Shown: positions 1 through 64,000 of the stretch, one piece after another
Position numbering within the stretch: position 1 is the first letter of the stretch
How the letters are laid out: every line of letters begins with the position of its first letter
The notes under the pieces: generated by a model
Seen by the model: the letters and a program-made list of their open reading frames with translations, nothing else
Told to the model about the DNA's origin: nothing
Database searches by the model: none
Position numbers and translations under genes: made by a program
Assembly: GCA_944393695.1 (NCBI GenBank)
Contig: CALYAY010000002.1
Coordinates: 46,244 to 110,243 of the forward strand
Length of the DNA: 64,000 nucleotides
Reading direction: 5' to 3'
Source: an uncultured Alphaproteobacteria bacterium
Lineage (GTDB): Bacteria > Pseudomonadota > Alphaproteobacteria > RF32 > CAG-239

Positions 1-493
1 TAGGAGCATCCGGGGTTTTATTTTGAGCAGCCGGAACATATCCGTTGCCGGTATTAACCGTCAGTTCCATATTCAGCTTGGCACCGGCATCAAGATTGCA
101 GATAACCAGCTCCGGATTTTTAATTTCCACATCATGACCCGTCTCAATCATTGCAGCGGTAACCTCACACGGCCCTTCCGCTTTCAGAGTCATTGTTTTC
201 GGACCTTCTCCGTTTACCGCCACGGCCAGACATTTAATGTTCAGCACAATATCGGTAACATCCTCTCTCACGCCGGGGATGACTGAAAATTCATGCAACA
301 CACCGTTAATCTTAATCGCGGTAACCGCACCGCCCTGCAGCGAAGATAACAAAATTCTTCTCAATGCATTGCCCAGCGTTAAACCAAAGCCGCGTTCCAA
401 AGGTTCAACCACAATCTTGGCCTTCTTTCCGCCCTCGGAAGTAACGTCCAGATTTGTCGGTTTAATCAATTCTTGCCAATTTTTTTGAATCAC
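1..493 (-). CDS. rpoA: DNA-directed RNA polymerase alpha subunit, N-terminal portion (runs off the window; GTG start)
   Basis: Minus-strand translation from the GTG at 493 gives [69 protein letters not shown]... and stays open to position 1. AAGAGGA SD 7 nt upstream. Canonical position after rpsM-rpsK. Not in the ORF track because it is partial. Confidence 0.85.
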
Positions 494-583
494 TGGTATG
501 TCCTCTTATTAGTGCATATGCAATTGTTAAAAACCGAAGAAGACGAGACTTTCAAAAGTCTCATCATCTTCAATAAACATAAA

Positions 584-973
584 TTAGACGCGACGTCTTT
601 TTCTCAAGCGACAGCCATTATGAGGAATAGGAGTAACATCACGGATTGTTGTAATGGTAAAACCTATTACCTGCAATGCTCTAATCGCAGATTCTCTACC
701 AGAACCAGGTCCTTTAACTTCAACTTCCAGAGTTTTCATACCATTCTCCTGAGCCTTTCTGCCGGCTTCCTCTGCGGCAATCTGGGCGGCATACGGAGTA
801 GACTTTCTCGACCCCTTAAAACCGTTAGCTCCTGCGGTTGACCAGGAAACCGTATTTCCCTGGGCATCGGTAATGGTTACTCTGGTATTGTTAAAAGTCG
901 AATTCACATGCGCAACACCGGCAGTGATATTCTTCTTTTCTTTTTTCTTTACACGTTGTACTGCTTTTGCCAT
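584..973 (-). CDS. rpsK: 30S ribosomal protein S11
   Basis: 129 aa with typical S11 sequence (..[27 protein letters not shown]..). Position between rpsM and rpoA. Confidence 0.95.
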
Positions 974-986
974 TTGGGATTACCTC

Positions 987-1355
987 TTATTTCTTCTTAT
1001 TTGCCACAGTCTTACGTTTACCTTTGCGGGTACGGGCATTTTGTTTTGTGCTTTGTCCGCGCACCGGCAAACCTTTGCGGTGTCTCAAACCTCTGTAGCA
1101 GCCGAGATCCATCAGTCTTTTGATATTAACACCGACCTCACGACGCAATTCGCCTTCGACCAGATAATCATGGTCAATAACTTCGCGAATTTTTGCAACA
1201 TCTTCATCAGACAACTGATGAACCCGCAGATCTGGGGAGATTCCCGATTTTGCGCAAATATCTTGAGCAGTTTTTCTTCCGATACCATAAATATAAGTCA
1301 GAGCGACTTCAATTCTTTTGGCAGTTGGAATATTTACACCAGCTATACGAGCCAA
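987..1355 (-). CDS. rpsM: 30S ribosomal protein S13
   Basis: 122 aa, [10 protein letters not shown]...[23 protein letters not shown], the S13 signature. Confidence 0.95.
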
Positions 1356-1417
1356 ATTAACTCTCCATTTTATTTAATTATTACCACATTTAAAAAGTTG
1401 ATCACCACTTTTCAAAA

Positions 1418-1454
1418 TTAAGCCGGATTATAGGCTATAATTTAATTGTGTCAA
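1418..1454 (-). promoter_or_regulatory. Candidate sigma70 promoter for rpsM-rpsK-rpoA
   Basis: Minus strand reads TTGACA - 16 nt - TATAAT about 60 nt upstream of the rpsM start. Confidence 0.45.
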
Positions 1455-1611
1455 CCTCCATTCGCAAAATTTTCTGAAAAAGTTCAATTTTTTCCAGAAA
1501 AATCTCATTTTAATAATATACAAAGTCAGTCTAAAGAGCTTTTTTTCATAAAAATCAATCGTTATTTCACTGCCTTCTGGCGATTCGCCGATTCTTTTTT
1601 TTCAACAAAAC

Positions 1612-2283
1612 TCAGGCGATTCCCAATACACTGTCGATTTTCTTGCTGACCGCCTCAATTGTGCCCGTCCCGTCCACACAACGCAACAATCCCTTCTTTT
1701 CAAAATAAGGAATTGTCGGATAGGTCAGAGCCCGGTAATTAACCAGACGATTCTGCACCGTTGTCCGGTTATCATCCACCCGGCGGTAAAAATCCGTTCC
1801 GCCACAAACATCGCAAACCCCGTAAATCTTTGGTTTTTGAAACTTGTCATGATAACCGGCACCGCACTTCATGCAGGCATAACGCCCCAAGATACGTTCC
1901 ATAATAATCTCATCGGGAACCTGTATCTCAATCACCGCATCAAGACTGATCCCTCTCTCGGCCAGCATCTTGTCCAGAGCCTCGGCCTGAGGCAGCGTCC
2001 GGGGAAAACCGTCCAGAATAAAACCGTTCTGGCAGTCTTCCTCATCGATTCTCTTGGCCACCATGTCAATAATCATCTCATCGGTAGCAAACTCACCCCG
2101 GTCAAGCAGGGCTTTCATTTCCAGCCCCAACGGCGTTGCCTTGGCAGCTTCCGCCCGCAGCATTTCTCCGGTTGAAAGATGCGGAATAGATAATTTCTCT
2201 TCCAGGATTCGCGCCTGAGTTCCCTTGCCGCAGCCGGGAACCCCGGTAAAGATAATATGCCGTCCTCTGCCGTTCTTATCCAT
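1612..2283 (-). CDS. adk: adenylate kinase with zinc-binding lid
   Basis: 223 aa. P-loop GxPGxGKGT, lid with CMKCGAGYH...CDVCGG (CxxC..CxxC). The secY-adk-rpsM order is typical of alphaproteobacteria. Confidence 0.9.
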   Translation of the reverse strand: MDKNGRGRHIIFTGVPGCGKGTQARILEEKLSIPHLSTGEMLRAEAAKATPLGLEMKALLDRGEFATDEMIIDMVAKRIDEEDCQNGFILDGFPRTLPQAEALDKMLAERGISLDAVIEIQVPDEIIMERILGRYACMKCGAGYHDKFQKPKIYGVCDVCGGTDFYRRVDDNRTTVQNRLVNYRALTYPTIPYFEKKGLLRCVDGTGTIEAVSKKIDSVLGIA

Positions 2284-3635
2284 TAGCGTTTTTTCCCTTT
2301 GTTGGCCAGAGCTGCTTTTTTAATCAGCCCTTCATATTGATAAGCAATCAGATGCGACTGCAGTTGTCCGACAAAATCCATCGTCACCTGCACCACGATG
2401 AGCAGCGTCGTTCCGCCCAAGACAAACGGCACCGACAGCTTGGAAATCAGGATTTCCGGCAAAATGCACAAAGCCACCAGATAAACGGCCCCCACCACCG
2501 TCAGACGGGTAATGACATAATCCAGATATTCCGCCGTATTTTTTCCGGGACGGATACCGGCAATAAAACCGCCGTGTTTTTTCAGATTATCCGCCGTTTC
2601 TTCAGGATTAAACACCACCGCCGTATAAAAGAATGCAAAAAACGCGATTAAAAAGGCATACAGTGCCAGATACAACGGCTGCCCGTGTCCCAGCAGCTGG
2701 CTCAGAGTCTGCACCCATTCCGGCCCGTTTTCTGCCGACAAATTGGCAATCGTAATCGGCAACAGCAGCAGCGAGCTGGCAAAAATCGGCGGAATAACCC
2801 CCGTCGGATTAATTTTCAACGGCAAATGCGAACTTTCCGCCGCCGTCATCCTCATCCCCATCTGGCGTTTCGGATATTGAATAATAACTTTGCGCTGAGC
2901 TCTTTCAACAAAAACAATAACATAAATCAGCACCAGCACCATAACCATCAGCAGGGCAATCAACCCCAGCGACATTGAGCCGACGCGTCCCAGTTCAAAA
3001 GTCTGAGCCAGCGCCGTCGGAATATTGGCGATAATACCCACGGTAATGATTAAAGACGAACCGTTGCCCACGCCGCGCGAAGTAATCTGCTCACCCAGCC
3101 AGACGATAAACATCGTTCCGCCCACCAGCGAAACAATTGTCGTAAACTTAAACACAAATCCCGGATTCACTACTGCCGAGATTCCCGCGCTCCCGGTCAT
3201 GCTCTCCAGACCGACGGCAATACCGTAACCTTGCACAATTGTAATCAACACCGTCAGATAGCGCGTCATCTGGGTAATCTTGCGATGCCCGGCCTCACCT
3301 TCTTTTTTCAAAGCAGCCAACGACGGAACTACAGATTGTCCCAGCTGAATAATAATGGATGCCGAAATATAAGGCATAATGTTCAGAGCAAAAATGGTCA
3401 TACGTTCCAAAGCGCCGCCGGCGAACATATTAAACATTCCGAGGATTCCGCCGGAATTTCTTGCAAAAATGTCCGACAAAACATGCGGATCGATTCCCGG
3501 CAGCGGAACAAACGTCCCCAGACGGAAAACAATCAAAGCAAAAACCGTAAACCACAATCTCTTTTTCAGTTCTTCAGCTTTGCTGAAAGCCCCGAAATCC
3601 ATATTCGATGCCATTTTTTCGGCTAAAGATACCAT
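2283..3635 (-). CDS. secY: preprotein translocase subunit SecY
   Basis: Multi-TM protein with conserved SecY blocks. The ORF is open to 3668, but an AAGGA SD precedes Met-12 (MVSLAEKMASNMDFGAFSKAEELKKRLWF...), so the start is placed at 3635. Stop overlaps the adk start. Confidence 0.9.
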   Translation of the reverse strand: MVSLAEKMASNMDFGAFSKAEELKKRLWFTVFALIVFRLGTFVPLPGIDPHVLSDIFARNSGGILGMFNMFAGGALERMTIFALNIMPYISASIIIQLGQSVVPSLAALKKEGEAGHRKITQMTRYLTVLITIVQGYGIAVGLESMTGSAGISAVVNPGFVFKFTTIVSLVGGTMFIVWLGEQITSRGVGNGSSLIITVGIIANIPTALAQTFELGRVGSMSLGLIALLMVMVLVLIYVIVFVERAQRKVIIQYPKRQMGMRMTAAESSHLPLKINPTGVIPPIFASSLLLLPITIANLSAENGPEWVQTLSQLLGHGQPLYLALYAFLIAFFAFFYTAVVFNPEETADNLKKHGGFIAGIRPGKNTAEYLDYVITRLTVVGAVYLVALCILPEILISKLSVPFVLGGTTLLIVVQVTMDFVGQLQSHLIAYQYEGLIKKAALANKGKKR

Positions 3636-3821
3636 TTCTATATCCTTATTATTCAATTTAAAAAACATAATCCGGGCACAAAAACCCTTTAAGCTAAGAT
3701 ATTAATACACTAAAAATTTTTTAATTCAACCCTTTTAATAAGGCTTTGGCATAATTTCTTAATAAAAAACGGCGAAAGAGATTTCCCTTCCGCCTGACTG
3801 ACTTTTTCCAGCCGTCTAATT

Positions 3822-5813
3822 CTAAAACTCGATCACCGGCCGGACGTCATACTCTTTATCTTTCTGCGGATAATTGGTTAATCCGTATGTTCCGCCGAAA
3901 AACGACCTCCAGGCCCCCAGATCGGCCGTATATTCCGTTGACGTCCACAAGAAAGAATTACTCCCCAACTGCACACCACCGGCTCGTAAGAAACCGGCAT
4001 TAACAGCAGACATATTATTATTAATGCTGTACATAATTCCCGCCGCCGGCAGGCACCAGGCGCTCATTCCTCCGGCACTGTAACCGTCAGCCGCCCAGGC
4101 CGCCGGATAATGAAGATGATTTCCGGCATCAAGTATCTTATCCGTATTGCCGCAACTGTCAAAATCCCCGCTGGCCGCCGAAGCTGACCCGTATCCTGGT
4201 AAATCGCCGATATCTCCGTAATCACCCCACTGATATGCCCCAATAGACTTCAAAGCCATTGCCCAGCATATCTCTTTATCTCGACTCTTATATCTGTACA
4301 CCACAACGCCAACCGGAGTTTTTCCGGAAACTTTTTCTGTACCGCAACTTCCGTCGCTGAAAAAAATATCTCCGATTTGACAATTCGCCGTACACCCTTT
4401 GTCTTCCTGCACAACCACCTTTTCGCAAATTCCGTTTTTCCAGACATATCCCGAGGCGCAACGGCATGACTGATATTTTCCGTCGCAGGATGAGCCGGAA
4501 CCGCCGGTTTCGTTGGCACCGCTGCAAGTATATTTATATGAGGAATCGCAGGTGCAGGTTTGAGAACTTGCATTCCAGACATAGCCCGACTGACAGCCGT
4601 TTTTGCAGTATTTGTTGGAACATTCCTCTTTCTTACAGGTGTAAGGGGATGGACATGAATCCATGGAACATTCATTGGGACAAGGTTTGCAGTTGTCATA
4701 TTTAATTTCAGTTCCCGATTGACAGGTGTTTGCGCCGGCTTCGGGCCCCATGCTGCCGCAATCCATATATCCCTCACAGGGATTAGGTTTGATTTTGTAC
4801 TTGGTCTTGCCGTCGCAGTCCAGACAAGCCTCGCCGTCTTGTACATAGCCTTCGGGAATGGTCGTATAATCATATCCCGCACCGCAGGGTGTACATTCAC
4901 AGGAAGCATATTTTCCGTCGCAGGCCTCTCCCACTCCATGATAAGGAGGCTCGCAAGTGACGTAATCACTGGGGCAAAGGGCCCGACAATATTCGAAATA
5001 ACGATTATCATACGGGCAGAAATTAACCGCCTCATATCCTTCTGGACAGGAGGTTTTCGTGTATCCTTCTTCTTCGCAGCGTTTCTCGTCATCAAGTTCA
5101 TAATCATCACCGCCGCCGGGAGGCACCCCGCCATTATCCTCATCGGCATTATTCCCAACAAACTCATTCCCGGAACAGTTGGTTATATCCGTCACAAAAC
5201 ACGCCGCCGCAAGTTGGATAAGATTGTTGTTGTCTCCCTCACCCTGCCCCTCTCCCCTCAAGGAAGAGGTATTTCTTTCAATGTCATACTCCAACTTGAT
5301 TGGAGTATCCAGGTCAGATAAAGCAGCTGATTTATTCCACCTGGATCCTCGGGTTAAACCCGAGGATGACTGTTTTGTTTTTTCTTCCCTCCCTAAAGAT
5401 TTAGGGCTGGAGGCAGAAAATATCTCCGACGGAGATATTTTCAACGACAGGCGAGAGTTTGTTAACTCATAAGCTAGCGGCAGCGAAGCGAAATGAGCGT
5501 TACAAACCGAATGACCGCAGCGACTTAGTGTTGCCCTTCCGGCAACACTTACGGAGCCAGAGGTAAGGGAGGGTTTGAAACCCTCTCTGTCTCTCCCTGA
5601 GTTTTCAGGGAGAGTAAGTTCGGCAAAATCTTCAAGTGAAGACAAATGTCCGGCCGTGAGGTGTGAAGTGTGTGTAGAAACATGTGATTTAAGCAAAGCC
5701 GGACTTAATGACAAAGGCGTATCATCAGGATTAAAACCAGCGTAACACAAATCAGCTCCGGCAATGAAGGGCATGCACGAAACCGACAACATGAGAACAG
5801 TCTTATTCATCAT
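3822..5813 (-). CDS. Secreted Cys-rich protein with a DUF1566/Lcl-C-like C-terminal domain; its N-terminal linker is built from palindromic repeats
   Basis: The ORF is open to 5849, but its paralog at 61996 starts at the homologous MMN... and shares the upstream motif ATAAGATTCGTGAAGACAA, so the start is placed at 5813. Signal peptide, many Cys (CP.GY..C, CEPPY.GVGEAC.GKYASCE), C-terminal block WCLPAAG...WTST...VRPVIEF resembling DUF1566 (family name from memory). Inserted between secY and rplO. Confidence 0.7.
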   Translation of the reverse strand: MMNKTVLMLSVSCMPFIAGADLCYAGFNPDDTPLSLSPALLKSHVSTHTSHLTAGHLSSLEDFAELTLPENSGRDREGFKPSLTSGSVSVAGRATLSRCGHSVCNAHFASLPLAYELTNSRLSLKISPSEIFSASSPKSLGREEKTKQSSSGLTRGSRWNKSAALSDLDTPIKLEYDIERNTSSLRGEGQGEGDNNNLIQLAAACFVTDITNCSGNEFVGNNADEDNGGVPPGGGDDYELDDEKRCEEEGYTKTSCPEGYEAVNFCPYDNRYFEYCRALCPSDYVTCEPPYHGVGEACDGKYASCECTPCGAGYDYTTIPEGYVQDGEACLDCDGKTKYKIKPNPCEGYMDCGSMGPEAGANTCQSGTEIKYDNCKPCPNECSMDSCPSPYTCKKEECSNKYCKNGCQSGYVWNASSQTCTCDSSYKYTCSGANETGGSGSSCDGKYQSCRCASGYVWKNGICEKVVVQEDKGCTANCQIGDIFFSDGSCGTEKVSGKTPVGVVVYRYKSRDKEICWAMALKSIGAYQWGDYGDIGDLPGYGSASAASGDFDSCGNTDKILDAGNHLHYPAAWAADGYSAGGMSAWCLPAAGIMYSINNNMSAVNAGFLRAGGVQLGSNSFLWTSTEYTADLGAWRSFFGGTYGLTNYPQKDKEYDVRPVIEF
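5282..5640. repeat. Mosaic of short palindromic repeat units lying inside the 5' coding region of the 3822-5813 gene
   Basis: 5282-5371 is near-identical to 63121-63209, and 5387-5530 to 61491-61632. Hairpin units include GGATCCTCGGGTTAAACCCGAGGATG, CATACTCCAACTTGATTGGAGTATG, CCCTCCCTAAAGATTTAGGGCTGGAGG, GTTGCCGGAAGGGCAAC, GGGTTTCAAACCC, CTCCCTGAGTTTTCAGGGAG. Confidence 0.8.
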
Positions 5814-5839
5814 AATAGCACCTCTGTTATTAATTACAT

Positions 5840-5858
5840 TTGTCTTCACGAATCTTAT
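5840..5858 (-). promoter_or_regulatory. Conserved upstream motif ATAAGATTCGTGAAGACAA shared by the two Cys-rich family genes (copy 1)
   Basis: Identical 19-mer about 25 nt upstream of the MMN start here and at 61956-61974. Confidence 0.45.
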
Positions 5859-5962
5859 AATAACAGAAAATTTGAGCGTTGTAAATCACTATTTTAATCT
5901 AAAGACCATAATTTAAACTAAAAATGAGGTTCCTTTTCGAAACCTCATTTTTTCTAAACATC

Positions 5963-6157
5963 CTAGTCCTCCAAATAGCGGAAATGCAATTTACCAATTC
6001 CCAGGCAAATCAAAGCAATCCATGCAAAAAGACCACCCATAAAAAATGCCCATTTAGCCACATCAAATTGACCTTGACATCCTGCCATCCAAAAGACCAA
6101 AACAGCAATTTCTGCAATAGTAACTCCTACCCAGAAAAAATTCTCACATTTTCTCAT
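5963..6157 (-). CDS. Small hypothetical membrane protein (2 predicted TM helices)
   Basis: 64-aa ORF with two hydrophobic stretches. No clear SD. Lies inside the secY|rplO insertion. Confidence 0.25.
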   Translation of the reverse strand: MRKCENFFWVGVTIAEIAVLVFWMAGCQGQFDVAKWAFFMGGLFAWIALICLGIGKLHFRYLED

Positions 6158-6244
6158 AATAAAAAAATTAATACATTAACAAAAATAATTGTACCATATT
6201 TGTCCACTGAACACAAGAACTTTTCTCCCCACTTTTTTAATTAC

Positions 6245-6269
6245 AAAAAAGCGGAGCTTCCGCCCCGCT
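6245..6269 (-). terminator. Rho-independent terminator just after rplO
   Basis: Minus strand AGCGGGGCGGAAGCTCCGC followed by TTTTTT. Confidence 0.5.
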
Positions 6270-6290
6270 CTGACAATCCTTTAAGGCTGA

Positions 6291-6752
6291 TTACGCAATA
6301 GTAACCTTGCCGCCGGCTTTTTCAACCGCGGCAATCGCTGCCTTGGAAGCCGAATTAACGGTAATGTTAATACTTGCCGTCACCGCACCGCGGGCCAGCA
6401 AACGAACACCATCCAGCTTCTTGCTGATAAGGTTCGATTTCAACAAATTTTCAACCGTAATCTCATTCGCAGACAACTTGCCGGCATCAATAGCCTTCTG
6501 AATGGTATCCAGATTAACAACGGCAAAAGTCTTGGCGAAATGATTTTTGAAACCGCGTTTCGGCAGTCTGCGGTACAAAGGCATCTGCCCGCCTTCAAAG
6601 GCGTTAATGGCAACACCGGAACGAGCTTTCTGGCCTTTCTGTCCCTTACCGGCAGTTTTTCCTGAACCGCTGCCGATACCGCGGGCCACACGCTTACGGC
6701 TCTTTCTGGCGCCTTCATTATCTCTGATTTCATTAAGTTTCATTGTGTTCAC
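6291..6752 (-). CDS. rplO: 50S ribosomal protein L15
   Basis: 153 aa, Gly/Lys-rich N-terminus ([20 protein letters not shown]) typical of L15. Confidence 0.95.
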
Positions 6753-6841
6753 CTAATTTTCTTATTATTAAACTCAGCATAAAATTTCAAAACCCGGTTC
6801 GGAGGATGTCTCTGCCTGAACAGAACATCCTCCTTTTCCGA

Positions 6842-7024
6842 TTATTCCGAAACCTTAACCAGATGACTGACTTTTTTAATCATCCCGCGGATAGCCGGAG
6901 TATCTTCAAGCTCTCTGGTCTTGCCCACTTTATTCAGCCCCAGACCGATAAGCGTAGCTTTCTGGCTGTCCGGACGACCGATAGTGCTTCCCGTCTGAGT
7001 AACTTTTATTGTTTTCTTAGCCAT
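6842..7024 (-). CDS. rpmD: 50S ribosomal protein L30
   Basis: 60 aa, [30 protein letters not shown]. Confidence 0.9.
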
Positions 7025-7027
7025 CGG

Positions 7028-7591
7028 TTAAGCCTCCTCTTTTTCCATCTTGATGTTTGAAGAGTTTTCACGGCGGCTCACAATATCGCCAACTTTCTTA
7101 CCGCGCTTGGCAGCAACCATTCTTGGCGAATTGATCGACAGCAGGGCGTCAAAGGTCGCTTTAATCATGTTATAGGGATTATTTGATCCCAATGATTTCG
7201 CAACCACGTCCTGAACACCGAGAACTTCAAAAATTGCACGCATCGGGCCGCCGGCAATAACACCGGTACCGGCAGGAGCAGTTCTGAGAATAACTTTTCC
7301 CGCACCGAAACTGCCTTTCACATCATGGTGCAGAGTTCTTCCCTCACGCAGAGGAATGCGAACCATGTTTTTCTTGGCCTCATTGGTAGCCTTGGTAATA
7401 GCATCGGGAACTTCGGTTGCTTTTCCGGAACCATAGCCGACCCGGCCTTTCTGGTCACCGACCACAACAACCGCAGCAAACGACATATTACGTCCGCCTT
7501 TAACGGTCTTGGCCACACGGTTAATATGAACCAGTCTCTCGACCAATTCTTCTTTCTTTTCTGTTTTACGACGATCTACAGCTTGTGCCAT
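7028..7591 (-). CDS. rpsE: 30S ribosomal protein S5
   Basis: 187 aa, [29 protein letters not shown]. Confidence 0.95.
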
Positions 7592-7601
7592 CTTACATCT
7601 C

Positions 7602-7964
7602 CTAGAATTTCAAACCGGCAGTACGAGCTGCATCGGCCAAAGCCTTGACACGGCCGTGATAAAGATATCCGCTCCGGTCAAAAACCACTTCGCTAACACC
7701 GTTCTTAACAGCCCGTTCGGCAATAACTTTACCGACAAAACCGGCCGCTTCAACCGTAGACGATTTTTTAATGCTGTCGCGGACTTCTTTATCCAAAGTC
7801 GAGGCAGAAACCAAAGTGGCACTTTTCAAATCGTCAATAATTTGCGCATAGATATGCTTACCACTGCGAAAAACAGACAGCCGGGGCTTTCCGTTCGAAG
7901 CGTTTTTCAAAGCTGTTCTGATGCGCGCTCTTCTCTTTTCAAATAACTTTTTTGGCGTATTCAT
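7602..7964 (-). CDS. rplR: 50S ribosomal protein L18
   Basis: 120 aa, [18 protein letters not shown], typical L18. Confidence 0.95.
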
Positions 7965-7974
7965 TTACTTATCC

Positions 7975-8511
7975 TTATTTCTTCTTGCCTTCTTTACGAC
8001 GGATATTCTCGCCTTCAAATTTAATACCTTTTCCTTTATAAGGTTCCGGCATTCTGTATTTGCGAATATTCTGGGCGACCTGTCCGACCAGCTGCTTGTC
8101 AGCACCGGCAATAGTAAGCTGCGTCGGGCTGGAGCAGGTAATCGTAATGCCCTGAGGAATAGCAAAGTTAACATCATGAGAAAAGCCCAGAGACAAAATC
8201 AACTCTTTTCCGGCAACGCGGGCTTTATAACCAACGCCGACCAGCTCCAGATTTTTCTTAAAGCCCTCATGAACACCTTTAACCAGGGTATTGATTTCGG
8301 CTCTGGTTGTTCCCCACAAAGCCCGCGCGGTCTTGGACTGCGACAGGGGAGAAACGACAACTTTGCCGTCTTCCAGCTTAACGCTGACATGAGAAGTGTC
8401 AAATTTAACACTGAGTTCACCCAGTTTACCTTTAGCCTTAACAATATCGTTCTCAACAGCCACGGTAACATCGTTCGGGACAACAACAGGATATTTACCA
8501 ATTCTAGACAT
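7975..8511 (-). CDS. rplF: 50S ribosomal protein L6
   Basis: 178 aa, MSRIGKYPVVVPNDVTV... Confidence 0.95.
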   Translation of the reverse strand: MSRIGKYPVVVPNDVTVAVENDIVKAKGKLGELSVKFDTSHVSVKLEDGKVVVSPLSQSKTARALWGTTRAEINTLVKGVHEGFKKNLELVGVGYKARVAGKELILSLGFSHDVNFAIPQGITITCSSPTQLTIAGADKQLVGQVAQNIRKYRMPEPYKGKGIKFEGENIRRKEGKKK

Positions 8512-8523
8512 CCATTTTCTCCC

Positions 8524-8922
8524 TTAAAATACCTGACAAAGAACTTCACCGCCGACATTAGCTTTACGGGCTTCATTATCACTCATCACACCCTGCGGCG
8601 TGGAAATAATAGAAATACCCAAGCCGTTATACACTCTCGGCAGATCTTTAACAGAAGAATACACTCTTCTGCCCGGAGTGGAAACGCGGTAAATTTCAGT
8701 AATTACGGAAGTACCTTCATGGTACTTCAATTTAATATGAAGTTCATCGATTCCGGGCTTGACATTAACACGTTCATATCCGGCAATGTACCCTTCTCTC
8801 TTCAAAACTTCCAAAACATTTTCACGCAGGCGAGAAGCCGGAGATACGACCTCATTCTTCTTCGCTCTTTGTGCGTTTCTAATGCGTGTGAGCATATCGC
8901 CCAAAGTATCAGACATAGACAT
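8524..8922 (-). CDS. rpsH: 30S ribosomal protein S8
   Basis: 132 aa, [14 protein letters not shown]. Confidence 0.95.
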
Positions 8923-8936
8923 AGTCTTATCCCTCC

Positions 8937-9242
8937 TTACCAGCTTGACTTAACCAAACCGGGAATTTCACCAAAGTTGGCCATGTCTCTCAGGACATTG
9001 CGGCACAACCCGAACTTCCGGTAAACACCACGTGAACGTCCGGTAATCTTGCAACGGTTCTTAATTCTGACCCGAGAAGAATTACGCGGCAATTCATTCA
9101 GCTTCTGACTGGCCTGAAATCTCTCTTCCGGAGACGCATTCTTGTCATCAGCAATTTTCTTTAACTTAAGACGGCGGTTAGCATATTTCTCAGCCATCTT
9201 AATTCTTTTCAAGTTTCTGTAAACTGAACTTGTTTTTGCCAT
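8937..9242 (-). CDS. rpsN: 30S ribosomal protein S14
   Basis: 101 aa, [13 protein letters not shown]...CRNVLRDMA. Confidence 0.95.
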
Positions 9243-9256
9243 TCTACAATCTCCGT

Positions 9257-9796
9257 TTATTTCTTGTAAGGCAGGTTAAAAGCCGTCAGCAGGAACTTTG
9301 CTTCTTCATCGGTTTTGGCCGAAGTGCAGATAACAATATCCATACCTCTTACATTTTCAACCTTCTCATAGTTGATTTCCGGAAAGATAATCTGCTCTTT
9401 GATACCAAAAGCAAAATTACCTCTGCCATCGAAGTTTTTGCCGGTAATACCGTGAAAGTCCCTGATACGCGGCAAAGCCATGTTAACCAGTCTTTCAAGA
9501 AACTCATACATTCTGTCCGAACGCAGAGTAACCTTGCAGCCGATCGGCATATCTTCTCTCAGCTTAAACGTAGCAATTGATTTGCGGGCTTTGGTAACAA
9601 CCGGCTTCTGACCGGCAATCAAAGCCATTTCTTCAACAGCATTGTTCAGTTTCTTCTTATCGGTAACGGCATCACCGATACCCATATTCAAAACGATTTT
9701 AGTCAGCTTCGGAATCTCGTGGGGATTTTTGTAACCGAATTTTTCCACCAGAGATTTCTTAATGACTTCGTTATAAAGTTTTTCAAAATTTGTCAT
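9257..9796 (-). CDS. rplE: 50S ribosomal protein L5
   Basis: 179 aa, ...[11 protein letters not shown]...FHGITG... Confidence 0.95.
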
Positions 9797-9807
9797 TAGA
9801 TTTTCCC

Positions 9808-10128
9808 TTACTTATCGATTACTTCACCGGACTTACGAGCAACACGGACTTTTTTGCCGTTCACTTCTTTATAGCCGACTTTGGTTGCCTTATTGGTCTT
9901 GGGATCAACAATGGCAACATTGGAAACATGAATCGGTGCTTCTTTGGTAATAATGCCGCCGGTAGTAGTTTGGCTGGGTTTGGTGTGTCTCTTAACCAGA
10001 TTAACACCCTGAACAACCACTTTACCTTCCTTCGGCATGGCTTTAACAACCTCACCGGTTTTGCCCTTGTCGTCACCCGACAGAACAATAACCTGATCAC
10101 CTTTTTTAATTCTAAGTTTAAGGCTCAT
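9808..10128 (-). CDS. rplX: 50S ribosomal protein L24
   Basis: 106 aa, [21 protein letters not shown] (KOW motif). Confidence 0.95.
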
Positions 10129-10496
10129 TATAAAACCTCCGGTGCTAATGAAATTATCTTCATAAATTTCTTCGCACGCAGTTCCCTCGTAACAGGCCCG
10201 AAAATACGGGTGCCGATAGGCTCGCCGTCTTTATTGATAAGAACTGCTGCATTGGTATCAAAACGAATGACACTGCCGTCTTTGCGTCTGATATCACTAG
10301 CGGTGCGAACGATTACAGCTTTAAGGACATCGCCTTTTTTCACACGTCCTTTCGGCATAGCGTCTTTAACGGAAACGACTATGACATCACCGACCGTTGC
10401 ATGCATTCTCTTAGACCCGCCGAGGACCTTAATGCACTGCACCTGACGTGCTCCTGAATTGTCTGCAACATCCAGGTTGGTTTGCATCTGAATCAT
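10128..10496 (-). CDS. rplN: 50S ribosomal protein L14
   Basis: 122 aa, [17 protein letters not shown]... Confidence 0.95.
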
Positions 10497-10515
10497 TTCT
10501 TACTTTCCTTTTCTC

Positions 10516-10752
10516 TTAGGCGTTATCAACGATCACAGTCCATTTTTTGGTCTTGGAATAAGGTTTTGCTTCCTCAATGGAAACCTTATCGCCGATCTTG
10601 AACTGATTGTTTTCATCATGAGCCGCAAACTTTTTGCTTCTCTTAACGAATTTCTTATAAACAGGATGCATAATCTGACGCTCAACGCTGACCACGACGG
10701 TTTTATCCTGTTTATCACTCACAACAACACCTTGAAGAATTCTTTTAGGCAT
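10516..10752 (-). CDS. rpsQ: 30S ribosomal protein S17
   Basis: 78 aa, [20 protein letters not shown]. Confidence 0.95.
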
Positions 10753-10763
10753 ATTTTTTCTCC

Positions 10764-10961
10764 CTAACTATTCTTCTTGCGCTCAGCAATGAGCGTGTTG
10801 ATTTTTGCTATTTCACGACGGACATTTCTGATAACCGAAGTATTCTGCAATTGTCCGGTAGACTGCTGGACTCTCAAATTGAACTGTTCTTTTTTCAGAT
10901 CAATCAACTTGGTTTCCAGTTCATCCAGTGACATAGCACGAAGATCTTTTGTTTTAACCAT
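10764..10961 (-). CDS. rpmC: 50S ribosomal protein L29
   Basis: 65 aa, [24 protein letters not shown]. Confidence 0.9.
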
Positions 10962-10965
10962 ATTA

Positions 10966-11391
10966 TTATTCTCCCAAATCCGAGTTCAGACGTTTAACAA
11001 ACTTGGTCTTAATGCCCAGTTTGGCAGCACCCAGGGCAAAAGCCTGCCGTGCGGTATCTTCGTCAATATCTCCGGCTTCAAAAATAATGCGGCCGGGTTT
11101 AACTCTTGCGCACCAGTATTCAACCGATCCCTTACCTTTACCCATACGGACTTCGGCAGGTTTATCCGAAACCGGCACATCCGGGAATATTCTGATCCAT
11201 AATCTTCCGGCTCTCTTCATTTCTCTGGTAATAGCGCGTCTGGCAGCTTCAATCTGACGTGCAGTAACGCGATCCGGAGTAAGAGCCTTCAATCCATATG
11301 AACCGAAACTTAATTCAGATCCGCCTTTGGCCAAACCGTGAATACGGCCCTTATGCTGCTTGCGGAACTTTAATCTTTTTGGACTTAACAT
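10966..11391 (-). CDS. rplP: 50S ribosomal protein L16
   Basis: 141 aa, [16 protein letters not shown]. Confidence 0.95.
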
Positions 11392-11536
11392 TTCTTATAT
11401 TACCTTTATTTCCAATCTCAATCAGGCTTATTAAGAAGCCCGGGCAGAAAAATTTTACCGACACTATACATTTATAGACGAATTTTGTCAAATATATTTT
11501 TTCTGCCTCGGTATAACTCCTTAAACACCTGTTGAA

Positions 11537-12205
11537 TTATTTTTGTTCAGCCAACTTTTTATCCTGAGCCATGGGATCATGGGTCATAATTTCACCCTTA
11601 TAGATCCACACTTTCACGCCGCAGGCGCCATAAGTTGTATGAGCCGTAGAGGTTGCATAATCAATGTCAGCGCGCAGTGTATGCAAAGGAACGCGCCCTT
11701 CGCGATAGTATTCCGTTCTGGCAATTTCGGCGCCGCCGAGACGACCTGAACAGCAAACCTTGATACCTTCTGCACCCAGACGAAGAGCCGACTGCATAAC
11801 TCTCTTCATTGCCCGGCGGAAAGCCACGCGGCGTTCCAGCTGCTGGGCAACGGAATCAGCAACCAGCTGAGCATCCAGCTCGGGTTTTCTGACTTCCAGA
11901 ATATTCAACTGGACTTCGGAATCAGTCATCTTCTGAATCTCTTTTCTCAGATTCTCGATATCCTGCCCCTTCTTGCCGATAACAATACCCGGTCTTGCAG
12001 AATGAATGGTAACTCTGGCTTTCTTAGCCGGACGTTCAATCACGATTCTGCTGACACCGGCCTGAGCCAGTTTATTTTTCAAGAATTTCTTGATTTTAAC
12101 GTCTTCGTGGAGATAGTCGGTGAACTTATCGTCGGCATACCAACGAGAATCCCATGTACGGTTAACTCCTAAACGAAGACCTGTCGGATTTACTTTTTGT
12201 CCCAT
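11537..12205 (-). CDS. rpsC: 30S ribosomal protein S3
   Basis: ORF is open to 12232, but the canonical S3 N-terminus [13 protein letters not shown] begins at Met-10, giving a 12205 start with no overlap on rplV. KH domain present. Confidence 0.93.
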
Positions 12206-12209
12206 TAAC

Positions 12210-12584
12210 TTACTCCCCACGCTCAGTAACAACGATGGTCAGGTTAGAGAACGGCTTCAAAACTCTGGCGCCTCTGCCGCGACCACGTGCGTGCATACGT
12301 TTCATAACTAAGCCCTTACCGACATAAGCTTCACTGACATAAAGCTTGTCGATATTGAGCTGGTGATTGTTCTCGGCATTTGCAATTGCAGACTGCAAAA
12401 CACCCAGAGCGGTTTTGGCAATTCTCTTCTTAGAAAAGCTAAGTTCGGCAACAGCCTTCTCGGCACTCAGACCGCGAATAGACCGTGCAACCAGATTCAG
12501 CTTACGAGGCGAAGTACGAATAGAGTTGCAATAGGCCATAGCCTGATTAGCTTCAACTCTTCTTGTCATTTTAGTCTTGCTCAT
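12210..12584 (-). CDS. rplV: 50S ribosomal protein L22
   Basis: 124 aa, typical L22. Confidence 0.95.
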
Positions 12585-12586
12585 AA

Positions 12587-12865
12587 TTAACCTCTCTTAG
12601 CTTTCTTGTCGCCGCCATGACCATAGAAAGTGCGGGTGGGGGCAAATTCGCCAAACTTGTGGCCGACCATATCTTCGGTAACCAATACCGGAATAAATTT
12701 ATGGCCGTTGTGAACGCCGAAAGTCAACCCGACAAACTGCGGCAGCATGGTAGATCTGCGAGACCAGATTTTAATAACTTCATTACGACCTGAACTTCTC
12801 GCCGCATCAGCTTTCTTAAGAAGATAGCCGTCAACAAATGGTCCTTTCCAAACGGAACGTGTCAT
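12587..12865 (-). CDS. rpsS: 30S ribosomal protein S19
   Basis: 92 aa, SVWKGPFVD...HNGHKF. Confidence 0.95.
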
Positions 12866-12877
12866 TAGCTTTTCTCC

Positions 12878-13714
12878 TTATTTCTTTTTGTTTTCATGAC
12901 GGGATCTCATAATAAAGCGATCCGTCTTCTTGTTGGAACGAGTCTTATAACCCTTAGTCGGCTTACCCCAAGGTGTCGTCGGATGACGACCGCCGGAAGT
13001 GCGACCTTCACCACCACCCATCGGGTGGTCAACCGGGTTCATGGCGACACCGCGTGATACAGGACGATTACCCAGCCAGCGGTTGCGACCAGCCTTGCCG
13101 AGCATATTGTTCTGATTGTCCGGATTGGAAACCGCACCAACGGTTGCCAGACATTCTTCGCGGACAATACGCAGCTCACCGGAACTCAGCTTCAGCTGGG
13201 CATAACCGGCATCCTTACCGACAACCTGGGCATAACAGCCGGCCGAACGCACCAACTGACCGCCCTTTCCGGCCTTCAGTTCGATATTGTGAACAATCGT
13301 ACCGACCGGCATGCTCTTCAACGGCATAGCATTACCCGGCTTAATATCAGCCTTTACAGCCGAAATAACCTTATCACCGGCTTTCAGTCTCTGCGGAGCC
13401 AGAATATAAGATTTTTCACCGTCTTCATAGCTGATCAAAGCGATGAAAGCTGAACGGTTCGGATCATACTCAATTCTCTCGACTGTCGCTTCTGCATCAA
13501 ATTTATTACGTTTAAAGTCAATGATACGGAGCTTGCGTTTGTGACCGCCGCCAATTCTGCGACTTGTAACGTGTCCGTAATTGTCACGCCCACCGGTCTT
13601 GGTCAGACCGATTGTCAAAGACTTCTCCGGAGCCCCTTTATACAGCTCGCTTCTGTCAACGATAACAAGCTGACGCAGTCCCGGGGATGTGGGCTTATAA
13701 TTCTTCAAAGCCAT
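12878..13714 (-). CDS. rplB: 50S ribosomal protein L2
   Basis: 278 aa, ...[20 protein letters not shown]... Confidence 0.95.
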
Positions 13715-13717
13715 GTC

Positions 13718-14038
13718 TTAAATTCCTGTTGTAACATCAATATTTTGACCCTCGGCAAGTGTAACCACAGCCTTTTTGTAGTCAGAACGCTGACCGACAA
13801 ATCCTCTGAAGCGCTTTTCCTTGCCGAACTGACGAACTGTATTCACCTTTGTAACTTTAACGTTAAAAATAGCCTCGACAGCTGCCTTAACTTCATCCTT
13901 GGAAGCGCTCAGCGGAACCATAAAGGTCACCTTGCCGGCTTCCGAAGATGTCATTGACTTTTCGGTGATTACAGGACGAATTAATGTATCATACATTTTA
14001 GCAGTAACATTACTTGCGGTTTTCTTGGATTTTATCAT
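13718..14038 (-). CDS. rplW: 50S ribosomal protein L23
   Basis: L23 sequence ([13 protein letters not shown]...). The ORF is open to 14059, but the start at Met-8 abuts the rplD stop with no overlap. Start is uncertain. Confidence 0.85.
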
Positions 14039-14661
14039 TTCAATCTTTCCTCCAGGCAATTAACTGCATCTTTGGTCAACACTAATTTGTCTCTTCTCAA
14101 GATGTCATAAACATTGGCTCCAATAGTCGGCAAAACATCAACGTTTGCAATATTTCTGGTTGCCAATGCAAAGTTTACATCAACTTCCTTGCCGTCAATA
14201 AACAAGCAATTTTTCAACCCGCAAAGATCAAGCTTGGCTTTCAGATCTTTGGTTTTCGGAGCTGACAATTTTGCTTCGTCAATAACAACAAGGTTACCCT
14301 CTTTGGCCTTGGCCGAAAGAGCGGTTTTCAGACCAAGCTTTCTGAACTTCTTGGTCAACTCGTGTGAATGGTCACGAACAACCGGACCAAACACCACACC
14401 ACCTTTTCTGAACTGGGTACCCTTGCGTGAACCCTGACGGGCATTACCGCTGCCTTTTTGCTTAAACGGTTTTGCCGGGGTCAGTGCCACGTCGGAACGT
14501 CCCTTTGTTTGGTGGTTGCCGGACTGCAACCTGGCCAGCTGCCAGTTTACAACCCTGTGCAAAATATCGGCACGAACTTCAAGCCCGAAAATGGCATCAT
14601 TAAGCTCGATGGAACCGACATTTTTATTTTCCAGATTTAAGATGTCCTGTTTCATATTCAT
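14035..14661 (-). CDS. rplD: 50S ribosomal protein L4
   Basis: 208 aa, typical L4. Confidence 0.95.
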
Positions 14662-14674
14662 TAATCCTTATCAC

Positions 14675-15403
14675 TTATGCATTTTCAGCCGGAGTTTCGT
14701 TTTCGGCTTTAACTGCAACAGGTTCATCAGATTTCTTCAATCCGGCAGGCATCGGCAGTTCAACCGGGCTGGCAATTTTAACGGCATCGGTAACGCGAAC
14801 CCAGGCATTTTCACCTCCGGGAACACCACCCTTAACCATCAGCAGGCCCTTGCCCGCATCAACCGCAACAACCTTCAGGTTCTGAACGGTAACCCGCTCG
14901 TCACCGAGATGTCCGGCCATTTTCTTACCCTTGAATACCTTACCGGGATCCTGTCTTTGTCCTGTAGAACCGTGTGCACGGTGAGAAATCGACACACCGT
15001 GAGTTGCTTCCAGACCGGCAAAATTATGGCGTTTCATAACACCGGCAAATCCCTTACCTTTTGATGTTGAGCAAACATCAACATACTGACCTGCAACAAA
15101 ATGTTCTACAGATAATTCATCACCGACGGACAGCAGACAGTCATCACTGACTCTGAATTCTGCAAGTTTCTTTGTCGGTTCAATATTAGCTTTGGCAAAA
15201 TGTCCTTTAAGAGGCTTGGATACATTTTTCTGTTTAACAGCACCGGTACCGAGTTGTACGGCAGTATATCCGTCGCGCTCTTTGGTTCTTACGTCGACAA
15301 CTTTCAGCCCCTCAACGCTCAAGACCGTCACCGGAACATGGGTTCCGTCGGCTTCAAAAATGCGGGACATTCCAAGTTTCTTTGCGATTAAACCCGTACG
15401 CAT
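14675..15403 (-). CDS. rplC: 50S ribosomal protein L3
   Basis: 242 aa, L3 with a C-terminal extension. Confidence 0.95.
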
Positions 15404-15507
15404 TATTATTTTTTCCTTTTCAATTGGTTGATTTTATCTTTCAAAAACCAACATTGTTTTATAACCTCTTTAACCCTGACCGCCCGTTTTCGGCCGGCTG
15501 TACTGGA

Positions 15508-15819
15508 TTAAAGCTTAATTTCAACATTAACACCGGCAGCCAGATCCAGCTTCATCAAAGCATCGACTGTCTGCGGGGTCGGATCCACAATATCCAGAAG
15601 TCTTTTATGAGTACGGATTTCGAACTGTTCACGGGATTTCTTGTCAACGTGAGGAGAACGGTTAACCGTAAATTTCTCAATTCTGGTCGGAAGAGGAATA
15701 GGACCTCTTACATTAGCACCTGTTCTTTTGGCCGTATGCACGATTTCTTTGGTAGAAGCATCAAGCAGACGATGATCAAAAGCCTTCAGGCGAATTCTTA
15801 TATTTTGAGCTTCAATCAT
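15508..15819 (-). CDS. rpsJ: 30S ribosomal protein S10
   Basis: 103 aa, [20 protein letters not shown], the S10 signature. Confidence 0.95.
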
Positions 15820-16196
15820 TAAATAACGATTCCTTTTATAACTAGAACCCTGCGATTCTAACTGATTAAAAACATGGCAAACTCTTGTATTACAAGTTTT
15901 TGCATTATAAACAAGTTTATCTGCGGACAGACGGATTCCTCCCTTTCCGCTAACAACCGTGCGCCCCTTGTATCATAGACAAACAAACTTTGCAAGCAAA
16001 AAATGCACAAAAAAGCAAAATAAATTTCGTTGAATCGCCGACTCAGAGTCACATTGAGTCAAATCGCTGTTTTTAAAATGTTTTTAAAATCGAGTCGTCC
16101 GAAGCGTCATTTTAGACAAATACCACTAAAAGAGTCAAAAAAAACAGATACAAAAAAAAGCACCTCACTTTTGCAAGTGAAATGCTTTTGATAATC

Positions 16197-16556
16197 TCAT
16201 TGCTGAAAACAATAACGCTCAAAAATATCATAAACATCAGCAACCGTTTTAATACGCAAACCATCTTCGGCAGAAACAATTTTGCCATACTTTTCTTCAA
16301 AAGACATAACAAACTCTGTTATGTACAAATCATATTGCCCAAATTCGCCCAGACCTAAATCATTTTGAAAAGAAAGATTTTGAGAAACAACCCAATATTT
16401 CTCTCCCAAAACATTATCCCATTTTCCATAAAACTTTTTTAAATTCTTATCTGAAACTCGGAATAATAAAAAGTCATAAATAAATTTATTGGCCTCTCTG
16501 ATAAGTTTAGGACTATAAGTTTTTTCCGCCTGTAACTTTTTTTTTGAATTTTCCAT
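16197..16556 (-). CDS. hypothetical protein (119 aa), unrecognised
   Basis: Complete ORF followed by a hairpin plus T-run terminator (16160-16195). Only 35 bp downstream of the 225-aa ORF. No family recognised by eye. Confidence 0.5.
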   Translation of the reverse strand: MENSKKKLQAEKTYSPKLIREANKFIYDFLLFRVSDKNLKKFYGKWDNVLGEKYWVVSQNLSFQNDLGLGEFGQYDLYITEFVMSFEEKYGKIVSAEDGLRIKTVADVYDIFERYCFQQ

Positions 16557-16590
16557 AATGATATTTTTATGAACTAATAATAAAATAATT

Positions 16591-17268
16591 TTACATCAAA
16601 TTGTTTTGCACCAGATAGTTATGTGCCATAACCTTAATCAGCTCCTTAGGCATAGGCGCGTTCTTTTCATTTCCGACATAATTTCGCACCTGTTCTTTGG
16701 TATCATCCGGCAAAGGCAAAAGTTCCGCCTTTGTTACCAAGGGAACATCTTGTTCGGCATCATTGCTAAAACACCAAACGCCGTTTTTCTTCATCAGCAC
16801 CAAAAGGGCCAAAAAATAGCCGCAGTCTTCATAAGCGAACGAAAGCGTAAAAACAAATACATCCGGCCTTATGCGAACAACTTTCTTGCCACCCTCCTGA
16901 GTTTCAATCCAAGAAGTTTCCTCATTGAGCGAACTTTTCAAAATAAGGCTTTTTTCAATATCAACCTTATCCCAATCAATACGCTTTTTCACTTCGGAAT
17001 GATGTTCCACATCCCGAGCAAAAATCGCCCAACCAAGCGCACGCATATAATCTTTAACCTCACGCCCGAAATAAACGGACTTAGGAGCTTTTGATAAAAG
17101 CTGTTGTCCTATTTCAAGCTCTTCTTTAGATAATGCATACACCGCCTCATGAACCTCCAAACGGTCAAACTGATGTTTTTTAAGCCAAGCATAAGCCTTA
17201 TCCGATGCATCATATCTCCGCCGAAGCGAACATTTTTTTACAAACAATTTTTTGATAAATCCAGTCAT
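16591..17268 (-). CDS. hypothetical protein (225 aa), unrecognised
   Basis: Complete ORF with no SD. Located in the rpsJ|tuf insertion. Confidence 0.5.
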   Translation of the reverse strand: MTGFIKKLFVKKCSLRRRYDASDKAYAWLKKHQFDRLEVHEAVYALSKEELEIGQQLLSKAPKSVYFGREVKDYMRALGWAIFARDVEHHSEVKKRIDWDKVDIEKSLILKSSLNEETSWIETQEGGKKVVRIRPDVFVFTLSFAYEDCGYFLALLVLMKKNGVWCFSNDAEQDVPLVTKAELLPLPDDTKEQVRNYVGNEKNAPMPKELIKVMAHNYLVQNNLM

Positions 17269-17504
17269 AATTATAAGTTTAAGTTAATAATAAATTTTAT
17301 CGCTCCCACCTTATACGACGCCTTCACTTTTGTCAATAGACAAAACCACACCTTTCAACCCCTCACAGAAAAACGCAAAGAGAAAATCCCCTTGCGCCGC
17401 AATAAAATTATCAATAGCAATTTCTTGATAATTCAAATGATTAAGCTTTGCAATTTCTTGTACAATTTGTAGGCTCAAAGATAACACCTATTTTGTTTTC
17501 ATCA

Positions 17505-18176
17505 TCACCTCCTTAATACCTTCTTTGCCCAAAACATCGGCCGCCAATGACGGCGAACATAAAACACAACCAGCAGCCCATATAAAAGCCCAAGCCCCCA
17601 TAATCCCCAAAAACGCAAATCCCGGCCGTCCCATTCCCGGGTAATTTCATTCACGTTCAGAGCACTGCCCTTAATTTCAATTCCTGTCGTCGGCTTCTCG
17701 TGCAACACCGCAACCGCAATCTGATACTCAGGATTCAACAGATCAAAATTTATCAGCAGCTCGCCTTCCTGCTCGGTTAAAGAGGCGGTAATTGCCTCGG
17801 TTGTTTCCGTATTATCCAGAACAAAATGCACCATACCCGCCTCTTCCGGCACCACAATCCGGATCGGATCATGCCCCGGCTTCGAAACATCCCGTCCGGA
17901 CAAAGCCTGTTGTCCGTAATTGCGCAGATAAACCTTTGTCTGATATAAATCCTTATATTCCTTTCCCTTAACCGTCACTTTATATTGGTTCTCATTGGCC
18001 GAAGAAATAAAAGACACACTCTGCGTATCATATTTCAAAATCGGATTATTGATATATGCCAGATACCAGGCCAGCACGATTGCCGACACCCCGATGATAA
18101 AAGCCCCGGTCTGACTGGTCCAAAAATTCCAAAAAGCTCTTGCCGCATAACGGACTTTCGTTGCAAAATGCGTCAT
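17505..18176 (-). CDS. hypothetical bitopic membrane protein (223 aa; N- and C-terminal TM helices flank a ~150-aa domain)
   Basis: Good SD (ACGGAGGA - 4 nt - ATG). Hydrophobic segments AFIIGVSAIVLAWYLAYI and FWGLWGLGLLYGLLVVFYV. Confidence 0.55.
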   Translation of the reverse strand: MTHFATKVRYAARAFWNFWTSQTGAFIIGVSAIVLAWYLAYINNPILKYDTQSVSFISSANENQYKVTVKGKEYKDLYQTKVYLRNYGQQALSGRDVSKPGHDPIRIVVPEEAGMVHFVLDNTETTEAITASLTEQEGELLINFDLLNPEYQIAVAVLHEKPTTGIEIKGSALNVNEITREWDGRDLRFWGLWGLGLLYGLLVVFYVRRHWRPMFWAKKVLRR

Positions 18177-18217
18177 TTTTTCCTCCGTTTTTTAGAGCTA
18201 TATAATCATTTTTAAAT

Positions 18218-18247
18218 CAAAAAAAAGAGTCTTCTTCAGACTCTTTT
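18218..18247 (-). terminator. Rho-independent terminator after the 210-aa gene
   Basis: Minus strand AAAAGAGTCTGAAGAAGACTCTTTTTTTT. Confidence 0.5.
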
Positions 18248-18261
18248 CATTTAACATCTCG

Positions 18262-18894
18262 TTAAAACAGTGAAATAATTTGCTGACCGTCGAACCCCAG
18301 ACTTGCCGCGGTTTTCCAACACTTGGGAAGTTGCGCACGCCAGTCATCTTCTTCAAAGGGAATTTCAATCAGACTGTCACTCTGCACACCATACTGCCGG
18401 TAAATTCCGCCATCCGAAACAAACAAGTTGCCATAAGCATTAACAAAAATTTCCGCACAAGAATTCAATTGCGGAAAACAACATGTCAGCTCATGCCCGT
18501 CAACACTGCTGAACGCCTTTACCTGAAGCAGATCAAAGACATCATCCTGAAAAAACATCTGCCTGACAACAACACAGGCGGCAAAAACCACGGCCGAATC
18601 AAGCAACCAGATACCGGCATCTTCCGCAAACTCGCATCCAACCAGCAAGCGGCGCCTCCCGTCAGAAGTCTTTTTCACGACCAGATACGTACTTTTCCCT
18701 TCCTTGCCCTTTGAAAAACTAAAAACATCAATATCTGCGCTTTTAGCCACCGGGTTGCATTCAGAAAGAATAACTTTTTCGGCAAAAGCTTCCGCCACAC
18801 AATTTACCGCCACGAACAAACGGCAGTCATCCGACATCAACACCAGGCTCTCAGGTTCGGCACAGTTTTTCCAAGTTTTTATAACTTTTTTCAT
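18262..18894 (-). CDS. hypothetical Cys-rich cytoplasmic protein (210 aa), unrecognised
   Basis: Complete ORF, 11 Cys, no signal peptide. First gene of the rpsJ|tuf insertion on the minus strand. Confidence 0.5.
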   Translation of the reverse strand: MKKVIKTWKNCAEPESLVLMSDDCRLFVAVNCVAEAFAEKVILSECNPVAKSADIDVFSFSKGKEGKSTYLVVKKTSDGRRRLLVGCEFAEDAGIWLLDSAVVFAACVVVRQMFFQDDVFDLLQVKAFSSVDGHELTCCFPQLNSCAEIFVNAYGNLFVSDGGIYRQYGVQSDSLIEIPFEEDDWRAQLPKCWKTAASLGFDGQQIISLF

Positions 18895-19051
18895 AATACA
18901 AATTTTTTAATAAACATAAAAATAAAAATTTACGTCCATACTACACATCTTTCACCAAAAGTCAATCGCTTTACCCCCATAAAAAAGCACAAAAGATTAA
19001 ACTTGCAAATCACTTTTTTATATGCTATTATAGACACAATTAAGTATAATT

Positions 19052-19435
19052 ATGTCAAAAAAAAAGAAAACTATGGCAACAAAAAGATTTTTATGGGTCG
19101 TTCTTGCCGGCATTATCGGAATTCTCCTCGGTGTAAGATGTTCCGGCCCGGCCAACGAACAAGCAAGAAACTTAGTCGTTAATGACAGTCTGTCCGTTGA
19201 AATATGCGACAAGAACGTCATTAACAAAAGCGTCTCCGACCTCTATGACAAAAAACAGGAGATTATCGGCGACACACTGTTCTCCTCCGCCCAGGTGACA
19301 ATCATGCTGGACTACAAGGATTCCACCGTGGTTGAAACCTATCGGGTCGGCAGCCGGACAAACATCAAGACCGGTCAATCCCGGCAAGATAAAGTCCAAA
19401 AGCTGGAACACACCGTCCAGTCGGCACAAAATTAA
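19052..19435 (+). CDS. hypothetical exported protein (127 aa; alternative start at 19073)
   Basis: N-terminal hydrophobic signal/anchor (FLWVVLAGIIGILLGV). Divergent from the 210-aa gene. Followed by a strong terminator. Confidence 0.45.
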   Translation: MSKKKKTMATKRFLWVVLAGIIGILLGVRCSGPANEQARNLVVNDSLSVEICDKNVINKSVSDLYDKKQEIIGDTLFSSAQVTIMLDYKDSTVVETYRVGSRTNIKTGQSRQDKVQKLEHTVQSAQN

Positions 19436-19440
19436 AAAAA

Positions 19441-19471
19441 TCCCCCGGAAACACCTTTCCCGGGGATTTTT
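19441..19471 (+). terminator. Rho-independent terminator
   Basis: TCCCCCGGAAACACCTTTCCCGGGGA followed by TTTTT. Confidence 0.6.
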
Positions 19472-19482
19472 CTTTCACCCAC

Positions 19483-19516
19483 AAAAAAAACTCCGTTCCC
19501 AAAGAACGGAGTTTTT
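19483..19516 (-). terminator. Rho-independent terminator downstream of tuf (bidirectional hairpin)
   Basis: AAAAAAAACTCCGTTCCCAAAGAACGGAGTTTTT. Confidence 0.6.
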
Positions 19517-19545
19517 AATTAATGGAGTTTCAAAATTATTTCAGA

Positions 19546-20736
<1,191 letters not shown>

Positions 20737-20835
20737 TTAGAATTACTCCAAATTAAATTAATTAAAAAAACAAAATTCTGTTCCGAAGGGCAGACCGGAT
20801 AACTTTTCCGCCCTGCCCTTCCGCAACAAACTCAG

Positions 20836-22911
20836 TTACGCATTTTTAGCCTTTACCTTATCCGCCACATCCTTCGGAACTTCGGCATAATGATCAAAGA
20901 CCATCGTAAACTGTGCACGTCCCTGCGACAGAGAACGCAGCGTATTTACATAACCGAACATATTGGCCAAAGGTACGCTGGCATCAATAACACGGGCATT
21001 GGCGCGCTGATCCATACCGCTGACCAAACCGCGGCGTGAATTCAGATCACCAATAATATCGCCCATATATTCTTCCGGCGTAACCACTTCCACCTTCATA
21101 ATCGGTTCTAGAAGTTTCGGGTTAGCCTGACGCATACCCTCGCGGAAAGCAGCACGGGCAGCAATTTCAAAGCACATAACGTTAGAGTCGACTTCGTGAT
21201 AGGCACCATCATACAGATTGCACCGTACGCCGGTCACCGGATATCCGGCAATAACACCGGCTTCCATCGCCGAACGCAACCCTTTTTCAACACCGGGGAT
21301 ATATTCTTTCGGAACATTACCGCCGACAACCGTGCTTTCAAACTCAAAACCGTTATAACCTTCAATCGGTTCAAACTTGATTTTGACCTTGGCAAACTGA
21401 CCGGCACCACCGGACTGCTTCTTGTGTGTATATTCAATATCACACGGCGCAGTAATGGTTTCACGGTAAGCAACCTGGGGTTCACCCACATTGCACTCAA
21501 CCTTAAACTCGCGCTTCAGACGGTCAACGATGATTTCCAGGTGAAGTTCGCCCATACCCTTAATAATCGTCTGTCCGCTGTCCGGATCGGATGATACCTT
21601 AAAGGAAGGATCTTCCATTGCCAGACGGGACAAAGCCAGCCCCATTTTCTCGACATCGGCCTTGGTTTTCGGTTCAACGGCCAGTTCAATAACCGGATCC
21701 GGAAATTCCATGTTTTCCAACACAATCGGACGAGACTGATCGCACAGGGTATCACCGGTTGTCGTATCTTTCAGGCCGGCCAGAGCGATAATATCACCGG
21801 CAAAAGCCTCTTTCAAATCTTCACGCTTGTTAGCATGCATCAAAAGCATACGGCCGATGCGTTCTTTCTTGTCCTTAACCGAGTTATAAACATAAGAACC
21901 GGCATTCATCACCCCAGAATAAATACGGGTAAATGTAAGAGAACCTACAAACGGGTCGTTCATAATCTTAAACGCCAGAGCAGCCAGAGGTTCACTGTCG
22001 CTCGGATGTCTGACTTCCTCTTTATCCGTATTGGGATTAATGCCTTTAATAGACGGAATGTCAACCGGAGAAGGCAGATAATCGATAACCGCATCCAGCA
22101 AAGGCTGCACGCCTTTGTTCTTAAATGCCGTTCCGCAGAACACGGGAACGAAATCGCGGGCAATGGTACCCTTGCGGATACAGGCTTTCAAAACTTCCGG
22201 AGAAACTTCTTTGCCTTCCAGATAATCTTCCATTGCCTTTTCATCTTCTTCCACGGCCATTTCGACCAGTTCATGATGATATTTCTCGGCCTTTTCCTTC
22301 AAGTCAGCCGGAATTTCCTGAATTTCAATCGGAGAATCCGCCGTATCGCCGGTATAAACGATAGCGTTCATATTCAGCAGGTCAACCACGCCCTTAAAAT
22401 CGGCTTCCGAACCGATAGGCAGCTGCAGCACCATCGGACGGGCCCCCAGACGGTCGACGATCATATCCAGGCAACGATAGAAGTTGGCACCGATTCGATC
22501 CATTTTGTTACAGAAACAAATGCGGGGCACACCATACTTGTCTGCCTGTCTCCAGACGGTTTCGGACTGCGGCTCAACGCCGGCAACAGAATCAAACACC
22601 GTAATGGCACCGTCCAGAACGCGCAGCGAACGCTCCACTTCAACGGTAAAGTCAACGTGTCCCGGAGTGTCAATAATATTGATTCTGTGGCCCTTCCAAA
22701 AACAGGTTGTCGCAGCGGAAGTAATGGTAATACCGCGCTCTTGTTCCTGTTCCATCCAGTCCATTGTAGCGGCGCCTTCATGAACTTCGCCGATTTTATG
22801 ATTTTGTCCGGTATAATACAGAATACGTTCGGTAGTCGTTGTCTTGCCGGCATCAATATGAGCCATAATACCGATGTTTCTGTACAATTCCAGTTTATGA
22901 GTACGAGCCAT
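20836..22911 (-). CDS. fusA: elongation factor G
   Basis: 691 aa, [15 protein letters not shown]..., DTPGHVDFT. Confidence 0.98.
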
Positions 22912-22932
22912 TTTATTATTCCTGTCTTAGCG

Positions 22933-23415
<483 letters not shown>

Positions 23416-23790
23416 TTATTTAGGTCTCTTTGCGCCGTACAGAGAACGACGTTGACGACGTTTGGAAACACCTTGAGTATCCAAGGTACCACGAATGATA
23501 TGATAGCGAACACCTGGCAAGTCTTTGACACGGCCTCCTCTAATCAGCACCACTGAGTGTTCTTGCAAGTTGTGACCTTCACCAGGGATATAGCTGATTA
23601 CTTCAAAGCCGTTCGTCAAACGAATACGAGCCACTTTACGCAAAGCGGAGTTCGGTTTTTTCGGAGTAGTTGTATAAACTCTCGTACAAACACCGCGTTT
23701 CTGTGGACACGATTTCAAAGCCGGAACTTTGTTTCTCTTAACTTTGGGTGTTCGTGATTTACGAATTAACTGATTAATTGTAGGCATCAC
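23416..23790 (-). CDS. rpsL: 30S ribosomal protein S12
   Basis: PTINQLIRK...[11 protein letters not shown]. Confidence 0.95.
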
Positions 23791-24242
23791 TAATTTCCTT
23801 ATTTATTATTATTAACACAAAAACCCGATTCACCATGCCTCCCGGCTTTTGGTAAAACAGGAAAACCTTTCCGGATTTCGGAAAAAAAGCCTGATTCGTC
23901 TCCTCTTCAGAAACGCCATACGCTTTCTTTCCTTCACATCCTTATGATTTATTCCCTTCTCTTGCAGCGTGTCGCCTTTGAAAGAATTAAGCGCATATTA
24001 ATGACACTTCCCCCCGAAGTCAACATCTTTTTTACAAAATTTTTGATTTTGAGTCCAAAAAGCTTTTACTTTTGCTTAACCTTTGTTCCCTTGCGATTCG
24101 CAAAGTCTTTCTCTGACTCGCCGCATAGCTTTTTCCGCTTTTTGCCCTCAAGGCCTTTTTGAGTCAAATTGAGTCCATAATATATAAGAAGTTTAACCAA
24201 GTTTTAAGCAATTACGGTAATGATACAAAGCGGAGGAACCCA

Positions 24243-24641
24243 ATGTTTAAACAATTCGGCTTAACATTTCTCGCCCTTTTGTCCGGAGCCTGCACCAGCT
24301 CTTACCGCCTGGCAGAGCTTGGCGTCATATCTCCCGACATAACCGGCATTGACCCCGTACAGCTGCAAAAAGCCCGGATAATTCCCAATGTGACCGGAAC
24401 CGACACAACTCCCGTCGTTTTCATCTTCCCTCAGGGATATCCTAATCTTGAATATGCCGCCCGCCGGGCTTTACAATCCTCCGAAGCCGACATCCTGGTA
24501 AACGTCCGGGCCGAATACAAAAGCTCATGGTACCTTTTCGGCGGTCAAAATTCCATCACCGTAACCGCCGACGCCGTCCGGCTGGCGCCGTTGTTCTCCG
24601 CTCCTGAAGAAAATACCGAGGCCGCCCATGACCATGAATAA
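24243..24641 (+). CDS. small lipoprotein (putative)
   Basis: SD GGAGGAA precedes the start. MFKQFGLTFLALLSGAC has a lipobox Cys. The ORF track shows an unsupported N-terminal extension from 24159. Confidence 0.5.
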   Translation: MFKQFGLTFLALLSGACTSSYRLAELGVISPDITGIDPVQLQKARIIPNVTGTDTTPVVFIFPQGYPNLEYAARRALQSSEADILVNVRAEYKSSWYLFGGQNSITVTADAVRLAPLFSAPEENTEAAHDHE

Positions 24642-24978
24642 AATCTTTCTGGCTTCACTTTTTTTGCTCAGCGCCTGCACCACCCGGGAAGGCCTCTACG
24701 GTGTTTTAAGTTCCCGGCCGATGAGCCTCTACACGCTGACCGAACCGGCCCAAACCGTTGCCTCGCAGGTTCACGCCGAAGTATCTTACACGCAGTTTCT
24801 GCTGATTCCGCTTGACGACGCTCCGAAAATTGACAACGCAATAGAAGAACTGGTGCAAAAATATCAGGGCGACTACATGAGCAACATTGAAATCAAATAC
24901 CACACCGTCCGCCTGCTTCCCTTTTATGGCAAAAGCACCTGGTCCGTCACGGGAGATATCATGCGTGTTTCTCAATAA
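24628..24978 (+). CDS. small lipoprotein (putative), paralog-like of the preceding gene
   Basis: MTMNKIFLASLFLLSAC lipobox. Overlaps the upstream gene by 14 nt. Similar predicted beta-rich C-terminus. Confidence 0.5.
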   Translation: MTMNKIFLASLFLLSACTTREGLYGVLSSRPMSLYTLTEPAQTVASQVHAEVSYTQFLLIPLDDAPKIDNAIEELVQKYQGDYMSNIEIKYHTVRLLPFYGKSTWSVTGDIMRVSQ

Positions 24979-25063
24979 ATCATAAAAAAACTTGCTTTTA
25001 AAAACCAAACATCATATCTTTAGCTTATTGCTGAATAATATTATTGAAGGAACATGATATATT

Positions 25064-26026
25064 ATGGAAAACAAAGACCTTATCTCTGCCAAACACACCA
25101 TTGACAAAGAAGTCGAAGCCTTGCGCATAATGGAAGATTCTCTCAACCAAAATCTGACCCGGGCGCTTGATCTCATGCAAAAGACCGAAGGACGCGTCAT
25201 TGTCACCGGCATGGGCAAATCCGGCCATGTCGGCAGCAAAATCGCTGCCACCCTGGCCTCCACCGGCACCCCGTCGTTTTTCGTTCATCCCGGCGAAGCC
25301 AGCCACGGCGACCTCGGTATGATCACCACCAAAGACTGCGTCCTGGCCATTTCCAATTCCGGCGAAACCCGGGAACTCTCCGACATTATCATTTACTGCA
25401 AACGCTACAGCATCCCCTTAATTGCCATGACCAAAAATCCCGACAGCGCCCTGGGCAAAGCCGGCGATATTTTGTTGCAGCTTCCCGATGACGGTGAAGC
25501 CTGTCCGCTGGGACTGGCCCCCACCTCATCCACCACTGCCACCATGGTTTTCGGCGATATTCTGGCCATTGCCCTGCTTGAGCGCCGCGGCTTTTCCAAA
25601 ACCGATTTCAAACAGCGTCATCCCGGCGGCAAACTGGGGGCTTTTTTGCAAAAAGTTTCCGACATCATGCACAAAGGCGACGAAATCCCCCTGATTTCCG
25701 AAAACGCCCCCATGCCTGATGCCATTCTGGTCATGACCGCCAAAATGCTGGGCTGTGTCGGTGCCCTTGACGACCAGGGAAATCTCATCGGCATCATCAC
25801 CGACGGTGACCTCCGCCGTTATATGGACGGCAGCATCATGACCAAAAAAGTCAAAGATGTCATGACCGTTCATCCCAAGTCCATCCCTGCCGACACCATG
25901 GTGGCCGAAGCGCTCAACATCATGAACAACACCGGCAAAGGCATCACCCAGCTGTTTGTCATCGACGGACAAAAACCCGTCGGCATTGTCCATATGCACG
26001 ACTGCTTAAAAGCCGGAGTTGCCTGA
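25064..26026 (+). CDS. kdsD: arabinose-5-phosphate isomerase (SIS + tandem CBS), KdsD/KpsF family
   Basis: 320 aa with an SIS domain (VTGMGKSGHVGSKIAATLASTG) and C-terminal CBS pair. Canonical neighbour of lptC/lptA/lptB/rpoN. Confidence 0.85.
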   Translation: MENKDLISAKHTIDKEVEALRIMEDSLNQNLTRALDLMQKTEGRVIVTGMGKSGHVGSKIAATLASTGTPSFFVHPGEASHGDLGMITTKDCVLAISNSGETRELSDIIIYCKRYSIPLIAMTKNPDSALGKAGDILLQLPDDGEACPLGLAPTSSTTATMVFGDILAIALLERRGFSKTDFKQRHPGGKLGAFLQKVSDIMHKGDEIPLISENAPMPDAILVMTAKMLGCVGALDDQGNLIGIITDGDLRRYMDGSIMTKKVKDVMTVHPKSIPADTMVAEALNIMNNTGKGITQLFVIDGQKPVGIVHMHDCLKAGVA

Positions 26027-26029
26027 GCC

Positions 26030-26710
26030 GTGGTAAACCATAAGGAAATCGACATATATTTCAGCCAGACCGGAAAAAACACCGCCCGCGCCCCCCGCGA
26101 CAAAATTGCCCTCCGCAGCCGGGCGGTCAAACTGATTGAGCTCATTTTTCCAAGTCTGGCTGCCGTTTTGCTGGGCCTGCTGATTATCATCCCTAACTAT
26201 AAAAAGAGTCAGGACACATTCAAAGTTGACATCACCATGCCCAAAACCGGTGAGCTGGAAAAGCTCCATATTGAATCAACCGATTTCTACATCACCGACC
26301 GTAACAACAAAGTAAACAACTTCACCGCCGACAACATTGATGAAACCTCCCCCGGCTCAAAGCTCATCAAGCTCACCAATCCCCGCGGCATCATCCCCGC
26401 AGACAACGGCACCTGGTATAACATCGAAGCCCCCGTCGGCTATTATGATCAAAATCAAAACACCCTGCGGCTGGAACAAAACGCTTCCGTCATTTACAGC
26501 GACGGCCTTGAAGCCCGCACGCAACAAATCAGCTACGACTTCAAAACCGGCACCGGTCTCAGCACCACACCGACCAGCGCCGACGGCTGGCTGGGCAGTC
26601 TCACCTCTCAGGGATTAAAATTTTTCAACCGGGAAAAACTGATTATTTTCACCGGCAAAACCCACATCTCCATTGACGAAAAACAACTTAAGGAACAATC
26701 ACCGTCATGA
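26030..26710 (+). CDS. lptC: LPS export protein LptC-like (GTG start)
   Basis: Single N-terminal TM helix plus a ~160-aa periplasmic domain, at the canonical kdsD-lptC-lptA position. Sequence is weakly diagnostic on its own. Confidence 0.55.
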   Translation: MVNHKEIDIYFSQTGKNTARAPRDKIALRSRAVKLIELIFPSLAAVLLGLLIIIPNYKKSQDTFKVDITMPKTGELEKLHIESTDFYITDRNNKVNNFTADNIDETSPGSKLIKLTNPRGIIPADNGTWYNIEAPVGYYDQNQNTLRLEQNASVIYSDGLEARTQQISYDFKTGTGLSTTPTSADGWLGSLTSQGLKFFNREKLIIFTGKTHISIDEKQLKEQSPS

Positions 26711-27501
26711 AAAAAATCCTTGTCCTACTCGTTTCTCTGCTTACATTCACAGCACCGGCAGCACAAGCTGAAGATCTGAACATTTATGCCGACAAGCAGG
26801 TTGAAGTTCATCAAAAAGAACAAAAACTGGTTGCCGTCGGCAATGCCGTTGCCTCCAAAGACGGCAACACCGTCTACGCCGATGAGCTTTCTGCTTTCTA
26901 TCACAAAACCCCGGACGGCAAAACCGCTTTCAAAACCATGCACGGCAAAGGCAATGTGCGCATCACCTCGCCTTCGGCCAAAGCCTGGGGCAAAACGCTT
27001 GACTACGACCTGACCAAAGAAGAAATCATTCTCAAAGGCTCGCCGGCCAAAATAGAAAACACCAAAGGCGAAACCATCACCGCCGAAGACAAGATCATTT
27101 ATTATCCGCAAAAACAAATGGCCGTTGCCTTAGGCAACGTCACCGCCCACAGCAAGGAAAACACCGTCCGCGCTGATCGCATGGTCAGCTATTTTGCCAA
27201 AAACGCCGAAGGCCGGCTTGAAATGGATGAAATAAAAATCTTCGACAACGTCAAAATCACCACCCCTCAGGCCACTGCCGTTTCCGACAAAGGAACCTAC
27301 TACCCGCAGAAAGGACTTGTCTACCTTAACGAAAACGTCACCATAAATCAGGACGGCAACATCCTCAAAGGGGACACGGCCGAAACCAACCTCAACACCG
27401 GCGTCAGCCGCATGCTTTCAAGCTCCGGCGGCAAACGTGTGTCCGGCGTTTTCAAAGAAAAAGAAGATGACAAAAAATCTGCCGCGCAGGAGAAAAAATA
27501 A
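26707..27501 (+). CDS. lptA: LPS transport periplasmic protein LptA (OstA-like)
   Basis: Signal peptide. Repeating beta-jellyroll-like segments. Immediately precedes lptB. Confidence 0.7.
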   Translation: MKKILVLLVSLLTFTAPAAQAEDLNIYADKQVEVHQKEQKLVAVGNAVASKDGNTVYADELSAFYHKTPDGKTAFKTMHGKGNVRITSPSAKAWGKTLDYDLTKEEIILKGSPAKIENTKGETITAEDKIIYYPQKQMAVALGNVTAHSKENTVRADRMVSYFAKNAEGRLEMDEIKIFDNVKITTPQATAVSDKGTYYPQKGLVYLNENVTINQDGNILKGDTAETNLNTGVSRMLSSSGGKRVSGVFKEKEDDKKSAAQEKK

Positions 27502-27503
27502 TC

Positions 27504-28244
27504 ATGCTCAACAATAATTCCGCCTCCACTCTGGAAGTCTTCAATATCGGCAAAAAATACAAAAACCGCCCGGTTTTGCGCAACGTTTCGCTCAATGTCC
27601 GCCGCGGCGAGGCCGTCGGCCTGCTGGGGCCAAACGGCGCCGGCAAAACCACTTGTTTTTACTGCGTCACCGGCCTGATTACTCCGGATTACGGCGATGT
27701 TCACATTGACGGCCGCGACATCACCAACCTGCCCATGTACCGCCGCGCCCGCATGGGCATCGGCTATCTACCGCAGGAAGCCTCTATTTTCCGTTCGCTT
27801 TCCGTTGAAGACAATATCAAAGCCATTCTTGAAGTAGTGGTTGACAACATCAGCGAAAGAGAAAACATGCTTGAACAGTTGTTGTCCGAATTTTCCATTG
27901 CCCACCTGCGCAAATCTCCGGCGATTGCCCTTTCCGGAGGTGAGCGCCGCCGTCTGGAGATTGCCCGCGCCCTGGCCAGTCAGCCGAAATTCATTTTGCT
28001 TGACGAACCTCTGGCCGGCATCGACCCCATTGCCGTGGGAGAAATTCGCACGCTGGTTTCCCAGCTCAAAAACCGCGGACTGGGCGTGTTAATTACCGAC
28101 CACAATGTTCGTGAAACCCTTGATATTATTGACCGCGCCTATATCTTACACGGCGGTTCGGTTTTAATGGAAGGTTCCCCTTCCGAAATTGTTGCCAGCA
28201 AGGAAGTCCGCAAAGTATACCTCGGCGATAATTTCTCAATGTAA
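27504..28244 (+). CDS. lptB: LPS export ABC transporter ATPase LptB
   Basis: Walker A GPNGAGKTT, ABC signature LSGGERRRLEIARAL, Walker B ILLDEP. Confidence 0.9.
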   Translation: MLNNNSASTLEVFNIGKKYKNRPVLRNVSLNVRRGEAVGLLGPNGAGKTTCFYCVTGLITPDYGDVHIDGRDITNLPMYRRARMGIGYLPQEASIFRSLSVEDNIKAILEVVVDNISERENMLEQLLSEFSIAHLRKSPAIALSGGERRRLEIARALASQPKFILLDEPLAGIDPIAVGEIRTLVSQLKNRGLGVLITDHNVRETLDIIDRAYILHGGSVLMEGSPSEIVASKEVRKVYLGDNFSM

Positions 28245-28268
28245 AACCTCAGTTTTCACCTCAGGGAG

Positions 28269-29795
28269 TTGTTGCAGACCATGGCCGTCACGCCAAAACT
28301 GGAAATAAAACAATCGCAGTCGCTGCTCATGACTCCCCAGCTGCGCCAGGCCATAAACCTGTTGCAGATGAACAATATTGAGTTGGCCTCCCTGATTGAA
28401 AACGAGCTGGCCTCCAATCCCCTGCTCATCAGCGAAGCCGAAAGCCTGAACGACTTTTCCCCGGACGGACAATCATCAAAAGAGCAATCCATTGACGACT
28501 ACGATGCCCCCTCTCCCCAAAGCGAAGAGGAAACCTTTTCCCCCGACATTGATTACACCACCGCCTTTGACGACGACTTTGGCTCTGACCGTGAAGGCTA
28601 CGATTCCGCAACCGGCGACTACAACTGGCAGGATTATGCCCTGACCAAAACCCAAAACCGCGACCCTGACGGTAATTTCGATTTTTTTGAACAAAAGCTC
28701 AGCGACAAAAAATCCGTTTACCAATTAATCTCCGAACAAATTTCTCTGAAATTCACCCGGCCGGAAGAAAAGCTGATAGCCTTCCGCCTGGCCGAAAGCC
28801 TTGATGAGAGCGGCTATTTCCGCGGCAACATATCAGATATTGCCCGCCAGTTGCACATTTCGGAACCCCGCGTCGCCAATGTACTGAAAACACTCAAAAG
28901 CTTTGAACCATCCGGCCTGTTTGCCGAAAACCTCGCCGAGTGCATTGCCCTTCAGCTGGCTGACGACAACCGGCTGTCCCCGCTCATGCAGCAGCTGCTC
29001 ACCCGTCTGGACTTAATCGCCGAACATCGACACAAAGAGCTTTGCAGGCTTCTGAACATCTCCGAAGAGCAGCTGACCGCCATGCTGGCACAAATCCGTT
29101 CAGTCAATCCAAAACCTGCCGCCGGGTTTGAAACCGGCTTCACCTCTTATATCATTCCCGATGTTTTCGTCCGCCGGACCAAACCGCATTTTTACACCGT
29201 TGAGCTCAACAATCTGTCTCTGCCCCGGGTTTTAATCGACCACCGTTATTATGCCGAAATCAACCGGCTTGCACCTCAGGACAAAGCAACCCGTAAATTT
29301 CTGAAAAACAACCTCGGCAGTGCAAATTTTTTAATCCGGGCTCTTCACCAGCGCGCTCAGACAATCCTGCGGGTCAGTGAAGAAATCGTAAAAATGCAAT
29401 ATGACTTTTTCGAAAAAGGCATTGACGGCCTCCGCCCCATGACACTGAAAGACATTGCCGCTGCTGCTGAAATTCACGAAAGCACCGTCAGCCGCGTCAC
29501 CAGCGGAAAATACATGCACACGCCGCGGGGCATTTTTGAACTGAAATACTTTTTCTCTGCTGCTGCCGGCTCCTTCAGCGGAGACGACACCACCACCGTC
29601 ACCGGCATTAAACACACCATAAAAAAACTGATTGAGCAGGAAACCCCTGACGACATCTTATCTGATGACAAACTTTCCGAACTCCTGGCCCGTCAAGGTC
29701 TGAAAGTCGCCCGCCGCACCATTGCCAAATACCGCGAAAGCCTGAATATTCCTTCCTCCGCCGCCCGCAAACGAGCCAAACGGAATTTTAAATAA
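28269..29795 (+). CDS. rpoN: RNA polymerase sigma-54 factor
   Basis: 508 aa. N-terminal Gln/Leu-rich region I. C-terminal RpoN box ARRTIAKYRE. Confidence 0.95.
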   Translation: MLQTMAVTPKLEIKQSQSLLMTPQLRQAINLLQMNNIELASLIENELASNPLLISEAESLNDFSPDGQSSKEQSIDDYDAPSPQSEEETFSPDIDYTTAFDDDFGSDREGYDSATGDYNWQDYALTKTQNRDPDGNFDFFEQKLSDKKSVYQLISEQISLKFTRPEEKLIAFRLAESLDESGYFRGNISDIARQLHISEPRVANVLKTLKSFEPSGLFAENLAECIALQLADDNRLSPLMQQLLTRLDLIAEHRHKELCRLLNISEEQLTAMLAQIRSVNPKPAAGFETGFTSYIIPDVFVRRTKPHFYTVELNNLSLPRVLIDHRYYAEINRLAPQDKATRKFLKNNLGSANFLIRALHQRAQTILRVSEEIVKMQYDFFEKGIDGLRPMTLKDIAAAAEIHESTVSRVTSGKYMHTPRGIFELKYFFSAAAGSFSGDDTTTVTGIKHTIKKLIEQETPDDILSDDKLSELLARQGLKVARRTIAKYRESLNIPSSAARKRAKRNFK

Positions 29796-29849
29796 AACTT
29801 CCCGCCCTTGTCTTTCCGTTAAGAAAGAAAAAGGCAGCGGGAAAAAGGG

Positions 29850-30287
29850 TTATTCAACATCCCAGGGAAAAACTATCCACTGTTCGGGAAGAGCACGGGC
29901 AAAAATACCGGCATCCGCACCCCCCTGAGGTTTGGCATAAACACAGGCAAAATGAGCCTGCGGAAATTTTTTACGGAGAATCTGAAAAGTACGTCCGGTA
30001 TCTGCCAGATCATCAACAATCAAGGTATGCTCATCAACGACATCTATATGACACTCAAGCTCAATGTCTTCATCCCGGCGGCGTTCGTAATTGTGGTCAT
30101 AGCTGGACATGTTGATGGTCTGGGTCTTGCGGATATCCAGCTCATAGGCCAGTATTCCGGCCGGAAGCAAACCTCCCCGGCTGACCGCGATGATTTGCGA
30201 ATAATTTCCTGAAACTCTGATTTTATCGGCAAGATTCTTAACATCACGATGAAAATCCTGCCAGCTGATATAATATTTTTCGCTCAT
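29850..30287 (-). CDS. gpt: xanthine-guanine phosphoribosyltransferase
   Basis: 145 aa. AVSRGGL.P, SSYDH, and the PRPP-binding VDDLADTG motif. Confidence 0.8.
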   Translation of the reverse strand: MSEKYYISWQDFHRDVKNLADKIRVSGNYSQIIAVSRGGLLPAGILAYELDIRKTQTINMSSYDHNYERRRDEDIELECHIDVVDEHTLIVDDLADTGRTFQILRKKFPQAHFACVYAKPQGGADAGIFARALPEQWIVFPWDVE

Positions 30288-30296
30288 TACCTGTCC

Positions 30297-30824
30297 TTAG
30301 CCGTGTTGTGCTTTTATTTTGTAAATATATTCGATTACTTTGTTGTCATCCCATTCGGCAGCCCCGCGGATACGTCCGATTTCTTTGCCCTGCCGATTAA
30401 CCAGAACGGTGTTGGGCGATGTGAATATACCGAGGTCAGAGGCCAGATTGCTGTGTTCATCAGTATAAAACTCCATGCCGTCGGCTCCGAATTTGTCAAG
30501 GAACTCTCGCTGTTCAAAGCTGTCTTTCCATTCCTGGGACGGAGAAATCAGAATAACCCTGATACCGTTTTCCTGCGTTTTGAGGGCAAAATTTTTAACC
30601 TCATCCAGTTCTTTTATGCAGGGAACACAATGACGGGACCAAAACATGGCCAGAACAAAATCATCCGGAAAAGAATCAAGGCTGATTTGTGCTCCGTCAG
30701 AACGGGTGACTTTACGTTCGGGCAAATCCCGCGGCGTGTCGTAAATATTAACGCCTTTTTGTGCCGCAGCGGCCGAAAAGGTAAAACTTACGGCCAGTAA
30801 TATAGAGCATATTTGTTTTATCAT
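30297..30824 (-). CDS. TlpA/ResA-like periplasmic thiol:disulfide oxidoreductase (thioredoxin fold)
   Basis: Start placed at MIKQICSILLAVSF (signal peptide). CxxC active site WSRHCVPC. The ORF track's N-terminal extension has no support. Confidence 0.7.
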   Translation of the reverse strand: MIKQICSILLAVSFTFSAAAAQKGVNIYDTPRDLPERKVTRSDGAQISLDSFPDDFVLAMFWSRHCVPCIKELDEVKNFALKTQENGIRVILISPSQEWKDSFEQREFLDKFGADGMEFYTDEHSNLASDLGIFTSPNTVLVNRQGKEIGRIRGAAEWDDNKVIEYIYKIKAQHG

Positions 30825-30908
30825 CTTGATAACTGAAATATAAGTTTTGAGTTTATCCCTGATTAAGAGTATATAATGTTTATATTTAGAATAAAAAGGT
30901 TTCAAAAT

Positions 30909-31041
30909 TATGAATAATAAAGTGTTTTTATGTGCGGTGCTGGCCGTGGTTATTTTTGCGGGATTGACGGGATGCGGCAAAATTTCCAAGCCGGAACCTT
31001 ATGAAGGCAGCGGATATCCTCATTCATATCCGCGCTATTGA
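30909..31041 (+). CDS. small putative lipoprotein (44 aa)
   Basis: MNNKVFLCAVLAVVIFAGLTGC lipobox. Below the ORF-track size cutoff. Confidence 0.3.
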
Positions 31042-31056
31042 TAAAGGATAAAATCT

Positions 31057-31746
31057 ATGGCGGAAGAAAGCAACAAATATATTGACGAGATGATTCCCTA
31101 TGTGGAATTTGCCGATAATGCCAATGAGCGGACACCGTGCGTGCTGGTGCTGGATTGTTCAGGTTCAATGCGCGGTGAACCGATTAAGCAGCTTAACACC
31201 GGGTTGAAAGCCCTGGAAAAGGAACTGAAAGAAGACATAGACGCCAGTTCGCGGGTGCAGCTGCTGATTATCAAAGCTTTTGGCAAAGATGAAGCCGTTG
31301 TATCTTCGGACTGGATTGATGCCATGAATTTCGAGGCACCGGAGATGGAAGCCGGAGGACTGACGCCTCTGGGTAAAGCCATGGAACTGGCTTTGCAAAA
31401 AATAGAAGAGCAAAAGTGTTTGTATGACAGCTGCGGTATTACCTCCAAACGACCGTGGATTTTTCTTATCAGCGACGGAGAACCGACAGATTATGACTGG
31501 GAGATTATTGCAGAAAAGTGCCGTTATGCCCAGAAGAATAAAAAAGTCGTTATTCATGCGGTGGGAACTCAGGGAGCAAACCTGGAAAAACTGGCCAAGT
31601 TTTCAACCATAGCTCCGAAGCGTTTGAGCGGACTAAAATTTACCGAATTCTTTTTGTGGTTGTCGCGCAGTGTTTCCTGTGTTTCAAAGGCGGCACCGAA
31701 CGTTCCGGATTTGTTGGAAGATACGGATGACTGGAATGCGAAGTAA
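31057..31746 (+). CDS. von Willebrand factor A domain protein, TerY-like
   Basis: 229 aa. MIDAS motif VLVLDCSGSM, later SDGEPTD. AAGGA SD. Stop overlaps the start of the PP2C gene. Confidence 0.8.
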   Translation: MAEESNKYIDEMIPYVEFADNANERTPCVLVLDCSGSMRGEPIKQLNTGLKALEKELKEDIDASSRVQLLIIKAFGKDEAVVSSDWIDAMNFEAPEMEAGGLTPLGKAMELALQKIEEQKCLYDSCGITSKRPWIFLISDGEPTDYDWEIIAEKCRYAQKNKKVVIHAVGTQGANLEKLAKFSTIAPKRLSGLKFTEFFLWLSRSVSCVSKAAPNVPDLLEDTDDWNAK

Positions 31747-32476
31747 AGTCAGGGTAGTGGCGGCCAGTGTATGCGGCCCGATGCACCGCTACCGGAAAAT
31801 GCCTTGTCAGGATTGTTTTAAGCACAAAACCGGCCGGCGCAATTTTGTGGCCGTGGTGTCTGACGGAGCCGGATCGGCCCGGTATGGCAAAATCGGAGCA
31901 CGGGTAGTCTGCGAAACATTAACCGATTTGCTGGCGGAATGTGATTTTTCAACGGTCAAAACCCGGATTGTGCAGGCAATTGAAACCGCCCGCGGCCGGC
32001 TTATCAGACATCGGTTTAACAAACAAAAAAATACAGAAGGACTGCTTGATTTTTCGGCAACCCTGGTGGGAGCCGTATGCAACCGCGGACGAGGAATGTT
32101 CTTTCATATCGGCGACGGAGCCGGTATTGCCCTGAGCAACGGAGATTATGAACATTTCGTGGCAACCAGGCCGGAAAACGGAAATTTTGCCTGCGAAACT
32201 TTCTTTTATACCATGGATGACTGGAAAGAGAGCCTGCGTTTTACAACATTTGAAAATGCCAGCACATTATTTTTGATGACCGACGGGGTGACAAATTTTG
32301 CCTTTTCGCCGGACTACCGGCATATTGAGAAAGGTTTTATTGCTCCGATTAATGATTTTTTGCAAAAGGATATGTCAAAAGGCAAAGCCGTATGGGCGCT
32401 GAACAATACGCTGAACACACCGCAGGCAAAAAAACTGAATTCTGATGACAAGACTTTGTTATGGGCACAGTTATGA
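31727..32476 (+). CDS. PP2C-family Ser/Thr protein phosphatase
   Basis: Motifs VVSDGAGSARYG, HIGDGAG, LMTDGV. Start MTGMRSK overlaps the vWA gene's last codons. Confidence 0.75.
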   Translation: MTGMRSKVRVVAASVCGPMHRYRKMPCQDCFKHKTGRRNFVAVVSDGAGSARYGKIGARVVCETLTDLLAECDFSTVKTRIVQAIETARGRLIRHRFNKQKNTEGLLDFSATLVGAVCNRGRGMFFHIGDGAGIALSNGDYEHFVATRPENGNFACETFFYTMDDWKESLRFTTFENASTLFLMTDGVTNFAFSPDYRHIEKGFIAPINDFLQKDMSKGKAVWALNNTLNTPQAKKLNSDDKTLLWAQL

Positions 32477-33942
32477 TTGAACAGCCGGATTTGGAAAATA
32501 TAACTTATTCCGCCATTTATGCCGACGGGCGGTTTGAGCGGATTACTTTGGGCAGCATGGTTAACAAAGGCGGTGCCGCAGGGCGGATTTATCTGGTAAA
32601 GGATTATCCGTTGCTGGTGGCAAAAATTTTTCACAGCCGCAACCGGAGTTCTTCCAATCGCAAAAAGCTGGAAGCCATGCTGTTAAACCGTCCAGATTTT
32701 CCGCCGGCAGTCAAAGACGGCGTGGAATATGTGCAAATTGCCTGGCCGGTAGCGGTTTTGGAGGATGAAGACGGTTTCTGCGTCGGTTATCTGATGCCGC
32801 TGATAAAAATGGACGAGGCAGTGTCTCTGGATCATCTGATGCAAAAAGCCATCCGCAAAAAGCTTGGGCTTTCGGAAAAATATTCATATCGGATTTTTGC
32901 GGCATATAATGTGTCATCGATGGTAGCGGCATTGCATGAGGCCGGACATTATATCGTGGATTTAAAACCGTCCAACGTATCGGTATATCGTGATACAATG
33001 ATGGTCGCGATGGTAGATTGCGACGGTTTTTCGATTAAGGGCGAAAGAGGAACCCGTTATCCGGCCGATTTTGTCAGCGAAGAATATATTTATCCGGAGG
33101 GAATGGAACAGTCCTGTGACGAGATGGGCGAAGAGCAGGATAAATTTGCATTGGCGGTGATGATTTTTAAGCTGTTGAACAGCGGCATACATCCGTTTTC
33201 GGGTGTACCGCGCAAAACCGACAGCGAAATGCTGACCATTCAAAACAGAATTGCCCAATATCATTATGCCTACGGATTGTGGCCGGATACTTATCAGGCC
33301 CCGCATCCGTATTCTATTCACGAATATTTTGACAAGAAAACCCTGGAATTGTTTGAGCGGGCGTTTGTGCGCGGCGGAGTCCGGCCTTCGGCGCAGGAAT
33401 GGAAGGAACATTTGCATTATCTGCTGCATCATTTGCGGAATTGTCCGAAGAATCCCGACCATGTTTATTTTACCTCAAAGGGCTGCGGTTTGTGCATGGC
33501 AGAAGAAAGATTTCGCGGTGTCCTGCAGGATGTGAAAAAACAAAAGGAAACACCTTTGAAACTGCGGGGAATGGAGGTTTCGGAAATATCGGTAGAAAAA
33601 ATGAACCGCGAAAAAGCCGAAAAAATCAGCGAAGATGCCAAAATCAGACGCTGGACTTTGACCGGGGTGGGCGTTTATCTGCTGTTTTTCGGCCTGTTAT
33701 TCAAAATTCTGGCTCCGGCAACGGAATTTTTACAGAAAATCGGACTCGGAATCCAAGCGGTTATCGTTACTTTTATAATGCTGGGAATTAATACCTTTAT
33801 CCGTAAATACCGTGAGAAACTGCCTTTGCTGCAGAATCGGGCATTGGCACAGATGTTGCAGGTCTATGCGCTTATCTGCATCATTATCGTGCTGGTAACG
33901 CTGAACGACATTCCCAAAGGGCTGTTATTGCCGGCTTTGTAA
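32461..33942 (+). CDS. Hanks-type Ser/Thr protein kinase with three C-terminal TM helices
   Basis: 493 aa. Catalytic loop VDLKPSN, DCDGF (DFG-like), APE-like region. C-terminal hydrophobic helices. Start overlaps the PP2C stop. Confidence 0.8.
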   Translation: MGTVMIEQPDLENITYSAIYADGRFERITLGSMVNKGGAAGRIYLVKDYPLLVAKIFHSRNRSSSNRKKLEAMLLNRPDFPPAVKDGVEYVQIAWPVAVLEDEDGFCVGYLMPLIKMDEAVSLDHLMQKAIRKKLGLSEKYSYRIFAAYNVSSMVAALHEAGHYIVDLKPSNVSVYRDTMMVAMVDCDGFSIKGERGTRYPADFVSEEYIYPEGMEQSCDEMGEEQDKFALAVMIFKLLNSGIHPFSGVPRKTDSEMLTIQNRIAQYHYAYGLWPDTYQAPHPYSIHEYFDKKTLELFERAFVRGGVRPSAQEWKEHLHYLLHHLRNCPKNPDHVYFTSKGCGLCMAEERFRGVLQDVKKQKETPLKLRGMEVSEISVEKMNREKAEKISEDAKIRRWTLTGVGVYLLFFGLLFKILAPATEFLQKIGLGIQAVIVTFIMLGINTFIRKYREKLPLLQNRALAQMLQVYALICIIIVLVTLNDIPKGLLLPAL

Positions 33943-34055
33943 AGAGAAAAGAAAGATTATTTAGGGAAAATCGGCATATTTTGCTACACAAATCGTTTTT
34001 TTTATGCTAGTGTCAGCTCAGTTGTGTAAATTTTGTTAATTAACAGGAAAAAACA

Positions 34056-35444
34056 TTGATTAATTTAAATCCGATTGTCCTTTCAGGAAAGGAAGTTTTG
34101 CCGCTGATCGAGGGCGGAAAGGGCATTAATGCCAGCAACGGTTTCAGCTCGGGCGCCTGGGCCAGAGAAAACTGTGTGGGAACATTTTCCGGCGTCAGCC
34201 CCGATTTTTATGATGAAAAGGGCAATGTCGTTCTTGAAAGATTTTTCAAGAAAAACCGCAAAGAGCGTCATGAAGAAATGGTGGAATATGCCATCAGGGG
34301 CGGTGTGGCTCAGGCGGAAGTGGCTCATGAACTGTCAAACGGAAACGGCCGTATCCACATGAACATGCTCTGGGAAATGGCGGATTCCGAAAGAATGCTG
34401 ACCGGTGTTCTGGAACGGGCCAAAGGTTTAATCCACGGAATCACCTGCGGAGCCGGACTGCCGTATCATCTGGGCGAGCTGGCTTCAAAGTTTGGTGTGT
34501 ATTATTACCCGATTGTTTCATCGGCGCGGGCTTTTCAGGTGTTGTGGAAAAGAGCTTATTCCAAATTTACCGAATATCTGGGCGGTGTGGTATATGAAGA
34601 TCCGTGGCTGGCCGGCGGACATAACGGTCTGTCAAATGCCGAAGATCCCGATAAGCCGCAAAAACCTTATGAACGGCTGGTGGAGCTGCGCAGATTCCTG
34701 ACAAGCATTAATCTGAAAGAACTGCCGATTATTCTGGCCGGCGGCGTGTGGTCGCTGGACGAATGGAAAGATTATATTGATAATCCGGACATCGGAAAAA
34801 TTGCTTTTCAGTTCGGCACCCGGCCGATGATTACCAAAGAAAGCCCGATCAGCGATGCCTGGAAAAAAGTGATGATGCAGGTTAAGAAGGGTGATGTCAT
34901 TTTGCAGAAATTCAGCCCGACGGGATTCTTTTCTTCAGCAATTAAAAATACCTTTCTGGAACGTCTGATTGAGCGCAAACAGGGTGAAGTGGCTTTTTCC
35001 GCCGAGGCAAACACCGAGTTTTCTCATCCGCTGTCCATTAACGAGCGGAAAACGGTTTATATTAAACAGGAAGATGTTTCCAAAGCCGAGCAGCAGCTGA
35101 GCGCCGGTTTTACGGACATTCAGGAAACACCCGACAACACGGTAGTGTTTATGACCCCGGAAGAAGTTAAGCAGATGAAACAAGACCGTGCAAACTGCGT
35201 GGGATGTTTATCGCAATGCCAGTTTTCCACCTGGTCAAAAGCCAGCGGAACCACGGGAAAACTACCGGATCCGCGTTCATATTGCATTCACAAGACGCTT
35301 TATGAAGTGGGACACGGCGGCAGCGTGAAAGATCACCTGTTGTTTGCCGGACATCAGGTTTACCGGTTTGCAACGGATCCGTTGTATCGAAACGGGATTC
35401 CCTCGGTGAAAGAACTGATTGAACGGATAAAAACCGGACAATAA
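34056..35444 (+). CDS. FMN-dependent TIM-barrel oxidoreductase, nitronate monooxygenase (NMO)-like (TTG start)
   Basis: 462 aa. Gly-rich N-terminal motif PLIEGGKGINAS and later ILAGGVWSLDEW resemble NMO/FabK-type proteins. Family assignment is from memory and is uncertain. Confidence 0.45.
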   Translation: MINLNPIVLSGKEVLPLIEGGKGINASNGFSSGAWARENCVGTFSGVSPDFYDEKGNVVLERFFKKNRKERHEEMVEYAIRGGVAQAEVAHELSNGNGRIHMNMLWEMADSERMLTGVLERAKGLIHGITCGAGLPYHLGELASKFGVYYYPIVSSARAFQVLWKRAYSKFTEYLGGVVYEDPWLAGGHNGLSNAEDPDKPQKPYERLVELRRFLTSINLKELPIILAGGVWSLDEWKDYIDNPDIGKIAFQFGTRPMITKESPISDAWKKVMMQVKKGDVILQKFSPTGFFSSAIKNTFLERLIERKQGEVAFSAEANTEFSHPLSINERKTVYIKQEDVSKAEQQLSAGFTDIQETPDNTVVFMTPEEVKQMKQDRANCVGCLSQCQFSTWSKASGTTGKLPDPRSYCIHKTLYEVGHGGSVKDHLLFAGHQVYRFATDPLYRNGIPSVKELIERIKTGQ

Positions 35445-35663
35445 TCAAAAACGGGCCTCGGATGATGATTTGAGGCCCGCTTTTGATGAACGGAAAAAAC
35501 AAAAGAAGTAAATCCCGCTTACCCGGTAAATCAAAGATAAAAAACAAATCCACGAGTTTTTTATTGACTTTTAGCTAAATTTAAGCTTGATTATACACAC
35601 TGACCGGTGTTAAGATTAATGCCTGAGAAGTAAGATTTTTTAATATTTTGTAAGGAATAAATT

Positions 35664-36239
35664 ATGAACATTACATTGACTGGAAAACAGGTTGATATTG
35701 GTGACAGACTGCGCAAACATGTTGAAGAAGGTATCTTAAGCTCCGTCAACAAATACTTTCCTGCCCCGATCAGCTGCACCGTGGCTTTTGCCAAAGAAGG
35801 CGAAGAATTTCTTGCGGAAGTAACGGTTCATCCTGCAAAGAATATCGTATTAAAAGGCTCCAGCGAAGCTTGTGCCGATCCTTACTCTGCTTTTGATTCT
35901 GCCAATCAGCACATCGCCATCCGCCTGCGTCGTCACAAAAACAAACTCAATGACCACAAAGGCAAAGCCGGCCTGGCCGAAGCCGAGATTGCGCACGAAG
36001 CCGTTTATCCTTTAATCGAAACCGAAGATGAAATGGACATCAATATGGATGCCCCGCTGACCATTGCCGAGACCGAAGCCAATATTCCGGTTTGCACCGT
36101 CAGTGAAGCCGTAATGCACATGGATCTTGCCGATGAATGCGCCATTTTGTTCAAAAACAGTGCCAACGGCCATATCAGCATGGTATACCGCCGCAAAGAC
36201 GGCAACATCGGATGGGTCGAACCTAAATCCGACAACTAA
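35664..36239 (+). CDS. hpf: ribosome hibernation promoting factor (long form)
   Basis: 191 aa, MNITLTGKQVDIGDRLRKHVEE.... Canonical neighbour of rpoN and ptsN. Confidence 0.85.
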   Translation: MNITLTGKQVDIGDRLRKHVEEGILSSVNKYFPAPISCTVAFAKEGEEFLAEVTVHPAKNIVLKGSSEACADPYSAFDSANQHIAIRLRRHKNKLNDHKGKAGLAEAEIAHEAVYPLIETEDEMDINMDAPLTIAETEANIPVCTVSEAVMHMDLADECAILFKNSANGHISMVYRRKDGNIGWVEPKSDN

Positions 36240-36267
36240 TGTCGCAATTACAAAGGCTTAACTTTAA

Positions 36268-36711
36268 ATGAAAATTTCTGATATTATCAAAAAAGACCGC
36301 ATTTTTATCGGACTGAAAGCGGGAAGCAAGCGCCAGTTGCTGCAGGAGCTGGCACAAAAGGCAGCCCAAGTTACCGGTCTCAGCGACCGCACTGTTTTTG
36401 ACGCTCTTTTGGAACGTGAAAATCTGGGATCTACCGGTTTTGGCGGCGGAACGGCTTTGCCGCATGCCCGTCTTGAAGACCTGAAAGAAATTTACGGTTT
36501 CTTCGTCAGATTAAATTCTCCGATAAACTTTGATTCCGTAGACAACCGGGCTGTTGACCTGGTTTTCATGCTGTTGTCGCCGGATGCCAGCGGGGCTGAT
36601 CATCTGACCGCTCTGGCTCAGGTTTCCCGCCTGCTGAAAGATGAAGGCACTTGCGAAAAACTTCGTCAGGCTGTTTCGGAAGAAGAAGTTTATGCTTTGT
36701 TAAACAACTAA
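36268..36711 (+). CDS. ptsN: PTS IIA-Ntr nitrogen regulatory protein
   Basis: 147 aa with the PTS EIIA type-2 fold motif (GSTGFGGGTALPHAR). Confidence 0.85.
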   Translation: MKISDIIKKDRIFIGLKAGSKRQLLQELAQKAAQVTGLSDRTVFDALLERENLGSTGFGGGTALPHARLEDLKEIYGFFVRLNSPINFDSVDNRAVDLVFMLLSPDASGADHLTALAQVSRLLKDEGTCEKLRQAVSEEEVYALLNN

Positions 36712-36732
36712 CCGTTCAAACTTCTCTGTCTT

Positions 36733-36776
36733 CCCCTTAAGTCAATCGTCTTAAGGGGATTTTTTATTTTTTTTAA
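36733..36776 (+). terminator. Rho-independent terminator after ptsN
   Basis: CCCCTTAAG...CTTAAGGGG followed by a T-run. Confidence 0.6.
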
Positions 36777-36841
36777 TCATTATTTTAGATATTTCCCTTA
36801 AAATATCTCCCAGATTATAACAACGTTTTAAGGACTGTTTC

Positions 36842-37897
36842 ATGCTCACTTTTATGACTGACCTTGTCCCGGTGCGGGCACTTTGGGCTTTTTTTACGGC
36901 ACTGATTATTGCTTTGGCAGTCGGAAGTCGTTTTATTGAATTTTGCCGTCATCACCAAGGCAAAGGCCAGCCTATTCGCGAAAGCGGTCCTCAAAGCCAC
37001 CTGCAAACCAAAAAAGGTACCCCGACCATGGGCGGCCTGCTCATTATCGGCGCCTCACTGACTTCGGCTCTGCTATGGTGCCGGCTCGACAATATTCATT
37101 TGTGGAGTTGTCTTTTTGTTTATCTGGCTTATGCCGCCATAGGCTTCACTGATGATTATCTCAAAGTCACAAAAAATACCAGCATAACCATCAGCGGCAA
37201 ACTCCGCCTCATTCTTGAATTTACCATTTCGCTGGCGGCTGTTGCAGCAGTTTCCTGGCTGAACCGCGGCCAACCGGATCAATTTGAACTAAACATCCCC
37301 TATTTCACGGATTTGAGTCTCAACCTTTGCTGGTTTTATATTCCTTTTGCCATGTTTGTCATTGTCGGCAGTGCCAATTCGGTCAACCTCAGTGACGGTC
37401 TTGACGGTCTGGCCGGCGGCCTGTGCATCATCGCTTTTGCCGCCTTTATGATTATTGCTTATCTCTGCGGCTCGGATTTTTATGCTTACTTCAATCTTTC
37501 CCCTGTTTTCCAAAGCAGCGAACTGGCCGTTCTTTGTGCGGCCGTGATCGGCGGTTGCGCCGGATTTCTGTGGTTTAATGCGCCGCCCGCCAAAATTTTC
37601 ATGGGAGACACCGGCTCGCTGGCTCTGGGCGGCCTGCTGGGCATGATTGCCGTCTGTACCCGGCATGAAATCATTCTCGCGGTCATCGGCGGTATTTTTG
37701 TTATTGAAGCACTTTCCGACATTATTCAGGTTTTCTGGTATAAACGCACCAAGCGCCGCGTTTTTCTGATGGCACCGATTCATCATCACTTTGAACAGCT
37801 GGGCTGGAAAGAAACCACGGTGGTTCTGCGCTTTTGGCTTGTTGGTCTGATGCTGGCGCTTCTCGGCCTGGCTTCTCTCGGCTGGACGGGAGCCTGA
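36842..37897 (+). CDS. mraY: phospho-N-acetylmuramoyl-pentapeptide transferase
   Basis: 351 aa multi-TM protein with MraY motifs (KKGTPTMGG, NxxNxxDGxDGL). Confidence 0.9.
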   Translation: MLTFMTDLVPVRALWAFFTALIIALAVGSRFIEFCRHHQGKGQPIRESGPQSHLQTKKGTPTMGGLLIIGASLTSALLWCRLDNIHLWSCLFVYLAYAAIGFTDDYLKVTKNTSITISGKLRLILEFTISLAAVAAVSWLNRGQPDQFELNIPYFTDLSLNLCWFYIPFAMFVIVGSANSVNLSDGLDGLAGGLCIIAFAAFMIIAYLCGSDFYAYFNLSPVFQSSELAVLCAAVIGGCAGFLWFNAPPAKIFMGDTGSLALGGLLGMIAVCTRHEIILAVIGGIFVIEALSDIIQVFWYKRTKRRVFLMAPIHHHFEQLGWKETTVVLRFWLVGLMLALLGLASLGWTGA

Positions 37898-37901
37898 TAA
37901 C

Positions 37902-39032
37902 ATGCGTTTTTCCCGCAACAGCCGCAATATTTTCAGCAACTGGTGGTGGACCGTTGACAAGGTTCTGCTGGCGATGATAACCATTTTGCTCATCATCGGT
38001 ATTTTTCTGAATTTTTCTGCCAGTCCCGCCGTGGCCAACCGTATCGGTGCCGCCACTTTTCACTTTGTCAAACGTCAGCTGTTTTTCATTCCGCTGGCTT
38101 ATGCGCTGATGTTGTTTTTATCCGTACAAAAGCTCAAAACCATCCGCCGTATTGCCATTATTGGTTATTTTGTGGTTATTGCCCTTATGGTACTGACCTT
38201 GTTTTGGGGAGAAGAAACCAAAGGTGCCTCCCGCTGGATTCGCATCTTTGGTTTTTCATTGCAGCCCTCCGAATTTGTAAAACCGATGTTTGCCGTTGTT
38301 GCCGCCTGGCTGTTTAACGGCCAGAAGCAGCATAGCGATTTTCCGGGAGACACTTTGTCTTTCGGACTTTATTGCCTTACCATTTTTTTGCTGGCTCTTC
38401 AACCGGATATCGGTATGTCCATTGTTATTACCGCCATTTGGGGATTCCAGTTTTTCTTAAGCGGTTTGTCGCTGTTGTTCGTCGGCTTGCTCATCGGCGG
38501 CGGTCTGGGACTTTTGGTCATTGCTTATTTTTCATTTGACCATGTTCATACCCGCGTCAACCAGTTTCTGGCCTCTGACGGCGAACTCAGCTATCAGGTG
38601 CGCAAATCGCTGGAAGCTTTTTCCAATGGTCACTTTTTTGGCATGGGCCCGGGCGAAGGCATCGTCAAAGTAAACATCCCCGATGCCCACACCGATTTTA
38701 TTTTTGCGGTTGCCGGAGAAGAATTCGGCCTGTTTCTTTGCCTTATCATTGTCGGAATTTATGCCGCAATTGTGATTCGCGCCATGCTTATAGCCATTCG
38801 CGAGAACAATATGTTTATCATGCTGGCCGCGGCAGGACTGGCTGCTTCTTTCGGTCTGCAAGCAATTATTAACATGGCATCAACTCTTCACCTGATGCCC
38901 ACCAAAGGCATGACTCTGCCCTTTATTTCTTACGGCGGTTCCTCTCTGCTGGCGTCCGCCCTGGGCATGGGCATGCTTTTGGCCATTACCCGGAAAAATG
39001 TAAACGCGGAGGATAAAGATGAACTCGACTGA
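37902..39032 (+). CDS. ftsW: cell division protein FtsW (SEDS family)
   Basis: 376 aa, 10-TM SEDS pattern, sits between mraY and murG. Confidence 0.85.
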   Translation: MRFSRNSRNIFSNWWWTVDKVLLAMITILLIIGIFLNFSASPAVANRIGAATFHFVKRQLFFIPLAYALMLFLSVQKLKTIRRIAIIGYFVVIALMVLTLFWGEETKGASRWIRIFGFSLQPSEFVKPMFAVVAAWLFNGQKQHSDFPGDTLSFGLYCLTIFLLALQPDIGMSIVITAIWGFQFFLSGLSLLFVGLLIGGGLGLLVIAYFSFDHVHTRVNQFLASDGELSYQVRKSLEAFSNGHFFGMGPGEGIVKVNIPDAHTDFIFAVAGEEFGLFLCLIIVGIYAAIVIRAMLIAIRENNMFIMLAAAGLAASFGLQAIINMASTLHLMPTKGMTLPFISYGGSSLLASALGMGMLLAITRKNVNAEDKDELD

Positions 39033-40155
39033 CAAAACAGATACACCCCAAACTTCTTCGGAAGAAAAAAAACTGATTATACTCACCGCAGGCGGTACCG
39101 GCGGTCACGTTTATCCTGCCGAAGCATTGGCTGAAGAACTGTTGCGTCGCGGCTACCGGTTGGCTCTGGTTACCGATTCCAGAGGAAAAGACAACTACCG
39201 CGGCACTCTGGGAAAAATTCCCAATTATGCCGTTATGGCCGGCGGCATGGTCGGCAAATCCGAACTCACCAAACTGCAAAGCTTGGGCAAAATCTTTATC
39301 GGCATTCTGCAATCCTGCCTCATTCTACTCCGCCACAAACCGGCCTGCGTTATCGGCTTTGGCGGCTATGCTTCCTTTCCCTGCGCCATGGCCGCGGTGT
39401 TGCTGGGCATCAAACTGATTATTCACGAACAAAACTCGGTCATGAGCCGCACCAACCGTTTCTTGAGCAAATATGCCGTGCTCATCGCCCAAAGTTTCAA
39501 AAAAGTCAAACATACACCGGCAGGAGTAAAAACCGTCCTCACCGGCATGCCCGTCCGCCAGAATATTGTTGAGCTCAACAAACGCGGTTATCCCCGGCCC
39601 GGAGCAAACGATCCGCTGCAGCTTCTCATTCTGGGCGGCAGTCAGGGCGCCAAAATTTTCGGACAGATTCTGCCTTCGGCTTTATCCCTCTTGCCCCCGG
39701 AGACTGCAAAGCGGCTGAAAATTTATCAGCAATGCAACAAAGACATGAAAGACGATCTGAAAAAAATCTACAAGGAAACATCTCTGAATGTCACGGTTTC
39801 TCCGTTTTTTGAAAACATGGCCGAACTTTATGCCTCGACCAACGTTATCATCTCACGGGCCGGTGCTTCCTCGGTCAGCGAAATTGCCGTTGCCGGTATT
39901 CCATCGATTCTGGTGCCGCTGCCCACTGCCGCTGATGACCATCAGACCGGCAATACTCATGACCTGGCTGCCGTCGGCGGGGCAATTGTCATCCCCCAAA
40001 CTGACTTTACTGCCGGCAAAGTAGCCAATATCCTGACATCCCTCTTAACCGACGGCGAACAACTTGAAAAAATGTCCCGGGCTGCCCGCCAGGTGGCCAT
40101 TAGTGATGCGGCGATTCGTTTTGCCGATGCCGTGGAAACCGAAATTCAAGCCTGA
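39019..40155 (+). CDS. murG: UDP-GlcNAc:lipid I GlcNAc transferase MurG
   Basis: 378 aa, GGTGGHVYPA N-terminal motif. Confidence 0.9.
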   Translation: MNSTDKTDTPQTSSEEKKLIILTAGGTGGHVYPAEALAEELLRRGYRLALVTDSRGKDNYRGTLGKIPNYAVMAGGMVGKSELTKLQSLGKIFIGILQSCLILLRHKPACVIGFGGYASFPCAMAAVLLGIKLIIHEQNSVMSRTNRFLSKYAVLIAQSFKKVKHTPAGVKTVLTGMPVRQNIVELNKRGYPRPGANDPLQLLILGGSQGAKIFGQILPSALSLLPPETAKRLKIYQQCNKDMKDDLKKIYKETSLNVTVSPFFENMAELYASTNVIISRAGASSVSEIAVAGIPSILVPLPTAADDHQTGNTHDLAAVGGAIVIPQTDFTAGKVANILTSLLTDGEQLEKMSRAARQVAISDAAIRFADAVETEIQA

Positions 40156-40168
40156 AAGACCCCAAAAC

Positions 40169-41098
40169 ATGTTTAACCGCCTCTTTGAAAAAAAACATTC
40201 CGACAGCCTGATTGATCTTTTGCCCGGGGTACGCGGCCGCTACAAAAAAGACGAGCCCCTGAAAAAATACACCTGGTTTGCCGTCGGCGGCCCGGCAGAA
40301 GTTATGTATATTCCGGCAGATATTGAGGATTTGGCTTTTTTCATGAGCACCCGCCCGCATAATCTGCCGATTCTGGTTCTCGGCGGCGGCGCCAATCTTC
40401 TGGTGCGTGACGGCGGAGTTCCGGGCGTAGTCATCAAGCTGGCCTCTCCGGAATTCAAAAAATATTCCCTCGGAGATCATACCATTACCTGCGGCTGCGG
40501 TATGTATAATGTTGATTTGCAAAAAATCATGATTGAAAACCGCATCGGCGGCCTGGAATTTTTATCTACCATTCCCGGAACCATCGGCGGCTCGGTCAAA
40601 ACCAATGCCGGTTGTTATGGACGTGAAGTCAAAGACGTTATTATCAGCGTCCGCATTGTCAACGGCACCGGTGAAATCCGCGACATTCCCGTTAACGAGC
40701 TGATGCTTTCTTACCGCAGCAGCTTCTTTCCTGAAGACTGGATAATCACATCCATCACCTTCCGTACCACCCCAGACACTCCCGAAAACATTGCCCGAAC
40801 CATTGCCGAACAAAAGAAAAAACGCTTAAAAAGCCAGCCCCACAATGTGAAGACGGCCGGTTCGACATTTAAGAATCCGGAAGGACTTAAAGCCTGGCAG
40901 CTGATAAAAAAAGCCGGCTGCGACCATCTCAGCATCGGCAAAGCCAAAGTCTCCGAAGTACACTGCAATTTTCTGGTAAACACCGGCGGTGCTTCAGCCC
41001 GCGACATTGAAACCCTCGGCGAAGAAATCATCCGCCGCGTCAGGGAACAAACTTCCATTACATTAGAATGGGAAGTCAAACGCGTCGGAGTTTATTAA
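40169..41098 (+). CDS. murB: UDP-N-acetylenolpyruvoylglucosamine reductase
   Basis: FAD-binding domain (WFAVGGPAE..., LGGGANLL). Start placed at MFNRLFEK just after the murG stop. The ORF track's extension overlaps murG. Confidence 0.85.
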   Translation: MFNRLFEKKHSDSLIDLLPGVRGRYKKDEPLKKYTWFAVGGPAEVMYIPADIEDLAFFMSTRPHNLPILVLGGGANLLVRDGGVPGVVIKLASPEFKKYSLGDHTITCGCGMYNVDLQKIMIENRIGGLEFLSTIPGTIGGSVKTNAGCYGREVKDVIISVRIVNGTGEIRDIPVNELMLSYRSSFFPEDWIITSITFRTTPDTPENIARTIAEQKKKRLKSQPHNVKTAGSTFKNPEGLKAWQLIKKAGCDHLSIGKAKVSEVHCNFLVNTGGASARDIETLGEEIIRRVREQTSITLEWEVKRVGVY

Positions 41099-41103
41099 AA
41101 ACC

Positions 41104-41949
41104 ATGCCCCGGTCTGCCAAAGAAAATAATCGCATCAGTCTGCCCCTGGAATGGCCTTATCGTCTTCTGGGCAATCTGGTTATTCTCGGTATTATTTTTT
41201 TTCTGGCCTCAATAACCGTTACGATCAAAACCGATCTGATTAACAAAAAACTGCTCAATCTCCAGGATTCTTTTTATCGTTTTACCACTGATCTCGGTTT
41301 TACCGTTGAGGATATTGTCGTCAGCGGCCGCCGTCACACCGGCATGGACGAAATCCGCTCGGCACTGAACATTGACCGCCGCACCAATATCCTCCGGCTT
41401 AATCTGGATGAAATTCGTGAACGTCTGGAGCAGCTGCCCTGGATTCGCAAGGTTGTTGTCCGCCGCAGTTTTTTTCCTCATACCCTTTATATCGGAATTC
41501 TCGAATATACGGTTAAAAGTCTCTGGCAATACAACGGAAAATTTCATCCCATCGGCGAAAACGGACAAATTATCAATGCTGATTACATTCCCCGCCGCCC
41601 GGTTTTGCTGATTGTCGGCGCCGGGGCTCCCGAAAACATCAGCAAACTTCTTCCCGTCATAGAAAAAGACAAAGATATCTTCCGCCGTGTGAAAGTGGCC
41701 GTTTATGTTTCCGGCCGCCGGTGGAATCTCATTCTTGACCACATCAGTCACGGAATCGTTATCAAACTCCCCGAAACCGGCGTCCGGGAAGCTTGGGAAA
41801 AACTGATTAAATTAAACCGTTCCAAAAACATTCTTAAACGTAAATTAACCAACATTGATTTAAGATTAAAAGGAAAAGTTATCGTAAAGCTTGAAAAGTC
41901 GGATTCTGCGGCCGCCAAAAAGCGCAAAGCCAAAGAAAGCAAAATCTGA
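41104..41949 (+). CDS. ftsQ: cell division protein FtsQ
   Basis: N-terminal TM helix then a POTRA-like region. Start at MPRSAKENN just after the murB stop. Confidence 0.75.
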   Translation: MPRSAKENNRISLPLEWPYRLLGNLVILGIIFFLASITVTIKTDLINKKLLNLQDSFYRFTTDLGFTVEDIVVSGRRHTGMDEIRSALNIDRRTNILRLNLDEIRERLEQLPWIRKVVVRRSFFPHTLYIGILEYTVKSLWQYNGKFHPIGENGQIINADYIPRRPVLLIVGAGAPENISKLLPVIEKDKDIFRRVKVAVYVSGRRWNLILDHISHGIVIKLPETGVREAWEKLIKLNRSKNILKRKLTNIDLRLKGKVIVKLEKSDSAAAKKRKAKESKI

Positions 41950-41962
41950 GGAAAGGAAGAAA

Positions 41963-43216
41963 GTGACACATTCATTTAACCGTCTGACCACCATTGCCGC
42001 TCTGGATATCGGTTCATCCAAAGTTTGCTGCATCATTGCCAAAATCAGCCGGGACAAACGAATCAATGTTGTCGGTTATGGTTATAACGCTTCCAAAGGC
42101 ATAAAAAACGGCGTTATCACCGATCTCAACCAGGCCACGCTTTCTGTCTGCAATGCCGTAGAAACCGCCGAACAAATGGCCAACGAACGCATCGACCGGG
42201 TTATTGTGAATATTTCCGGCGATAAAATCAAAAGCGTTATCAAAAGTGCCTCTATTTCGCTGAACAAAAACCACCCCGTCAATGAAAACGACATAAACAA
42301 AGTCATCAGCAAAGGCATCAACAAAATTAACGTTGAAGGCAATGAGCTGATTCACTGCCTGCCCATGAGCTACCGCTGCGACCGGGGAGAAGAAATCAAA
42401 GATCCGCGCAACATTTTCGGCGAAGAACTTTCCGTTGACATTCTGCTGGGACTTATCCCCGACAACATGTTCAAAAACATCGGAACCGTTATCGAAAACG
42501 CCCATCTTGAAATTGCCGAAAAAGCCTTCACGGCTTATGCCTCCGGCCTTTCCTGCCTGGTTGAAGACGAAATGGAACTCGGCGCCACGGTCATTGACAT
42601 CGGCGGCGGCACCACCAGCATCTGTTCGTTTAAGCACGGCCATCCCACTTATTTTTCGGCGCTTCCCGTCGGCGGCAACAATGTCACCAACGATATTGCT
42701 TGGGGACTGACCACTTCGACAACTCATGCCGAACGTCTTAAAACCCTTCATGGCTGTGCTTTTCTCACCAGCAAAGACAAGGAAGAAACCATCAACGTTT
42801 ATCCCGTGGGCGAAGAAGACGACAGTTCCATCAAACAGGTTCCCAAAGCCGAACTCATCAGCATTATCACGCCCCGCATTGAAGAAATCTTTGAGCTTGT
42901 TAATCACAAACTTGAAAAACATGGTCTCCGTGGCATATCCAGCCACCGTATTGTCCTGACTGGCGGCGGCAGCTGCTTGTCCGGAATCCGCGATGTTGCT
43001 TCCATGGTGCTCGACAAACAGGTACGCCTCGGCCGCCCGCGCAACATGCTTAACCTGCCGGACAATCTGTGCAATCCGGCTTTTTCAACGGCTGTCGGAT
43101 TACTGCTGTTTGCCCTGAACTATACCGAAAAGAAACCCGGCAAAATCATTAATAAGCCAACACGCTCGACAACCGGACTGGGGCATATTTTCGGCTGGAT
43201 GAAGCAAAATTTCTGA
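41963..43216 (+). CDS. ftsA: cell division protein FtsA (GTG start)
   Basis: Actin-like ATPase (ALDIGSSKV...). The GTG at 41963 follows an AGGAAG SD and the ftsQ stop. The ORF-track start at 41891 overlaps ftsQ. Confidence 0.8.
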   Translation: MTHSFNRLTTIAALDIGSSKVCCIIAKISRDKRINVVGYGYNASKGIKNGVITDLNQATLSVCNAVETAEQMANERIDRVIVNISGDKIKSVIKSASISLNKNHPVNENDINKVISKGINKINVEGNELIHCLPMSYRCDRGEEIKDPRNIFGEELSVDILLGLIPDNMFKNIGTVIENAHLEIAEKAFTAYASGLSCLVEDEMELGATVIDIGGGTTSICSFKHGHPTYFSALPVGGNNVTNDIAWGLTTSTTHAERLKTLHGCAFLTSKDKEETINVYPVGEEDDSSIKQVPKAELISIITPRIEEIFELVNHKLEKHGLRGISSHRIVLTGGGSCLSGIRDVASMVLDKQVRLGRPRNMLNLPDNLCNPAFSTAVGLLLFALNYTEKKPGKIINKPTRSTTGLGHIFGWMKQNF

Positions 43217-43259
43217 TAACAAAAAGGCCGGGGGAATAATCTTCCCTCAGCCCTTTTTT

Positions 43260-43817
43260 TTATTCTCCCTCCAGATACATCACCGGCCGGACATGACATA
43301 ATTCTCCGCCGCCGTAAATGTCCGAGGAAGCGTTGTCAAAACCAATAATCCATGGTGCAATACCCGGTCCTCTTTTTCCGCTTGCAGTATCGGCCCAATA
43401 ACCTTTATGGTCTGTTTTTATAGCCACCAAGGGTTTCCCGCCGACACTTTCCAGCTTTTGATTCAGAGCCTCAAAATAAGGTGCAACCTTTTGCTCCAAA
43501 CCGGCACGTGGCAAGGTAGTTGCTCTTCCTGCAATTTCAACCTTACGGCAATAATCACAGGCCCGGTCAAAATTCATCAGAGTATCAGCATCCTTCAGTG
43601 CAAAAACCACCAGGCCGCAGCGCACTCCTTCAATTTTTCCGTTCTCTCCGCGATAAGGCTCAATCAATTTTCCGAGGTCAACATTTTTTTCTTCGTTTTT
43701 GGGTTCTTTGAACTGTACTTTTGTCACAGTTTTCTTTCCGAACTTTTCAAACAATCTGTCGGCAAACACTCCGGCAACAAAAGAGACAAAGCTGGTAAAC
43801 AAAATTTTTTTATCCAT
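43260..43817 (-). CDS. Secreted/anchored single-domain DUF1566/Lcl-C-like protein
   Basis: 185 aa. N-terminal hydrophobic anchor. C-terminus TLPRAGLEQ...YWADT...APWIIGFDN...CHVRPV is homologous to the VRPV(I/L)EF-ending domains at 3822 and 49130. Lies on the opposite strand between ftsA and ftsZ. Confidence 0.55.
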   Translation of the reverse strand: MDKKILFTSFVSFVAGVFADRLFEKFGKKTVTKVQFKEPKNEEKNVDLGKLIEPYRGENGKIEGVRCGLVVFALKDADTLMNFDRACDYCRKVEIAGRATTLPRAGLEQKVAPYFEALNQKLESVGGKPLVAIKTDHKGYWADTASGKRGPGIAPWIIGFDNASSDIYGGGELCHVRPVMYLEGE

Positions 43818-43980
43818 AATTGTACAATTTAATAATAAAACGATACAGTCGGTATACTCGCTGTTAACATTTTTGTCAACTCAAAAAACTCTCAAAAAAA
43901 TCCCTTCGCTAACCATTGCTTAATCAATTTTTTTTATACTGAACCCAATCAAAAAAGACCTATTTGGGAGAAGAATAATA

Positions 43981-45672
43981 ATGTCAATAAAATTAGCCGT
44001 TCCGGAAACAAGCATAACCCACCTGAAACCGCGCATCTCCGTTATCGGAGTCGGCGGCGGCGGCGGTAATGCCGTCAACAACATGATTGCCCAAAATCTG
44101 GAAGGAGTCGATTTTATTGTAGCCAACACCGATTCTCAGGCTTTGGCTCATTCTTCGGCCAGCCGCAAAATTCAACTCGGCCTTCAAACCACACAGGGAC
44201 TGGGAGCCGGCGCTCGTCCGGAAGTAGGCAAAATGGCAGCGGAAGAAGCCAAAGAAGAGATCGAAAAAGAGCTTGAAGGCGCCAACATGGTCTTTATCAC
44301 TGCCGGCATGGGCGGCGGCACAGGCTCCGGTGCGGCTCCCGTGGTGGCCAAACTGGCCAAGGAAAAAGGCATTCTGACCATCGGCGTTGTCACCAAACCA
44401 TTTCAGTTCGAGGGCCGCAAACGCATGGAAACTGCCGAAACCGCGGTTGAAGAATTTACCAAATCCGTCGACAGTATCATCATCATCCCCAACCAGAATC
44501 TGTTTCGCATTGCCGACAAAAACACCACTCTGGCCGATGCCTTTGTCATGGCGGACAATGTTTTGTATTCCGGCGTCCGCTCCATTACCGACCTGATGAT
44601 GATGCCCGGCCTGATAAACCTTGACTTTGCCGACATCAAATCTATCATGCAGGATAAAGGCAAAGCCATCATGGGCACCGGCGAGGCCGAAGGCGACGAA
44701 CGCGCCGTTAAAGCCGCCGAACAAGCTCTGTCCAATCCGCTGCTGGATGACTGCAATATGCACGGTGCCAAGGGTGTTTTGATTAACATCACCGGCGGCT
44801 CCGATATTACCCTTTTTGAAATCGACGAAGCTGCCAGCCGCATTAAGGAAGAAGTTGACGAAGAAGCCAACATCATTTTCGGTTCCAGCTTCGATGAAAC
44901 GCTTAAAGGCAAGATTCGCGTTTCCATTGTTGCCACCGGTATCGGTGATGCCGGCAAAAAGCAACAACCCCAGCCGCCGCGTGCGGCCAAAGTCGCCAGC
45001 TATATTGAACAAAGTTACAATATTGCCGGAGCGGAAAAAACAGCTGTCGCTTCTGCTGACGCCGAAATGGATTCCGATCTTGAAAAATTTTCGGCCACCA
45101 AACCGGCCGAACGGGAAGAAACCGTTTCTGTCATTGCAACCGAAACTTTTTCTGCTCCCGACTTGAACCAGACTGAACCCACGGCCGTTTCCGACACTCC
45201 TGCCGAAGAAAAAATTGAAGAATTCAATAATTTTGATGCTTCTTCGGTCATGTCTGAAATGCCCAAAGCTTCCTCTTTGTTCAAGGCTATTATTAACAAC
45301 AAACCGGAAGACGCCAGCGTCAGCGCCCAGCTTGAAACCGCCCTGTCTTCCAATGAAAACGTCTTCACGGCCAAAAGCACTGTTCGCACCGTTGAAGAAG
45401 AACCCGAATTATTTCCCAATCAGACGCCGCCTGCCTTCACGGCAAGACCGGCCGAAGAACCCGAAAAACTGATTGTCGAAGATGACGACGAAGAATACAC
45501 GCCGACGCTGATTGAACGCGTCACCGGCTTCTCCATTGCCAAGCGTAACCGCAAAAAGAAAGAAGCCGCCGAACGTTATGAGCAGATTGCTCCGTCTTTT
45601 TCATCTGACGGCAACGGCACCGATGACGAACGGATGAATCTGGAGATTCCGTCTTTTCTGCGCCGGCGCTAA
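43981..45672 (+). CDS. ftsZ: cell division GTPase FtsZ (long C-terminal linker)
   Basis: 563 aa, [26 protein letters not shown] tubulin signature. Long disordered linker as in alphaproteobacteria. Confidence 0.97.
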
Positions 45673-46125
45673 AAAAACGTACTATTATCCTGACACCAAA
45701 GGTTCCGTGTTTTCGGAACCTTTTCTTTTTCCGGACACAAAAAAAGGTTTCCTTTTGAGGGGAAACCTGAGAGAGTTTTTTGCTGATTAACAAGTTAAAA
45801 AACCTCCTTCATCCAACATGTCTGGTATCAGTTCTTCACCGGCAGCCATGTTCATAATAAGTTCTTCAACCATTGAATAATTTTCATCAGCATAAATTTT
45901 TTTTGTTTCCATATATTTATTTTTTTTAGTTAATAATAATTCTGCTCTAAAGCAACTATGAAAACATTTTTTGATGTTTCTGAATAATTGCTATAATAAT
46001 TTCTTTATGATTTTAATATAGCACATTTCGCGTCTCCCGCCAACAACAATTATATGAACTTTTTGTTACAGACATAAAAAAACACCGCCGGGCCGCAAAG
46101 CCGGGCAGTGTTCTTTAATTTGCTG

Positions 46126-46821
46126 CTAACGCACAGGAGTGGGCGGAATATATCTCAGGTTTTCATCCTTCCAGTTCACCGACCCGGTGCTTTGGTGCCA
46201 ATAAACCACTTTCGGATGCATATTTGGCAGATGTTTGTCGGTCTTATACAAGGGCGGATATATCACATGCGGATAATAGCCATTCTTGATGCCTTCCATT
46301 ATGAAATACACAATTTCCGGCAGATAATTCTCCACCCCGGTAACTGCCTCGCCATATTTAAAATACACTTCCGGAATTTCATACAAATACAAACAGGCAA
46401 AACCGTTCCCATATGCATGATACCATTCGGCAAACGGAAAATTCTTATGCATATTCTCAGGAATAAATGCTTCAATTTCCCCTGTCGGAAAAACGGCACA
46501 CCATGAAAACTTCGCCGGACAATATCTCCCCGTCAGCAAACGGCAAATCTGATTTAAAGAATAAAAGCGGCAATCCTCTGCATTATCGCACAAAATAAAC
46601 GAATTCATCTGTTCATACGTACAGATATAGATTTCCACCATTTCCCTCAAATCTTTGATTTTTTCGCCTGGATTGGAAATTTCCAAAGCTTCCAAAGACT
46701 TCTCTCGCAAATCAAAAAATATAACCGGACCTTTGCCGCTATACTCTGATTTCTCGACAACTCTCAAAAACTCCACCCTCAAAAGGGCGTACAGCTCCTT
46801 AAATCTTTCTAATGTATCCAT
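46126..46821 (-). CDS. hypothetical protein (231 aa), unrecognised, Tyr/aromatic-rich
   Basis: Complete ORF, no recognisable motifs. Confidence 0.45.
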   Translation of the reverse strand: MDTLERFKELYALLRVEFLRVVEKSEYSGKGPVIFFDLREKSLEALEISNPGEKIKDLREMVEIYICTYEQMNSFILCDNAEDCRFYSLNQICRLLTGRYCPAKFSWCAVFPTGEIEAFIPENMHKNFPFAEWYHAYGNGFACLYLYEIPEVYFKYGEAVTGVENYLPEIVYFIMEGIKNGYYPHVIYPPLYKTDKHLPNMHPKVVYWHQSTGSVNWKDENLRYIPPTPVR

Positions 46822-46953
46822 TTGAAAAATTTTTTATGGTTAATAAATAATAAAAAAATAATAAGTCTCTAATCAGATTAATATAATTTTCAAACTTTAA
46901 AATCAAGATATTTTAACCCCCGCGGCCAAAATTTATACGCATAACTGCCCGCA

Positions 46954-46989
46954 AAAAAAGCATTCCGAAGAAGGAATGCTTTTTTTTCT
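46954..46989 (-). terminator. Rho-independent terminator after the M20 peptidase gene
   Basis: AAAAAAAGCATTCCGAAGAAGGAATGCTTTTTTTTT (symmetric). Confidence 0.6.
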
Positions 46990-47006
46990 GTCGATAAAAG
47001 CCGGGC

Positions 47007-48122
47007 TTACCTGACCAAATCGGCGGCCAGCTTATCCAAAAAGCGAATCTGGATTTCCGCCAGTTTTTTTACGCTTTCCACTTCCACATATTCGCCCTTG
47101 GCATGCATGCCCTCGCCGCTGCCCGAATGCATAATCACAATCGACCCGCGCACGGCAAAAGCCCGGGAATCGGTCGCTCCGCCGATATGCTCAAATTCAA
47201 TTTTCTGCCCCAGAATTTCTTCGGCAAAATGCTTGTAATCCAAAATATGCGGATTATCTTCCGCCATCACCACCGGTGTGCTCTCCGACACGATTTTATA
47301 GCTCACCCCCGGCACCATGCAACCGTCCAGATTCTTCCGCAGTTCCGCCACGCTTGAATTTTCCGTCAGCCGGAAGTCAAGCAGCGCCTCGGCATGATTG
47401 GAAATCACGTTGGCAACATCCCCGCCCTCGATTCTGGCAAAATGCACCGTATCAAACCAGGTATCTTTGGGTTGCGGCAGTTCCTTGGAATAATAAGGAT
47501 AAATCCGGCGGATTTTTTCCCAGGTCTGCATCAGTTTTTCGTTGGCATCAATCCCTTCCCACGGTGTCGAGCCGTGAGCTTCCTTGCCCTCGGAAATAAT
47601 TTTGACAAACACCGGATTCTTACACTTACTGACGATTTTCAAAATATCACCGCCCACATCATTATCCAGCACAATTTTAGCCCGCAGCTCGGGATGAGCT
47701 TCCATAAAGGCATGTGTGCTGGCGCTTCCTTTTTCCTCGTCGGTAGAAAGAATCACCGCAAATTTCAACGGCAGTTTTTTCTCCAGCACATGAAACATCG
47801 AATTAAAGGCCACCGCCGCAAACGACTTCATATCCAGCGTGCCGCGCCCGAACATTTTACCGTCTTTGATATAAGGCTCAAACATTTCGTCTTCCGCCGG
47901 CACCACATCCAGATGCCCCAGACACAAAACATCATATTCATTGCTGTCCGCATTACGCACAAACAACACCGGTGAAGCCTTTTCACTGCGAAAAATGCTC
48001 ACTTCCGCCCCGCTCCCGGCAAACAGCTTCTCCGCATAAGCCAGACATTTGTCAATCTCGGCAGCGTTTCCCGTTTCTGTCCGAAAACGGATTAAATCCT
48101 CGCTTACTTTAATCAAATCCAT
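47007..48122 (-). CDS. M20 family metallopeptidase (ArgE/DapE-like deacylase)
   Basis: 371 aa. LGHLDVVP, GRGTLDMK and metal-binding His/Asp/Glu pattern of M20 enzymes. Confidence 0.75.
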   Translation of the reverse strand: MDLIKVSEDLIRFRTETGNAAEIDKCLAYAEKLFAGSGAEVSIFRSEKASPVLFVRNADSNEYDVLCLGHLDVVPAEDEMFEPYIKDGKMFGRGTLDMKSFAAVAFNSMFHVLEKKLPLKFAVILSTDEEKGSASTHAFMEAHPELRAKIVLDNDVGGDILKIVSKCKNPVFVKIISEGKEAHGSTPWEGIDANEKLMQTWEKIRRIYPYYSKELPQPKDTWFDTVHFARIEGGDVANVISNHAEALLDFRLTENSSVAELRKNLDGCMVPGVSYKIVSESTPVVMAEDNPHILDYKHFAEEILGQKIEFEHIGGATDSRAFAVRGSIVIMHSGSGEGMHAKGEYVEVESVKKLAEIQIRFLDKLAADLVR

Positions 48123-48219
48123 TTTTCATTTTCCTTTTTTACGCTTTTTTCACTATCTGTGAATATTATTAAAATCAAATCAATAAAAAATAATTAAAAA
48201 GGATTGAGGGGAATATACA

Positions 48220-48723
48220 ATGAAAATGTTCTTAACAGCCATATTCGGCTTATTTCTTTTTATAGGCACCGCCAGGGCCGAACAGTCCGACGGCAGTGAA
48301 ACCGGCCTGGCTCTGCCGCGCATGGTTTCCCTGCGTTCAAATCTGATTAATGCCCGGTCCGGTCCCGGCGCGCGTTATCCGATTGAATGGGTCTATCAGC
48401 AAAAAACCGCCCCGGTGGAAATTATTGCCGAATTTGAACTCTGGCGCAAAATCAAAGACTGGGAAGGCTCGGAATCCTGGGTGCACAAAACCATGCTCTC
48501 CGGCCAGCGCACCATCAAGATGACAGCCAAAGGCGAAAGCAACATATACAACAAAGATGATTACAAATCTCAGGTCATTGCCAAAGTTGAAGACGGAGTT
48601 GTCGGGCTGATCAAAAAATGTTCGTCCGGCAGCGAATTCTGCCTGATTCAGTTTGACAATGTTGAAGGCTGGGTTCCCCGCCGCAATTTCTTCGGCACCT
48701 ACCCTGACGAAGCAATCAATTAA
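48220..48723 (+). CDS. SH3 domain-containing periplasmic protein
   Basis: Signal peptide plus a ~60-aa bacterial SH3-like segment (LRSNLINARSGPGARYPIEWVYQQK). Common small alphaproteobacterial protein. Confidence 0.6.
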   Translation: MKMFLTAIFGLFLFIGTARAEQSDGSETGLALPRMVSLRSNLINARSGPGARYPIEWVYQQKTAPVEIIAEFELWRKIKDWEGSESWVHKTMLSGQRTIKMTAKGESNIYNKDDYKSQVIAKVEDGVVGLIKKCSSGSEFCLIQFDNVEGWVPRRNFFGTYPDEAIN

Positions 48724-48729
48724 CACATT

Positions 48730-49076
48730 CACAAGCCCGGCCTCCGGGCTTTTTTCTTTCCTCTCATCCCCATCCTCTTTTCCTCACCCTCCTTTCTTCA
48801 TGCCACCCTCAGTCTCTTCTCTTTTGTCATCCTCGGGTTAAACCCGAGGATCCAAGTAAAAAAATCATCCTTTTATCCTCCCCTAAAACATTAGCCCCCT
48901 AACTTATTCTCCCCCTATAGTTATAGGGGGAATTAGAGGGGGTATGGCAATGTCATCCCTCGTTCAGCGTCAGTCTGAACGTCAGGGGATCTTCCTTATT
49001 GCCCTCTCCCCTTTCAAAAGGGGAGCCGGTGGGGTCAAATATCAGCCGCTTTTCTCACCTCTCCTCTCAAGGGTGA
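48730..49076. repeat. Intergenic cluster of the same palindromic repeat family upstream of family copy B
   Basis: 48826-48853 is the CCTCGGG..CCCGAGG hairpin. 48951-49047 is near-identical to 61693-61788 (hairpins CGTTCAGCGTCAGTCTGAACG and CTCCCCTTTCAAAAGGGGAG). Also CCCCCTATAGTTATAGGGGG and CACCTCTCCTCTCAAGGGTGAGG. Confidence 0.8.
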
Positions 49077-49129
49077 GGATATAAGGAGAAACAAATATTA
49101 TTAACAACTAATATAAAAGGAGAAAGGTT
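49077..49129 (+). promoter_or_regulatory. Duplicated 5' leader/RBS region of the DUF1566-like genes (copy at 63395-63448)
   Basis: GGATATAAGGAGAAACAAATATTATTAACAACTAATATAAAAGGAGAAAGGTT then ATG. Near-identical at 63395-63448. Confidence 0.5.
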
Positions 49130-49945
49130 ATGAAGAAGATATTATTGGCGAGTGTCGGAATTATAATAAGCACAGGAACAACATATGCCGCGTGTATCCC
49201 GACGCCGAGTTGTTCAAGTTTGGGATATGAAAGCTCCTCATCCTGCGAGGGCGGGCTCAAATGTCCGTTCGGCAATGCCTGGAACTGCACTTTGGTAAAC
49301 AAAATTACTGAAATCACTACCGAGATAACCGAAATCAAAAAAGTGATTGAAGAAGGCGGTGTCGGAGGTGGTAATAAAAACTGCCAGATTGGAAACATCT
49401 ATTATTCTGACAAAACCTGTTCTGTATCTTTGGACAGTTCCAAAACCCCGATTGGCGTGGTGGTTTATGTCGATGGCCAGGGACATGGGCAAGTGATGGC
49501 GTTGAAGTCAATAGGTAAGAATCAATGGGGATCAACGAATGTTGATATTCCGACCTTGACTAACTTTAGCAGTGATGAAAGTGCGAGTTACGATTTGAGC
49601 AGCTGTGCTAATACCCAGAAGATTATGACAGCCGGTGATAAGAGTACTTATCCGGCGGCTTGGGCGGCACACGAGTATAAAACCGAGGGAACGGAAGCCG
49701 GTGACTGGTGCCTGCCAGCAGCCGGTGTATTTACTTCATACTACAATAATCAACAGTTGGTTAATATCGGTATGACGAACGCCGGAGGCACTCAGATAGG
49801 TGAGTATACCTATATCTGGTCGTCTTCCGAATGCGGTAGCGGCAACGTGTGGACCTCGGATTTCCGCCACGACTACGGGGTGAGCGACGGCTATGGCAGT
49901 AAGCTTAGCAGAGGCAACGAGGTTCGACCGGTGCTGGAATTTTAA
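49130..49945 (+). CDS. Secreted DUF1566/Lcl-C-like protein (family copy B)
   Basis: 271 aa. Signal peptide, short Cys-rich N-terminus, C-terminus DWCLPAAGVF...IWSSSE...EVRPVLEF. 5' region and upstream 53 bp nearly identical to the gene at 63449. Confidence 0.7.
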   Translation: MKKILLASVGIIISTGTTYAACIPTPSCSSLGYESSSSCEGGLKCPFGNAWNCTLVNKITEITTEITEIKKVIEEGGVGGGNKNCQIGNIYYSDKTCSVSLDSSKTPIGVVVYVDGQGHGQVMALKSIGKNQWGSTNVDIPTLTNFSSDESASYDLSSCANTQKIMTAGDKSTYPAAWAAHEYKTEGTEAGDWCLPAAGVFTSYYNNQQLVNIGMTNAGGTQIGEYTYIWSSSECGSGNVWTSDFRHDYGVSDGYGSKLSRGNEVRPVLEF

Positions 49946-49986
49946 TCAAGAAATCCCGGAAATGAAACCCGGGATTTTTTTTATCA

Positions 49987-50424
49987 TTACAACTCCTTCA
50001 CCATCCGGGCAAAGGTAATACCGCTTTCCTCAAAAATATCGCCTTCCTGATGAAAACCAAGCTTTTCATAAAAACCGACCACTGACAGCATCGCATGCAT
50101 CACCAGCCGTGAATATCCGGCTTCTTTGGCGCGTTTTTCAGCATATTTCACCAGCTCATGGCCCACGCCCTCTCTTTGATATTCCGGTTCAACCGCCACC
50201 TGCATCATCCGGATTTCCTCATTATCGACCGGCGCCAAAATCAACCCGCCCAACAGCTTGTCATCCAGCTGCTCCACACAGCCGATATGCAGATACCCGG
50301 CTTCTTTGGGACGATGCATATCCAAAAACTTCAACCCCAGGGGTTCCAGAAGAACTTTATAACGCAGCTCAACCAGCTCGTCATACCGCGACGATCCAAA
50401 CGTAATATCAACCATTTTTCTCAT
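49987..50424 (-). CDS. GNAT family N-acetyltransferase
   Basis: 145 aa with an acetyl-CoA binding motif (QVAVEPEYQREGVGHELV). Confidence 0.8.
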   Translation of the reverse strand: MRKMVDITFGSSRYDELVELRYKVLLEPLGLKFLDMHRPKEAGYLHIGCVEQLDDKLLGGLILAPVDNEEIRMMQVAVEPEYQREGVGHELVKYAEKRAKEAGYSRLVMHAMLSVVGFYEKLGFHQEGDIFEESGITFARMVKEL

Positions 50425-50581
50425 TGCTGCCCCCTTTGCCTGCTCTCCATAACTTTATACTTAACAGTTATAACACAAAATTACCCCGCCCTCAACATTT
50501 TTATCATAACATTTATATTGCCTTAAAAATTTTTTTCATTTATTTATAAATTCATCAAAAGAAACAAAGGAAAAAAACAAT

Positions 50582-52387
50582 ATGGGAACCGACTTAAGCT
50601 TAATCCGCAACTTTGCCATCATCGCCCACATCGACCATGGCAAATCCACTCTTGCCGATCGTATCATCGAATATTGCGGCGGCCTTGAACGGCGCGAAAT
50701 GCAGGAACAGGTTCTCGACTCGATGGACATTGAGCGTGAACGCGGCATCACCATCAAGGCCCAGACCGTCCGCCTCAACTATCATGCGAAAGACGGCAAA
50801 ACCTATCAGCTGAATCTGATAGACACGCCCGGCCATGTTGACTTTTCTTATGAAGTTTCGCGTTCTCTGGCCGCCTGCGAAGGCTCTGTTCTGGTTGTTG
50901 ACGCCACCCAAGGTGTTGAAGCCCAAACCCTGGCCAATGTTTACCTGGCGCTCAATGCCGACAATGAAATTCTGCCGGTTCTAAACAAAATCGACCTCCC
51001 CTCGGCCGAGCCCGAACGGGTCAAAGCCCAGATTGAAGACGTTATCGGCGTTGACGCTTCGGATGCCATAGAAACCTCCGGCAAAACCGGTCTCGGGGTT
51101 GACCTCCTGCTGGAAGGCATTGTCAACCGCCTGCCCGCTCCGCAAGGCGACAAAGACGCCCCCTTAAAAGCCCTGTTGATTGACAGCTGGTATGACAGCT
51201 ACCTCGGTGTTGTCATTCTGGTACGTATCAAAGACGGCTCTTTAAGCAAAAAGCAGCAGATTCGCATGATGTCCAACAATGCTGTTTACACCATTGACCG
51301 GGTCGGTATCTTCACCCCCAAAATGCAGGACATCGACAGCCTCGGCCCCGGAGAAGTCGGCTTCATTACCGCCAGCATCAAAAGCGTCGGCGATTGCCAC
51401 GTTGGTGACACCATTACCGACAACCGCACCCCCTGCGCCGAGGCGCTGCCCGGCTTTAAGCCTTCGGTACCGGTTGTTTTCTGCTCTGTTTTTCCCGTAG
51501 ACAGCAGTGAATACGGCCTTTTGAAAGACGCTCTGGCAAAACTCAAGCTGAATGACGCCAGCATTGATTATCAAAACGAAAACTCCGCTGCTCTCGGCCT
51601 GGGCTTCCGCTGCGGTTTTCTCGGCCTGTTACACATGGAAATCATTCAGGAACGCCTGAGCCGCGAATTTGACCTCGACCTGATCACCACCGCGCCTTCC
51701 GTTGCCTATCACATCAATATGACCGACGGCAGTCAGATAACTTTGCACAATCCCGCCGATATGCCCGACATCACCAAAATCGCCGGCATCGAAGAACCCA
51801 TGGTACGCGCCACGATTCTTGTTCCCGACGAATATCTCGGCGGCGTGCTCAAACTCTGCACCGAGCGCCGCGGCGAACAGCTTGACCTGACTTATGCCGG
51901 CAACCGTGCCATGATTGTTTATAAAATCCCGCTGAATGAAATTGTATTTGATTTTTACGACCGGCTCAAATCCATTTCCAGCGGTTACGCCAGCTTTGAT
52001 TACGAACTTATCGGTTATGAAGTTTCCGACCTGGTAAAAGTCCAGATTCTGATTAATGAGGAACCGGTTGACGCCCTGGCCTTTCTCTGCCATCGTCAGG
52101 AAGCCGAAGCCCGCGGACGCCAGATATGCGAAAGACTGAAAGACCTGATTCCCAGACATCTGTTCAAAATTCCGCTGCAGGCCGCCATCGGTGGAAAAAT
52201 TGTCGCCCGCGAAACCATTTCCGCCCTCCGCAAAGATGTCACCGCCAAATGCTACGGCGGCGACGTTACCCGCAAGCGCAAGCTCCTTGACAAACAAAAG
52301 AAAGGCAAACAGCGCATGCGCCAGTTTGGCAAAGTAGAAGTACCGCAATCCGCATTCATCGAAGCCCTGCGCATCGGCGACAAATAA
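50582..52387 (+). CDS. lepA: elongation factor 4 (LepA)
   Basis: 601 aa, [21 protein letters not shown], and the LepA-specific C-terminal domain. Confidence 0.97.
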
Positions 52388-52427
52388 CAAACCGGGCTGT
52401 CCCCAAACAGACAGCCCGAATCATAAA

Positions 52428-52646
52428 CTAATATGCCTTAATCATCTGCACATTGCACGCCATTTTTTTGCCCCGGTCATTACACAAATCAAACCCCACT
52501 TTCTGCCCGGGATGAAGATTTCGTATCTTGGTACGGTCAAAAGCCGTCACATAAACAAAAATGTCATCCTGCGTATCCTCCCGGGTAATAAAACCAAAAC
52601 CCATTTTAATGTCAAAATTTTTCACAATACCCGTATACATAGACAT
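52428..52646 (-). CDS. cspA: cold-shock domain protein
   Basis: 72 aa, GIVKNFDIKMGFGFI, the RNP1-like CSD motif. Confidence 0.85.
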   Translation of the reverse strand: MSMYTGIVKNFDIKMGFGFITREDTQDDIFVYVTAFDRTKIRNLHPGQKVGFDLCNDRGKKMACNVQMIKAY

Positions 52647-52825
52647 GACATTTCTCCTTCAACGTAAAAAAACAAGGCTGAAGAATAGCATCTGAACCTG
52701 AGAAAAAATCCCGACTGCTCAAACCTATTCCCTGTGACTTAGACCTGGTTTATTAGTCACGCTTAATATATATGAATTTGTTTGGCAAAAACCACCCTAT
52801 ACTTTTGGCTAGGTTTTCTCTGCTT

Positions 52826-53059
52826 TCAATGAACGCTTTGCGGGTTCAAATCATTTTGCCGGGCAACGATAAAGGCATAATCCCGGTTATCGGTAGCCGC
52901 CAGCCTCGTCCCGTCTGCGGCGCAAATCAGCCACATATTTTTACCGTTCTGCATTTCCGGCTTAATAAAGGCCGTATTCTTGTCTTCCCATACCGGCAAA
53001 TCATCAAAAAACTCTGCCCTCACACCCCGATACTGGTCAAATTCCTTCTGTTTTTGCAT
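52826..53059 (-). CDS. small conserved hypothetical protein (DUF1150-like; family name from memory)
   Basis: 77-aa ORF with the pattern ...AFIKPE...DGTRLAATDNRDYAFIVARQNDLNPQSVH. Confidence 0.4.
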   Translation of the reverse strand: MQKQKEFDQYRGVRAEFFDDLPVWEDKNTAFIKPEMQNGKNMWLICAADGTRLAATDNRDYAFIVARQNDLNPQSVH

Positions 53060-53149
53060 CTTCTTACACTTTCTGTATATTATTTATATATTTCTTAACC
53101 TATTTCCATTTTATTAAATAATAGCTAACATGACAGAATAAGGATAAAA

Positions 53150-54787
53150 TTGATGTTTTTCAGCTTAAACAAAAAGGTTATTTATACCATTGCCGCATTT
53201 TTCATCGCGATATCAATCATTTTCCTTTATTCTTTTTACATCGCCTACGGCAACAAAATCCAAAACGAACAGATAAACATCTTCCAGCGCAACCAGCAAT
53301 ACCTGGAAATGCTTTATGAAAACATCAACCTGCGCAAACGCCTGAGCCAGATTGACAGTCACGAACTGGTCAACATCCGGCAGCGCGAAGCCGAACTCAG
53401 CAACGAAAAAAAACTGACCGAAACCGCCATCCGCAATTATGACATCCGTTATGAAACCATCAAAGACGGTATCATGATAATTCTCTTCAGCGCAGCCCTG
53501 ATCTCATTTTTAATGATAATCTTGGGCATTCTGATTCGCCGGCTGGTTATCATTCCGATAAACACCCTCGCCGAAATCAGCCAGAAAATATCCGAAGGCG
53601 ACCTTTCCCTGCGCGCCCCCGTTGCCTCCGACAAACAAACCCATGACGAGCTTGATATTTTATCCTCGGTTTTCAATGAGATGATTTCCAATATTGAAAA
53701 TAACACAATTGAAACCAAACGCCGCGAAAAATTTCTCCAGTCGCTCATCGACAGCATTCCCGACGGCATCTGCGTTCTGCATCCGGACGGAACCATCGCC
53801 GTCGCCAACAAAGAATACTACCGCCAGATAAACACCCGCAAAGGCCGCTCCCAACACAAATGCTATGCTCTCAACCACCGCCGGAACGATATGTGCACCG
53901 ATCTCAGCTGCCCGATTAAAGAAATCATTCACAACGGACAAAGCAATTTCCGCGGCGTCCAGCAATTCAGCAACACGCCGGGACACCACTTCTCCATCAA
54001 TGCCGCTCCCCTGCATATTACCAACAACAACGGTCAAAAAGAAACCCTGGTCGTCACCTCCATCCGCGACCTGAGCGACGATATCCGCTTTTCTCACCAG
54101 CAAAAACTGTTTTCCCTCGGTTTTCTGGCCACTTCCGTCGCCCATGAGATGAAAAACCATCTCGGCTCCATCCGTATGATTGTCGAAGGCATGCTCGACA
54201 AATTCTACCCGGGCAGAAAGAAAAGCGAAGAGAAAAAATATCTGCAAATGATAGACAAACAACTGATCGAATGTATCGACGTCCCCGAGCGCCTGCTCAA
54301 ACTGGCCCGTAACAATTCCCAAACCATGAGCCCCACCAACTGTGCCGAAAACATCAATGATGTCATCAGCCTGCTTGACTACGAGGCCAAACGCCGCGGC
54401 ATCATTGTCAAAACCCGCTATGAAGATTCAAACATCAGCATCCTGGGTAATGACACCGATTTCAAGATGGTTCTTATTAATCTGATTCAAAATGCTTTCC
54501 ATGCCATGGACGACGACGGAAAACTCGACATCAGCGTCCGCCGGGAAAACAAAAAACATATTGCCATCACCGTTTCCGACAATGGCAAAGGCATTCCCCC
54601 GGCCAACCTGCCGCACATCTTTGAACCTTTCTTTTCTGACGGCCACAACAGTCCCGATAAAGGCAATGGTCTTGGCCTGACAATTGTCAAATCCGTCGTC
54701 GAAAGCTTTGGCGGCACCATCACCGTTAAAAGCACGCCCGGCAGCGGAACAACCTTTACCATGACTTTTCCGCAGATAAAAGCCTGA
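53150..54787 (+). CDS. sensor histidine kinase (TM-HAMP-PAS-HisKA-HATPase)
   Basis: 545 aa. Two TM segments, HAMP, PAS-like region, H-box SVAHEMKNHLGSI, N/G boxes (NLIQNAFHAM, GLGLTIV). No response regulator is adjacent. Confidence 0.8.
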   Translation: MMFFSLNKKVIYTIAAFFIAISIIFLYSFYIAYGNKIQNEQINIFQRNQQYLEMLYENINLRKRLSQIDSHELVNIRQREAELSNEKKLTETAIRNYDIRYETIKDGIMIILFSAALISFLMIILGILIRRLVIIPINTLAEISQKISEGDLSLRAPVASDKQTHDELDILSSVFNEMISNIENNTIETKRREKFLQSLIDSIPDGICVLHPDGTIAVANKEYYRQINTRKGRSQHKCYALNHRRNDMCTDLSCPIKEIIHNGQSNFRGVQQFSNTPGHHFSINAAPLHITNNNGQKETLVVTSIRDLSDDIRFSHQQKLFSLGFLATSVAHEMKNHLGSIRMIVEGMLDKFYPGRKKSEEKKYLQMIDKQLIECIDVPERLLKLARNNSQTMSPTNCAENINDVISLLDYEAKRRGIIVKTRYEDSNISILGNDTDFKMVLINLIQNAFHAMDDDGKLDISVRRENKKHIAITVSDNGKGIPPANLPHIFEPFFSDGHNSPDKGNGLGLTIVKSVVESFGGTITVKSTPGSGTTFTMTFPQIKA

Positions 54788-54859
54788 AAATTTTAATTGC
54801 ATAAAAAAAATTTATGGTTTATATAAAAAGCAATCAGAAATAATAATAAGGAAAATTTT

Positions 54860-55081
54860 ATGAGTAAAGAAGAACTTCTGGAGCTTACCGGCGAAGTAAT
54901 TGAAAAGCTTCCCAATGCCATGTTCCGGGTCAGACTGGAAAACGGTGTTGAAATTTTGGCTCACACGGCCGGCAAAATGCGCAAATTCAGAATTCGGGTC
55001 ATGGTTGGCGATAAAGTTGATATTGAAATGACCCCTTACGATTTAACCAAAGGGCGTATCACTTTCCGTCATAAAGACTAA
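54860..55081 (+). CDS. infA: translation initiation factor IF-1
   Basis: 73 aa, S1-like; ...[35 protein letters not shown]... Confidence 0.9.
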
Positions 55082-55090
55082 AATTCTCCT

Positions 55091-55118
55091 CCCCCGCTCC
55101 CGCGGGGGATATTTTTTT
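55091..55118 (+). terminator. Rho-independent terminator after infA
   Basis: CCCCCGCTCCCGCGGGGG followed by ATATTTTTTT. Confidence 0.65.
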
Positions 55119-55194
55119 GCCACGCCCTGAATTATTGAACATAAATCTTCAGATACGAAAAAGACGCTTTATCCAAGCGTCTTTTAAATTAAAA

Positions 55195-55284
55195 TGGCGG
55201 AGAGAGAGGGATTTGAACCCCCGGTACGCTTACGCGCACAATTGATTTCGAGTCAACCGCATTCGACCACTCTGCCATCTCTCC
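55195..55284 (-). tRNA. tRNA-Ser (anticodon CGA)
   Basis: Minus strand reads GGAGAGATGGCAGAGTGGTCGAATGCGGTTGACTCGAAATCAA...GGTTCAAATCCCTCTCTCTCCGCCA. Long variable arm, CGA anticodon loop, CCA end encoded. Confidence 0.85.
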
Positions 55285-55339
55285 GACGGCCCTTATTTAA
55301 TAGAATTTTTATTTTATTTTTGCAAGCATTATTTTCGTT

Positions 55340-55834
55340 TTATTCGCGCCCTTGATTAAAAAATTCCTCCTGCTCAATCATCTGCCTCACGCGCACCTTT
55401 TCTGCGGCCCCGTCTTTCACTCTGGACGACTGCCGGCCCACCGGCACATTAACCTCGTCTTCAATTCCGTTTCCCTCACGATACCGGCCGGCTCCCCCTC
55501 TGTCCAGACACTCAATGATAATCCCCATCACCCCGTATTTCAACTGAGCCTCTTTGGGAAACAAACGCCGGAGTCGCACCCTGATTTCCTCTCTGTTGTC
55601 ATAACCGAACAAAGACGGCGGCAACACATCCACCATATTATCGGCCGTATCAAAAACCAAAAATGCCTTTACCACACACATCAAACGCTCGTCAAGCTCC
55701 CGGCAGACAAACTCAATCAAATCGTTCGGCCGGATCATCTGCCTTTTCTCGTCAAACAAGCGCACATCAATTTTTTTCGAACCGTTCAAAATCTTTTCAA
55801 ACGAAAAACGCTGTAACGACATAACATGTTTCAT
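55340..55834 (-). CDS. ASCH (PUA-like) domain protein
   Basis: Start placed at MKHVMSLQRFSFEKILNGSKKIDVRLFDEKRQMIRPNDLIEF, which resembles ASCH/YqfB-type domains. The ORF-track extension is unsupported. Confidence 0.5.
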   Translation of the reverse strand: MKHVMSLQRFSFEKILNGSKKIDVRLFDEKRQMIRPNDLIEFVCRELDERLMCVVKAFLVFDTADNMVDVLPPSLFGYDNREEIRVRLRRLFPKEAQLKYGVMGIIIECLDRGGAGRYREGNGIEDEVNVPVGRQSSRVKDGAAEKVRVRQMIEQEEFFNQGRE

Positions 55835-55951
55835 GACAAGCCTCCGGATTTTTATTACACTATAAAACAAAAATCGCTCTCTGCCAAATATTTTATTCAA
55901 CACAAAAAAAGGAGATACATCCCGTATCCCCTTTTTCTGATTTAATTGCCG

Positions 55952-57121
55952 TCAGGCAAGTTTAGCCCTGATTTCTTCTTCGTCATAATGTCCCTCACCG
56001 GAAACAACAATCGTCGGTGCGGAAGTAAAGATATCCTGGGCAATTTCCCGGACATTGCGGGCAGACACCAGGAAAGTTGCATTGATACGCTCATCAATGT
56101 CGTACATTCCGGCACGTCCCAATTCTTGCCATGCGGCCTCAACGGCGGCGTCTTGCGGCTGCGAGAACTGAGCCAGCTTTTCGGAAGCAGCCCGTTGACG
56201 AGAAGTCTCCATCCGGCGATCCGAAGCCAAGGTATTCTTCAAACGGACAATATTGGCACATAAAATGTCAATATAAGGATTAATATCCTCACCGTTCTTC
56301 AACACAATCGACACACGCAGTGTCCGGGCTCCGTAATACCCCGCAATTTTAACTTCCCGCGTTGCTTCTGTTCCGACCAAAGAACGCTCCAAACGTCCCG
56401 ACAACATCGACATCAGCACATTTGCTTCCGCCACATTGTACAGGTTGGAAACATCCCAGCCCAAAGCAATCGTCTGATAGTTTCCGATCATTGGCAACTC
56501 GCCAAAACCGCCGGTATATTCCACGCGTTCAAAATTTTGCTTTTTACCGGCAGGAATATCACCCAGATACTGCTCTGCCAATGCGCGAACATCCTTCAGC
56601 GGCAGAGAAGACGAAACCCCAACCACCAGGTTCTTCCCGGTAAAATAGGTGTCAATCAATGCTTCCAAATCTTCCGTCTTAAACGACTGGACAGAAGCAA
56701 TGTAAGCATCAGTATCCCACACCAGCTTGCTGTTTCCAAAAGCCAGATGTTTATAGAACAATTTCCACTGGCGTTCCGGCAGCGGTGCAAGATCTCGTGT
56801 ATGCTGCACAATATCCGCAGCAGCGTTGTCAATCAAACTCTGGGACAAATCCGGATTTTTTAATACATCGGACGCTTTTTTCAAAAGAGACTCAAAATCC
56901 TTTTGAAAACCTCCGGTCAAAAAAGAGGTAATTGTCCCGCCCTGAATAGCCGTTGCATTTTCCAATTGCTGAAGCAATACGGATTCACAAACAGCAGCCA
57001 AACCAAGCGCCGGTTCATTCAAGTGACCAACGCCAACAGTGATTGCCAAACTACACGGTGCTTCTTTCTTCGCTTTAACAACAGTCAACACCAGACCGTT
57101 TTTCAAAACTATCTTTTTCAT
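55952..57121 (-). CDS. M16 (pitrilysin/insulinase) family peptidase-like protein, probably the non-catalytic form
   Basis: Start placed at MKKIVLKNGLVLTVVK. Two-lobed M16 fold pattern. No HxxEH zinc motif is visible. Confidence 0.55.
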   Translation of the reverse strand: MKKIVLKNGLVLTVVKAKKEAPCSLAITVGVGHLNEPALGLAAVCESVLLQQLENATAIQGGTITSFLTGGFQKDFESLLKKASDVLKNPDLSQSLIDNAAADIVQHTRDLAPLPERQWKLFYKHLAFGNSKLVWDTDAYIASVQSFKTEDLEALIDTYFTGKNLVVGVSSSLPLKDVRALAEQYLGDIPAGKKQNFERVEYTGGFGELPMIGNYQTIALGWDVSNLYNVAEANVLMSMLSGRLERSLVGTEATREVKIAGYYGARTLRVSIVLKNGEDINPYIDILCANIVRLKNTLASDRRMETSRQRAASEKLAQFSQPQDAAVEAAWQELGRAGMYDIDERINATFLVSARNVREIAQDIFTSAPTIVVSGEGHYDEEEIRAKLA

Positions 57122-57292
57122 AAATAATATGAATAAAACGTAAAACATAAAAATTAACAATCTCGTATTTATGGATACTACTCTACAAAATTTTTGTCAA
57201 CACATATTTTTAAATTTATTTAATTTCTTGCCGATTGCAGCAAGAAACGGCCAAAGAATTTGCCAAAACAAATAAGATTTTTAATAAAAACA

Positions 57293-57343
57293 AAAAAACC
57301 GCCCTTTCGGACGGCCTTTTTAATTGGAGCGGGCAATGGGATT
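57293..57343 (-). repeat. Direct-repeat copy 1: tRNA-Gly 3' terminal 20 nt plus its downstream terminator
   Basis: AAAAAAACCGCCCTTTCGGACGGCCTTTTTAATTGGAGCGGGCAATGGGATT is identical to 57470-57520. Confidence 0.8.
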
Positions 57344-57469
57344 GGCTTCGCTTCGTTTCGCCGCACGGGCGCTCATCAGCTTCGCTGACCGCGATACTCC
57401 CGTCTCGCTTTCGCTGGTTGTCGGACCACTCCTTCGTGGGTCCAAATCCGTTGCCGCTTTACCAATAAA

Positions 57470-57520
57470 AAAAACCGCCCTTTCGGACGGCCTTTTTAAT
57501 TGGAGCGGGCAATGGGATTC
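57470..57520 (-). repeat. Direct-repeat copy 2: native tRNA-Gly 3' end and terminator
   Basis: See copy 1. The hairpin GGCCGTCCGAAAGGGCGG plus T-run acts as a terminator on the minus strand. Confidence 0.8.
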
Positions 57521-57575
57521 GGACCCACGACATCAACCTTGGCAAGGTTGCGCTCTACCCCTGAGCTATACCCGC
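57501..57575 (-). tRNA. tRNA-Gly (anticodon GCC)
   Basis: Minus strand reads GCGGGTATAGCTCAGGGGTAGAGCGCAACCTTGCCAAGGTTGATGTCGTGGGTCCGAATCCCATTGCCCGCTCCA. Confidence 0.88.
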
Positions 57576-57713
57576 ATCATCAGAACGAAATATTAAATAA
57601 CATATTCAAAAAAAATTGCAAGCACTTTTTTACGTCTTTTCAAAAAAAATTTGTTCCCGGCACAAAAAAACAGAGCCCGCCCCAAGGCAGACCCTGTTTT
57701 TTTCTTCAGACGG

Positions 57714-59381
<1,668 letters not shown>

Positions 59382-59403
59382 TCAATTGATAAATTTTTCA
59401 CGA

Positions 59404-59703
59404 TTAATCGCTGATAACCGCCAGAATATCCGATTCTTTAACGATCAGCCGGTCTTCGCCGTTAACTTTAACCTCGGTTCCCGACCATTTGGCAAACAAA
59501 ACCTTATCGCCTTCCTTAACGCTCATCGGCACGATTTTTCCGTCCTCAGCGCGAAAACCATTACCGACAGCCTCCACAATCCCTTCGCTGGGTTTTTCTT
59601 TTGCCGTATCGGGAATAATAATTCCGCCCGCGGTTTTTGTCGTTGCTTCAATGCGTTTAATCAAAACGCGGTCATGCAATGGTTTAATATTCATCAGTAT
59701 CAA
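59404..59703 (-). CDS. groES: co-chaperonin GroES
   Basis: 99 aa, [14 protein letters not shown]... Confidence 0.97.
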
Positions 59704-59800
59704 CTCCTTAGTTTGAAAGTTACTTTTATGTCTGAACTATACTTAGGGAGTAATTATTTATAAATCAAGAAGCCGGCTCAAAATTTTTGCACTTTTTACA

Positions 59801-59828
59801 AAAAAAACCGCGAAATCAAATCCGCGGC
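59801..59828 (-). terminator. Rho-independent terminator after the channel gene
   Basis: Minus strand CCGCGGATTTGATTTCGCGG followed by TTTTTTTT. Confidence 0.6.
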
Positions 59829-59849
59829 ACAAAATTTTCATTTTTATCT

Positions 59850-60584
59850 TTATATTTTCACTTTCGGCGCCACACCGGTTGCCTTGCGCGTCACCTCGGC
59901 CACGGCACTGATAACAAAGCTGACCACCAGCAAAAACGAAATCAGAATAAACGAAACAAAGAAAACCCATGCATACGAAAATTCCATCATTACCGGCAGC
60001 GCCACACCTCCAAACCAATTGTCCAGCGTAAAAACCCTGAGCAGCGTAAACAACGAGGCCCCCAATGTAGCAAACTCCGGAAAAACGCCCCCGAACAAAC
60101 TGACGCCCATAATGGCAAACACATAAAAAAACACACCCAACACCGTCAGCATAGCCGCAAAACTCGGCATCAAACCGAGAAAAATCCCGATAACCTGCCG
60201 CAGCCGCGCCAGCCGGTTAACATAACGCAGCAGCAAAAACAAACGGAACGTCCGCAACACGATAAAATACCCTGTCACCGGAATTGCCGACAAAGCCACC
60301 ACCACCAGGTCAAAAACATTCCAGCCTGACTTGAAAAAATCGCGCTTTCCCGCATAAATTTTCATCAGCATTTCAACAATGAAAATCGCCAGGCACAACC
60401 TGTCCAGCAAAAACAAAATATTGCCGTACACCTGCATTTTGTCAGTGGCCATCAACCCCAGCACCACAGCATTAAACAAAATCAGCGACATAATCAGCCA
60501 GTCAAAATTCCGGCCGCTGACCAGTTTTTTCACTTTGCGTCTGTCCTGCTTGGATGATTTGATAAACCTGTCAATAAACCGCAT
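59850..60584 (-). CDS. voltage-gated cation channel, BacNav/NaChBac family (single 6-TM domain)
   Basis: 244 aa. S4 with periodic Arg (RTFRLFLLLRYVNRLARLR). Pore region LLRVFTLDNWFGGVALPVMME aligns to the NaChBac/NavAb FxxxTLESW filter but reads TLDNW. Confidence 0.75.
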   Translation of the reverse strand: MRFIDRFIKSSKQDRRKVKKLVSGRNFDWLIMSLILFNAVVLGLMATDKMQVYGNILFLLDRLCLAIFIVEMLMKIYAGKRDFFKSGWNVFDLVVVALSAIPVTGYFIVLRTFRLFLLLRYVNRLARLRQVIGIFLGLMPSFAAMLTVLGVFFYVFAIMGVSLFGGVFPEFATLGASLFTLLRVFTLDNWFGGVALPVMMEFSYAWVFFVSFILISFLLVVSFVISAVAEVTRKATGVAPKVKI

Positions 60585-60599
60585 TATTTTATTTCCTCT

Positions 60600-61274
60600 C
60601 TAAAGAAAAGCCATAACCAGCGCCCCGCCGGCAATAGCCGGGCCAAACGCCCCGTCTCTTTTTTTCCGGCACAAAGCATACAGACCGAACAAAACGCAGG
60701 CCAGCAAAATAACCGCCGGCAGTTTTTCCGGCCCCAGCCATGCCCCCGTTGCCGCCAGATACTTAATATCTCCGCCGCCGAACACGTCTTTGTTTTTCCA
60801 CACCAGAAGCAAACTGGCCACCACCGGCAGCACATAGCCGGCCGCTGCCCCGATAAAACTTTCTCCCGGCCCTGCCCAGCTGCCGCCAAACACCGCATAG
60901 CCAAAACCGGCAATCAACAGCGGCACCGTAATAATATCCGGCAAAATCTGCCACCGCAGATCCACCTCCGCCAACAGCAGCGCCGACCACACAAACAACA
61001 ACTGCCAGCCGATATGAGCTTCACCGTATTTCCAAAACATCGCATAAGAAAGTCCGGCTGCAGCCAAGGCATACAACAGCTTTCTGCCCCGATATTCCCG
61101 AACCTTTTGTTGATATTTTGGATTCTCCTTTGCCTTTTTACGGGACACTCCGGGCAACGGTTTAAAAATACGGTACAAAGCATAAGCCATTGTCGCCGGC
61201 ATAAACTTTCCGAACCGCCGCGCCGCATACGGAACAAACCAACCGAAAACCAATCCCGCCAAGGCATAAATCAT
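60600..61274 (-). CDS. A24 family prepilin peptidase (TadV/CpaA-like)
   Basis: 224 aa multi-TM protein with the conserved active-site region GGGDIKYLAA. Confidence 0.75.
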   Translation of the reverse strand: MIYALAGLVFGWFVPYAARRFGKFMPATMAYALYRIFKPLPGVSRKKAKENPKYQQKVREYRGRKLLYALAAAGLSYAMFWKYGEAHIGWQLLFVWSALLLAEVDLRWQILPDIITVPLLIAGFGYAVFGGSWAGPGESFIGAAAGYVLPVVASLLLVWKNKDVFGGGDIKYLAATGAWLGPEKLPAVILLACVLFGLYALCRKKRDGAFGPAIAGGALVMAFL

Positions 61275-61289
61275 TATACAACTCCTGTT

Positions 61290-61955
61290 TTTCCTCTTAA
61301 AGCTTACCCGCCAACTATAAAAAAAAGATTAATCTGCTGCAAAATTTCCTGTTTCTGATTTTTCTCCCTGAAAACTCATCCTCTCTCCCGTCATCCCCAC
61401 CCTTTCCTTCTTTATGTCATCCTCGGGTTTAACCCGAGGATCCAGGTCAAACCTATTATCCTCCCCCCTAAAACCTTTTCTCCATATTTCCCCTCCCTAA
61501 AGTTTTAGGGCTGGAGGCAGAAAATATCTCCGGTGGAGATATTTTCAACGACAGGCGAGAGTTTGTTAGCTCATGAGCTAGCGACAGCAACGCGAAATGA
61601 GCGTTACAAACCGAGTGACCGCAGCGACTTAGCAAACGCAGTGAGCTTAGGAGCCAGAAGGTCGGGAAGGGTTTCACATTCAAATAAAAACTGTCATCCC
61701 TCGTTCAGCGCCAGTCTGAACGTCAGGGGATCTTCTTTATTGCCCTCTCCCCTTTCAAAAGGGGAGCCGGTGGGGTTAAATATTAGCCTTATATCCTCTC
61801 CCTCACCCACGTCACTCCGTTCCGCGACCTCTCCCCTCCCTAAAGACTTAGGGAGGGGTTGGGGAGGGTTTCATTCATACTCAAATAAAACCCCGTCCAT
61901 TTTCCCGTCATTATATTTAAAATATACATTGATTATTTGTAAAATATCTGCTAAT
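61290..61955. repeat. Palindromic repeat cluster (with a relic gene 5' fragment) upstream of the 61996 gene
   Basis: Contains copies of units seen at 5344-5371, 5387-5530 and 48951-49047, plus CCCTCCCTAAAGACTTAGGGAGGGGTTGGGGAGGG. The minus-strand ORF at 61468-61683 is the translated repeat. Confidence 0.8.
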
Positions 61956-61974
61956 ATAAGATTCGTGAAGACAA
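61956..61974 (+). promoter_or_regulatory. Conserved upstream motif ATAAGATTCGTGAAGACAA (copy 2)
   Basis: See 5840-5858. Confidence 0.45.
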
Positions 61975-61995
61975 CAACAAGACAAAGGTGATATT

Positions 61996-63057
61996 ATGAT
62001 GAACAGTAACAAAGCATTATTGCTTATTTCAGCATCAGGGCTGCTGCTTATGCCCTGCGGCATATCTTTGGCAGCTTATTTGCCTCAGTCATCTCTTCCG
62101 GATGCGATTACATCTGTCTATAACACACACTTCACACACACCTCTCACCCGGGGGAAGTGTTGTTGTCTTCTGCCTTTTATCCTCTCCCTGAAAACTCAG
62201 GGAGCTCTCTATTCTACCCCCTCCCTAAAAACTTAGGGAGGGGTTGGGGAGGGTTTCACAACACCACCCTTATCCAACTCGCTGCGACTTGTTTTGTGAC
62301 CGATACCTCGGCCTGTTCGGGCAACGAGTTTTCCGGCAATAATGCCGATGATGACGGACATGGTGCTCCCGGCGGTCCCGGAGACGGTGACGATTATGAG
62401 CTTGATAATAAAGAGCGTTGCAATAAAGAGGGCTATTATCTGACTTCATGCCCGGACGGACAAGAGGGTTCAGGTTTCTGCCCCTATGACAACGGTTATT
62501 TCGAAAAATGTGTTTCGTCCTGTCCTTCAAATTATGTGACCTGTGAACCGCCTTACTATGGCGTGGGTGAGGCTTGTAACGGTAAATATGCCTCTTGTGA
62601 AAAAGACACTGAGCGCGCCTGTCAGGAATTAAACCCCGGTTATGTCGATGAATGCGGCACCGGACAACAATTAAGCGATGACAGATGTTCTTATGATAGC
62701 TCTTACGGCACCTGTTGTAATACTTGTGAGGGTTACGATAACACCACTATTTCCGAGGGCTATGTGCAAGACGGCGAGGCCTGCACCGGCTGCGACGGTC
62801 AGGAACATTATAAGATAAAACCCAACCCGTGTGACGGATTTATGGACTGCGGCTCCATGGGCGGCGAAGCCGGAGCGAAGACCTGCCTGTCGGGGACAAC
62901 CACCATGTACGACAATTGTAAGGCCTGTCCCAACTTGGGAGAATACACTACCTGTCCGAGCTGTACCATATGCCAGTATGAAGAATGCTCCGGTCTGTGG
63001 TATGCCACCGGCTGTGCCACGAATTGTACGGATTATTGTGACTTCTGCGGCGGGTGA
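61996..63057 (+). CDS. Secreted Cys-rich protein homologous to the N-terminal two-thirds of the 3822-5813 protein; lacks the DUF1566-like domain
   Basis: 353 aa. Signal peptide. Shared blocks THTSH, LPENSG, LIQLAATCFVTD, CSGNEF, DDYELD, FCPYDN.YFE.C, CEPPYYGVGEAC.GKYASCE. Same upstream motif ATAAGATTCGTGAAGACAA. A palindromic repeat is translated in-frame as PLPKNLGRGWGGFH. Confidence 0.65.
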   Translation: MMNSNKALLLISASGLLLMPCGISLAAYLPQSSLPDAITSVYNTHFTHTSHPGEVLLSSAFYPLPENSGSSLFYPLPKNLGRGWGGFHNTTLIQLAATCFVTDTSACSGNEFSGNNADDDGHGAPGGPGDGDDYELDNKERCNKEGYYLTSCPDGQEGSGFCPYDNGYFEKCVSSCPSNYVTCEPPYYGVGEACNGKYASCEKDTERACQELNPGYVDECGTGQQLSDDRCSYDSSYGTCCNTCEGYDNTTISEGYVQDGEACTGCDGQEHYKIKPNPCDGFMDCGSMGGEAGAKTCLSGTTTMYDNCKACPNLGEYTTCPSCTICQYEECSGLWYATGCATNCTDYCDFCGG

Positions 63058-63394
63058 GGGGATTGCTGCTTATTTCCTCGCCCTTGAGGGGAGAGGTAAG
63101 GAAGGAGGAAAAGTAAACACTGTCATACTCCAACTTGATTGGAGTATCCAGGTTAGATAAAGCAGCTGTTTCATTCCACCTGGATCCTCGGGGCAAGCCC
63201 GAGGATGACAAAGAGAGAGGGTGAGGATGGCAGAGAAAGAAAGGAGCCGGGAATGACATTGTCCCTTTTACCTCTCCCTTGAGGGGAGAGGTCGCGAAAC
63301 AGAGTGACGCGGGTGAGGGTGAAGAAAAAGCCCCCCCCTCCAACTCCCCCTAAGATTTTAGGGGGAGGGGGTAGAGCCCTAAGGTTTTAGGGAG
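63058..63394. repeat. Palindromic repeat cluster between the 61996 gene and family copy C
   Basis: CCTCGCCCTTGAGGGGAGAGG, the 63121-63209 composite unit, CCTCTCCCTTGAGGGGAGAGG, CCCCCTAAGATTTTAGGGGGAGGGGG. Confidence 0.8.
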
Positions 63395-63448
63395 AGGATA
63401 TAAGGAGAAAAAATATTATTAACAACTAATATAAAAAGGAGAAAGGTT

Positions 63449-64000
63449 ATGAGAAAGATATTATTAGCGGGTGTAGGAATTATAATAAGTACAGGAACAG
63501 CATATGCAGCCTGTATCCCGACGCCGAGTTGTTCAAGTTTAGGCTATGAAAGTTCCTCATCATGTGAAGGCGGGATTAAATGCCCCTTCGGCAATGCCTG
63601 GAATTGCACTTTGGTAAACAAAATTACTGAAATCACTACCGAGATAACCGAAATCAAAAAAGTGATTGAAGAAGGCGGCATTGGAGGAAAAGGCGACACT
63701 TCAAACTGCGTTGTCGGCTCAATTTTCTACTCTGATTGGACTTGTTCATACGGAAGTGTTATTGCAACCAAAGCACCTATCGGTGTCGTGATTTACAGCG
63801 ATAATGCCGGACATGGACAGGTTATGGCTCTGAATAGTATCGGTACTTATAAGTGGGGTGGATATGGCACGGATATTCCAACGCTTCAGAACTTTACATC
63901 AGCTTCGGTTGCTTCTCAGGATTTGGCAAGCTGTAAAAATACAGCTAAAATTATTGCAGCCGGTGATAAGAATAAATATCCAGCAGCTTGGGCAGCACAC
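63449..64000 (+). CDS. Secreted DUF1566/Lcl-C-like protein (family copy C, 3' partial at the window end)
   Basis: N-terminal ~80 aa and upstream 53 bp nearly identical to the gene at 49130. Diverges after EEGG. PAAWAAH at the window end matches the family. Confidence 0.65.
   Translation, partial: MRKILLAGVGIIISTGTAYAACIPTPSCSSLGYESSSSCEGGIKCPFGNAWNCTLVNKITEITTEITEIKKVIEEGGIGGKGDTSNCVVGSIFYSDWTCSYGSVIATKAPIGVVIYSDNAGHGQVMALNSIGTYKWGGYGTDIPTLQNFTSASVASQDLASCKNTAKIIAAGDKNKYPAAWAAH

Follow-up and report, generated by a model that had tools for sequence, protein, structure and literature searches.

Probable relocation of a native, family-conserved gene cluster into the rpoN-hpf spacer of an uncultured alphaproteobacterial species

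In Proteobacteria, the canonical gene order is lptC-lptA-lptB-rpoN-hpf-ptsN, as in E. coli and most Alphaproteobacteria, and the linkage of rpoN, hpf and ptsN is among the most stable gene neighbourhoods of these bacteria. In the uncultured gut species described here, rpoN and hpf are separated by a block of seven genes. Its vWA, PP2C and kinase genes resemble the TerY-P triad and the yegL-pphC-yegI genes of E. coli, as far as these are covered by the summary of Anantharaman et al. (2012) in PMC10542128 and by bioRxiv 10.1101/303594 and 10.1101/819920. In both, the gene of a vWA (MIDAS) protein comes first, followed by those of a PP2C phosphatase and a Ser/Thr kinase, and the vWA protein of the block aligns with E. 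coli YegL at 42% identity over 93% of its length (E 4e-38). TerY-P kinases carry a zinc ribbon; here the kinase domain is followed by a Cys/His knuckle (CPx5H..CxxC; NCPKNPDH...GCGLC), which is read as a sequence motif only. However, the kinase of the block ends in three hydrophobic, predicted membrane helices, the triad belongs to a family-conserved cluster that also includes TlpA-like, lipoprotein and FabX-like genes, no ter genes are found near the block, and the vWA protein is exceptionally conserved, with 80-96% identity across the family.

The same three domain types also make up the TerY-P anti-phage defence system (Gao et al., 2020; PADLOC). However, the PADLOC TerY-P models gave no match to the three triad proteins at E <= 0.01, with only weak PD-T4-6 hits for the kinase, and Pfam finds no OB domain in this kinase, in contrast to the OB fold at the C-terminus of the defence kinase. 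Moreover, the cluster behaves like a stable core locus and not like a variable defence island. The best solved homologues of the NMO-like flavoprotein are the 7e1q/9lt5 group (E 7e-22, residues 6-313), and 7E1Q is the FabX of H. pylori, which contains a [4Fe-4S] cluster with the ligands C300/C304/C308/C320 (PMC8626469). The alignment covers the FMN barrel of the NMO family, and in the block protein four cysteines (CxxCxxxC...C) lie C-terminal to the barrel as putative counterparts of these ligands, although it is ~100 residues longer, with extra residues inserted ahead of the Cys motif, and differs in Cys spacing.

The window, which is the whole analysed stretch of 64 kb, contains the two halves of the interrupted neighbourhood in otherwise canonical form (Table 1). 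The genes kdsD-lptC-lptA-lptB are intact and in their usual orientation upstream of rpoN, with lptB (27504-28244) directly 5' of rpoN (from 28281), whose product has 504 aa as called in conspecific contigs; ptsN directly follows hpf. The adjacency of hpf to rpoN, normally with a spacer of ~0.1-0.4 kb, is missing in this species and is replaced by a gap of 5868 bp (5.87 kb). The initial annotation had described seven genes in this gap, and coordinates and Pfam agree on their identities: gpt and a TlpA-like thioredoxin gene, which are the two genes convergent with rpoN, a 43-aa lipoprotein gene, the triad, whose genes overlap or abut, and the NMO-like gene. The arrangement recurs in eight independently assembled conspecific contigs from several samples (L081-L086, L093 and L094; 96-100% nucleotide identity), and since the junctions are the same in all of them, it is not an assembly artefact.

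Table 1. Features of the interrupted rpoN-hpf region and of the M20/SH3 locus (positions in the window).
Feature	Position	Strand	Evidence
rpoN (sigma-54), left flank	28269/28281-29795	+	Pfam Sigma54_AID/CBD/DBD, all three domains
Left border hairpin	29798-29848	.	Fold -22.7/-21.7 kcal/mol, z -4.2/-3.0
gpt, xanthine(-guanine) phosphoribosyltransferase	29850-30287	-	Pfam Pribosyltran; NCBIfam NF006613
TlpA/ResA-like periplasmic thioredoxin-fold protein, signal peptide	30297-30824	-	Pfam Redoxin/AhpC-TSA
43-aa lipoprotein	30910-31041	+	Lipobox LTGC in translation
TerY/YegL-like vWA protein	31057-31746	+	Pfam VWA; MIDAS motif DCSGS..T..D
PP2C Ser/Thr phosphatase	31736-32476	+	Pfam PP2C_2, 1.6e-36
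Ser/Thr kinase	32473-33942	+	Pfam Pkinase, 1.1e-9
NMO-family flavoprotein, FabX-like	34056-35444	+	Pfam NMO; CxxCxxxC...C cluster motif
Right border hairpin	35451-35480	.	Fold -28.1 kcal/mol, z -6.3; terminator scan
Retained part of ancestral rpoN-hpf spacer	35552-35663	+	Alignment with spacers of L175, L014, L087
hpf, right flank	35664-36239	+	Pfam S30AE and C-terminal domain, long form
ptsN, right flank	36268-36711	+	Pfam PTS_EIIA_2
Peptidase M20	47007-48122	-	Pfam; ortholog of cluster neighbour in relatives
SH3_4 protein	48220-48723	+	Pfam; ortholog of cluster neighbour in relatives
Candidate vacated site, repeat-rich non-coding spacer	48724-49129	.	SH3 side, where closest relatives carry the block

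The gpt product exceeds the cutoff of the NCBIfam equivalog NF006613 for xanthine phosphoribosyltransferase (146.6 bits vs 138) and is 53-68% identical to the corresponding cluster gene of relatives. For the TlpA-like gene, the NCBIfam TlpA/ResA matches stay under their cutoffs; the long ORF over-extends this gene to 30989, and the signal peptide begins with MIKQICS. The 43-aa ORF is found by tblastn at the same position in >60 related loci with 41-74% identity and is also predicted by gene calling, and because of this conservation it is a real gene. The translated kinase contains the motifs VAK, DLKPSN and DCDG.

Comparison with related genomes shows that the interrupted arrangement is the derived state. 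In 80 of 80 alphaproteobacterial loci, in the deeper family relatives L014 and L175 and in the sister clade L182-L184, hpf begins 93-143 bp after rpoN, and within 10 kb of rpoN none of the 80 loci has a block gene. The sister clade contains the closest relatives by RpoN (62-63% identity) and has the order fusA-rpsG-rpsL, two small ORFs-kdsD-lptCAB-rpoN, a spacer of 93 bp, hpf-ptsN and mraY-ftsW-murG-murB-ftsQ-ftsA-ftsZ, so that ~17 kb of gene order, from fusA-rpsG-rpsL to ftsZ, match the window except for the missing block. The claim of an insertion into a conserved rpoN-hpf-ptsN unit was thus supported, whereas the opposite possibility raised with it, an order typical of the lineage, applies within the species and to no other lineage, as rpoN-block-hpf was seen in this species only among all loci examined. 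Locus L087 looked like an empty site of the same species but could not be used as one, since its sequence is a chimera or a recombinant with the break at RpoN residue ~408.

The cluster itself is conserved across the family at another chromosomal place. In ~85 related gut alphaproteobacterial loci (L088-L092 and 80 metagenome loci; >40 distinct) its order and orientation are kept as tlpA(-), lipoprotein(+), vWA, PP2C, kinase and NMO(+), and gpt(-) is part of it in closer relatives. It is flanked by T2SSF, pilin and PilT-like ATPase genes on one side and by an SH3/M20 pair on the other, and in none of these loci does it lie near rpoN, hpf or lptB. In the window, orthologs of this pair (M20 80-81% and SH3 74-76% identical to the L088/L090 neighbours in tblastn) stand without the block at 47.0-48.7 kb, 13 kb downstream of it and inverted relative to it, and each block gene is present in one copy.

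The strand composition of the block differs from that of its surroundings. The plus-strand GC3 skew is +0.16 in six block genes vs -0.25 (sd 0.19) in 66 other ORFs (Mann-Whitney p 5.6e-5; permutation p ~1e-5 for such a six-gene run), which makes the block the sole gene run of the window with reversed third-position skew; at the hpf/ptsN flank the local skew is normal. In 13 relatives the skew of the cluster agrees with its flanks, with either sign, and only in the window is it out of equilibrium. The GC comparison proposed in the initial annotation revealed no deviation (0.465 in the block vs 0.467 in the window), and a reversed skew combined with normal G+C is as an inversion would produce.

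We therefore consider it likely, with a probability of about 0.8, that the block is a native cluster which, in the line of descent of this species alone, changed its place within the genome and became inverted with respect to replication. Such a relocation is an ordinary species-specific genome rearrangement and not foreign DNA. A horizontally acquired genomic island, with accessory cargo integrated into the rpoN-hpf spacer, would also interrupt a conserved operon-like unit and could show a GC skew reversed against its surroundings; TerY-P-type triads are often found in mobile or defence contexts (PMC10542128), and in L094 a ~9% divergent haplotype from the lipoprotein to the NMO gene shows that DNA is exchanged at this locus. 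This origin is nevertheless very unlikely, as the block ORFs include no integrase or transposase, significant direct or inverted repeats are missing at the borders, the closest tRNA genes lie at 55-57 kb of the window, the G+C content equals that of the window, the cluster has been conserved vertically throughout the family, and the block is not polymorphic in the species (8/8 contigs), where it is fixed. The single copy of each block gene in the window and the SH3-M20 neighbours left without the block likewise argue against it. The block proteins are 58-96% identical to those of L088/L090, the same range as native M20 and SH3; their nearest homologues (kinase 79-80%, NMO 88%, vWA 96%) are no closer than that of native M20 (81-82%), and no closer donor lineage was found among 5.8 billion protein clusters. 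The label "accessory block" in the initial annotation consequently had to be given up in view of the family-wide order and orientation, the window-like G+C, the lack of mobility genes and flanking repeats, and the lack of a closer donor. That rpoN-block-hpf is instead ancestral for the family and that the relatives moved the block off is hardly credible: every conspecific strain has the arrangement, but rpoN and hpf are adjacent in outgroups of every depth (sister clade, L175, L014, 80 other Alphaproteobacteria), the pilus/SH3-M20 site is where the block lies in >40 distinct related loci, and the skew is out of equilibrium in the window alone; the outgroup comparison refutes this reading.

If the block was relocated as a native cluster, the move may also have been adaptive, bringing a Ser/Thr signalling cluster and a FabX-like gene into the regulatory neighbourhood of rpoN, hpf and ptsN, for example via an exact sigma-54 promoter consensus (TGGCAC-N5-TTGCA) at 33845-33860 on the coding strand, upstream of the NMO/FabX-like gene by 211 nt. 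Such an exact match is expected ~0.06 times per window. Five conspecific contigs have it, 38 distinct relatives lack it at the corresponding position, and within the species the block is fixed. However, the motif is a single, post-hoc finding inside a coding region, matches with <=2 mismatches occur at chance level (35 found vs 36 expected), L094 has the arrangement without the motif, neither an enhancer-binding protein nor an upstream activator site was identified, and fixation is equally explicable as neutral. We consequently regard an adaptive relocation as improbable. It is also rather unlikely that the move was non-neutral in the broader sense that the TerY-P-like cluster and the FabX-like gene were rewired into a sigma-54/Hpf/PtsN stress and nitrogen-PTS hub, of which the motif at 33845-33860 would be the trace. 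A related and similarly speculative reading concerns the triad: its vWA protein matches ribosomal protein S12 in degree of conservation, and this suggests an essential, uncharacterised housekeeping signalling system of gut Alphaproteobacteria and not a stress or defence module.

In the relocation of the native cluster, its ancestral site would have been between the type IV pilus locus and the SH3/peptidase-M20 pair, from where it would have moved into the rpoN-hpf spacer as a block of 5.7 kb (~29.80-35.55 kb), either by a hop-and-flip over the hpf-ptsN-dcw segment or by two nested inversions. The candidate vacated site next to the SH3 gene contains dispersed palindromic repeats, which recur at 5.3, 61.4-61.8 and 63.2-63.4 kb. 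No pilus genes are found in the 64-kb window, which leaves any reconstruction of the donor site incomplete. In addition, none of the sampled relatives has the block beside SH3-M20 and that pair beside ftsZ; in them, M20 is followed by a gene for a lipocalin and by genes for pili or porins instead of dcw genes. This indicates that SH3-M20 moved too, and we infer that a 13-kb hop is one of several equally parsimonious paths.

The junctions were located by spacer comparison with relatives at ~29796-29806 on the left and ~35510-35551 on the right, and they show no repeats, no scar sequences and no microhomology past the 6-nt TCCCGC. The hairpins that had been noted on both sides of the block both fold significantly. 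In the relatives, hairpins are likewise found at the end genes of the cluster, and those of the window terminate the genes at either end of the block: the left one is assigned to gpt because a U-tract follows it on the minus strand, and the right one, which belongs to the NMO-like gene and is bordered by an A-run on its 5' side and a U-run on its 3' side, is of the bidirectional type. The block would have carried along a divergent promoter region and terminal hairpin terminators of its own, and hpf would have retained the promoter-proximal half of the old spacer. This retained part contains a TTGACT motif (35564-35569) common to the rpoN-hpf spacers of relatives, and the RBS-proximal stretch is also kept. 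Since the spacer of relatives already carries this conserved motif, hpf may never have needed read-through from rpoN; any effect of the move on transcription, such as the uncoupling of hpf-ptsN from rpoN suggested in the initial annotation, can only be inferred.

The clean, fixed and species-specific break of rpoN-hpf-ptsN represents a small natural experiment, which shows that hpf-ptsN can work when not physically joined to rpoN; the probable reason is a promoter region that hpf already possesses. It is also a worked example of how intragenomic relocation can be told from horizontal transfer by two signals, family-wide synteny and the third-position strand skew, for which relatives served as the control. 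As a by-product, a cluster of TlpA-like, lipoprotein, vWA-PP2C-kinase and FabX-like genes was found to be conserved across uncultured gut Alphaproteobacteria, and its unusually conserved TerY/YegL-like vWA protein may help to work out what the poorly understood YegL-PphC-YegI/TerY-P module does.

Scanning the GTDB species representatives with RpoN returned at least 80 alphaproteobacterial loci, and in every locus listed rpoN is directly followed by hpf and/or ptsN, with none of the block genes within 10 kb of rpoN. Because the best of the GTDB matches listed was only 55% identical, a collection of 5.8 billion proteins was also searched, and the closest relatives were recovered by this protein search together with contig look-ups. 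In this collection RpoN forms a 90% cluster of its own, and the next proteins drop to 55-63% identity. The contigs encoding the closest RpoN proteins (P0030 and P0027, 62-63% identity), which represent the sister clade, carry fusA-rpsG-rpsL on the minus strand, then two small ORFs and kdsD-lptC-lptA-lptB-rpoN, followed after 93 bp by hpf-ptsN and then by mraY-ftsW-murG-murB-ftsQ-ftsA-ftsZ. This is the gene order of the window over ~17 kb on both sides with the block absent, and these loci are the cleanest empty-site comparison to hand. In two deeper relatives of the family, L014 and L175, rpoN is followed by hpf-ptsN and then by DUF1150-HK-infA. The initial annotation had described the block as an insertion between rpoN and hpf and proposed a synteny comparison; the insertion is borne out and is derived, since the adjacency is intact in all of these loci and no relative examined holds the block at this position.

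A short contig, L087 (ENA ERZ16268293 scaffold_30663; 2.9 kb), was considered as an empty site of the same species, as its lptB-rpoN region is 95.7% identical overall and hpf starts 143 bp after rpoN, but it was rejected. Its sliding identity to the window is 97-99.7% up to ~29483 and ~74% thereafter, which places the break (~29484) within the conserved HTH of RpoN, at residue ~408; over its last 100 residues the protein matches the RpoN of another species (P0106) at 96% identity. Judged by its sequence, the contig mimics an empty site and is either a chimeric assembly or a recombinant between species, and it therefore counts only as a further lineage in which hpf adjoins rpoN.

All genes that had been named between rpoN and hpf were recovered at their coordinates with Pfam and NCBIfam, and they are listed in the table together with the orthologues of two genes that neighbour the block in relatives.

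Coordinates of the block genes, their flanks and the orthologues of the relatives' neighbouring genes in the window
Feature	Position	Strand	Assignment
kdsD-lptC-lptA-lptB-rpoN	rpoN end 29795	+	Pfam/NCBIfam
gpt	29850-30287	-	xanthine phosphoribosyltransferase at NCBIfam equivalog level
TlpA-like thioredoxin	30297-30824	-	Pfam/NCBIfam
lipoprotein, 43 aa	30910-31041		
vWA	31057-31746		Pfam/NCBIfam
PP2C	31736-32476		Pfam/NCBIfam
Ser/Thr kinase	32473-33942		Pfam/NCBIfam
NMO-family flavoprotein	34056-35444		Pfam/NCBIfam
long-form hpf, then ptsN	hpf start 35664		Pfam/NCBIfam
M20 orthologue	47007-48122	-	tblastn with relatives' flanking proteins, 80-81% identity
SH3 orthologue	48220-48723	+	tblastn with relatives' flanking proteins, 74-76% identity

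The terminator-like hairpins reported at the block ends are likewise real and strong, with folding energies of -22.7 kcal/mol (z -4.2) and -28.1 kcal/mol (z -6.3). They are those of gpt and the NMO-like gene; in relatives, hairpins are also found at the ends of these two genes, with different sequences. The window is 100% identical to the ENA metagenome scaffold L082 and 98.5-99.97% identical to five more contigs from other samples, the related contigs being mostly from human-gut metagenomes. As eight independent assemblies share these junctions, mis-assembly is ruled out. A search for transposon-like borders showed that the two junctions have no meaningful repeats in common, whether direct or inverted, and the border sequences have neither further copies within the 64-kb window nor similarity to the flanks of the relatives.

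The description of the block as accessory did not hold. Within this group of uncultured Alphaproteobacteria the kinase has hundreds of homologues (53-80% identity), and the contigs with the two best non-self kinases (L088-L092) carry gpt(-), tlpA(-), a small ORF(+), vWA, PP2C, kinase and NMO(+) in the order and orientation of the window. There the cluster is bordered on one side by a type IV pilus locus (T2SSF, pilins, a 321-aa PilT-like ATPase) and on the other by an SH3_4/peptidase M20 gene pair. When metagenomes were scanned with the vWA protein, 80 further loci were obtained, in which the cluster is intact wherever the contig is long enough, although gpt is absent in the more distant ones; the gpt side is taken up by type IV pilus genes, SH3/M20 are close by, and rpoN, hpf, ptsN or lptB were never seen near the cluster in these 80 loci. 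The block is thus a native, family-conserved cluster that is normally placed elsewhere. Throughout the gut alphaproteobacterial loci L088-L174 it constantly adjoins the pilus locus (T2SSF, bundlin/PilS-type pilins, PilT-like ATPase); tblastn with the relatives' flanking proteins found no pilus genes in the 64-kb window.

How the cluster came to lie behind rpoN can be judged from its identities to relatives and from its borders. Compared with L088 and L090, the block proteins reach 58-96% identity, and the native neighbours fall within this range (M20 80-81%, SH3 74-76%); the best non-self matches are also alike (kinase 79-80%, M20 81-82%). No integrase, transposase, tRNA gene or flanking repeats were found at the block. 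On these grounds we favour intragenomic relocation, to which we assign a probability of about 0.8. Acquisition of the block by horizontal transfer is improbable, as both observations speak against it, as does the base composition: the G+C content, proposed as a check, is 0.465 in the block vs 0.467 in the whole window, which argues against a foreign origin.

Relocation would have been accompanied by a change of orientation. Plus-strand GC skew is negative across the window regardless of gene strand, with 30-35.5 kb as the sole exception. At third codon positions the plus-strand skew is +0.16 in the block (six genes; range +0.07 to +0.25) vs -0.25 in the rest of the window (66 ORFs; sd 0.19; maximum +0.12; Mann-Whitney p 5.6e-5), and the permutation p for a six-gene run with such a skew is ~1e-5. 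In 13 relatives used as a control, the skew of the block equals that of its flanks in sign and size, both signs occurring among the species, so the block genes have no intrinsic skew bias. The skew of the block is that of a segment lying the other way round with respect to replication, as an inversion predicts.

This agrees with the orientation deduced from the old neighbours. Because the order in the closest relatives is NMO(+) SH3(-) M20(+), the block would, in window orientation, be predicted immediately to the right of SH3 and in inverted form. That site is a 406-bp non-coding spacer (48724-49129) rich in palindromic dispersed repeats. Such repeats, e.g. GTCATCCTCGGGTTAAACCCGAGGATCC and TGTCATCCCTCGTTCAGCGYCAGTCTGAACGTCAGGGGATC, also occur at 5342-5370, 61390-61800 and 63181-63449; they are intergenic and lie beside paralogous Lcl_C-like 271-aa genes (3825-4478, 49130-49945, 63419-64000), and a similar GTCATCCTCGG motif is found next to the block in the relative L088. 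They are candidates for MITE/REP-like elements and for hot spots of rearrangement. The contig of P0269, whose M20 is 91% identical, ends within SH3. In the relatives sampled, what comes after M20 is a lipocalin gene with pilus or porin genes, not dcw genes, so SH3-M20 also moved in the lineage of the window. Three paths need similar numbers of breakpoints: the block may have hopped across the 13-kb hpf-ptsN-dcw segment and flipped, there may have been two nested inversions, or the block may have been inserted together with SH3-M20, which would then have moved on. The event is a derived insertion into rpoN-hpf of a relocated, inverted native cluster and not of accessory DNA.

The unameliorated skew suggests that the relocation happened long after the sister clade had split off. 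It predates the present diversity of the species, since all strains have the block, including L094. Within the species, divergence is mosaic: in L094 the segment from the lipoprotein to the NMO-like gene (~30850-35600) is ~9% divergent with flanks 97-100% identical, and in L093 lpt-rpoN (~27600-29800) is 88-96% identical with a block of 99-100%. From these alignments, the pattern indicates frequent homologous recombination with divergent alleles.

Further breaks of synteny are present in the window. An older, second one spans 36712-52828, where L014 and L175 have ptsN followed by DUF1150-HK-infA; in the window these lie at 52829-53023(-), 53150-54787 and 54860-55078, and the ~16 kb between ptsN and DUF1150 contain mraY...ftsZ, a 231-aa ORF, M20, SH3, a 271-aa ORF, GNAT, lepA and csp. 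A 72-aa ORF (52428-52646), considered as the DUF1150 neighbour of ptsN, was discarded because it is a cold-shock protein. The ptsN-mraY junction is common to the window and the sister clade (L182, L184). The division/cell-wall cluster (36842-45672) is reduced to mraY-ftsW-murG-murB-ftsQ-ftsA-ftsZ, without murD, murC and ddl, and is on the lagging strand as indicated by GC skew. Between ftsA and ftsZ, a 185-aa ORF without Pfam match lies on the opposite strand (43260-43817, -), where the gap in the sister-clade contig L182 is only 131 bp; here, too, a conserved gene pair has received a small insertion specific to the lineage.

Comparison of the spacers with those of relatives places the left junction no more than ~10 nt past the rpoN stop and the right junction at ~35510-35551. 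Positions 35552-35663 are homologous to that part of the ancestral spacer which adjoins hpf, and hold the motif TT(A/G)TTGACTTTT, common to L175, L014 and L087, and the stretch adjoining the ribosome-binding site, so hpf kept whatever promoter it had. The proposed uncoupling of hpf-ptsN from rpoN transcription may be of no consequence. A sigma-70 scan of 35445-35663 gave no consensus promoter, and the spacing of the conserved TTGACT motif to any -10-like hexamer is non-canonical in the window and the relatives; since no canonical promoter was called, the motif is a conserved element and at most a candidate promoter. The total of sigma-54 consensus matches is at chance level. One perfect -24/-12 consensus, TGGCACAGATGTTGCA, is contained in the 3'-terminal part of the kinase gene (33845-33860, +), 211 nt upstream of the NMO/FabX-like start; the number of exact matches expected per window is ~0.06. 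Five conspecific contigs have this site and L094 lacks it, and it is not conserved, being missing at the homologous position in 38 distinct relatives.

The vWA/PP2C/kinase triad has the gene order of yegL-pphC-yegI of E. coli, and its vWA protein is 42% identical to YegL. The TerY-P definition quoted in PMC10542128 combines a vWA protein of the TerY type with a PP2C phosphatase and a Ser/Thr kinase that carries a zinc ribbon at its C-terminus, and predicts for them a role as a metal-sensing phospho-switch; by domain content the triad appears to fit this definition. In the translations the MIDAS site and the kinase catalytic motifs are intact, and the kinase C-terminus has three hydrophobic helices. 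The triad was also considered as the Gao-2020 TerY-P defence system, which was set aside because a PADLOC scan gave no model match and no defence-system assignment. The TerY/YegL-like vWA protein is 80-96% identical in the loci L088-L174, across species whose RpoN is 55-63% identical; this is comparable to RpsL (96%) and close to ribosomal proteins, and its partners are far less conserved (PP2C 48-74%, kinase 53-80%). Among solved structures, the NMO-like protein is closest to FabX of H. pylori (E 7e-22), and its CxxCxxxC...C motif is reminiscent of the [4Fe-4S] ligands of FabX, from which a FabX-like function can only be inferred. The rearrangement itself is ordinary, species-specific and of a known kind, and its modest interest lies in which neighbourhood is broken and in the conserved TerY-P-like cluster that it brings to notice.

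Follow-up and report, generated by a model that had tools for sequence, protein, structure and literature searches.

The window, a stretch of 64,000 nucleotides, carries on its forward strand at 31057-33942 three intact, overlapping genes that, on reading of the open reading frames (31057-31746, 229 aa; 31670-32476; 32461-33942), encode a vWA protein, a PP2C_2 phosphatase and a Hanks-type kinase (Table 1). These domain identities had been proposed in an earlier note on this DNA and were confirmed by a Pfam profile search, in which all three exceeded the gathering cut-offs. The overlaps between the genes reported there were also real, but the exact starts differ slightly. The kinase most likely begins at ATG 32473 and not at 32461, giving a 4-nt ATGA overlap with the PP2C stop codon, and the 489-aa product read from this ATG matched database entry P0001 at 100%. 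The start of PP2C overlaps the vWA stop codon and is most likely either ATG 31727, the call made in relatives (249 aa, 20-nt overlap), or ATG 31736, the call made in locus L087 (246 aa, 11-nt overlap). Such coupling was frequent among relatives without being universal, PP2C and kinase being separated by 17 nt in locus L003.

Table 1. Genes and predicted signals at the triad locus. Positions are numbered from the first nucleotide of the window.
Feature	Position	Strand	Basis
gpt, xanthine phosphoribosyltransferase; left end of conserved block	29850..30287	-	NCBIfam PRK09177, E=9e-43, above cut-off
TlpA/ResA-like periplasmic thiol:disulfide oxidoreductase, 178 aa, signal peptide	30297..30833	-	Pfam Redoxin/AhpC-TSA, NCBIfam TlpA
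Candidate sigma-70-like promoter, TTAAGA-18-TAGAAT, upstream of lipoprotein gene	30863..30892	+	Consensus scan
Lipoprotein gene, 43 aa (MNNKVFLCAVLAVVIFAGLTG/CGKISKPEPYEGSGYPHSYPRY), first gene of putative operon	30910..31041	+	Sequence reading
TerY/YegL-type vWA protein, cytosolic, 229 aa	31057..31746	+	Pfam VWA, E=1e-6
PP2C_2-family Ser/Thr phosphatase, 249 aa (ATG 31727) or 246 aa (ATG 31736)	31727..32476	+	Pfam PP2C_2, E=1.3e-36
Membrane-anchored Hanks-type Ser/Thr kinase, 489 aa	32473..33942	+	Pfam Pkinase, E=1.1e-9
FabX-like FMN/[Fe-S] acyl-ACP dehydrogenase/isomerase homologue	34056..35444	+	PDB 7e1q/9lt5 (H. pylori FabX), E=7e-22, aa 6-313
Strong intrinsic-terminator-like hairpin after FabX-like gene, 12-bp stem then T-run	35452..35479	+	Terminator scan

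A lipoprotein gene directly upstream of the vWA gene had been overlooked in the earlier note. The lipoprotein, vWA, PP2C and kinase genes probably form one transcription unit. Transcription possibly reads on into the FabX-like gene, which may be co-transcribed with the triad; a search of the kinase-FabX-like interval for a terminator-like site found none, and the hairpin following the FabX-like gene is the only strong site of this kind in the block, none preceding 35452. The promoter candidate carries little weight because shuffled sequence contained no fewer such sites than the region. The TlpA-like gene is divergent from the operon; a longer TlpA-like frame of 230 aa, extending to 30989, was rejected as an over-extension, the products of relatives being 175-178 aa.

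Hydropathy analysis of the vWA protein revealed neither a transmembrane segment nor a signal peptide, and both this protein and PP2C are cytosolic. The DCSGSM motif (aa 33-38, nt 31153-31170) contributes D33, S35 and S37 to the MIDAS, together with T103 (GLTPLG) and D140 (SDGEPTD). The D-x-S-x-S, T and D residues were invariant in 84 orthologues, and residues 14-229 were nearly so. The C-terminal helix and tail (FTEFFLWLSRSVSCVSKAAP) are conserved and include S203 and S210, serines that are invariant across the TerY family, and the signature FFxW[LV]SxS[VI]SxxS in this region is common to the present protein, TerY and YegL. The AlphaFold model (pLDDT 78) adopted a vWA fold that Foldseek matched to MIDAS vWA domains and to ArnB, which was also the best PDB sequence match (8s05, E=0.0076). 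In PP2C, the acidic metal-binding motifs DGAGS, GDGAG, TDG and DDKT were invariant in the orthologue alignment. All motifs singled out previously (DCSGSM, DGAGS, GDGAG, TDGV and, in the kinase, VDLKPSN) were present and invariant across the 84 orthologues, and the genes showed no sign of pseudogenisation, with intact frames of matching length at 83-84 of 85 orthologous loci.

The kinase comprises a kinase domain (aa 1-320), a zinc knuckle, a charged linker and three transmembrane helices (aa 394-478, nt 33652-33906). Sequence and model together displayed every Hanks feature, namely the Gly-rich loop, the catalytic Lys, Asp and Asn, the Mg-binding Asp, an APE-like motif and a bilobal fold, and catalytic activity is predicted. 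The model had a pLDDT of 78 and its top Foldseek matches were PknB, ranked first, and PknA. Invariant residues were G33/G34/G37, K51, D163, K165, N168, D182-C-D184-G-F, P208-E209, D223, R304 and C324/H330/C338/C341; the alpha-C glutamate (E67) is not strictly conserved, being T in P0054. The three cysteines and the histidine form the knuckle C324-x5-H330-x7-C338-x2-C341 (nt 33442-33495), which was conserved without exception in 47 orthologues and YegI, is predicted to bind metal, and was modelled as a small beta-hairpin and helix (aa 322-341). The three C-terminal membrane helices proposed earlier were backed by hydropathy (aa 394-417, 419-443 and 455-489) and by the AlphaFold model (helices at 373-407, 409-423, 425-446 and 456-477), the protein ending 11 residues past the last of them. 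The kinase is held in the inner membrane by these three predicted helices, and the model leaves it almost no periplasmic mass. Conserved residues on the predicted periplasmic face were G424, G426, Q428, N478 and P481. The membrane region is the least conserved stretch of the protein (approximately 50-60% column conservation), and therefore the case for a specific receptor site is weak. The three-helix tail was found in one 50%-identity cluster only and is specific to the gut alphaproteobacterial lineage.

The triad had been assigned to the TerY-P type, which is defined by a TerY-like vWA protein, a PP2C-like phosphatase and a Ser/Thr kinase with a C-terminal zinc ribbon (PMC10542128). This assignment held, as the vWA protein is 32% identical to plasmid TerY and has its C-terminal signature in common, and the kinase carries the defining zinc ribbon. 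The closest studied relative, however, is YegL-PphC-YegI of E. coli, because all three proteins are homologous to it in the same order and kinship to the ter-plasmid genes is more distant. Identities were 42% for YegL (E=8e-49), 27% for PphC (E=4e-15) and 29% for YegI over the kinase domain and into the zinc knuckle (E=6e-32), compared with 25% for the ter-plasmid kinase (E=1e-7). Both triads are chromosomal, lack nearby defence genes and have the order vWA-PP2C-kinase with an ATGA overlap of phosphatase and kinase (here 32473-32476). Both kinases replace DFG by DxD (DCD here, within VDCDGF; DSD in YegI), have a non-HRD catalytic loop (YIVDLKPSN here; VGDxxQxS in YegI), carry the Cys-His-Cys-Cys knuckle after the kinase domain and are membrane-anchored without an extracytoplasmic sensor domain. 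YegI differs in its length of 646-648 aa and in its two-pass topology with a large cytosolic C-terminal region, whereas the present kinase ends in a bundle of three predicted membrane helices. The canonical K-P-x-N of the catalytic loop is kept here and absent from YegI, making the present kinase the less divergent of the two, and the autophosphorylation serines S160 and S162 of YegI have no positional counterpart here, aligning with C183 and G185. The neighbour of the E. coli triad is yegD (Hsp70-like), in place of the lipoprotein, TlpA-like and FabX-like genes found here.

YegI, an Mn/Mg-dependent membrane kinase with DSD for DFG, is active and autophosphorylates (10.1101/819920), and PphC dephosphorylates it, as cited in PMC13232886. 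The E. coli kinase and phosphatase have thus been characterised biochemically (bioRxiv 10.1101/819920, 10.1101/303594), so the earlier description of such triads as essentially uncharacterised is true of their physiology and not of their enzymology. The triad of the window probably belongs to the YegL-PphC-YegI branch of the TerY-P family as a vertically inherited chromosomal representative that acts as a self-contained Ser/Thr phospho-switch.

Membership of the vWA protein in the TerY family also raises the alternative of a tellurite or metal stress module, in which the MIDAS of the vWA protein would detect metal and the triad would govern resistance functions of the Ter type; TerY-P triads were first predicted to be metal-sensing, phosphorylation-dependent switches (Anantharaman, Iyer & Aravind 2012, as summarised in PMC10542128). 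The triads of ter operons have the same three parts, and both phosphatases are PP2C_2, but on the ter plasmid the triad stands beside terZABCDE/terW and is accompanied by several TerY paralogues and a vWA-TerY_C protein, and the PP2C is 545 aa long. The triad has no TerZ/A/B/C/D/E/W/X or TerY_C gene among its neighbours, either here or in L001-L004 and L087, the neighbours at the other loci having been assessed as clusters that are partly annotated. Together with the lower identity to the plasmid genes than to YegL and YegI, this makes a tellurite or metal module very unlikely.

Kinase relatives were encoded by at least 264 species-level genomes, from which the best 80 loci were taken for examination. 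The count is of species encoding the kinase, and the suggested core status of the triad in the lineage is drawn from it. These best 80 of at least 264 all belong to uncultured gut Alphaproteobacteria. Nearly all of them kept a block of seven genes in the order gpt(-)/TlpA-like redoxin(-)/lipoprotein/vWA/PP2C/kinase/FabX-like, while the outer flanks vary and have been rearranged many times; gpt was found in approximately 75 loci and the TlpA-like gene adjoined the operon in approximately 79. In related species the block usually adjoins a type IV pilus cluster. Recurrent neighbours with Pfam families were gpt, the TlpA-like and FabX-like genes, type IV pilus genes, SH3 and M20. Mean pairwise identity was 89% for vWA, 69% for the kinase, 61% for PP2C, 58% for gpt and 50% for the redoxin, and dN/dS was 0.06 for vWA, 0.13 for the kinase and 0.22 for PP2C, values that are approximate because dS was near saturation (~1.3). 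By sequence comparison, then, the triad proteins are intact, under purifying selection and retain all catalytic or metal-binding residues, and the operon is vertically inherited and strongly conserved in this group of uncultured gut Alphaproteobacteria and is not a mobile defence island.

The earlier note had also raised a stress or defence role, and a stand-alone TerY-P anti-phage system (Gao et al. 2020) or the regulatory arm of a restriction/CoCoNuT-like system has to be considered, with the kinase as the sensor of infection and the triad setting off abortive infection or switching on an effector. TerY-P-like triads are reported to protect against T7-like phages (PMC7699616, PMC10542128) and often stand beside McrBC/CoCoNuT and DNA-processing modules, and the system of Gao et al. 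(TerY-P of PADLOC/DefenseFinder) has the same three-gene vWA/phosphatase/kinase logic. Its kinase, however, is fused to an OB fold (PMC10542128), which was sought here in Pfam and in the AlphaFold model and not found, the present kinase having a zinc ribbon and a membrane tail instead. The defence reading found no support in defence-model searches: PADLOC TerY reached only E=0.016 for vWA, PP2C had no match, and the kinase gave only weak kinase-domain matches to PD-T4-6/MkoA models (PD-T4-6, E=1e-5). Neither the neighbours in the window, L001-L004 and L087 nor the annotated clusters that recur in the 80 loci included ter, DNA-processing or restriction genes, and nucleases, helicases, McrBC and other defence genes did not recur beside the triad. 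A search of viral contigs for triad relatives found none. Defence genes are patchy and fast-evolving, whereas the triad recurred in the same block at nearly all of the 80 loci (of at least 264 species) with very low dN/dS, and in contrast to the ter and CoCoNuT-associated triads it is membrane-anchored and strongly conserved across the lineage loci examined. An anti-phage function is very unlikely.

In Proteobacteria rpoN and hpf-ptsN normally lie next to each other. Here rpoN and hpf are 5.8 kb apart, separated by the 5.6-kb block from gpt to the FabX-like gene, whose GC skew (+0.14) is reversed relative to the flanks (-0.16 and -0.09). This position was peculiar to the source species, and neither rpoN nor hpf lay closer than 8 kb to the triad at any of the 80 related loci. 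The apparent insertion described earlier is real in this sense, and a recently acquired island of foreign DNA between rpoN and hpf would account for it. However, the same seven-gene block, including the housekeeping gene gpt, occurs in related species, with mean protein identities of 58-89% and in most cases beside the type IV pilus cluster, which marks its genes as ancestral to the lineage. A search of its borders for direct repeats and for integrase, transposase or tRNA genes found none, and L087, an independent assembly of the source species, had an identical arrangement. Recent acquisition is accordingly improbable; the block is ancestral and was relocated within the genome, the data being consistent with intragenomic relocation or inversion in the source species.

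The gene downstream of the kinase, previously called NMO-like, is instead FabX-like. Its co-occurrence with the triad was borne out, at a fixed distance after the kinase in approximately 74 of 80 loci; in approximately six it had been relocated elsewhere. FabX of H. pylori, a decanoyl-ACP dehydrogenase/isomerase, combines an FMN TIM barrel carrying a catalytic His with a C-terminal [4Fe-4S] subdomain of four cysteines. The catalytic GGH motif is conserved with 7e1q, but the C-terminal cysteine cluster is CxxCxxxC...C compared with Cx3Cx3Cx11C in FabX (C300/C304/C308/C320 in H. pylori; PMC8626469) and there is an insertion of approximately 75-90 aa. Identity to FabX is below the 50% level used by the authors of that study for FabX homologues (PMC8626469).

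The mature lipoprotein is a nearly invariant 22-mer, C-G-K-[MV]-[SA]-x-P-x-P-x-[EP]-G-S-G-Y-P-H-x-Y-P-[RK]-x. By regular expression, 81 of 83 informative loci had an equivalent frame ending 8-24 nt ahead of the vWA start, and the remaining two also had one (83/83), slightly further upstream in L076 and recognised by eye in L082; a 43-aa gene is annotated at this position in L003, L004 and L087. No Pfam or NCBIfam family matched the lipoprotein at threshold. LptM was tried and rejected: NCBIfam NF047847 scored 14-20 bits (20.4 at best) against a cut-off of 27.7, over the signal peptide and lipobox only, and Pfam LptM_cons gave E=0.48. The match takes in neither the mature CGxKGPL region nor the conserved EGSGYPHxYPR part of the lipoprotein.

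It is possible, though we lean against it, that the functional unit comprises the three-gene triad alone and that the neighbouring lipoprotein, FabX-like, TlpA-like and gpt genes are housekeeping genes with no connection to it. The lipoprotein could in that case be a small lipoprotein of the outer membrane resembling LptM, as its sub-threshold scores would allow. The link of these neighbours to the triad is conserved adjacency in one lineage, which inherited synteny could explain; the FabX-like gene is separable, and E. coli yegL has no upstream lipoprotein gene. Against this, the lipoprotein frame was kept beside the vWA start in every informative locus despite the repeated rearrangement of the outer flanks, the LptM matches span the signal peptide alone, and the kinase is devoid of the periplasmic domains borne by its relatives from other lineages.

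By analogy with YegI and PphC, the kinase of the triad would autophosphorylate on its activation segment and PP2C would reset it. The MIDAS vWA protein may be a phospho-regulated adaptor or output, a role suggested by its extreme conservation, the TerY-family invariant S203 and S210, and the precedent of ArnB. In the ArnA-ArnB/ArnC/PP2A system of Sulfolobus, the MIDAS-type vWA protein ArnB is phosphorylated in a Hanks-kinase/phosphatase switch (PMC6509490, PMC12852372), but that system is archaeal, its FHA/Zn-ribbon partner ArnA has no equivalent here and its phosphatase is PP2A, not PP2C; the likeness is a mechanistic analogy only, because the sequence similarity is marginal. The vWA protein could be phosphorylated on its C-terminal tail, or bind a phospho- or acidic ligand through the MIDAS metal, and would couple the state of the membrane or envelope to a conserved cytosolic partner. 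The small lipoprotein, on the evidence of its strict co-location, might supply the missing extracytoplasmic input.

New here are the 43-aa lipoprotein gene in the operon, the conservation of the block, the hyperconservation of vWA and the lineage-specific three-helix kinase tail. In its behaviour the module resembles a signalling device of the gut alphaproteobacterial lineage with a housekeeping role in the envelope or in stress, and not a mobile defence or tellurite cassette. A more speculative and rather unlikely extension is a four-component trans-envelope signalling device with vWA as its phospho-dependent output. The 22-residue lipopeptide (CGK..P.P.EGSGYPHxYPR) would then serve as extracytoplasmic sensor or co-receptor of a kinase stripped of all periplasmic domains and left with a three-helix bundle, and vWA, phosphorylated on its invariant Ser-rich C-terminal tail, would dock onto a conserved cellular machine, for which synteny suggests membrane-lipid synthesis (FabX-like) or the neighbouring type IV pilus system as targets. 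If true, such a device would provide the first input and output for the long-orphan YegL/PphC/YegI family.

The window contains three consecutive plus-strand open reading frames at 31057–33942, and a Pfam HMM search assigned their products to VWA, PP2C_2 and Pkinase, each above its gathering threshold, in agreement with the domain identities proposed in the earlier note. Every motif quoted there was found and was invariant across 83–84 orthologues. Within that set the invariant residues were DCSGSM and the further MIDAS Thr and Asp in the vWA protein; DGAGS, GDGAG, TDG and DDKT in the phosphatase; and the G-rich loop, K51, D163-x-K-P-x-N168, D182-C-D184-G-F, P208-E209, D223 and R304 in the kinase. 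All genes of the block around the triad were intact across loci, rather than pseudogenized in relatives, an outcome that the earlier note had considered.

Features of the block and other features of the window, in window coordinates. Identity is the mean pairwise value; dN/dS values are approximate, dS being near saturation.
Feature	Position	Strand	Assignment or basis	Identity	dN/dS
gpt		-	housekeeping gene	58%	~0.25
TlpA-like redoxin, 178 aa, signal peptide	start ATG 30833 (ORF 30297–30989 over-extended)	-	calls in relatives	50%	~0.31
Lipoprotein, 43 aa, unannotated-looking	30910–31041	+	read from the sequence
vWA	start 31057	+	Pfam VWA, E=1e-6	89%	~0.06
PP2C	start 31727 or 31736	+	Pfam PP2C_2, E=1.3e-36	61%	~0.22
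Kinase	start 32473, end 33942	+	Pfam Pkinase, E=1.1e-9	69%	~0.13
FabX-like	34056–35444	+	H. pylori FabX, PDB 7e1q, E=7e-22	80.5%	~0.10
Strong terminator-like hairpin	35452–35479		terminator scan
tRNA	55198–55284	-	Rfam
tRNA	57504–57575	-	Rfam

The stop/start overlaps between the three genes were genuine, but the probable start codons of the PP2C and kinase genes differ slightly from those first given. The kinase start creates a 4-nt ATGA overlap with the PP2C gene and yields a 489-aa product; this product had a database match of 100% identity and was also called in L087, a second, independent assembly from this species. Several antisense ORFs within the vWA gene were taken to be spurious or over-extended, judged by the genes called in relatives. 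Hydropathy analysis found neither a signal peptide nor a transmembrane (TM) segment in the vWA and PP2C proteins, and both are cytosolic. The third gene encodes an intact, membrane-anchored Hanks-type kinase, and the three C-terminal membrane helices described previously were present both by hydropathy and in the AlphaFold model (pLDDT 78). Promoter scanning of the region gave sites no better than those in shuffled sequence, and the operon structure therefore rests on gene spacing and the absence of terminators. The terminator scan detected no hairpin of this type between the kinase and FabX-like genes, and the only strong one follows the latter.

The triad belongs to a family that comparative genomics had already described. 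In Escherichia coli K-12 the genes yegL (vWA), pphC (PP2C) and yegI (kinase) lie in the order seen in the window, and the window proteins shared 42% identity with YegL (E=8e-49), 27% with PphC (E=4e-15) and 29% with YegI (E=6e-32), the last alignment covering the kinase domain and reaching into a Cys/His knuckle. TerY of the IncHI2 plasmid ter operon was more distant from the window vWA protein than YegL (32% identity); the kinase of that operon shared 25% identity with the window kinase (E=1e-7), and its phosphatase is likewise of the PP2C_2 type. A C-terminal signature, FFxW[LV]SxS[VI]SxxS, was common to the window vWA protein, YegL and TerY, and its S203 and S210 were among the sole invariant columns of this set besides the MIDAS residues.

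In PMC10542128 and PMC4978471 the TerY-P triad is defined by a TerY-like vWA protein, a PP2C phosphatase and a Ser/Thr kinase with a zinc ribbon fused at its C-terminus, and all three window genes correspond to this definition, as had been proposed. According to PMC10542128, the anti-phage TerY-P system tested experimentally has a kinase-OB fusion; the PADLOC model of its TerY barely registered on the window vWA protein (E=0.016), and the PP2C protein was without a match. The description of such triads as essentially uncharacterized applies to their physiological role, but not to the E. coli enzymes, which are active and have been studied biochemically. YegI is an Mn/Mg-dependent inner-membrane kinase that lacks a sensor domain and autophosphorylates on serine even though DSD replaces DFG (10.1101/819920); its dephosphorylation by PphC is cited in PMC13232886. 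The best PDB sequence match of the window vWA protein was ArnB, a Sulfolobus vWA protein whose complex state is switched via phosphorylation by the Hanks kinase ArnC (PMC6509490, PMC12852372). In E. coli K-12 the gene next after the triad is yegD, encoding an Hsp70/actin-fold ATPase (L005, 2149039–2153128), and a 2026 paper reports that overexpression of yegJ induces yegD. The alphaproteobacterial triad has no accompanying Hsp70-like gene.

Foldseek placed the N-terminal 320 residues of the window kinase with PknB and PknA. Beyond them, a Cys/His knuckle (C324-x5-H330-x7-C338-x2-C341) was invariant in all orthologues and is also found in YegI. When 1.84 billion representatives were searched with the kinase profile, 7113 relatives were found, 5642 of them at E≤1e-10, and the 1031 clusters matching kinase plus zinc ribbon at E≤1e-30 indicate that triads are widespread. 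Truncated fragments aside, only one 50%-identity cluster covered the whole profile; the other relatives matched positions ~10–345, the kinase and zinc knuckle, after which they carry a basic or proline-rich linker, at least one TM segment and diverse extracytoplasmic domains (ankyrin, Sel1 and SH3-like repeats). A bare three-helix bundle stands in their place in the window lineage, and this three-TM tail is lineage-specific and new. The TM region is overall the most variable part of the kinase, although G424, G426, Q428, N478 and P481, at the predicted periplasmic face of the bundle, are conserved.

The earlier count of three genes overlooked a lipoprotein gene directly upstream of the vWA gene. 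A Shine-Dalgarno-like AAAGG precedes it, and 15 nt separate its end from the vWA start, for which there is a separate AAGGA. By pattern search, an equivalent ORF ending 8–24 nt upstream of the vWA gene was present in 81 of the 83 informative loci, and the remaining two (L076 and L082) also carry a lipoprotein ORF. The mature lipopeptide has 22 residues in 78 of the 81 cases, with hardly any variation at C1, G2, K3, P7, P9, G12-S-G-Y-P-H17 and Y19-P20; its sequence, CGK..P.P.EGSGYPHxYPR, is nearly constant over the 83 related loci. Searches of Pfam and NCBIfam gave no family above threshold. Matches to LptM were sub-threshold and confined to the signal peptide. A word-indexed search for homologues outside the lineage gave a single match, at 98% identity. 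This strictly co-located 22-residue lipopeptide is a second new element.

Kinase relatives at 64–79% identity were plentiful, and a genome-collection scan found a relative encoded in at least 264 species-level genomes. The best 80 of these were all from uncultured gut Alphaproteobacteria, including Candidatus Scatocola, "Proteobacteria bacterium CAG:495" and MAGs from human, chicken, deer and mouse gut. Nearly all 80 loci carry the same block, with gpt and the redoxin gene on the minus strand followed by the lipoprotein, vWA, PP2C, kinase and FabX-like genes on the plus strand. The outer flanks vary; most commonly the block has a type IV pilus cluster to its left and SH3 and M20 peptidase genes to its right, other loci having cmk-rpsA or different genes.

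Normally lptB-rpoN and hpf-ptsN form one contiguous cluster. In the window this cluster is split by the block (29800–35660), a position shared, among the loci examined, only with L087. The GC skew of the block was +0.14, against -0.16 and -0.09 in its flanks; positive skew was confined to the vWA-to-FabX-like stretch, the remainder of the 64-kb window being negative, and the block of relatives agreed in skew with its co-oriented flanks. The block borders showed no convincing direct or inverted repeats and no integrase, and the Rfam scan found no tRNA or other family within or beside the block. The sole Rfam matches in the window were two tRNAs unrelated to the triad. A phage or prophage origin was rejected after a kinase-alignment scan of viral contigs yielded no relatives. 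The apparent insertion reported previously is real only in that the block interrupts the rpoN/hpf cluster in this species. Its lineage-wide presence, its skew and the lack of border elements and viral relatives support the view that an ancestral block was probably relocated within the genome and not acquired, and disfavor a recently acquired island.

The triad genes are tightly coupled and under strong purifying selection. From residue 14 through the C-terminus the vWA protein hardly varies, and it far exceeds the housekeeping gene gpt of the same block in conservation. A signalling accessory is not usually so constant, and defence genes show the opposite pattern. The exceptionally conserved vWA subunit is new, as is the strong conservation of this variant, in a constant block, over those genomes of the lineage that were examined. 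A defence module had been suggested, but PADLOC at E≤0.01 and E≤10 returned only generic kinase-domain matches and a marginal TerY match. Partner genes of an anti-phage system were absent among the annotated neighbours, as were matches to its protein models, the pattern of evolution was slow and core-like, no relatives occurred in viral contigs, and membership in a defence system was rejected. A Ter-type metal resistance module is disfavored because its own partner genes and model matches were likewise absent among the annotated neighbours, and by the same core-like pattern.

The product of the gene downstream of the kinase, previously labelled NMO-like, is homologous to FabX, which is the FMN/[4Fe-4S] decanoyl-ACP dehydrogenase/isomerase of unsaturated-fatty-acid synthesis in Helicobacter pylori. 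The product keeps the catalytic GGH but differs from FabX in the spacing of its C-terminal Cys cluster (CxxCxxxC...C) and in an insertion of ~75–90 aa. The possible co-occurrence of this gene with the triad was borne out at nearly all 80 loci, the gene having moved away in ~6. The FabX-like and lipoprotein genes may instead be mere syntenic neighbours of the triad, a reading that is somewhat less likely than not but has to be taken seriously. According to the authors of the FabX study, its homologues are seldom associated with healthy human gut flora (PMC8626469), yet the window lineage, with its FabX-like gene, is from the gut. On the other side of the triad, a 230-aa minus-strand ORF was an over-extended form of the redoxin gene, and its extra part would run into the lipoprotein gene of the opposite strand; a 183-aa plus-strand ORF antisense to the redoxin gene (30249–30800) appeared spurious from the genes called in relatives.

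A type IVb-like pilus cluster flanks the block in most related genomes (L006–L085; for example L010, 1–6000, and L003, 13277–21458) and encodes T2SSE, T2SSF, several Bundlin/PilS-type pilins and a second T2SSE ATPase. In archaea, the vWA/kinase Arn system controls an archaellum that resembles a type IV pilus, a similarity that may be due to chance.

By analogy with E. coli YegI/PphC, the kinase and PP2C phosphatase would act as an on/off pair. The vWA protein may be the regulated adaptor, as suggested by how extremely it is conserved, by the serines of its helix-plus-disordered tail that are invariant throughout the family and by the precedent of ArnB; it could be phosphorylated on the serine-rich tail or capture a phospho- or acidic ligand via the MIDAS metal. 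The lipopeptide, judged by its adjacency, may supply an extracytoplasmic input that the kinase cannot sense itself. Going by synteny, candidate connections are with membrane-lipid synthesis (FabX-like), envelope redox (TlpA-like) or the type IV pilus.

The triad first observed is thus genuine and was correctly classified in outline. In published work, vWA/PP2C/kinase triads mostly figure as adjuncts to ter operons, restriction systems and defence islands. The window triad is a version that acts like a housekeeping gene set, with a fixed block, a hyperconserved vWA protein and a co-located lipoprotein. Its host organisms are uncultured. The triad offers an orphan signalling family candidates to test, the lipopeptide or the membrane as input and the serine-rich vWA tail as phospho-target, and it cautions against the automatic annotation of such triads as defence systems.

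Follow-up and report, generated by a model that had tools for sequence, protein, structure and literature searches.

The ftsA and ftsZ genes of an uncultured gut alphaproteobacterium are separated by a gene read from the opposite strand, which encodes a 185-residue protein, referred to here as p185. With a probability of roughly 0.7, p185 is best explained as an accessory gene that is self-contained and specific to its lineage, encodes an exported lectin-like binding protein and was inserted once, at a permissive site. The product would start with a Sec-type signal peptide or anchor and continue through a flexible linker, about 30 residues long, into a single divergent domain of the Lcl_C/DUF1566 type, and the inserted unit would bring a sigma-70-like promoter as well as an A-run/hairpin/T-run terminator that it has in common with ftsA. 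The insertion probably took place in the ancestor shared by 14 species that form a clade of uncultured gut Alphaproteobacteria, between the ftsA stop codon and an independent ftsZ promoter with a CtrA-box-like element. The gene would then have been inherited vertically, with clean loss in one subclade, tandem duplication in one species, and replacement or rearrangement in three. As for its activity, p185 is most likely an extracytoplasmic ligand-binding module, for either a glycan or a protein.

Layout of the ftsA-p185-ftsZ region

The window, i.e., the whole stretch of 64,000 nucleotides that was analysed, includes the distal part of the dcw cluster, in the order mraY-ftsW-murG-murB-ftsQ-ftsA according to the Pfam labels of public gene calls. 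The gap between ftsA and ftsZ measures 764 bp (43217..43980) and contains one long ORF, that of p185, on the minus strand. An earlier note on this DNA had described such an opposite-strand ORF of 185 aa, and the three C-terminal strings that it quoted, YWADT, APWIIGFDN and CHVRPV, are all found in the translation. The features of the region are:

41891..43216, plus strand: ftsA, left border of the insert (Pfam FtsA 8.8e-41, SHS2_FTSA 5.2e-14)
43216..43263, both strands: bidirectional intrinsic-terminator-like dyad made of an A-run, a G+C hairpin and a T-run (inverted repeat, terminator scan and folding)
43260..43817, minus strand: p185 coding sequence, 185 aa, ATG start (ORF, public gene calls, same-site orthologs and dN/dS)
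43275..43670, minus strand: predicted Lcl_C/DUF1566-like C-type-lectin-fold domain, aa ~50-181
43761..43817, minus strand: putative N-terminal signal peptide or signal anchor, aa 1-19, MDKK followed by ILFTSFVSFVAGVFA, with a possible VFA/D cleavage site (hydrophobicity)
43851..43879, minus strand: putative p185 promoter, with -35 TTGACA (43879-43874), a 17-nt spacer and -10 TATACC (43856-43851), as read from the sequence
43909..43970, plus strand: conserved ftsZ promoter-proximal region (16-species alignment)
43981..45672, plus strand: ftsZ, right border of the insert (Pfam Tubulin 1.8e-51, FtsZ_C 5.4e-37)

That p185 is a real gene, and no chance ORF, follows from its same-species copies, its same-site orthologs and its dN/dS. 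Over 24 metagenome contigs from the species of the window encode, at this site, a 185-aa product one residue off that of the window (S9G), and the coding sequence shows only 1-3 nt differences over 558 nt in eight strain contigs, none of them clustered at the C-terminus; this within-species variation is lower than that of ftsZ on the same contigs. Orthologs are present in seven other species, at the same site and in the same orientation; they are 166-175 aa long and 32-43% identical, with 26 invariant columns in an 8-sequence and 27 in a 12-sequence alignment of the family. The Nei-Gojobori dN/dS of p185, calculated for pairs with unsaturated dS only, is 0.24-0.32, compared with 0.004-0.07 for FtsA in the same species. 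The gene is thus under purifying selection despite its fast evolution, which, in terms of dN ratios for individual species pairs, is 6-26 times that of FtsA (in the L010-L032 pair, dN is 0.13 for p185 and 0.005 for FtsA). One might suspect that the intergenic spacer has expanded and that the ORF in it is spurious or decaying, since p185 has no match in Pfam or NCBIfam, no Shine-Dalgarno sequence is evident ahead of its ATG and the gene is gone from some relatives. This explanation is effectively refuted by a reading frame kept across seven species at such levels of identity and column invariance, by the dN/dS values and by a confident fold prediction.

On its left side, p185 converges with ftsA. 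The 43-nt spacer between the two stop codons forms a dyad, as the earlier note had stated, with arms at 43216-43234 and 43245-43263 that fold on both strands, at -18.9 kcal/mol on the plus strand (z = -3.4 versus shuffled sequences) and -21.6 kcal/mol on the minus strand (z = -3.1). The dyad is also picked out by a terminator scan, while an Rfam scan of the region returned no RNA family. An equivalent hairpin, differing in sequence, exists in all insert-bearing species, and a terminator directly follows ftsA in the insert-free L020 and L022 too. The dyad has the layout of a bidirectional intrinsic terminator and would presumably end transcription from either side.

On its right side, p185 diverges from ftsZ. 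Upstream of the gene, six of eight orthologs share a T-run and then TTGAC. Likewise, the last ~75 nt ahead of ftsZ are conserved across an alignment of 16 species, whether these carry the insert or not, and display invariant TAAC…TTAA columns as well as conserved TATAcT and GGAG. In the window, this region comprises CTAA-N7-TTAA (43909-43923), located 11 nt upstream of a -10-like TATACT (43935-43940), and the ribosome binding site GGGAG (43966-43970). CTAA-N7-TTAA has one mismatch to the TTAA-N7-TTAA-type box that lies near -35 in CtrA-dependent promoters, and is a putative CtrA box; the CtrA site of Caulobacter fliQ has the same CTAA-N7-TTAA form (PMC3751295 Table 2). The Caulobacter ftsZ promoter carries a CtrA box of canonical form, and its activity was assayed with a reporter fusion distinct from that used for the ftsQA promoter (PMC3751295). 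Similarly to ftsZ of Caulobacter crescentus, ftsZ in the window would be driven by a separate promoter bearing a box of the CtrA type, both being putative here. The two organisms differ in that p185 is encoded between ftsA and ftsZ in the window, whereas nothing is known to be encoded between them in Caulobacter.

The insert hence lies upstream of an apparently autonomous ftsZ promoter, which it leaves intact. The earlier note had stressed how surprising a break in the ftsA-ftsZ adjacency would be. The interruption is real, but no operon is broken, as ftsZ has its own conserved promoter, and most of the surprise is gone with this. Because ftsZ expression would not rely on read-through, the site is likely to be permissive. 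The locus is thereby a natural case in which the adjacency of ftsA and ftsZ is interrupted while the ftsZ promoter is untouched, which suggests that this adjacency is historical, rather than functionally enforced, in these Alphaproteobacteria.

Architecture and domain assignment of p185

The earlier note had taken p185 for a secreted or anchored protein, and export is indeed plausible. The N-terminus includes a 15-residue hydrophobic stretch with a mean Kyte-Doolittle value of 2.2, and a hydrophobic N-terminus with a preceding Lys is found in 11 of 12 family members, the exception being the second copy of L019; judging from hydrophobicity, it may function as a Sec signal peptide or a signal anchor. 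It is connected to the C-terminal domain by a linker of ~30 aa that is modelled with low confidence.

The same note had called this domain DUF1566-like, a label that direct searches with p185 did not return. Pfam and NCBIfam scans of the whole protein or of the domain only, to E <= 10, gave nothing, and no model of either library reaches threshold on p185 or on any ortholog. A PDB sequence search yielded only a chance match (E = 2), and a word-index homolog search with p185 alone recovered near-identical copies plus one contig that shares just the N-terminal 43 aa. Altogether, the p185 family amounts to 16 clusters among 5.8 billion proteins.

More remote lines of evidence nonetheless support the label, and converge on a divergent Lcl_C/DUF1566 domain with a predicted C-type-lectin-like fold. 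First, five of eight orthologs have sub-threshold Pfam scores for Lcl_C (PF07603), of 12-21 bits (E 4.5e-4 to 0.2) against a gathering threshold of 34.9 bits, and in every case these matches span profile positions ~72-116 and run to the C-terminus of the protein. Second, a phmmer search of p185 against 1.84e9 representatives reached P0132 (Lcl_C x5) with a library-wide E-value of 2.2e-5 and P0134 (Lcl_C x4) with one of 2.4e-4; both alignments fall within the Lcl_C repeats of these proteins, which score 81.6 and 31.4 bits, respectively, with the p185-family HMM. Third, when AlphaFold2 was given 12 family sequences, residues 50-185 were modelled with confidence, pLDDT being >= 90 for 92 residues (a single-sequence model of p185 only has a pLDDT of 34), and the predicted fold matches the Lcl-CTD (PDB 8q4e), with Foldseek E-values that are weak, 5e-3 at best. 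Hence, p185 lies below the PF07603 gathering threshold, but shows transitive similarity to bona fide Lcl_C members and resembles them in its predicted fold. It would thus be a very divergent new member of a known domain superfamily, in an unusual but explicable location, and this assignment is given to an orphan-like family of 16 clusters that no profile library recognises. Beyond the orthologs, the closest relative is P0128, which has two tandem p185-like domains (1e-15 each) and is encoded on a chromosome next to ordinary neighbours, namely the tig, MlaD and DUF2155 genes.

With respect to ligand binding, p185 is not a canonical Ca2+-dependent C-type lectin CRD, as defined by EPN or QPD together with WND and by conserved disulfides: EPN, QPD and WND are all absent from p185, an isolated EPN without WND occurs in 2 of 12 family members, and the only Cys common to all family members is C90. 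Lcl of Legionella pneumophila (PF07603, PDB 8q4e) forms a trimeric assembly with a positively charged GAG-binding face, whose lysines are not conserved among Legionella Lcl orthologs either, and its authors considered a generic role for DUF1566 to be unclear (PMC11162425). Unlike Lcl, p185 lacks both a collagen-like stalk and an amphipathic helix at the N-terminus, and it is made of a single small domain, below the Pfam gathering cut-off, behind a putative signal or anchor. In addition, the domain of p185 has a pI of 7.2 and that of most orthologs one of 4.6-5.2, which argues against a basic GAG-binding face such as that of Lcl. Since the p185-family domain is acidic to neutral and not Lys-rich, GAG binding by p185 cannot be deduced from Lcl; and given that it has no EPN/QPD and WND pair either, it need not share this binding mode. 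The domain also differs from invasin/intimin D5, the Bacteroides fimbrial tip protein BACOVA_04982 and the Bdellovibrio Bd2740 CTD in that these cap a large fibre or adhesin, whereas that of p185 stands alone. By analogy with the Lcl-CTD and with bacterial CTLD modules, the most likely role for p185 is binding outside the cytoplasm.

History of the junction

The distribution of the insert was surveyed by an FtsA scan with one genome per species, which gave 80 species. Nearest to the window species are MAGs of uncultured gut Alphaproteobacteria, whose hosts are human, ruminant and deer; Azospirillum, Niveispirillum and Kiloniella come next, at ~42% FtsA identity. In about 66 of the 80 related species, ftsA and ftsZ are separated by 58-223 bp. 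Enlarged or altered junctions at FtsA identities of at least 62% all belong to one 14-species clade, which is supported by 200 of 200 bootstraps in a tree based on concatenated FtsA, FtsQ, MurB and MurG. One more distant species, L079, was set apart, as it has 41% FtsA identity and its locus ends 164 nt after ftsA, with no ftsZ there. The synteny comparison that the earlier note had called for thus confines the p185 insert to this 14-species clade, whose junctions are as follows:

Window species, L010, L014, L017, L019, L032 and L055: p185-like gene in the junction, in two tandem copies in L019
L012, L016, L018 and L020: insert-free junction with a gap of 91-131 bp
L015: unrelated gap of 397 bp
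L011: lipoprotein-like ORF, tyrosine integrase and resolvase in the junction
L013: fabZ-lpxD-bamA after ftsA

The four insert-free species form a monophyletic group (200/200), whose sister lineage of L017 and L019 (200/200) carries the insert, and the identities among p185 orthologs track the species tree. The parsimonious history is therefore one gain at the base of the 14-species clade, vertical descent, one clean loss and one duplication. Two other candidates for p185 relatives were rejected: the 397-bp gap of L015 has no detectable DNA or protein remnant of a decayed copy, and the 149-aa ORF of L011 is not a relative of p185. The junction of L055 also contains a repeat-flanked segment of 335 bp. 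The ftsA-ftsZ junction is generally unstable in the 14-species clade, a single lineage in which insertion, loss, tandem duplication, an integrase island and rearrangement have repeatedly disturbed it. A literature search on genes located between ftsA and ftsZ, or on this lineage, found nothing specific.

Such instability raises the question of mobility, as p185 could travel as cargo with a mobile element or a phage, or else be the target of a diversity-generating retroelement (DGR). DUF1566/CLec domains are common DGR targets, and DUF1566 is a recurrent one (PMC4159848, PMC5758913); moreover, the L011 junction has its tyrosine integrase and resolvase, and that of L055 its repeat-flanked segment. 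Still, mobile or DGR-linked origins are very improbable for p185. Its flanks have no integrase, IS element or convincing target-site duplication, and phage or plasmid origin was rejected, together with a PHROG origin, for want of any match in phage collections, plasmid collections and PHROGs. Diversification of the DGR type was rejected in view of the near-invariance of p185 within the species, its few nucleotide differences being nowhere clustered at the C-terminus, and no second copy of the p185 3' region exists in the 64-kb window. In contrast to the DGR variable proteins TvpA and Mtd, p185 has no DGR in the window and is not hypervariable, and it lacks the traits that define such proteins, namely a C-terminal variable region that diversifies within populations and, close by, a template repeat and a reverse transcriptase (the latter within the 64-kb window). 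Lastly, the divergence of its orthologs follows the species tree.

The position of the gene could also reflect a function in division, with p185 as a clade-specific periplasmic division or envelope factor, tethered to the membrane, whose lectin-like domain binds septal peptidoglycan or another envelope glycan and which is co-regulated with ftsZ from the back-to-back promoters. The gene is located within the dcw cluster and is divergent from ftsZ, with putative promoters ~30 nt apart, an arrangement that makes co-regulation with division possible; the protein is predicted to have an extracytoplasmic domain of a glycan-binding fold class; and the gene is strongly conserved within the species, where it is less polymorphic than ftsZ. 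We consider a division role quite unlikely even so. p185 is missing from about 66 of 80 relatives, has been cleanly lost in four species of the clade and replaced in others, and evolves 6-26 times faster than FtsA. Furthermore, it is encoded on the opposite strand with its own putative terminator, and matches no known divisome family. An accessory gene for a lectin-like binding protein, probably not part of the division machinery, accounts better for these observations and leaves the current understanding of cell division unchanged.

Relation to the VRPV(L/I)EF proteins of the window

The earlier note had assigned p185 to the same family as the VRPV(L/I)EF proteins encoded elsewhere in the window:

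3822..5849, minus strand: p675, distant superfamily relative of p185, between rplO and secY (Pfam neighbours, HMM)
49130..49945, plus strand: p271, superfamily-level relative of p185
63449..64000: truncated copy of the VRPV(L/I)EF type

What holds is a link at the superfamily level only, p185 and p271/p675 appearing from sequence comparison to be two separate families of one superfamily. p271 and p675 share their C-terminal half (E = 1.6e-44), and the p271 family includes 890 proteins at E <= 0.001, with 21 of 40 sampled members reaching Pfam Lcl_C, at 2.9e-6 for the best. Pairwise blastp of p185 with p271 and p675, on the contrary, is not significant (E 0.4-1.1), and hhalign of p185 alone with the p271-family profile gives a probability of 0.24%. 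The C-terminal similarity claimed in the earlier note does emerge at the profile level: family versus family, hhalign gives a probability of 26% and an E-value of 7e-4, with an alignment that is collinear to VRPV. Consistently, when 570 ORFs of the window were searched with a p185-family HMM from which p185 of the window had been left out, p185 was found at 1e-42, p675 at 7e-4 and p271 at 1.6, the part of p675 that is matched being its last ~100 aa. This HMM gives other members of the p271 family at most 28 bits, always over their last ~95 residues, while in the other direction the p271-family HMM misses p185 among the window ORFs (E = 19).

Direct paralogy of p185 with p271 and p675, with one mechanism having brought them all to conserved junctions, would be in line with the collinear alignments ending at VRPV, with the reach of the p185-family HMM to p675 and, at up to 28 bits, to other members, with the family-to-family E-value of 7e-4, with the contact of both families with Pfam Lcl_C and with the location of p675 between rplO and secY. 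We nevertheless regard it as unlikely, given the pairwise E-values, the hhalign probabilities of 0.24% for p185 alone and 26% for the families, and the failure of the reciprocal HMM. Besides, proteins of the p271/p675 family have their own lipoprotein-like leader, with a lipobox-like sequence, and a Cys-rich CIPTPSCSSLGYESSSSCEGG module, both missing in p185, and the p185 site has no shared flanking repeats, integrase or IS element. Finally, with a family of 890 members and 4-5 superfamily genes in the 64 kb of the window, some landings near conserved genes are to be expected by chance.

The comparison between the two families otherwise shows both likenesses and differences. They belong to the same organism and superfamily, their C-terminal ~95 residues are collinear and end in VRPV, and their genes adjoin highly conserved ones, as seen for p675 at rplO-secY. 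Unlike the p271 locus, that of p185 is devoid of strain-to-strain variation, and its family is tiny, with 16 clusters against 890 members. The earlier note had counted ftsA-ftsZ as the third conserved junction hit by a single protein family; p675 does occupy such a junction, but no evidence was found that the p271 junction is conserved.

Two stronger readings of these positions, either that ftsA-ftsZ is a genuine recombination or integration hotspot, or that p185 was co-opted as a clade-specific periplasmic lectin-like factor of the division site, are together improbable. If the first were true, genes for Lcl_C-like exported proteins would favour the boundaries of essential conserved pairs (ftsA-ftsZ and rplO-secY), and such boundaries would be "safe harbours" that shield inserted genes from deletion; if the second were true, p185 would be expressed divergently from a cell-cycle-controlled ftsZ promoter. 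Independently of them, a superfamily relative of p185, p675, lies inside the spc ribosomal operon, and this placement, along with the disturbance of the ftsA-ftsZ junction, hints at how abundant families of surface-protein genes spread in the compact genomes of gut symbionts.

The ftsA-ftsZ junction in related genomes

Beyond its orthologs at the ftsA-ftsZ junction, the nearest relative of p185, the 185-aa lectin-like ORF, is P0128 (L090:5001-6119), a 372-aa protein with two p185-like domains in tandem (~1e-15 each), whose lineage is a possible source of the insert. The P0128 gene lies in an ordinary chromosomal context, among tig, MlaD and DUF2155 genes.

Several related species display other arrangements at this junction. 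At L011, whose FtsA is among the most similar of the FtsA proteins (89% identity), ftsA is followed (L011:7300-12836) by an opposite-strand 149-aa lipoprotein-like ORF, a tyrosine recombinase with DUF6538 and Phage_integrase domains, and a resolvase, and ftsZ was not found within 6 kb of ftsA. The junction that holds p185 elsewhere thus seems, at L011, to house an integrative element. At L013 (7338-12071), the genes after ftsA are not ftsZ but fabZ, lpxD and bamA, in the opposite orientation, which reflects either a rearrangement parting the two genes or a mis-assembly. At L019 (7342-8391), two p185-like genes stand in tandem between ftsA and ftsZ; the copy nearer ftsZ shares 36% identity with the other and is devoid of a hydrophobic N-terminus. 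Finally, an additional 335-bp segment separates ftsA from the p185 ortholog at L055 (7318-7652); it carries a pair of perfect 50-bp direct repeats spaced about 230 bp apart, and has no counterpart in the other loci compared.

A 4.4-kb contig, L009, has only 43689-45848 in common with the window. In this contig, codons 1-43 of p185 are joined to a TPR protein, and cysS and dus replace the usual neighbors of ftsZ; the contig comes either from a strain with a rearrangement or from a chimeric assembly.

Gene order and a putative CtrA box around ftsZ

The stretch 43909-43940, ahead of ftsZ, holds a CtrA-box-like motif, CTAA-N7-TTAA, followed 11 nt downstream by a -10-like element, TATACT. The motif is invariant, being kept in 16 of the 16 species aligned, and it suggests that ftsZ may be under CtrA-type cell-cycle control in these uncultured gut Alphaproteobacteria.

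Upstream, the dcw cluster (36842-43216) reads mraY-ftsW-murG-murB-ftsQ-ftsA, with overlaps between murG and murB and between murB and ftsQ. Neither murC nor ddl was found within this mraY-ftsA run, a layout that differs from that of most Alphaproteobacteria. On the other side of ftsZ lies one further gene call:

46126-46821, - strand: 231-aa ORF 3' of ftsZ, called on every same-species contig

Searches of Pfam and NCBIfam gave no match for this ORF.

Other members of the superfamily in the window

With p185, p271 (a VRPV(L/I)EF-ending family member) and the three genes p675, p353 and a p271-like gene listed here, the superfamily amounts to 4-5 genes in 64 kb.

2283-3668, same strand as p675: secY, flanking p675
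3822-5849, - strand: p675, 675 aa, Cys-rich, with an Lcl_C-like C-terminus
6291-6752, same strand as p675: rplO, flanking p675
61996-63057, + strand: p353, with the Cys-rich N-terminal module of p675 only (E = 9e-80)
63449-64000, + strand: p271-like gene, cut by the window end (326 bits against the p271-family HMM)

The p675 gene is interposed, in the shared orientation, between rplO and secY in the spc ribosomal operon, which is highly conserved apart from this; the case is arguably more surprising than that of p185 between ftsA and ftsZ. The p271 locus is a strain-variable surface-protein locus, whereas p185 is invariant: across the same-species loci L001-L008 (locus coordinates 1-900, i.e., window positions ~49100-49950), the p271-locus products are 271, 339, and 276 aa long.

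Follow-up and report, generated by a model that had tools for sequence, protein, structure and literature searches.

The window analyzed here, a 64,000-nucleotide stretch of the genome of an uncultured gut alphaproteobacterium, carries three members of one gene family, designated A, B, and C, together with a Cys-rich partner gene upstream of C. The coordinates and sequences quoted for B and C in an earlier note on this DNA were correct. The features to which we refer are as follows.

3822-5849, minus strand: gene A, 675 aa, the third copy of the family here, in which a partner-like region is fused to a head domain
48760-49075, no strand assigned: array of REP-like short palindromic repeats upstream of B, site of a 1.45-kb partner polymorphism
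49075-49129, plus strand: leader of gene B, 55 nt, beginning at the end of the upstream palindromic repeat, with Shine-Dalgarno sequence AAGGAGAAAG
49095-49114, plus strand: 20-mer ATATTA-N8-TAATAT, a 6-bp inverted repeat inside the leader, possibly an operator or promoter element
49130-49945, plus strand: gene B, an ORF of 271 aa for a secreted protein with a lectin-like head
49130-49189, plus strand: signal peptide of B (codons 1-20), ending in AxA and probably cleaved by signal peptidase I
49190-49288, plus strand: 5-Cys N-terminal module of B (codons 21-53, ACIPTPSCSSLGYESSSSCEGGLKCPFGNAWNC), nearly invariant in the family
49289-49360, plus strand: neck of B (codons 54-77), an Ile-rich heptad helix followed by GG, based on the AF2 helix and heptad spacing
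49382-49942, plus strand: head of B (codons 85-271), a predicted C-type-lectin-like fold of Lcl_C/DUF1566 type
61996-63057, plus strand: partner gene for a secreted Cys-rich protein of 353 aa, located upstream of C
63060-63395, no strand assigned: REP-like repeat array in the partner-C interval
63394-63448, plus strand: leader of gene C, aligned with the B leader
63449 to beyond 64000, plus strand: gene C, paralog of B, its ORF cut by the window end; full length is 273 aa in other assemblies (P0137/P0110)

The leaders of B and C are near-identical, as had been claimed, and lie only a few substitutions or single-base indels apart. The 20-mer occurs in the window only at 49095 and 63413, with zero occurrences expected by chance, and belongs to a leader core, AAATATTATTAACAACTAATAT, that is kept in all 11 of the family copies examined from the same species. 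Leader length varies only in a run of two to five A between the 20-mer and the Shine-Dalgarno sequence. An Rfam search of 48700-49400 (E<=1) gave no match, a sigma-70 consensus scan upstream of B found no promoter, and the leader RNA folded no better than shuffled sequence (z -0.08). JGI metagenome contigs scanned with the 21-nt leader core returned chance AT-rich matches only and no relatives.

A protein search with B recovered 890 homologues, none of which is annotated and nearly all of which come from ENA gut metagenome assemblies. Related MAGs carry 11-16 family copies each, and these frequently lie in tandem or at the end of a contig. Judging from these sequences, the family is a large, unannotated group of secreted "lollipop" proteins of uncultured gut Alphaproteobacteria. 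Its members share a signal peptide ending in AxA, a 33-residue 5-Cys module with the pattern C.P.P.C..LGY......C..G.KCPFG..W.C, a variable linker, and a C-terminal domain of ~190 residues ending in VRPVLEF. A lipoprotein reading of the motif YAAC in this region was rejected, the first Cys lying 0-3 residues past the AxA site in family members and no lipobox being conserved. The 5-Cys module has a mean pairwise identity of 97.6% across 116 family representatives, has no match in Pfam, and was modeled in B by AF2 with pLDDT below 50. Of 1.84 billion representative clusters, 112 carry it, and in each of them it immediately follows the signal peptide. The heads on these clusters are lectin-like in 69 of the 112; at least 12 have a different head ending in ..TTF(N/K/Y) or a similar ..TF motif, and two have long repeat-like C-termini. 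The N-module is joined to at least three head types.

AF2 predicted a helix at residues 51-74 of B, in the linker. Leu/Ile residues at positions 55, 59, 62, 66, 69, and 73, read from the sequence, follow a 4-3-4-3-4 spacing in which the heptad a and d positions are almost all isoleucine, and a 21-nt indel, equal to one heptad, distinguishes the necks of some paralogs. In model peptides, isoleucine at the a and d positions favors trimers, and by analogy with such Ile-zipper peptides the heptads of the neck suggest a trimer. The predicted monomer model of the head superposes on the C-terminal domain of Lcl and shows a C-type-lectin-like fold. At the level of sequence profiles, B, C, and A had no match to PF07603 at E<=1, and B none at E<=10; weak matches were obtained for 24 of 56 close relatives (best E 3.7e-5), and a precomputed PF07603 call is present on one relative. 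NCBIfam and Pfam searches with B, C, A, and the partner gave no direct matches. We infer that these are trimeric, surface-exposed or secreted binding proteins, in which all members would be anchored or assembled through the shared N-module and would bind their ligand with the head.

Members of the family resemble in outline Lcl of Legionella pneumophila, a trimeric adhesin that is secreted and lollipop-shaped, being built of an N-terminal anchor, a stalk, and a head that contains DUF1566 (PMC11162425), but differ in anchor and stalk. The stalk of B is a helix of about three heptads in place of the Lcl collagen repeats, and its N-terminus is a 5-Cys module in place of an amphipathic helix. The B-family head has conserved cysteines whereas the Lcl CTD lacks disulfides, and Lcl is a single gene whereas the B/C family has at least ten copies. 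The MAT fibers of Bdellovibrio bacteriovorus likewise form a large set of paralogs that have an invariant N-terminal domain in common, presumed to attach the fiber to the cell, and "tip swapping" has been proposed for them (PMC10769870). The N-module here joins at least three head types, and by this analogy we read it as behaving like a front end that several binding heads have in common, in line with the proposal for the MAT N-terminal domain. MAT proteins are, however, beta-prism/beta-helix trimers of 600-1100 aa, whereas B-family proteins have ~270 aa and a short coiled coil. In place of the conserved MAT N-terminal domain and beta-prism shaft that define that superfamily, the 271-aa B protein has a 24-residue helix between N-module and head. 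The N-terminal parts of the two groups are not known to be related in sequence. The resemblance is limited to a lectin-fold tip and modular logic, the organism here being a gut alphaproteobacterium. In Bacteroides ovatus BACOVA_04982 (PDB 4eps; sequence identity 14-17%), the domain sits in a 497-aa protein deposited as fimbrial, whereas B has no pilin-type body. Eukaryotic collectins and tetranectin offer an analogy of design only, with no evolutionary link, and B and C have no collagen region. A polymorphic toxin of the CdiA-CT or Rhs type was considered and rejected, since the C-terminal domain has a predicted lectin-like fold and no small ORF follows downstream on the same strand; the downstream neighbors are a convergent GNAT gene after B and the convergent rpoC after C.

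The partner gene has 317 homologues and no Pfam match, and its AF2 model has a mean pLDDT of 41. In related species the partner stop codon lies ~20 nt before the ATG of the family gene, indicating an operon-like pair with the head gene. Gene A combines both components, its residues 186-421 being 54% identical to the partner and its residues 489-675 being 45% identical to residues 84-271 of B. Upstream of B the partner is present in L047, L058, and L059, three of the assemblies compared below, and absent in the window and in L045; this presence or absence amounts to a 1.45-kb indel with short palindromic repeats at its borders. Within the window such palindromic repeats are confined to the flanks or interior of family genes.

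In a global alignment, genes B and C are near-identical from 49075/63394 through codon 77, where identity collapses abruptly. Identical nucleotides number 115/132 in codons 1-44, 21/24 in codons 45-52, 74/75 in codons 53-77, 92/159 in codons 78-130, and 96/153 in codons 131-181. A max-chi2 scan placed the breakpoint at 49360 (chi2 91.4), with B/C identity of 92.3% over the 286 columns to its left and 58.4% over the 322 columns to its right. None of 500 permutations reached that value, which puts the boundary well outside chance and agrees with the earlier note in that identity falls sharply instead of decaying gradually. The sole fully exact stretch shared by the two genes ends at the breakpoint:

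49286-49359, plus strand: longest exact B/C identity, 74 nt, its 3' end being the breakpoint
63605-63678, plus strand: C counterpart of the 74-nt tract, at an offset of 14319 relative to B, codons 1-77 being free of indels

The first ~80 codons had been described as almost identical. This holds for the protein, in which residues 1-77 show four differences (K2R, S8G, T18A, and L43I), but not uniformly for the DNA. Nei-Gojobori estimates across the boundary gave dN 0.03 and dS 0.70 in codons 1-52, with 16 synonymous differences, dN 0 and dS 0.06 in codons 53-77, and dN 0.42 with saturated dS (pS 0.72) in codons 78-184; for the 5-Cys module dN is 0.013 and dS 0.91. A dS of ~0.7 with a dN of 0.03 points to protein-level constraint in codons 1-52, and the signal peptide and Cys module would accordingly combine nearly the same protein with old DNA. 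A contrast of synonymous sites within the 5' part (16/35 vs 1/16) gave Fisher p 0.009 for a partition picked post hoc from data already inspected, and a second, internal breakpoint near 49268 was marginal on the B/C pair alone (67/1000 permutations). The young part of the B/C 5' end is the neck segment only, plus the non-coding leader to a large degree. After 49360 the two genes are still homologous (dN 0.42) and not unrelated.

The comparison alleles, taken from contigs that carry the nearest relatives among the 890 homologues, all come from short-read metagenome assemblies. The order at the B locus (an SH3-domain gene, B, the convergent GNAT gene, and lepA) is syntenic in L045, L047, L058, L059, and L061-L065, and the C locus adjoins the convergent rpoC in L060; the contig of L046 is too short to reveal its neighbors. 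Flanking genes (ftsZ, M20 peptidase, SH3, GNAT, lepA, and histidine kinase) are 96.9-100% identical to those of the window, with all but one comparison at 98.2% or above, and the compared assemblies can therefore be considered strains of one species. The 3' domains of B and C are 97-100% identical to their own orthologs in other strains, as against ~58-63% between the B and C heads.

The 5' parts behave differently from strain to strain. In codons 1-44 the B ortholog of L045 is identical to C at 130/132 nt and to window B at 114/132 nt; in codons 53-77 it is identical to C at 67/75 nt, and window B is identical to C at 74/75 nt. The B allele of L047 has an unrelated neck (43/75 nt, 57%), of a type also present in other paralogs, and different codons at the first 20 positions of the head. 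From codon 131 on, the B alleles of the window, L045, and L047 are 95-100% identical. In L058 and L059 the allele at the B locus is only 81% identical in its 3' part between flanks that are 98-99.5% identical. The alleles of L058 and L059 are the same, as are those of L056 and L057, although each pair consists of independent assemblies from different projects.

Across 15 B and 8 C alleles (90%-identity clusters) nearly all variation falls in residues 1-85, in blocks, and the heads are practically invariant. The blocks fall into a small number of types, both for the signal peptide and for the neck, and among the variants is an exact 7-codon deletion; the same signal-peptide and neck types are found on B heads and on C heads. 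For example, the B allele of L061 and the C allele of L060, from different samples, share 95/99 nt in the neck block (codons 45-77) and have heads that are only ~59% identical. When the 116 family representatives are compared in pairs, the identities found for signal peptide, neck, and head show essentially no correlation with one another (Spearman 0.03-0.15). The earlier description of a constant 5' cassette with variable 3' domains thus applies between paralogs, which share a constant N-terminal module but have different heads; per locus across strains the pattern is the reverse, with a 5' third that varies in blocks and a head that is almost invariant.

A PHI-type test on eight DNA sequences gave 0.399, compared with an average of 0.501 (sd 0.007) over permutations, and a GENECONV-like run test found 29 consecutive identical polymorphic sites between window B and C (49291-49359) and a run of 28 between L045 B and C (49105-49183), each reached in 0 of 2000 permutations; these permutation tests are approximate, as strict exchangeability of sites does not hold and the polymorphisms of the conserved 5' region are mostly synonymous and two-state. 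B and C are mosaic genes with a breakpoint, and their alleles are shuffled at the level of strains. The suggestion that the boundary marks gene conversion or a recombination breakpoint gains support from the strain-level mosaics together with the PHI and run tests, and the expected variation between strains is present at both loci, which are not invariant.

We consider it probable that this pattern arose by short-tract gene conversion among the 5' ends of paralogs, bounded by the end of homology, and that B and C are old paralogs. Very strong purifying selection would fix the N-module protein, whose DNA would thereby stay close enough for recombination; acting on the N-module, and probably also on the leader, selection would hold 230-290 nt of the paralogs at 85-100% identity, which is sufficient for homologous recombination. 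Non-reciprocal homologous recombination would then repeatedly copy short stretches of the leader, signal peptide, and neck from one family member or strain to another. Tracts would end at the neck/head junction at 49360, which they could not pass because identity there drops to ~58%, and this would give the sharp boundary. The latest patch in the window genome would be 49286-49359, perhaps with the leader as well, and codons 1-44 of window B would have a separate, older history. The two genes form direct repeats at a distance of 14.3 kb that enclose lepA, infA, and groESL, so that a crossover would delete essential genes and only conversion-type (non-crossover) events would be viable. We infer that the exchange is intragenomic. 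The near-invariant leader could instead be kept by selection on regulation and not by conversion, and the shuffling of signal peptides and necks would be either useful, for example in changing stalk length, or a neutral by-product.

An alternative, which we regard as unlikely on balance, is that the patches derive mainly from homologous recombination with the DNA of other strains (allelic exchange) and not from conversion between paralogs within a genome. The whole-allele replacement in L058/L059, between flanks of 98-99.5% identity, and the presence or absence of the partner gene at the same site indicate that the B locus takes up foreign alleles. On the other hand, the two loci of the window genome themselves share the exact tract, and the occurrence of the same signal-peptide and neck types on B and C heads means that non-allelic exchange was needed at some point. 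Intragenomic conversion and between-strain exchange are not mutually exclusive, nor are they separable with the present alleles.

It is improbable that recombination played no part and that the boundary records unequal selective constraint on two domains of ancient paralogs. Because the N-module is near-invariant (97.6% mean identity family-wide) despite a B/C dS of 0.9 inside it, constraint accounts for much of the identity at the protein level. Protein constraint does not, however, yield 74 nt without a synonymous change, and the tract is free of constraint at the DNA level, since the B alleles of other strains differ there. The strain-specific combinations of blocks across paralogs, with significant PHI and run tests, likewise go beyond what constraint provides.

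The earlier note had likened this pattern to that of surface-variation systems. A constant N-terminus, variable heads, a multigene family, and variability between strains are what programmed antigenic or phase variation would lead one to expect, whether by silent cassettes, inversion, slippage repeats, or a diversity-generating retroelement (DGR) acting on the lectin fold, and DUF1566 and C-type-lectin folds are common DGR targets (PMC4159848). This reading is nevertheless highly improbable: all 11 copies examined start with their own leader, Shine-Dalgarno sequence, ATG, and signal peptide, and neither silent cassettes nor invertible DNA, slippage repeats, or a DGR were seen. Ten of these copies are full-length ORFs and the remaining one carries a nonsense mutation. 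Cassette systems such as pilE/pilS, vlsE, and msp2 pair an expressed gene with promoterless, truncated silent cassettes, an arrangement not found among the 11 copies. The 64-kb window contains neither a further copy of the B or A 3' end nor an ORF with an RT motif, and the 3' differences between paralogs are spread across all bases and codon positions and are not adenine-restricted. The coding 5' ends of B and C, read from the sequence, contain no di- or tetranucleotide repeats or notable homopolymer tracts.

A further reading, close to what was first proposed, is that a single gene was duplicated recently and that the 3' domain then diverged fast under positive selection. It fits at first sight in that 73 of 77 residues are identical before an abrupt drop, but is scarcely credible when synonymous divergence is saturated past codon 78 (pS 0.72) and reaches 0.70 in codons 1-52, when each of the two genes has a conserved locus of its own in other strains, its head being 97-100% identical to those of its orthologs and ~58-63% identical to that of the other gene, and when related MAGs carry 11-16 diverged copies. 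Equally hard to credit is an assembly artefact in which the assembler passed from one paralog to another at a k-mer common to both and so produced chimeras: short-read metagenomes are the source of every sequence and the many MAG family copies at contig ends indicate that assemblers struggle with the shared 5' end, but the window B allele (leader and CDS, 876 nt) was recovered identically in three independent assemblies from two projects and with 1-2 mismatches in two more, the alleles of L058 and L059 and of L056 and L057 agree across projects, and the switch points of L045 lie within shared stretches of ~26 nt, which would be short relative to typical final-graph k-mers.

The closest documented parallel to the proposed conversion among the 5' ends of B, C, and their relatives is that of Helicobacter pylori babA/babB/babC, in which intragenomic gene conversion ~60-240 bp from the start codon creates chimeric alleles that differ by strain at fixed loci (PMC4552749). 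In both cases paralogs for exported proteins occupy fixed loci; here the exchanged zone comprises the leader and ~230 bp of coding sequence, and at the syntenic B and C loci strains carry different, strain-specific chimeric 5' ends. The systems differ in that the bab genes also share their 3' end and carry CT repeats for phase variation, whereas the homology of B and C that supports exchange is confined to the 5' end and lacks such repeats. Their products are unrelated, Bab being a beta-barrel outer-membrane adhesin and B/C a small secreted lectin-like protein.

A broader proposal, which we offer tentatively and hold to be doubtful as a whole, is that the front end (leader, signal peptide, 5-Cys module, and neck) is a dedicated universal unit of undescribed collectin-like trimeric lectins. 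The Cys module would dock members to a common surface or partner structure, possibly the upstream Cys-rich protein, a version of which is joined to a head in gene A. The front-end DNA might be kept as a recombination handle for re-sorting heads and necks, the palindromic repeats might promote gain and loss of cassettes, and the 20-bp inverted repeat might co-regulate the repertoire.

The recombination phenomenon itself is well known in bacteria; what is new is an example in an undescribed protein family of gut Alphaproteobacteria. A sharp identity boundary between paralogs could be resolved into constraint and patchy gene conversion from public metagenome assemblies alone, and doing so revealed an unannotated family, with 890 relatives of the head protein and 317 of the partner, that is confined to uncultured gut-associated members of this class. 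Its loci are among the most variable between strains that are otherwise 98-99% identical, and its proteins have an adhesin-like design, a predicted Lcl-like lectin head on a short coiled coil. The main interest accordingly lies in the family itself, in its architecture, partner gene, and hypervariability between strains, and not in the boundary. If the heads bind host or microbial glycans, the family would be an obvious candidate for a role in how individual strains of these little-known gut bacteria adapt to their niches.

Within the 64-kb window, short palindromic repeats resembling REP elements (for example, CCTCTCCCTTGAGGGGAGAGG and CCCTAAGGTTTTAGGG) are confined to sites within or beside genes of the lectin-like family and its Cys-rich partner, where they form the following blocks:

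5249-5528, palindromic (REP-like) repeat block
5840-5859, palindromic (REP-like) repeat block
48760-49075, palindromic (REP-like) repeat block
61415-61995, palindromic (REP-like) repeat block
62218-62258, palindromic (REP-like) repeat block
63060-63395, palindromic (REP-like) repeat block

Two coding sequences carry such blocks in frame: gene A (3822-5849, minus strand) has one of ~280 nt in its N-terminal part, and the partner gene (61996-63057, plus strand) has one of ~40 nt. In Rickettsia, palindromic elements sit in frame inside coding sequence, and the blocks in gene A and the partner gene are reminiscent of these elements.

The partner occurs in two forms: on its own as a separate gene, and joined in gene A to a lectin-like head. 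Its family comprises 317 relatives, all lacking annotation, with a cysteine content of ~10%, and the fused partner-head relatives are 580-617 aa long. An upstream motif, TATAAGATTCGTGAAGACAA, is common to gene A (5852-5871, minus strand) and the partner gene (61958-61977), and is their own. In other strains, the SH3-domain gene and family gene B (49130-49945, plus strand) are separated by a segment of 1.45 kb that encodes a Cys-rich partner. This segment is missing from the window and from the syntenic contig L045 (window 49047-49072 compared with 8500-9944 of the syntenic contig L047), and both ends of the indel fall within palindromic repeats.

The B allele of strain L047 (10001-10723) has a premature stop (W241, TGG to TGA) that shortens the product to 240 aa, a form also found as the database cluster representative P0005. 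It is possible that the B locus of this strain is undergoing pseudogenisation. Many family copies in MAGs of related bacteria (L001-L044) begin or stop exactly at contig ends, and tandem runs of three or four copies are possible (L017, L020, L022, and L029), so copy numbers from these short-read MAGs are lower bounds.

A further site involves a tRNA gene:

57501-57575, minus strand, tRNA-Gly(GCC) gene

A 19-nt stretch at 57325-57343 repeats the 3' end of this gene exactly (at a distance of 158 nt, or 176 nt between the two starts) and is possibly what is left of an attachment site. Near this region, downstream of infA, strains L058 and L059 have other genes, one for a HATPase_c_3 protein of 688 aa and one for a Bro-N protein.

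The leaders of B and its paralog C (from 63449, plus strand) contain a perfect 6-bp inverted repeat, ATATTA-N8-TAATAT:

49095-49114, inverted repeat in the B leader
63413-63432, inverted repeat in the C leader

All 11 family copies examined in this species keep this repeat, and the A-run from it to the Shine-Dalgarno sequence differs among copies (2 to 5 A).

The signal peptide and 5-Cys module, together with the neck, recur in front of other C-terminal domains (P0146, P0157, P0164, P0166, P0168, P0174-P0176, P0180, P0184, P0210; P0216, P0236). One alternative head is ~150 aa, lacks annotation, and has ..TTF(N/K/Y) or a comparable ..TF motif at its end, and two others are long and repeat-like. 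Exactly 21 nt of neck (seven codons, one heptad) are missing in some paralogs and one C allele (L048 10001-10792, L057 5273-6091, and protein P0140). The neck in related species consists of NKITE[LQI]T heptad repeats, the differing number of which suggests that stalk length varies.
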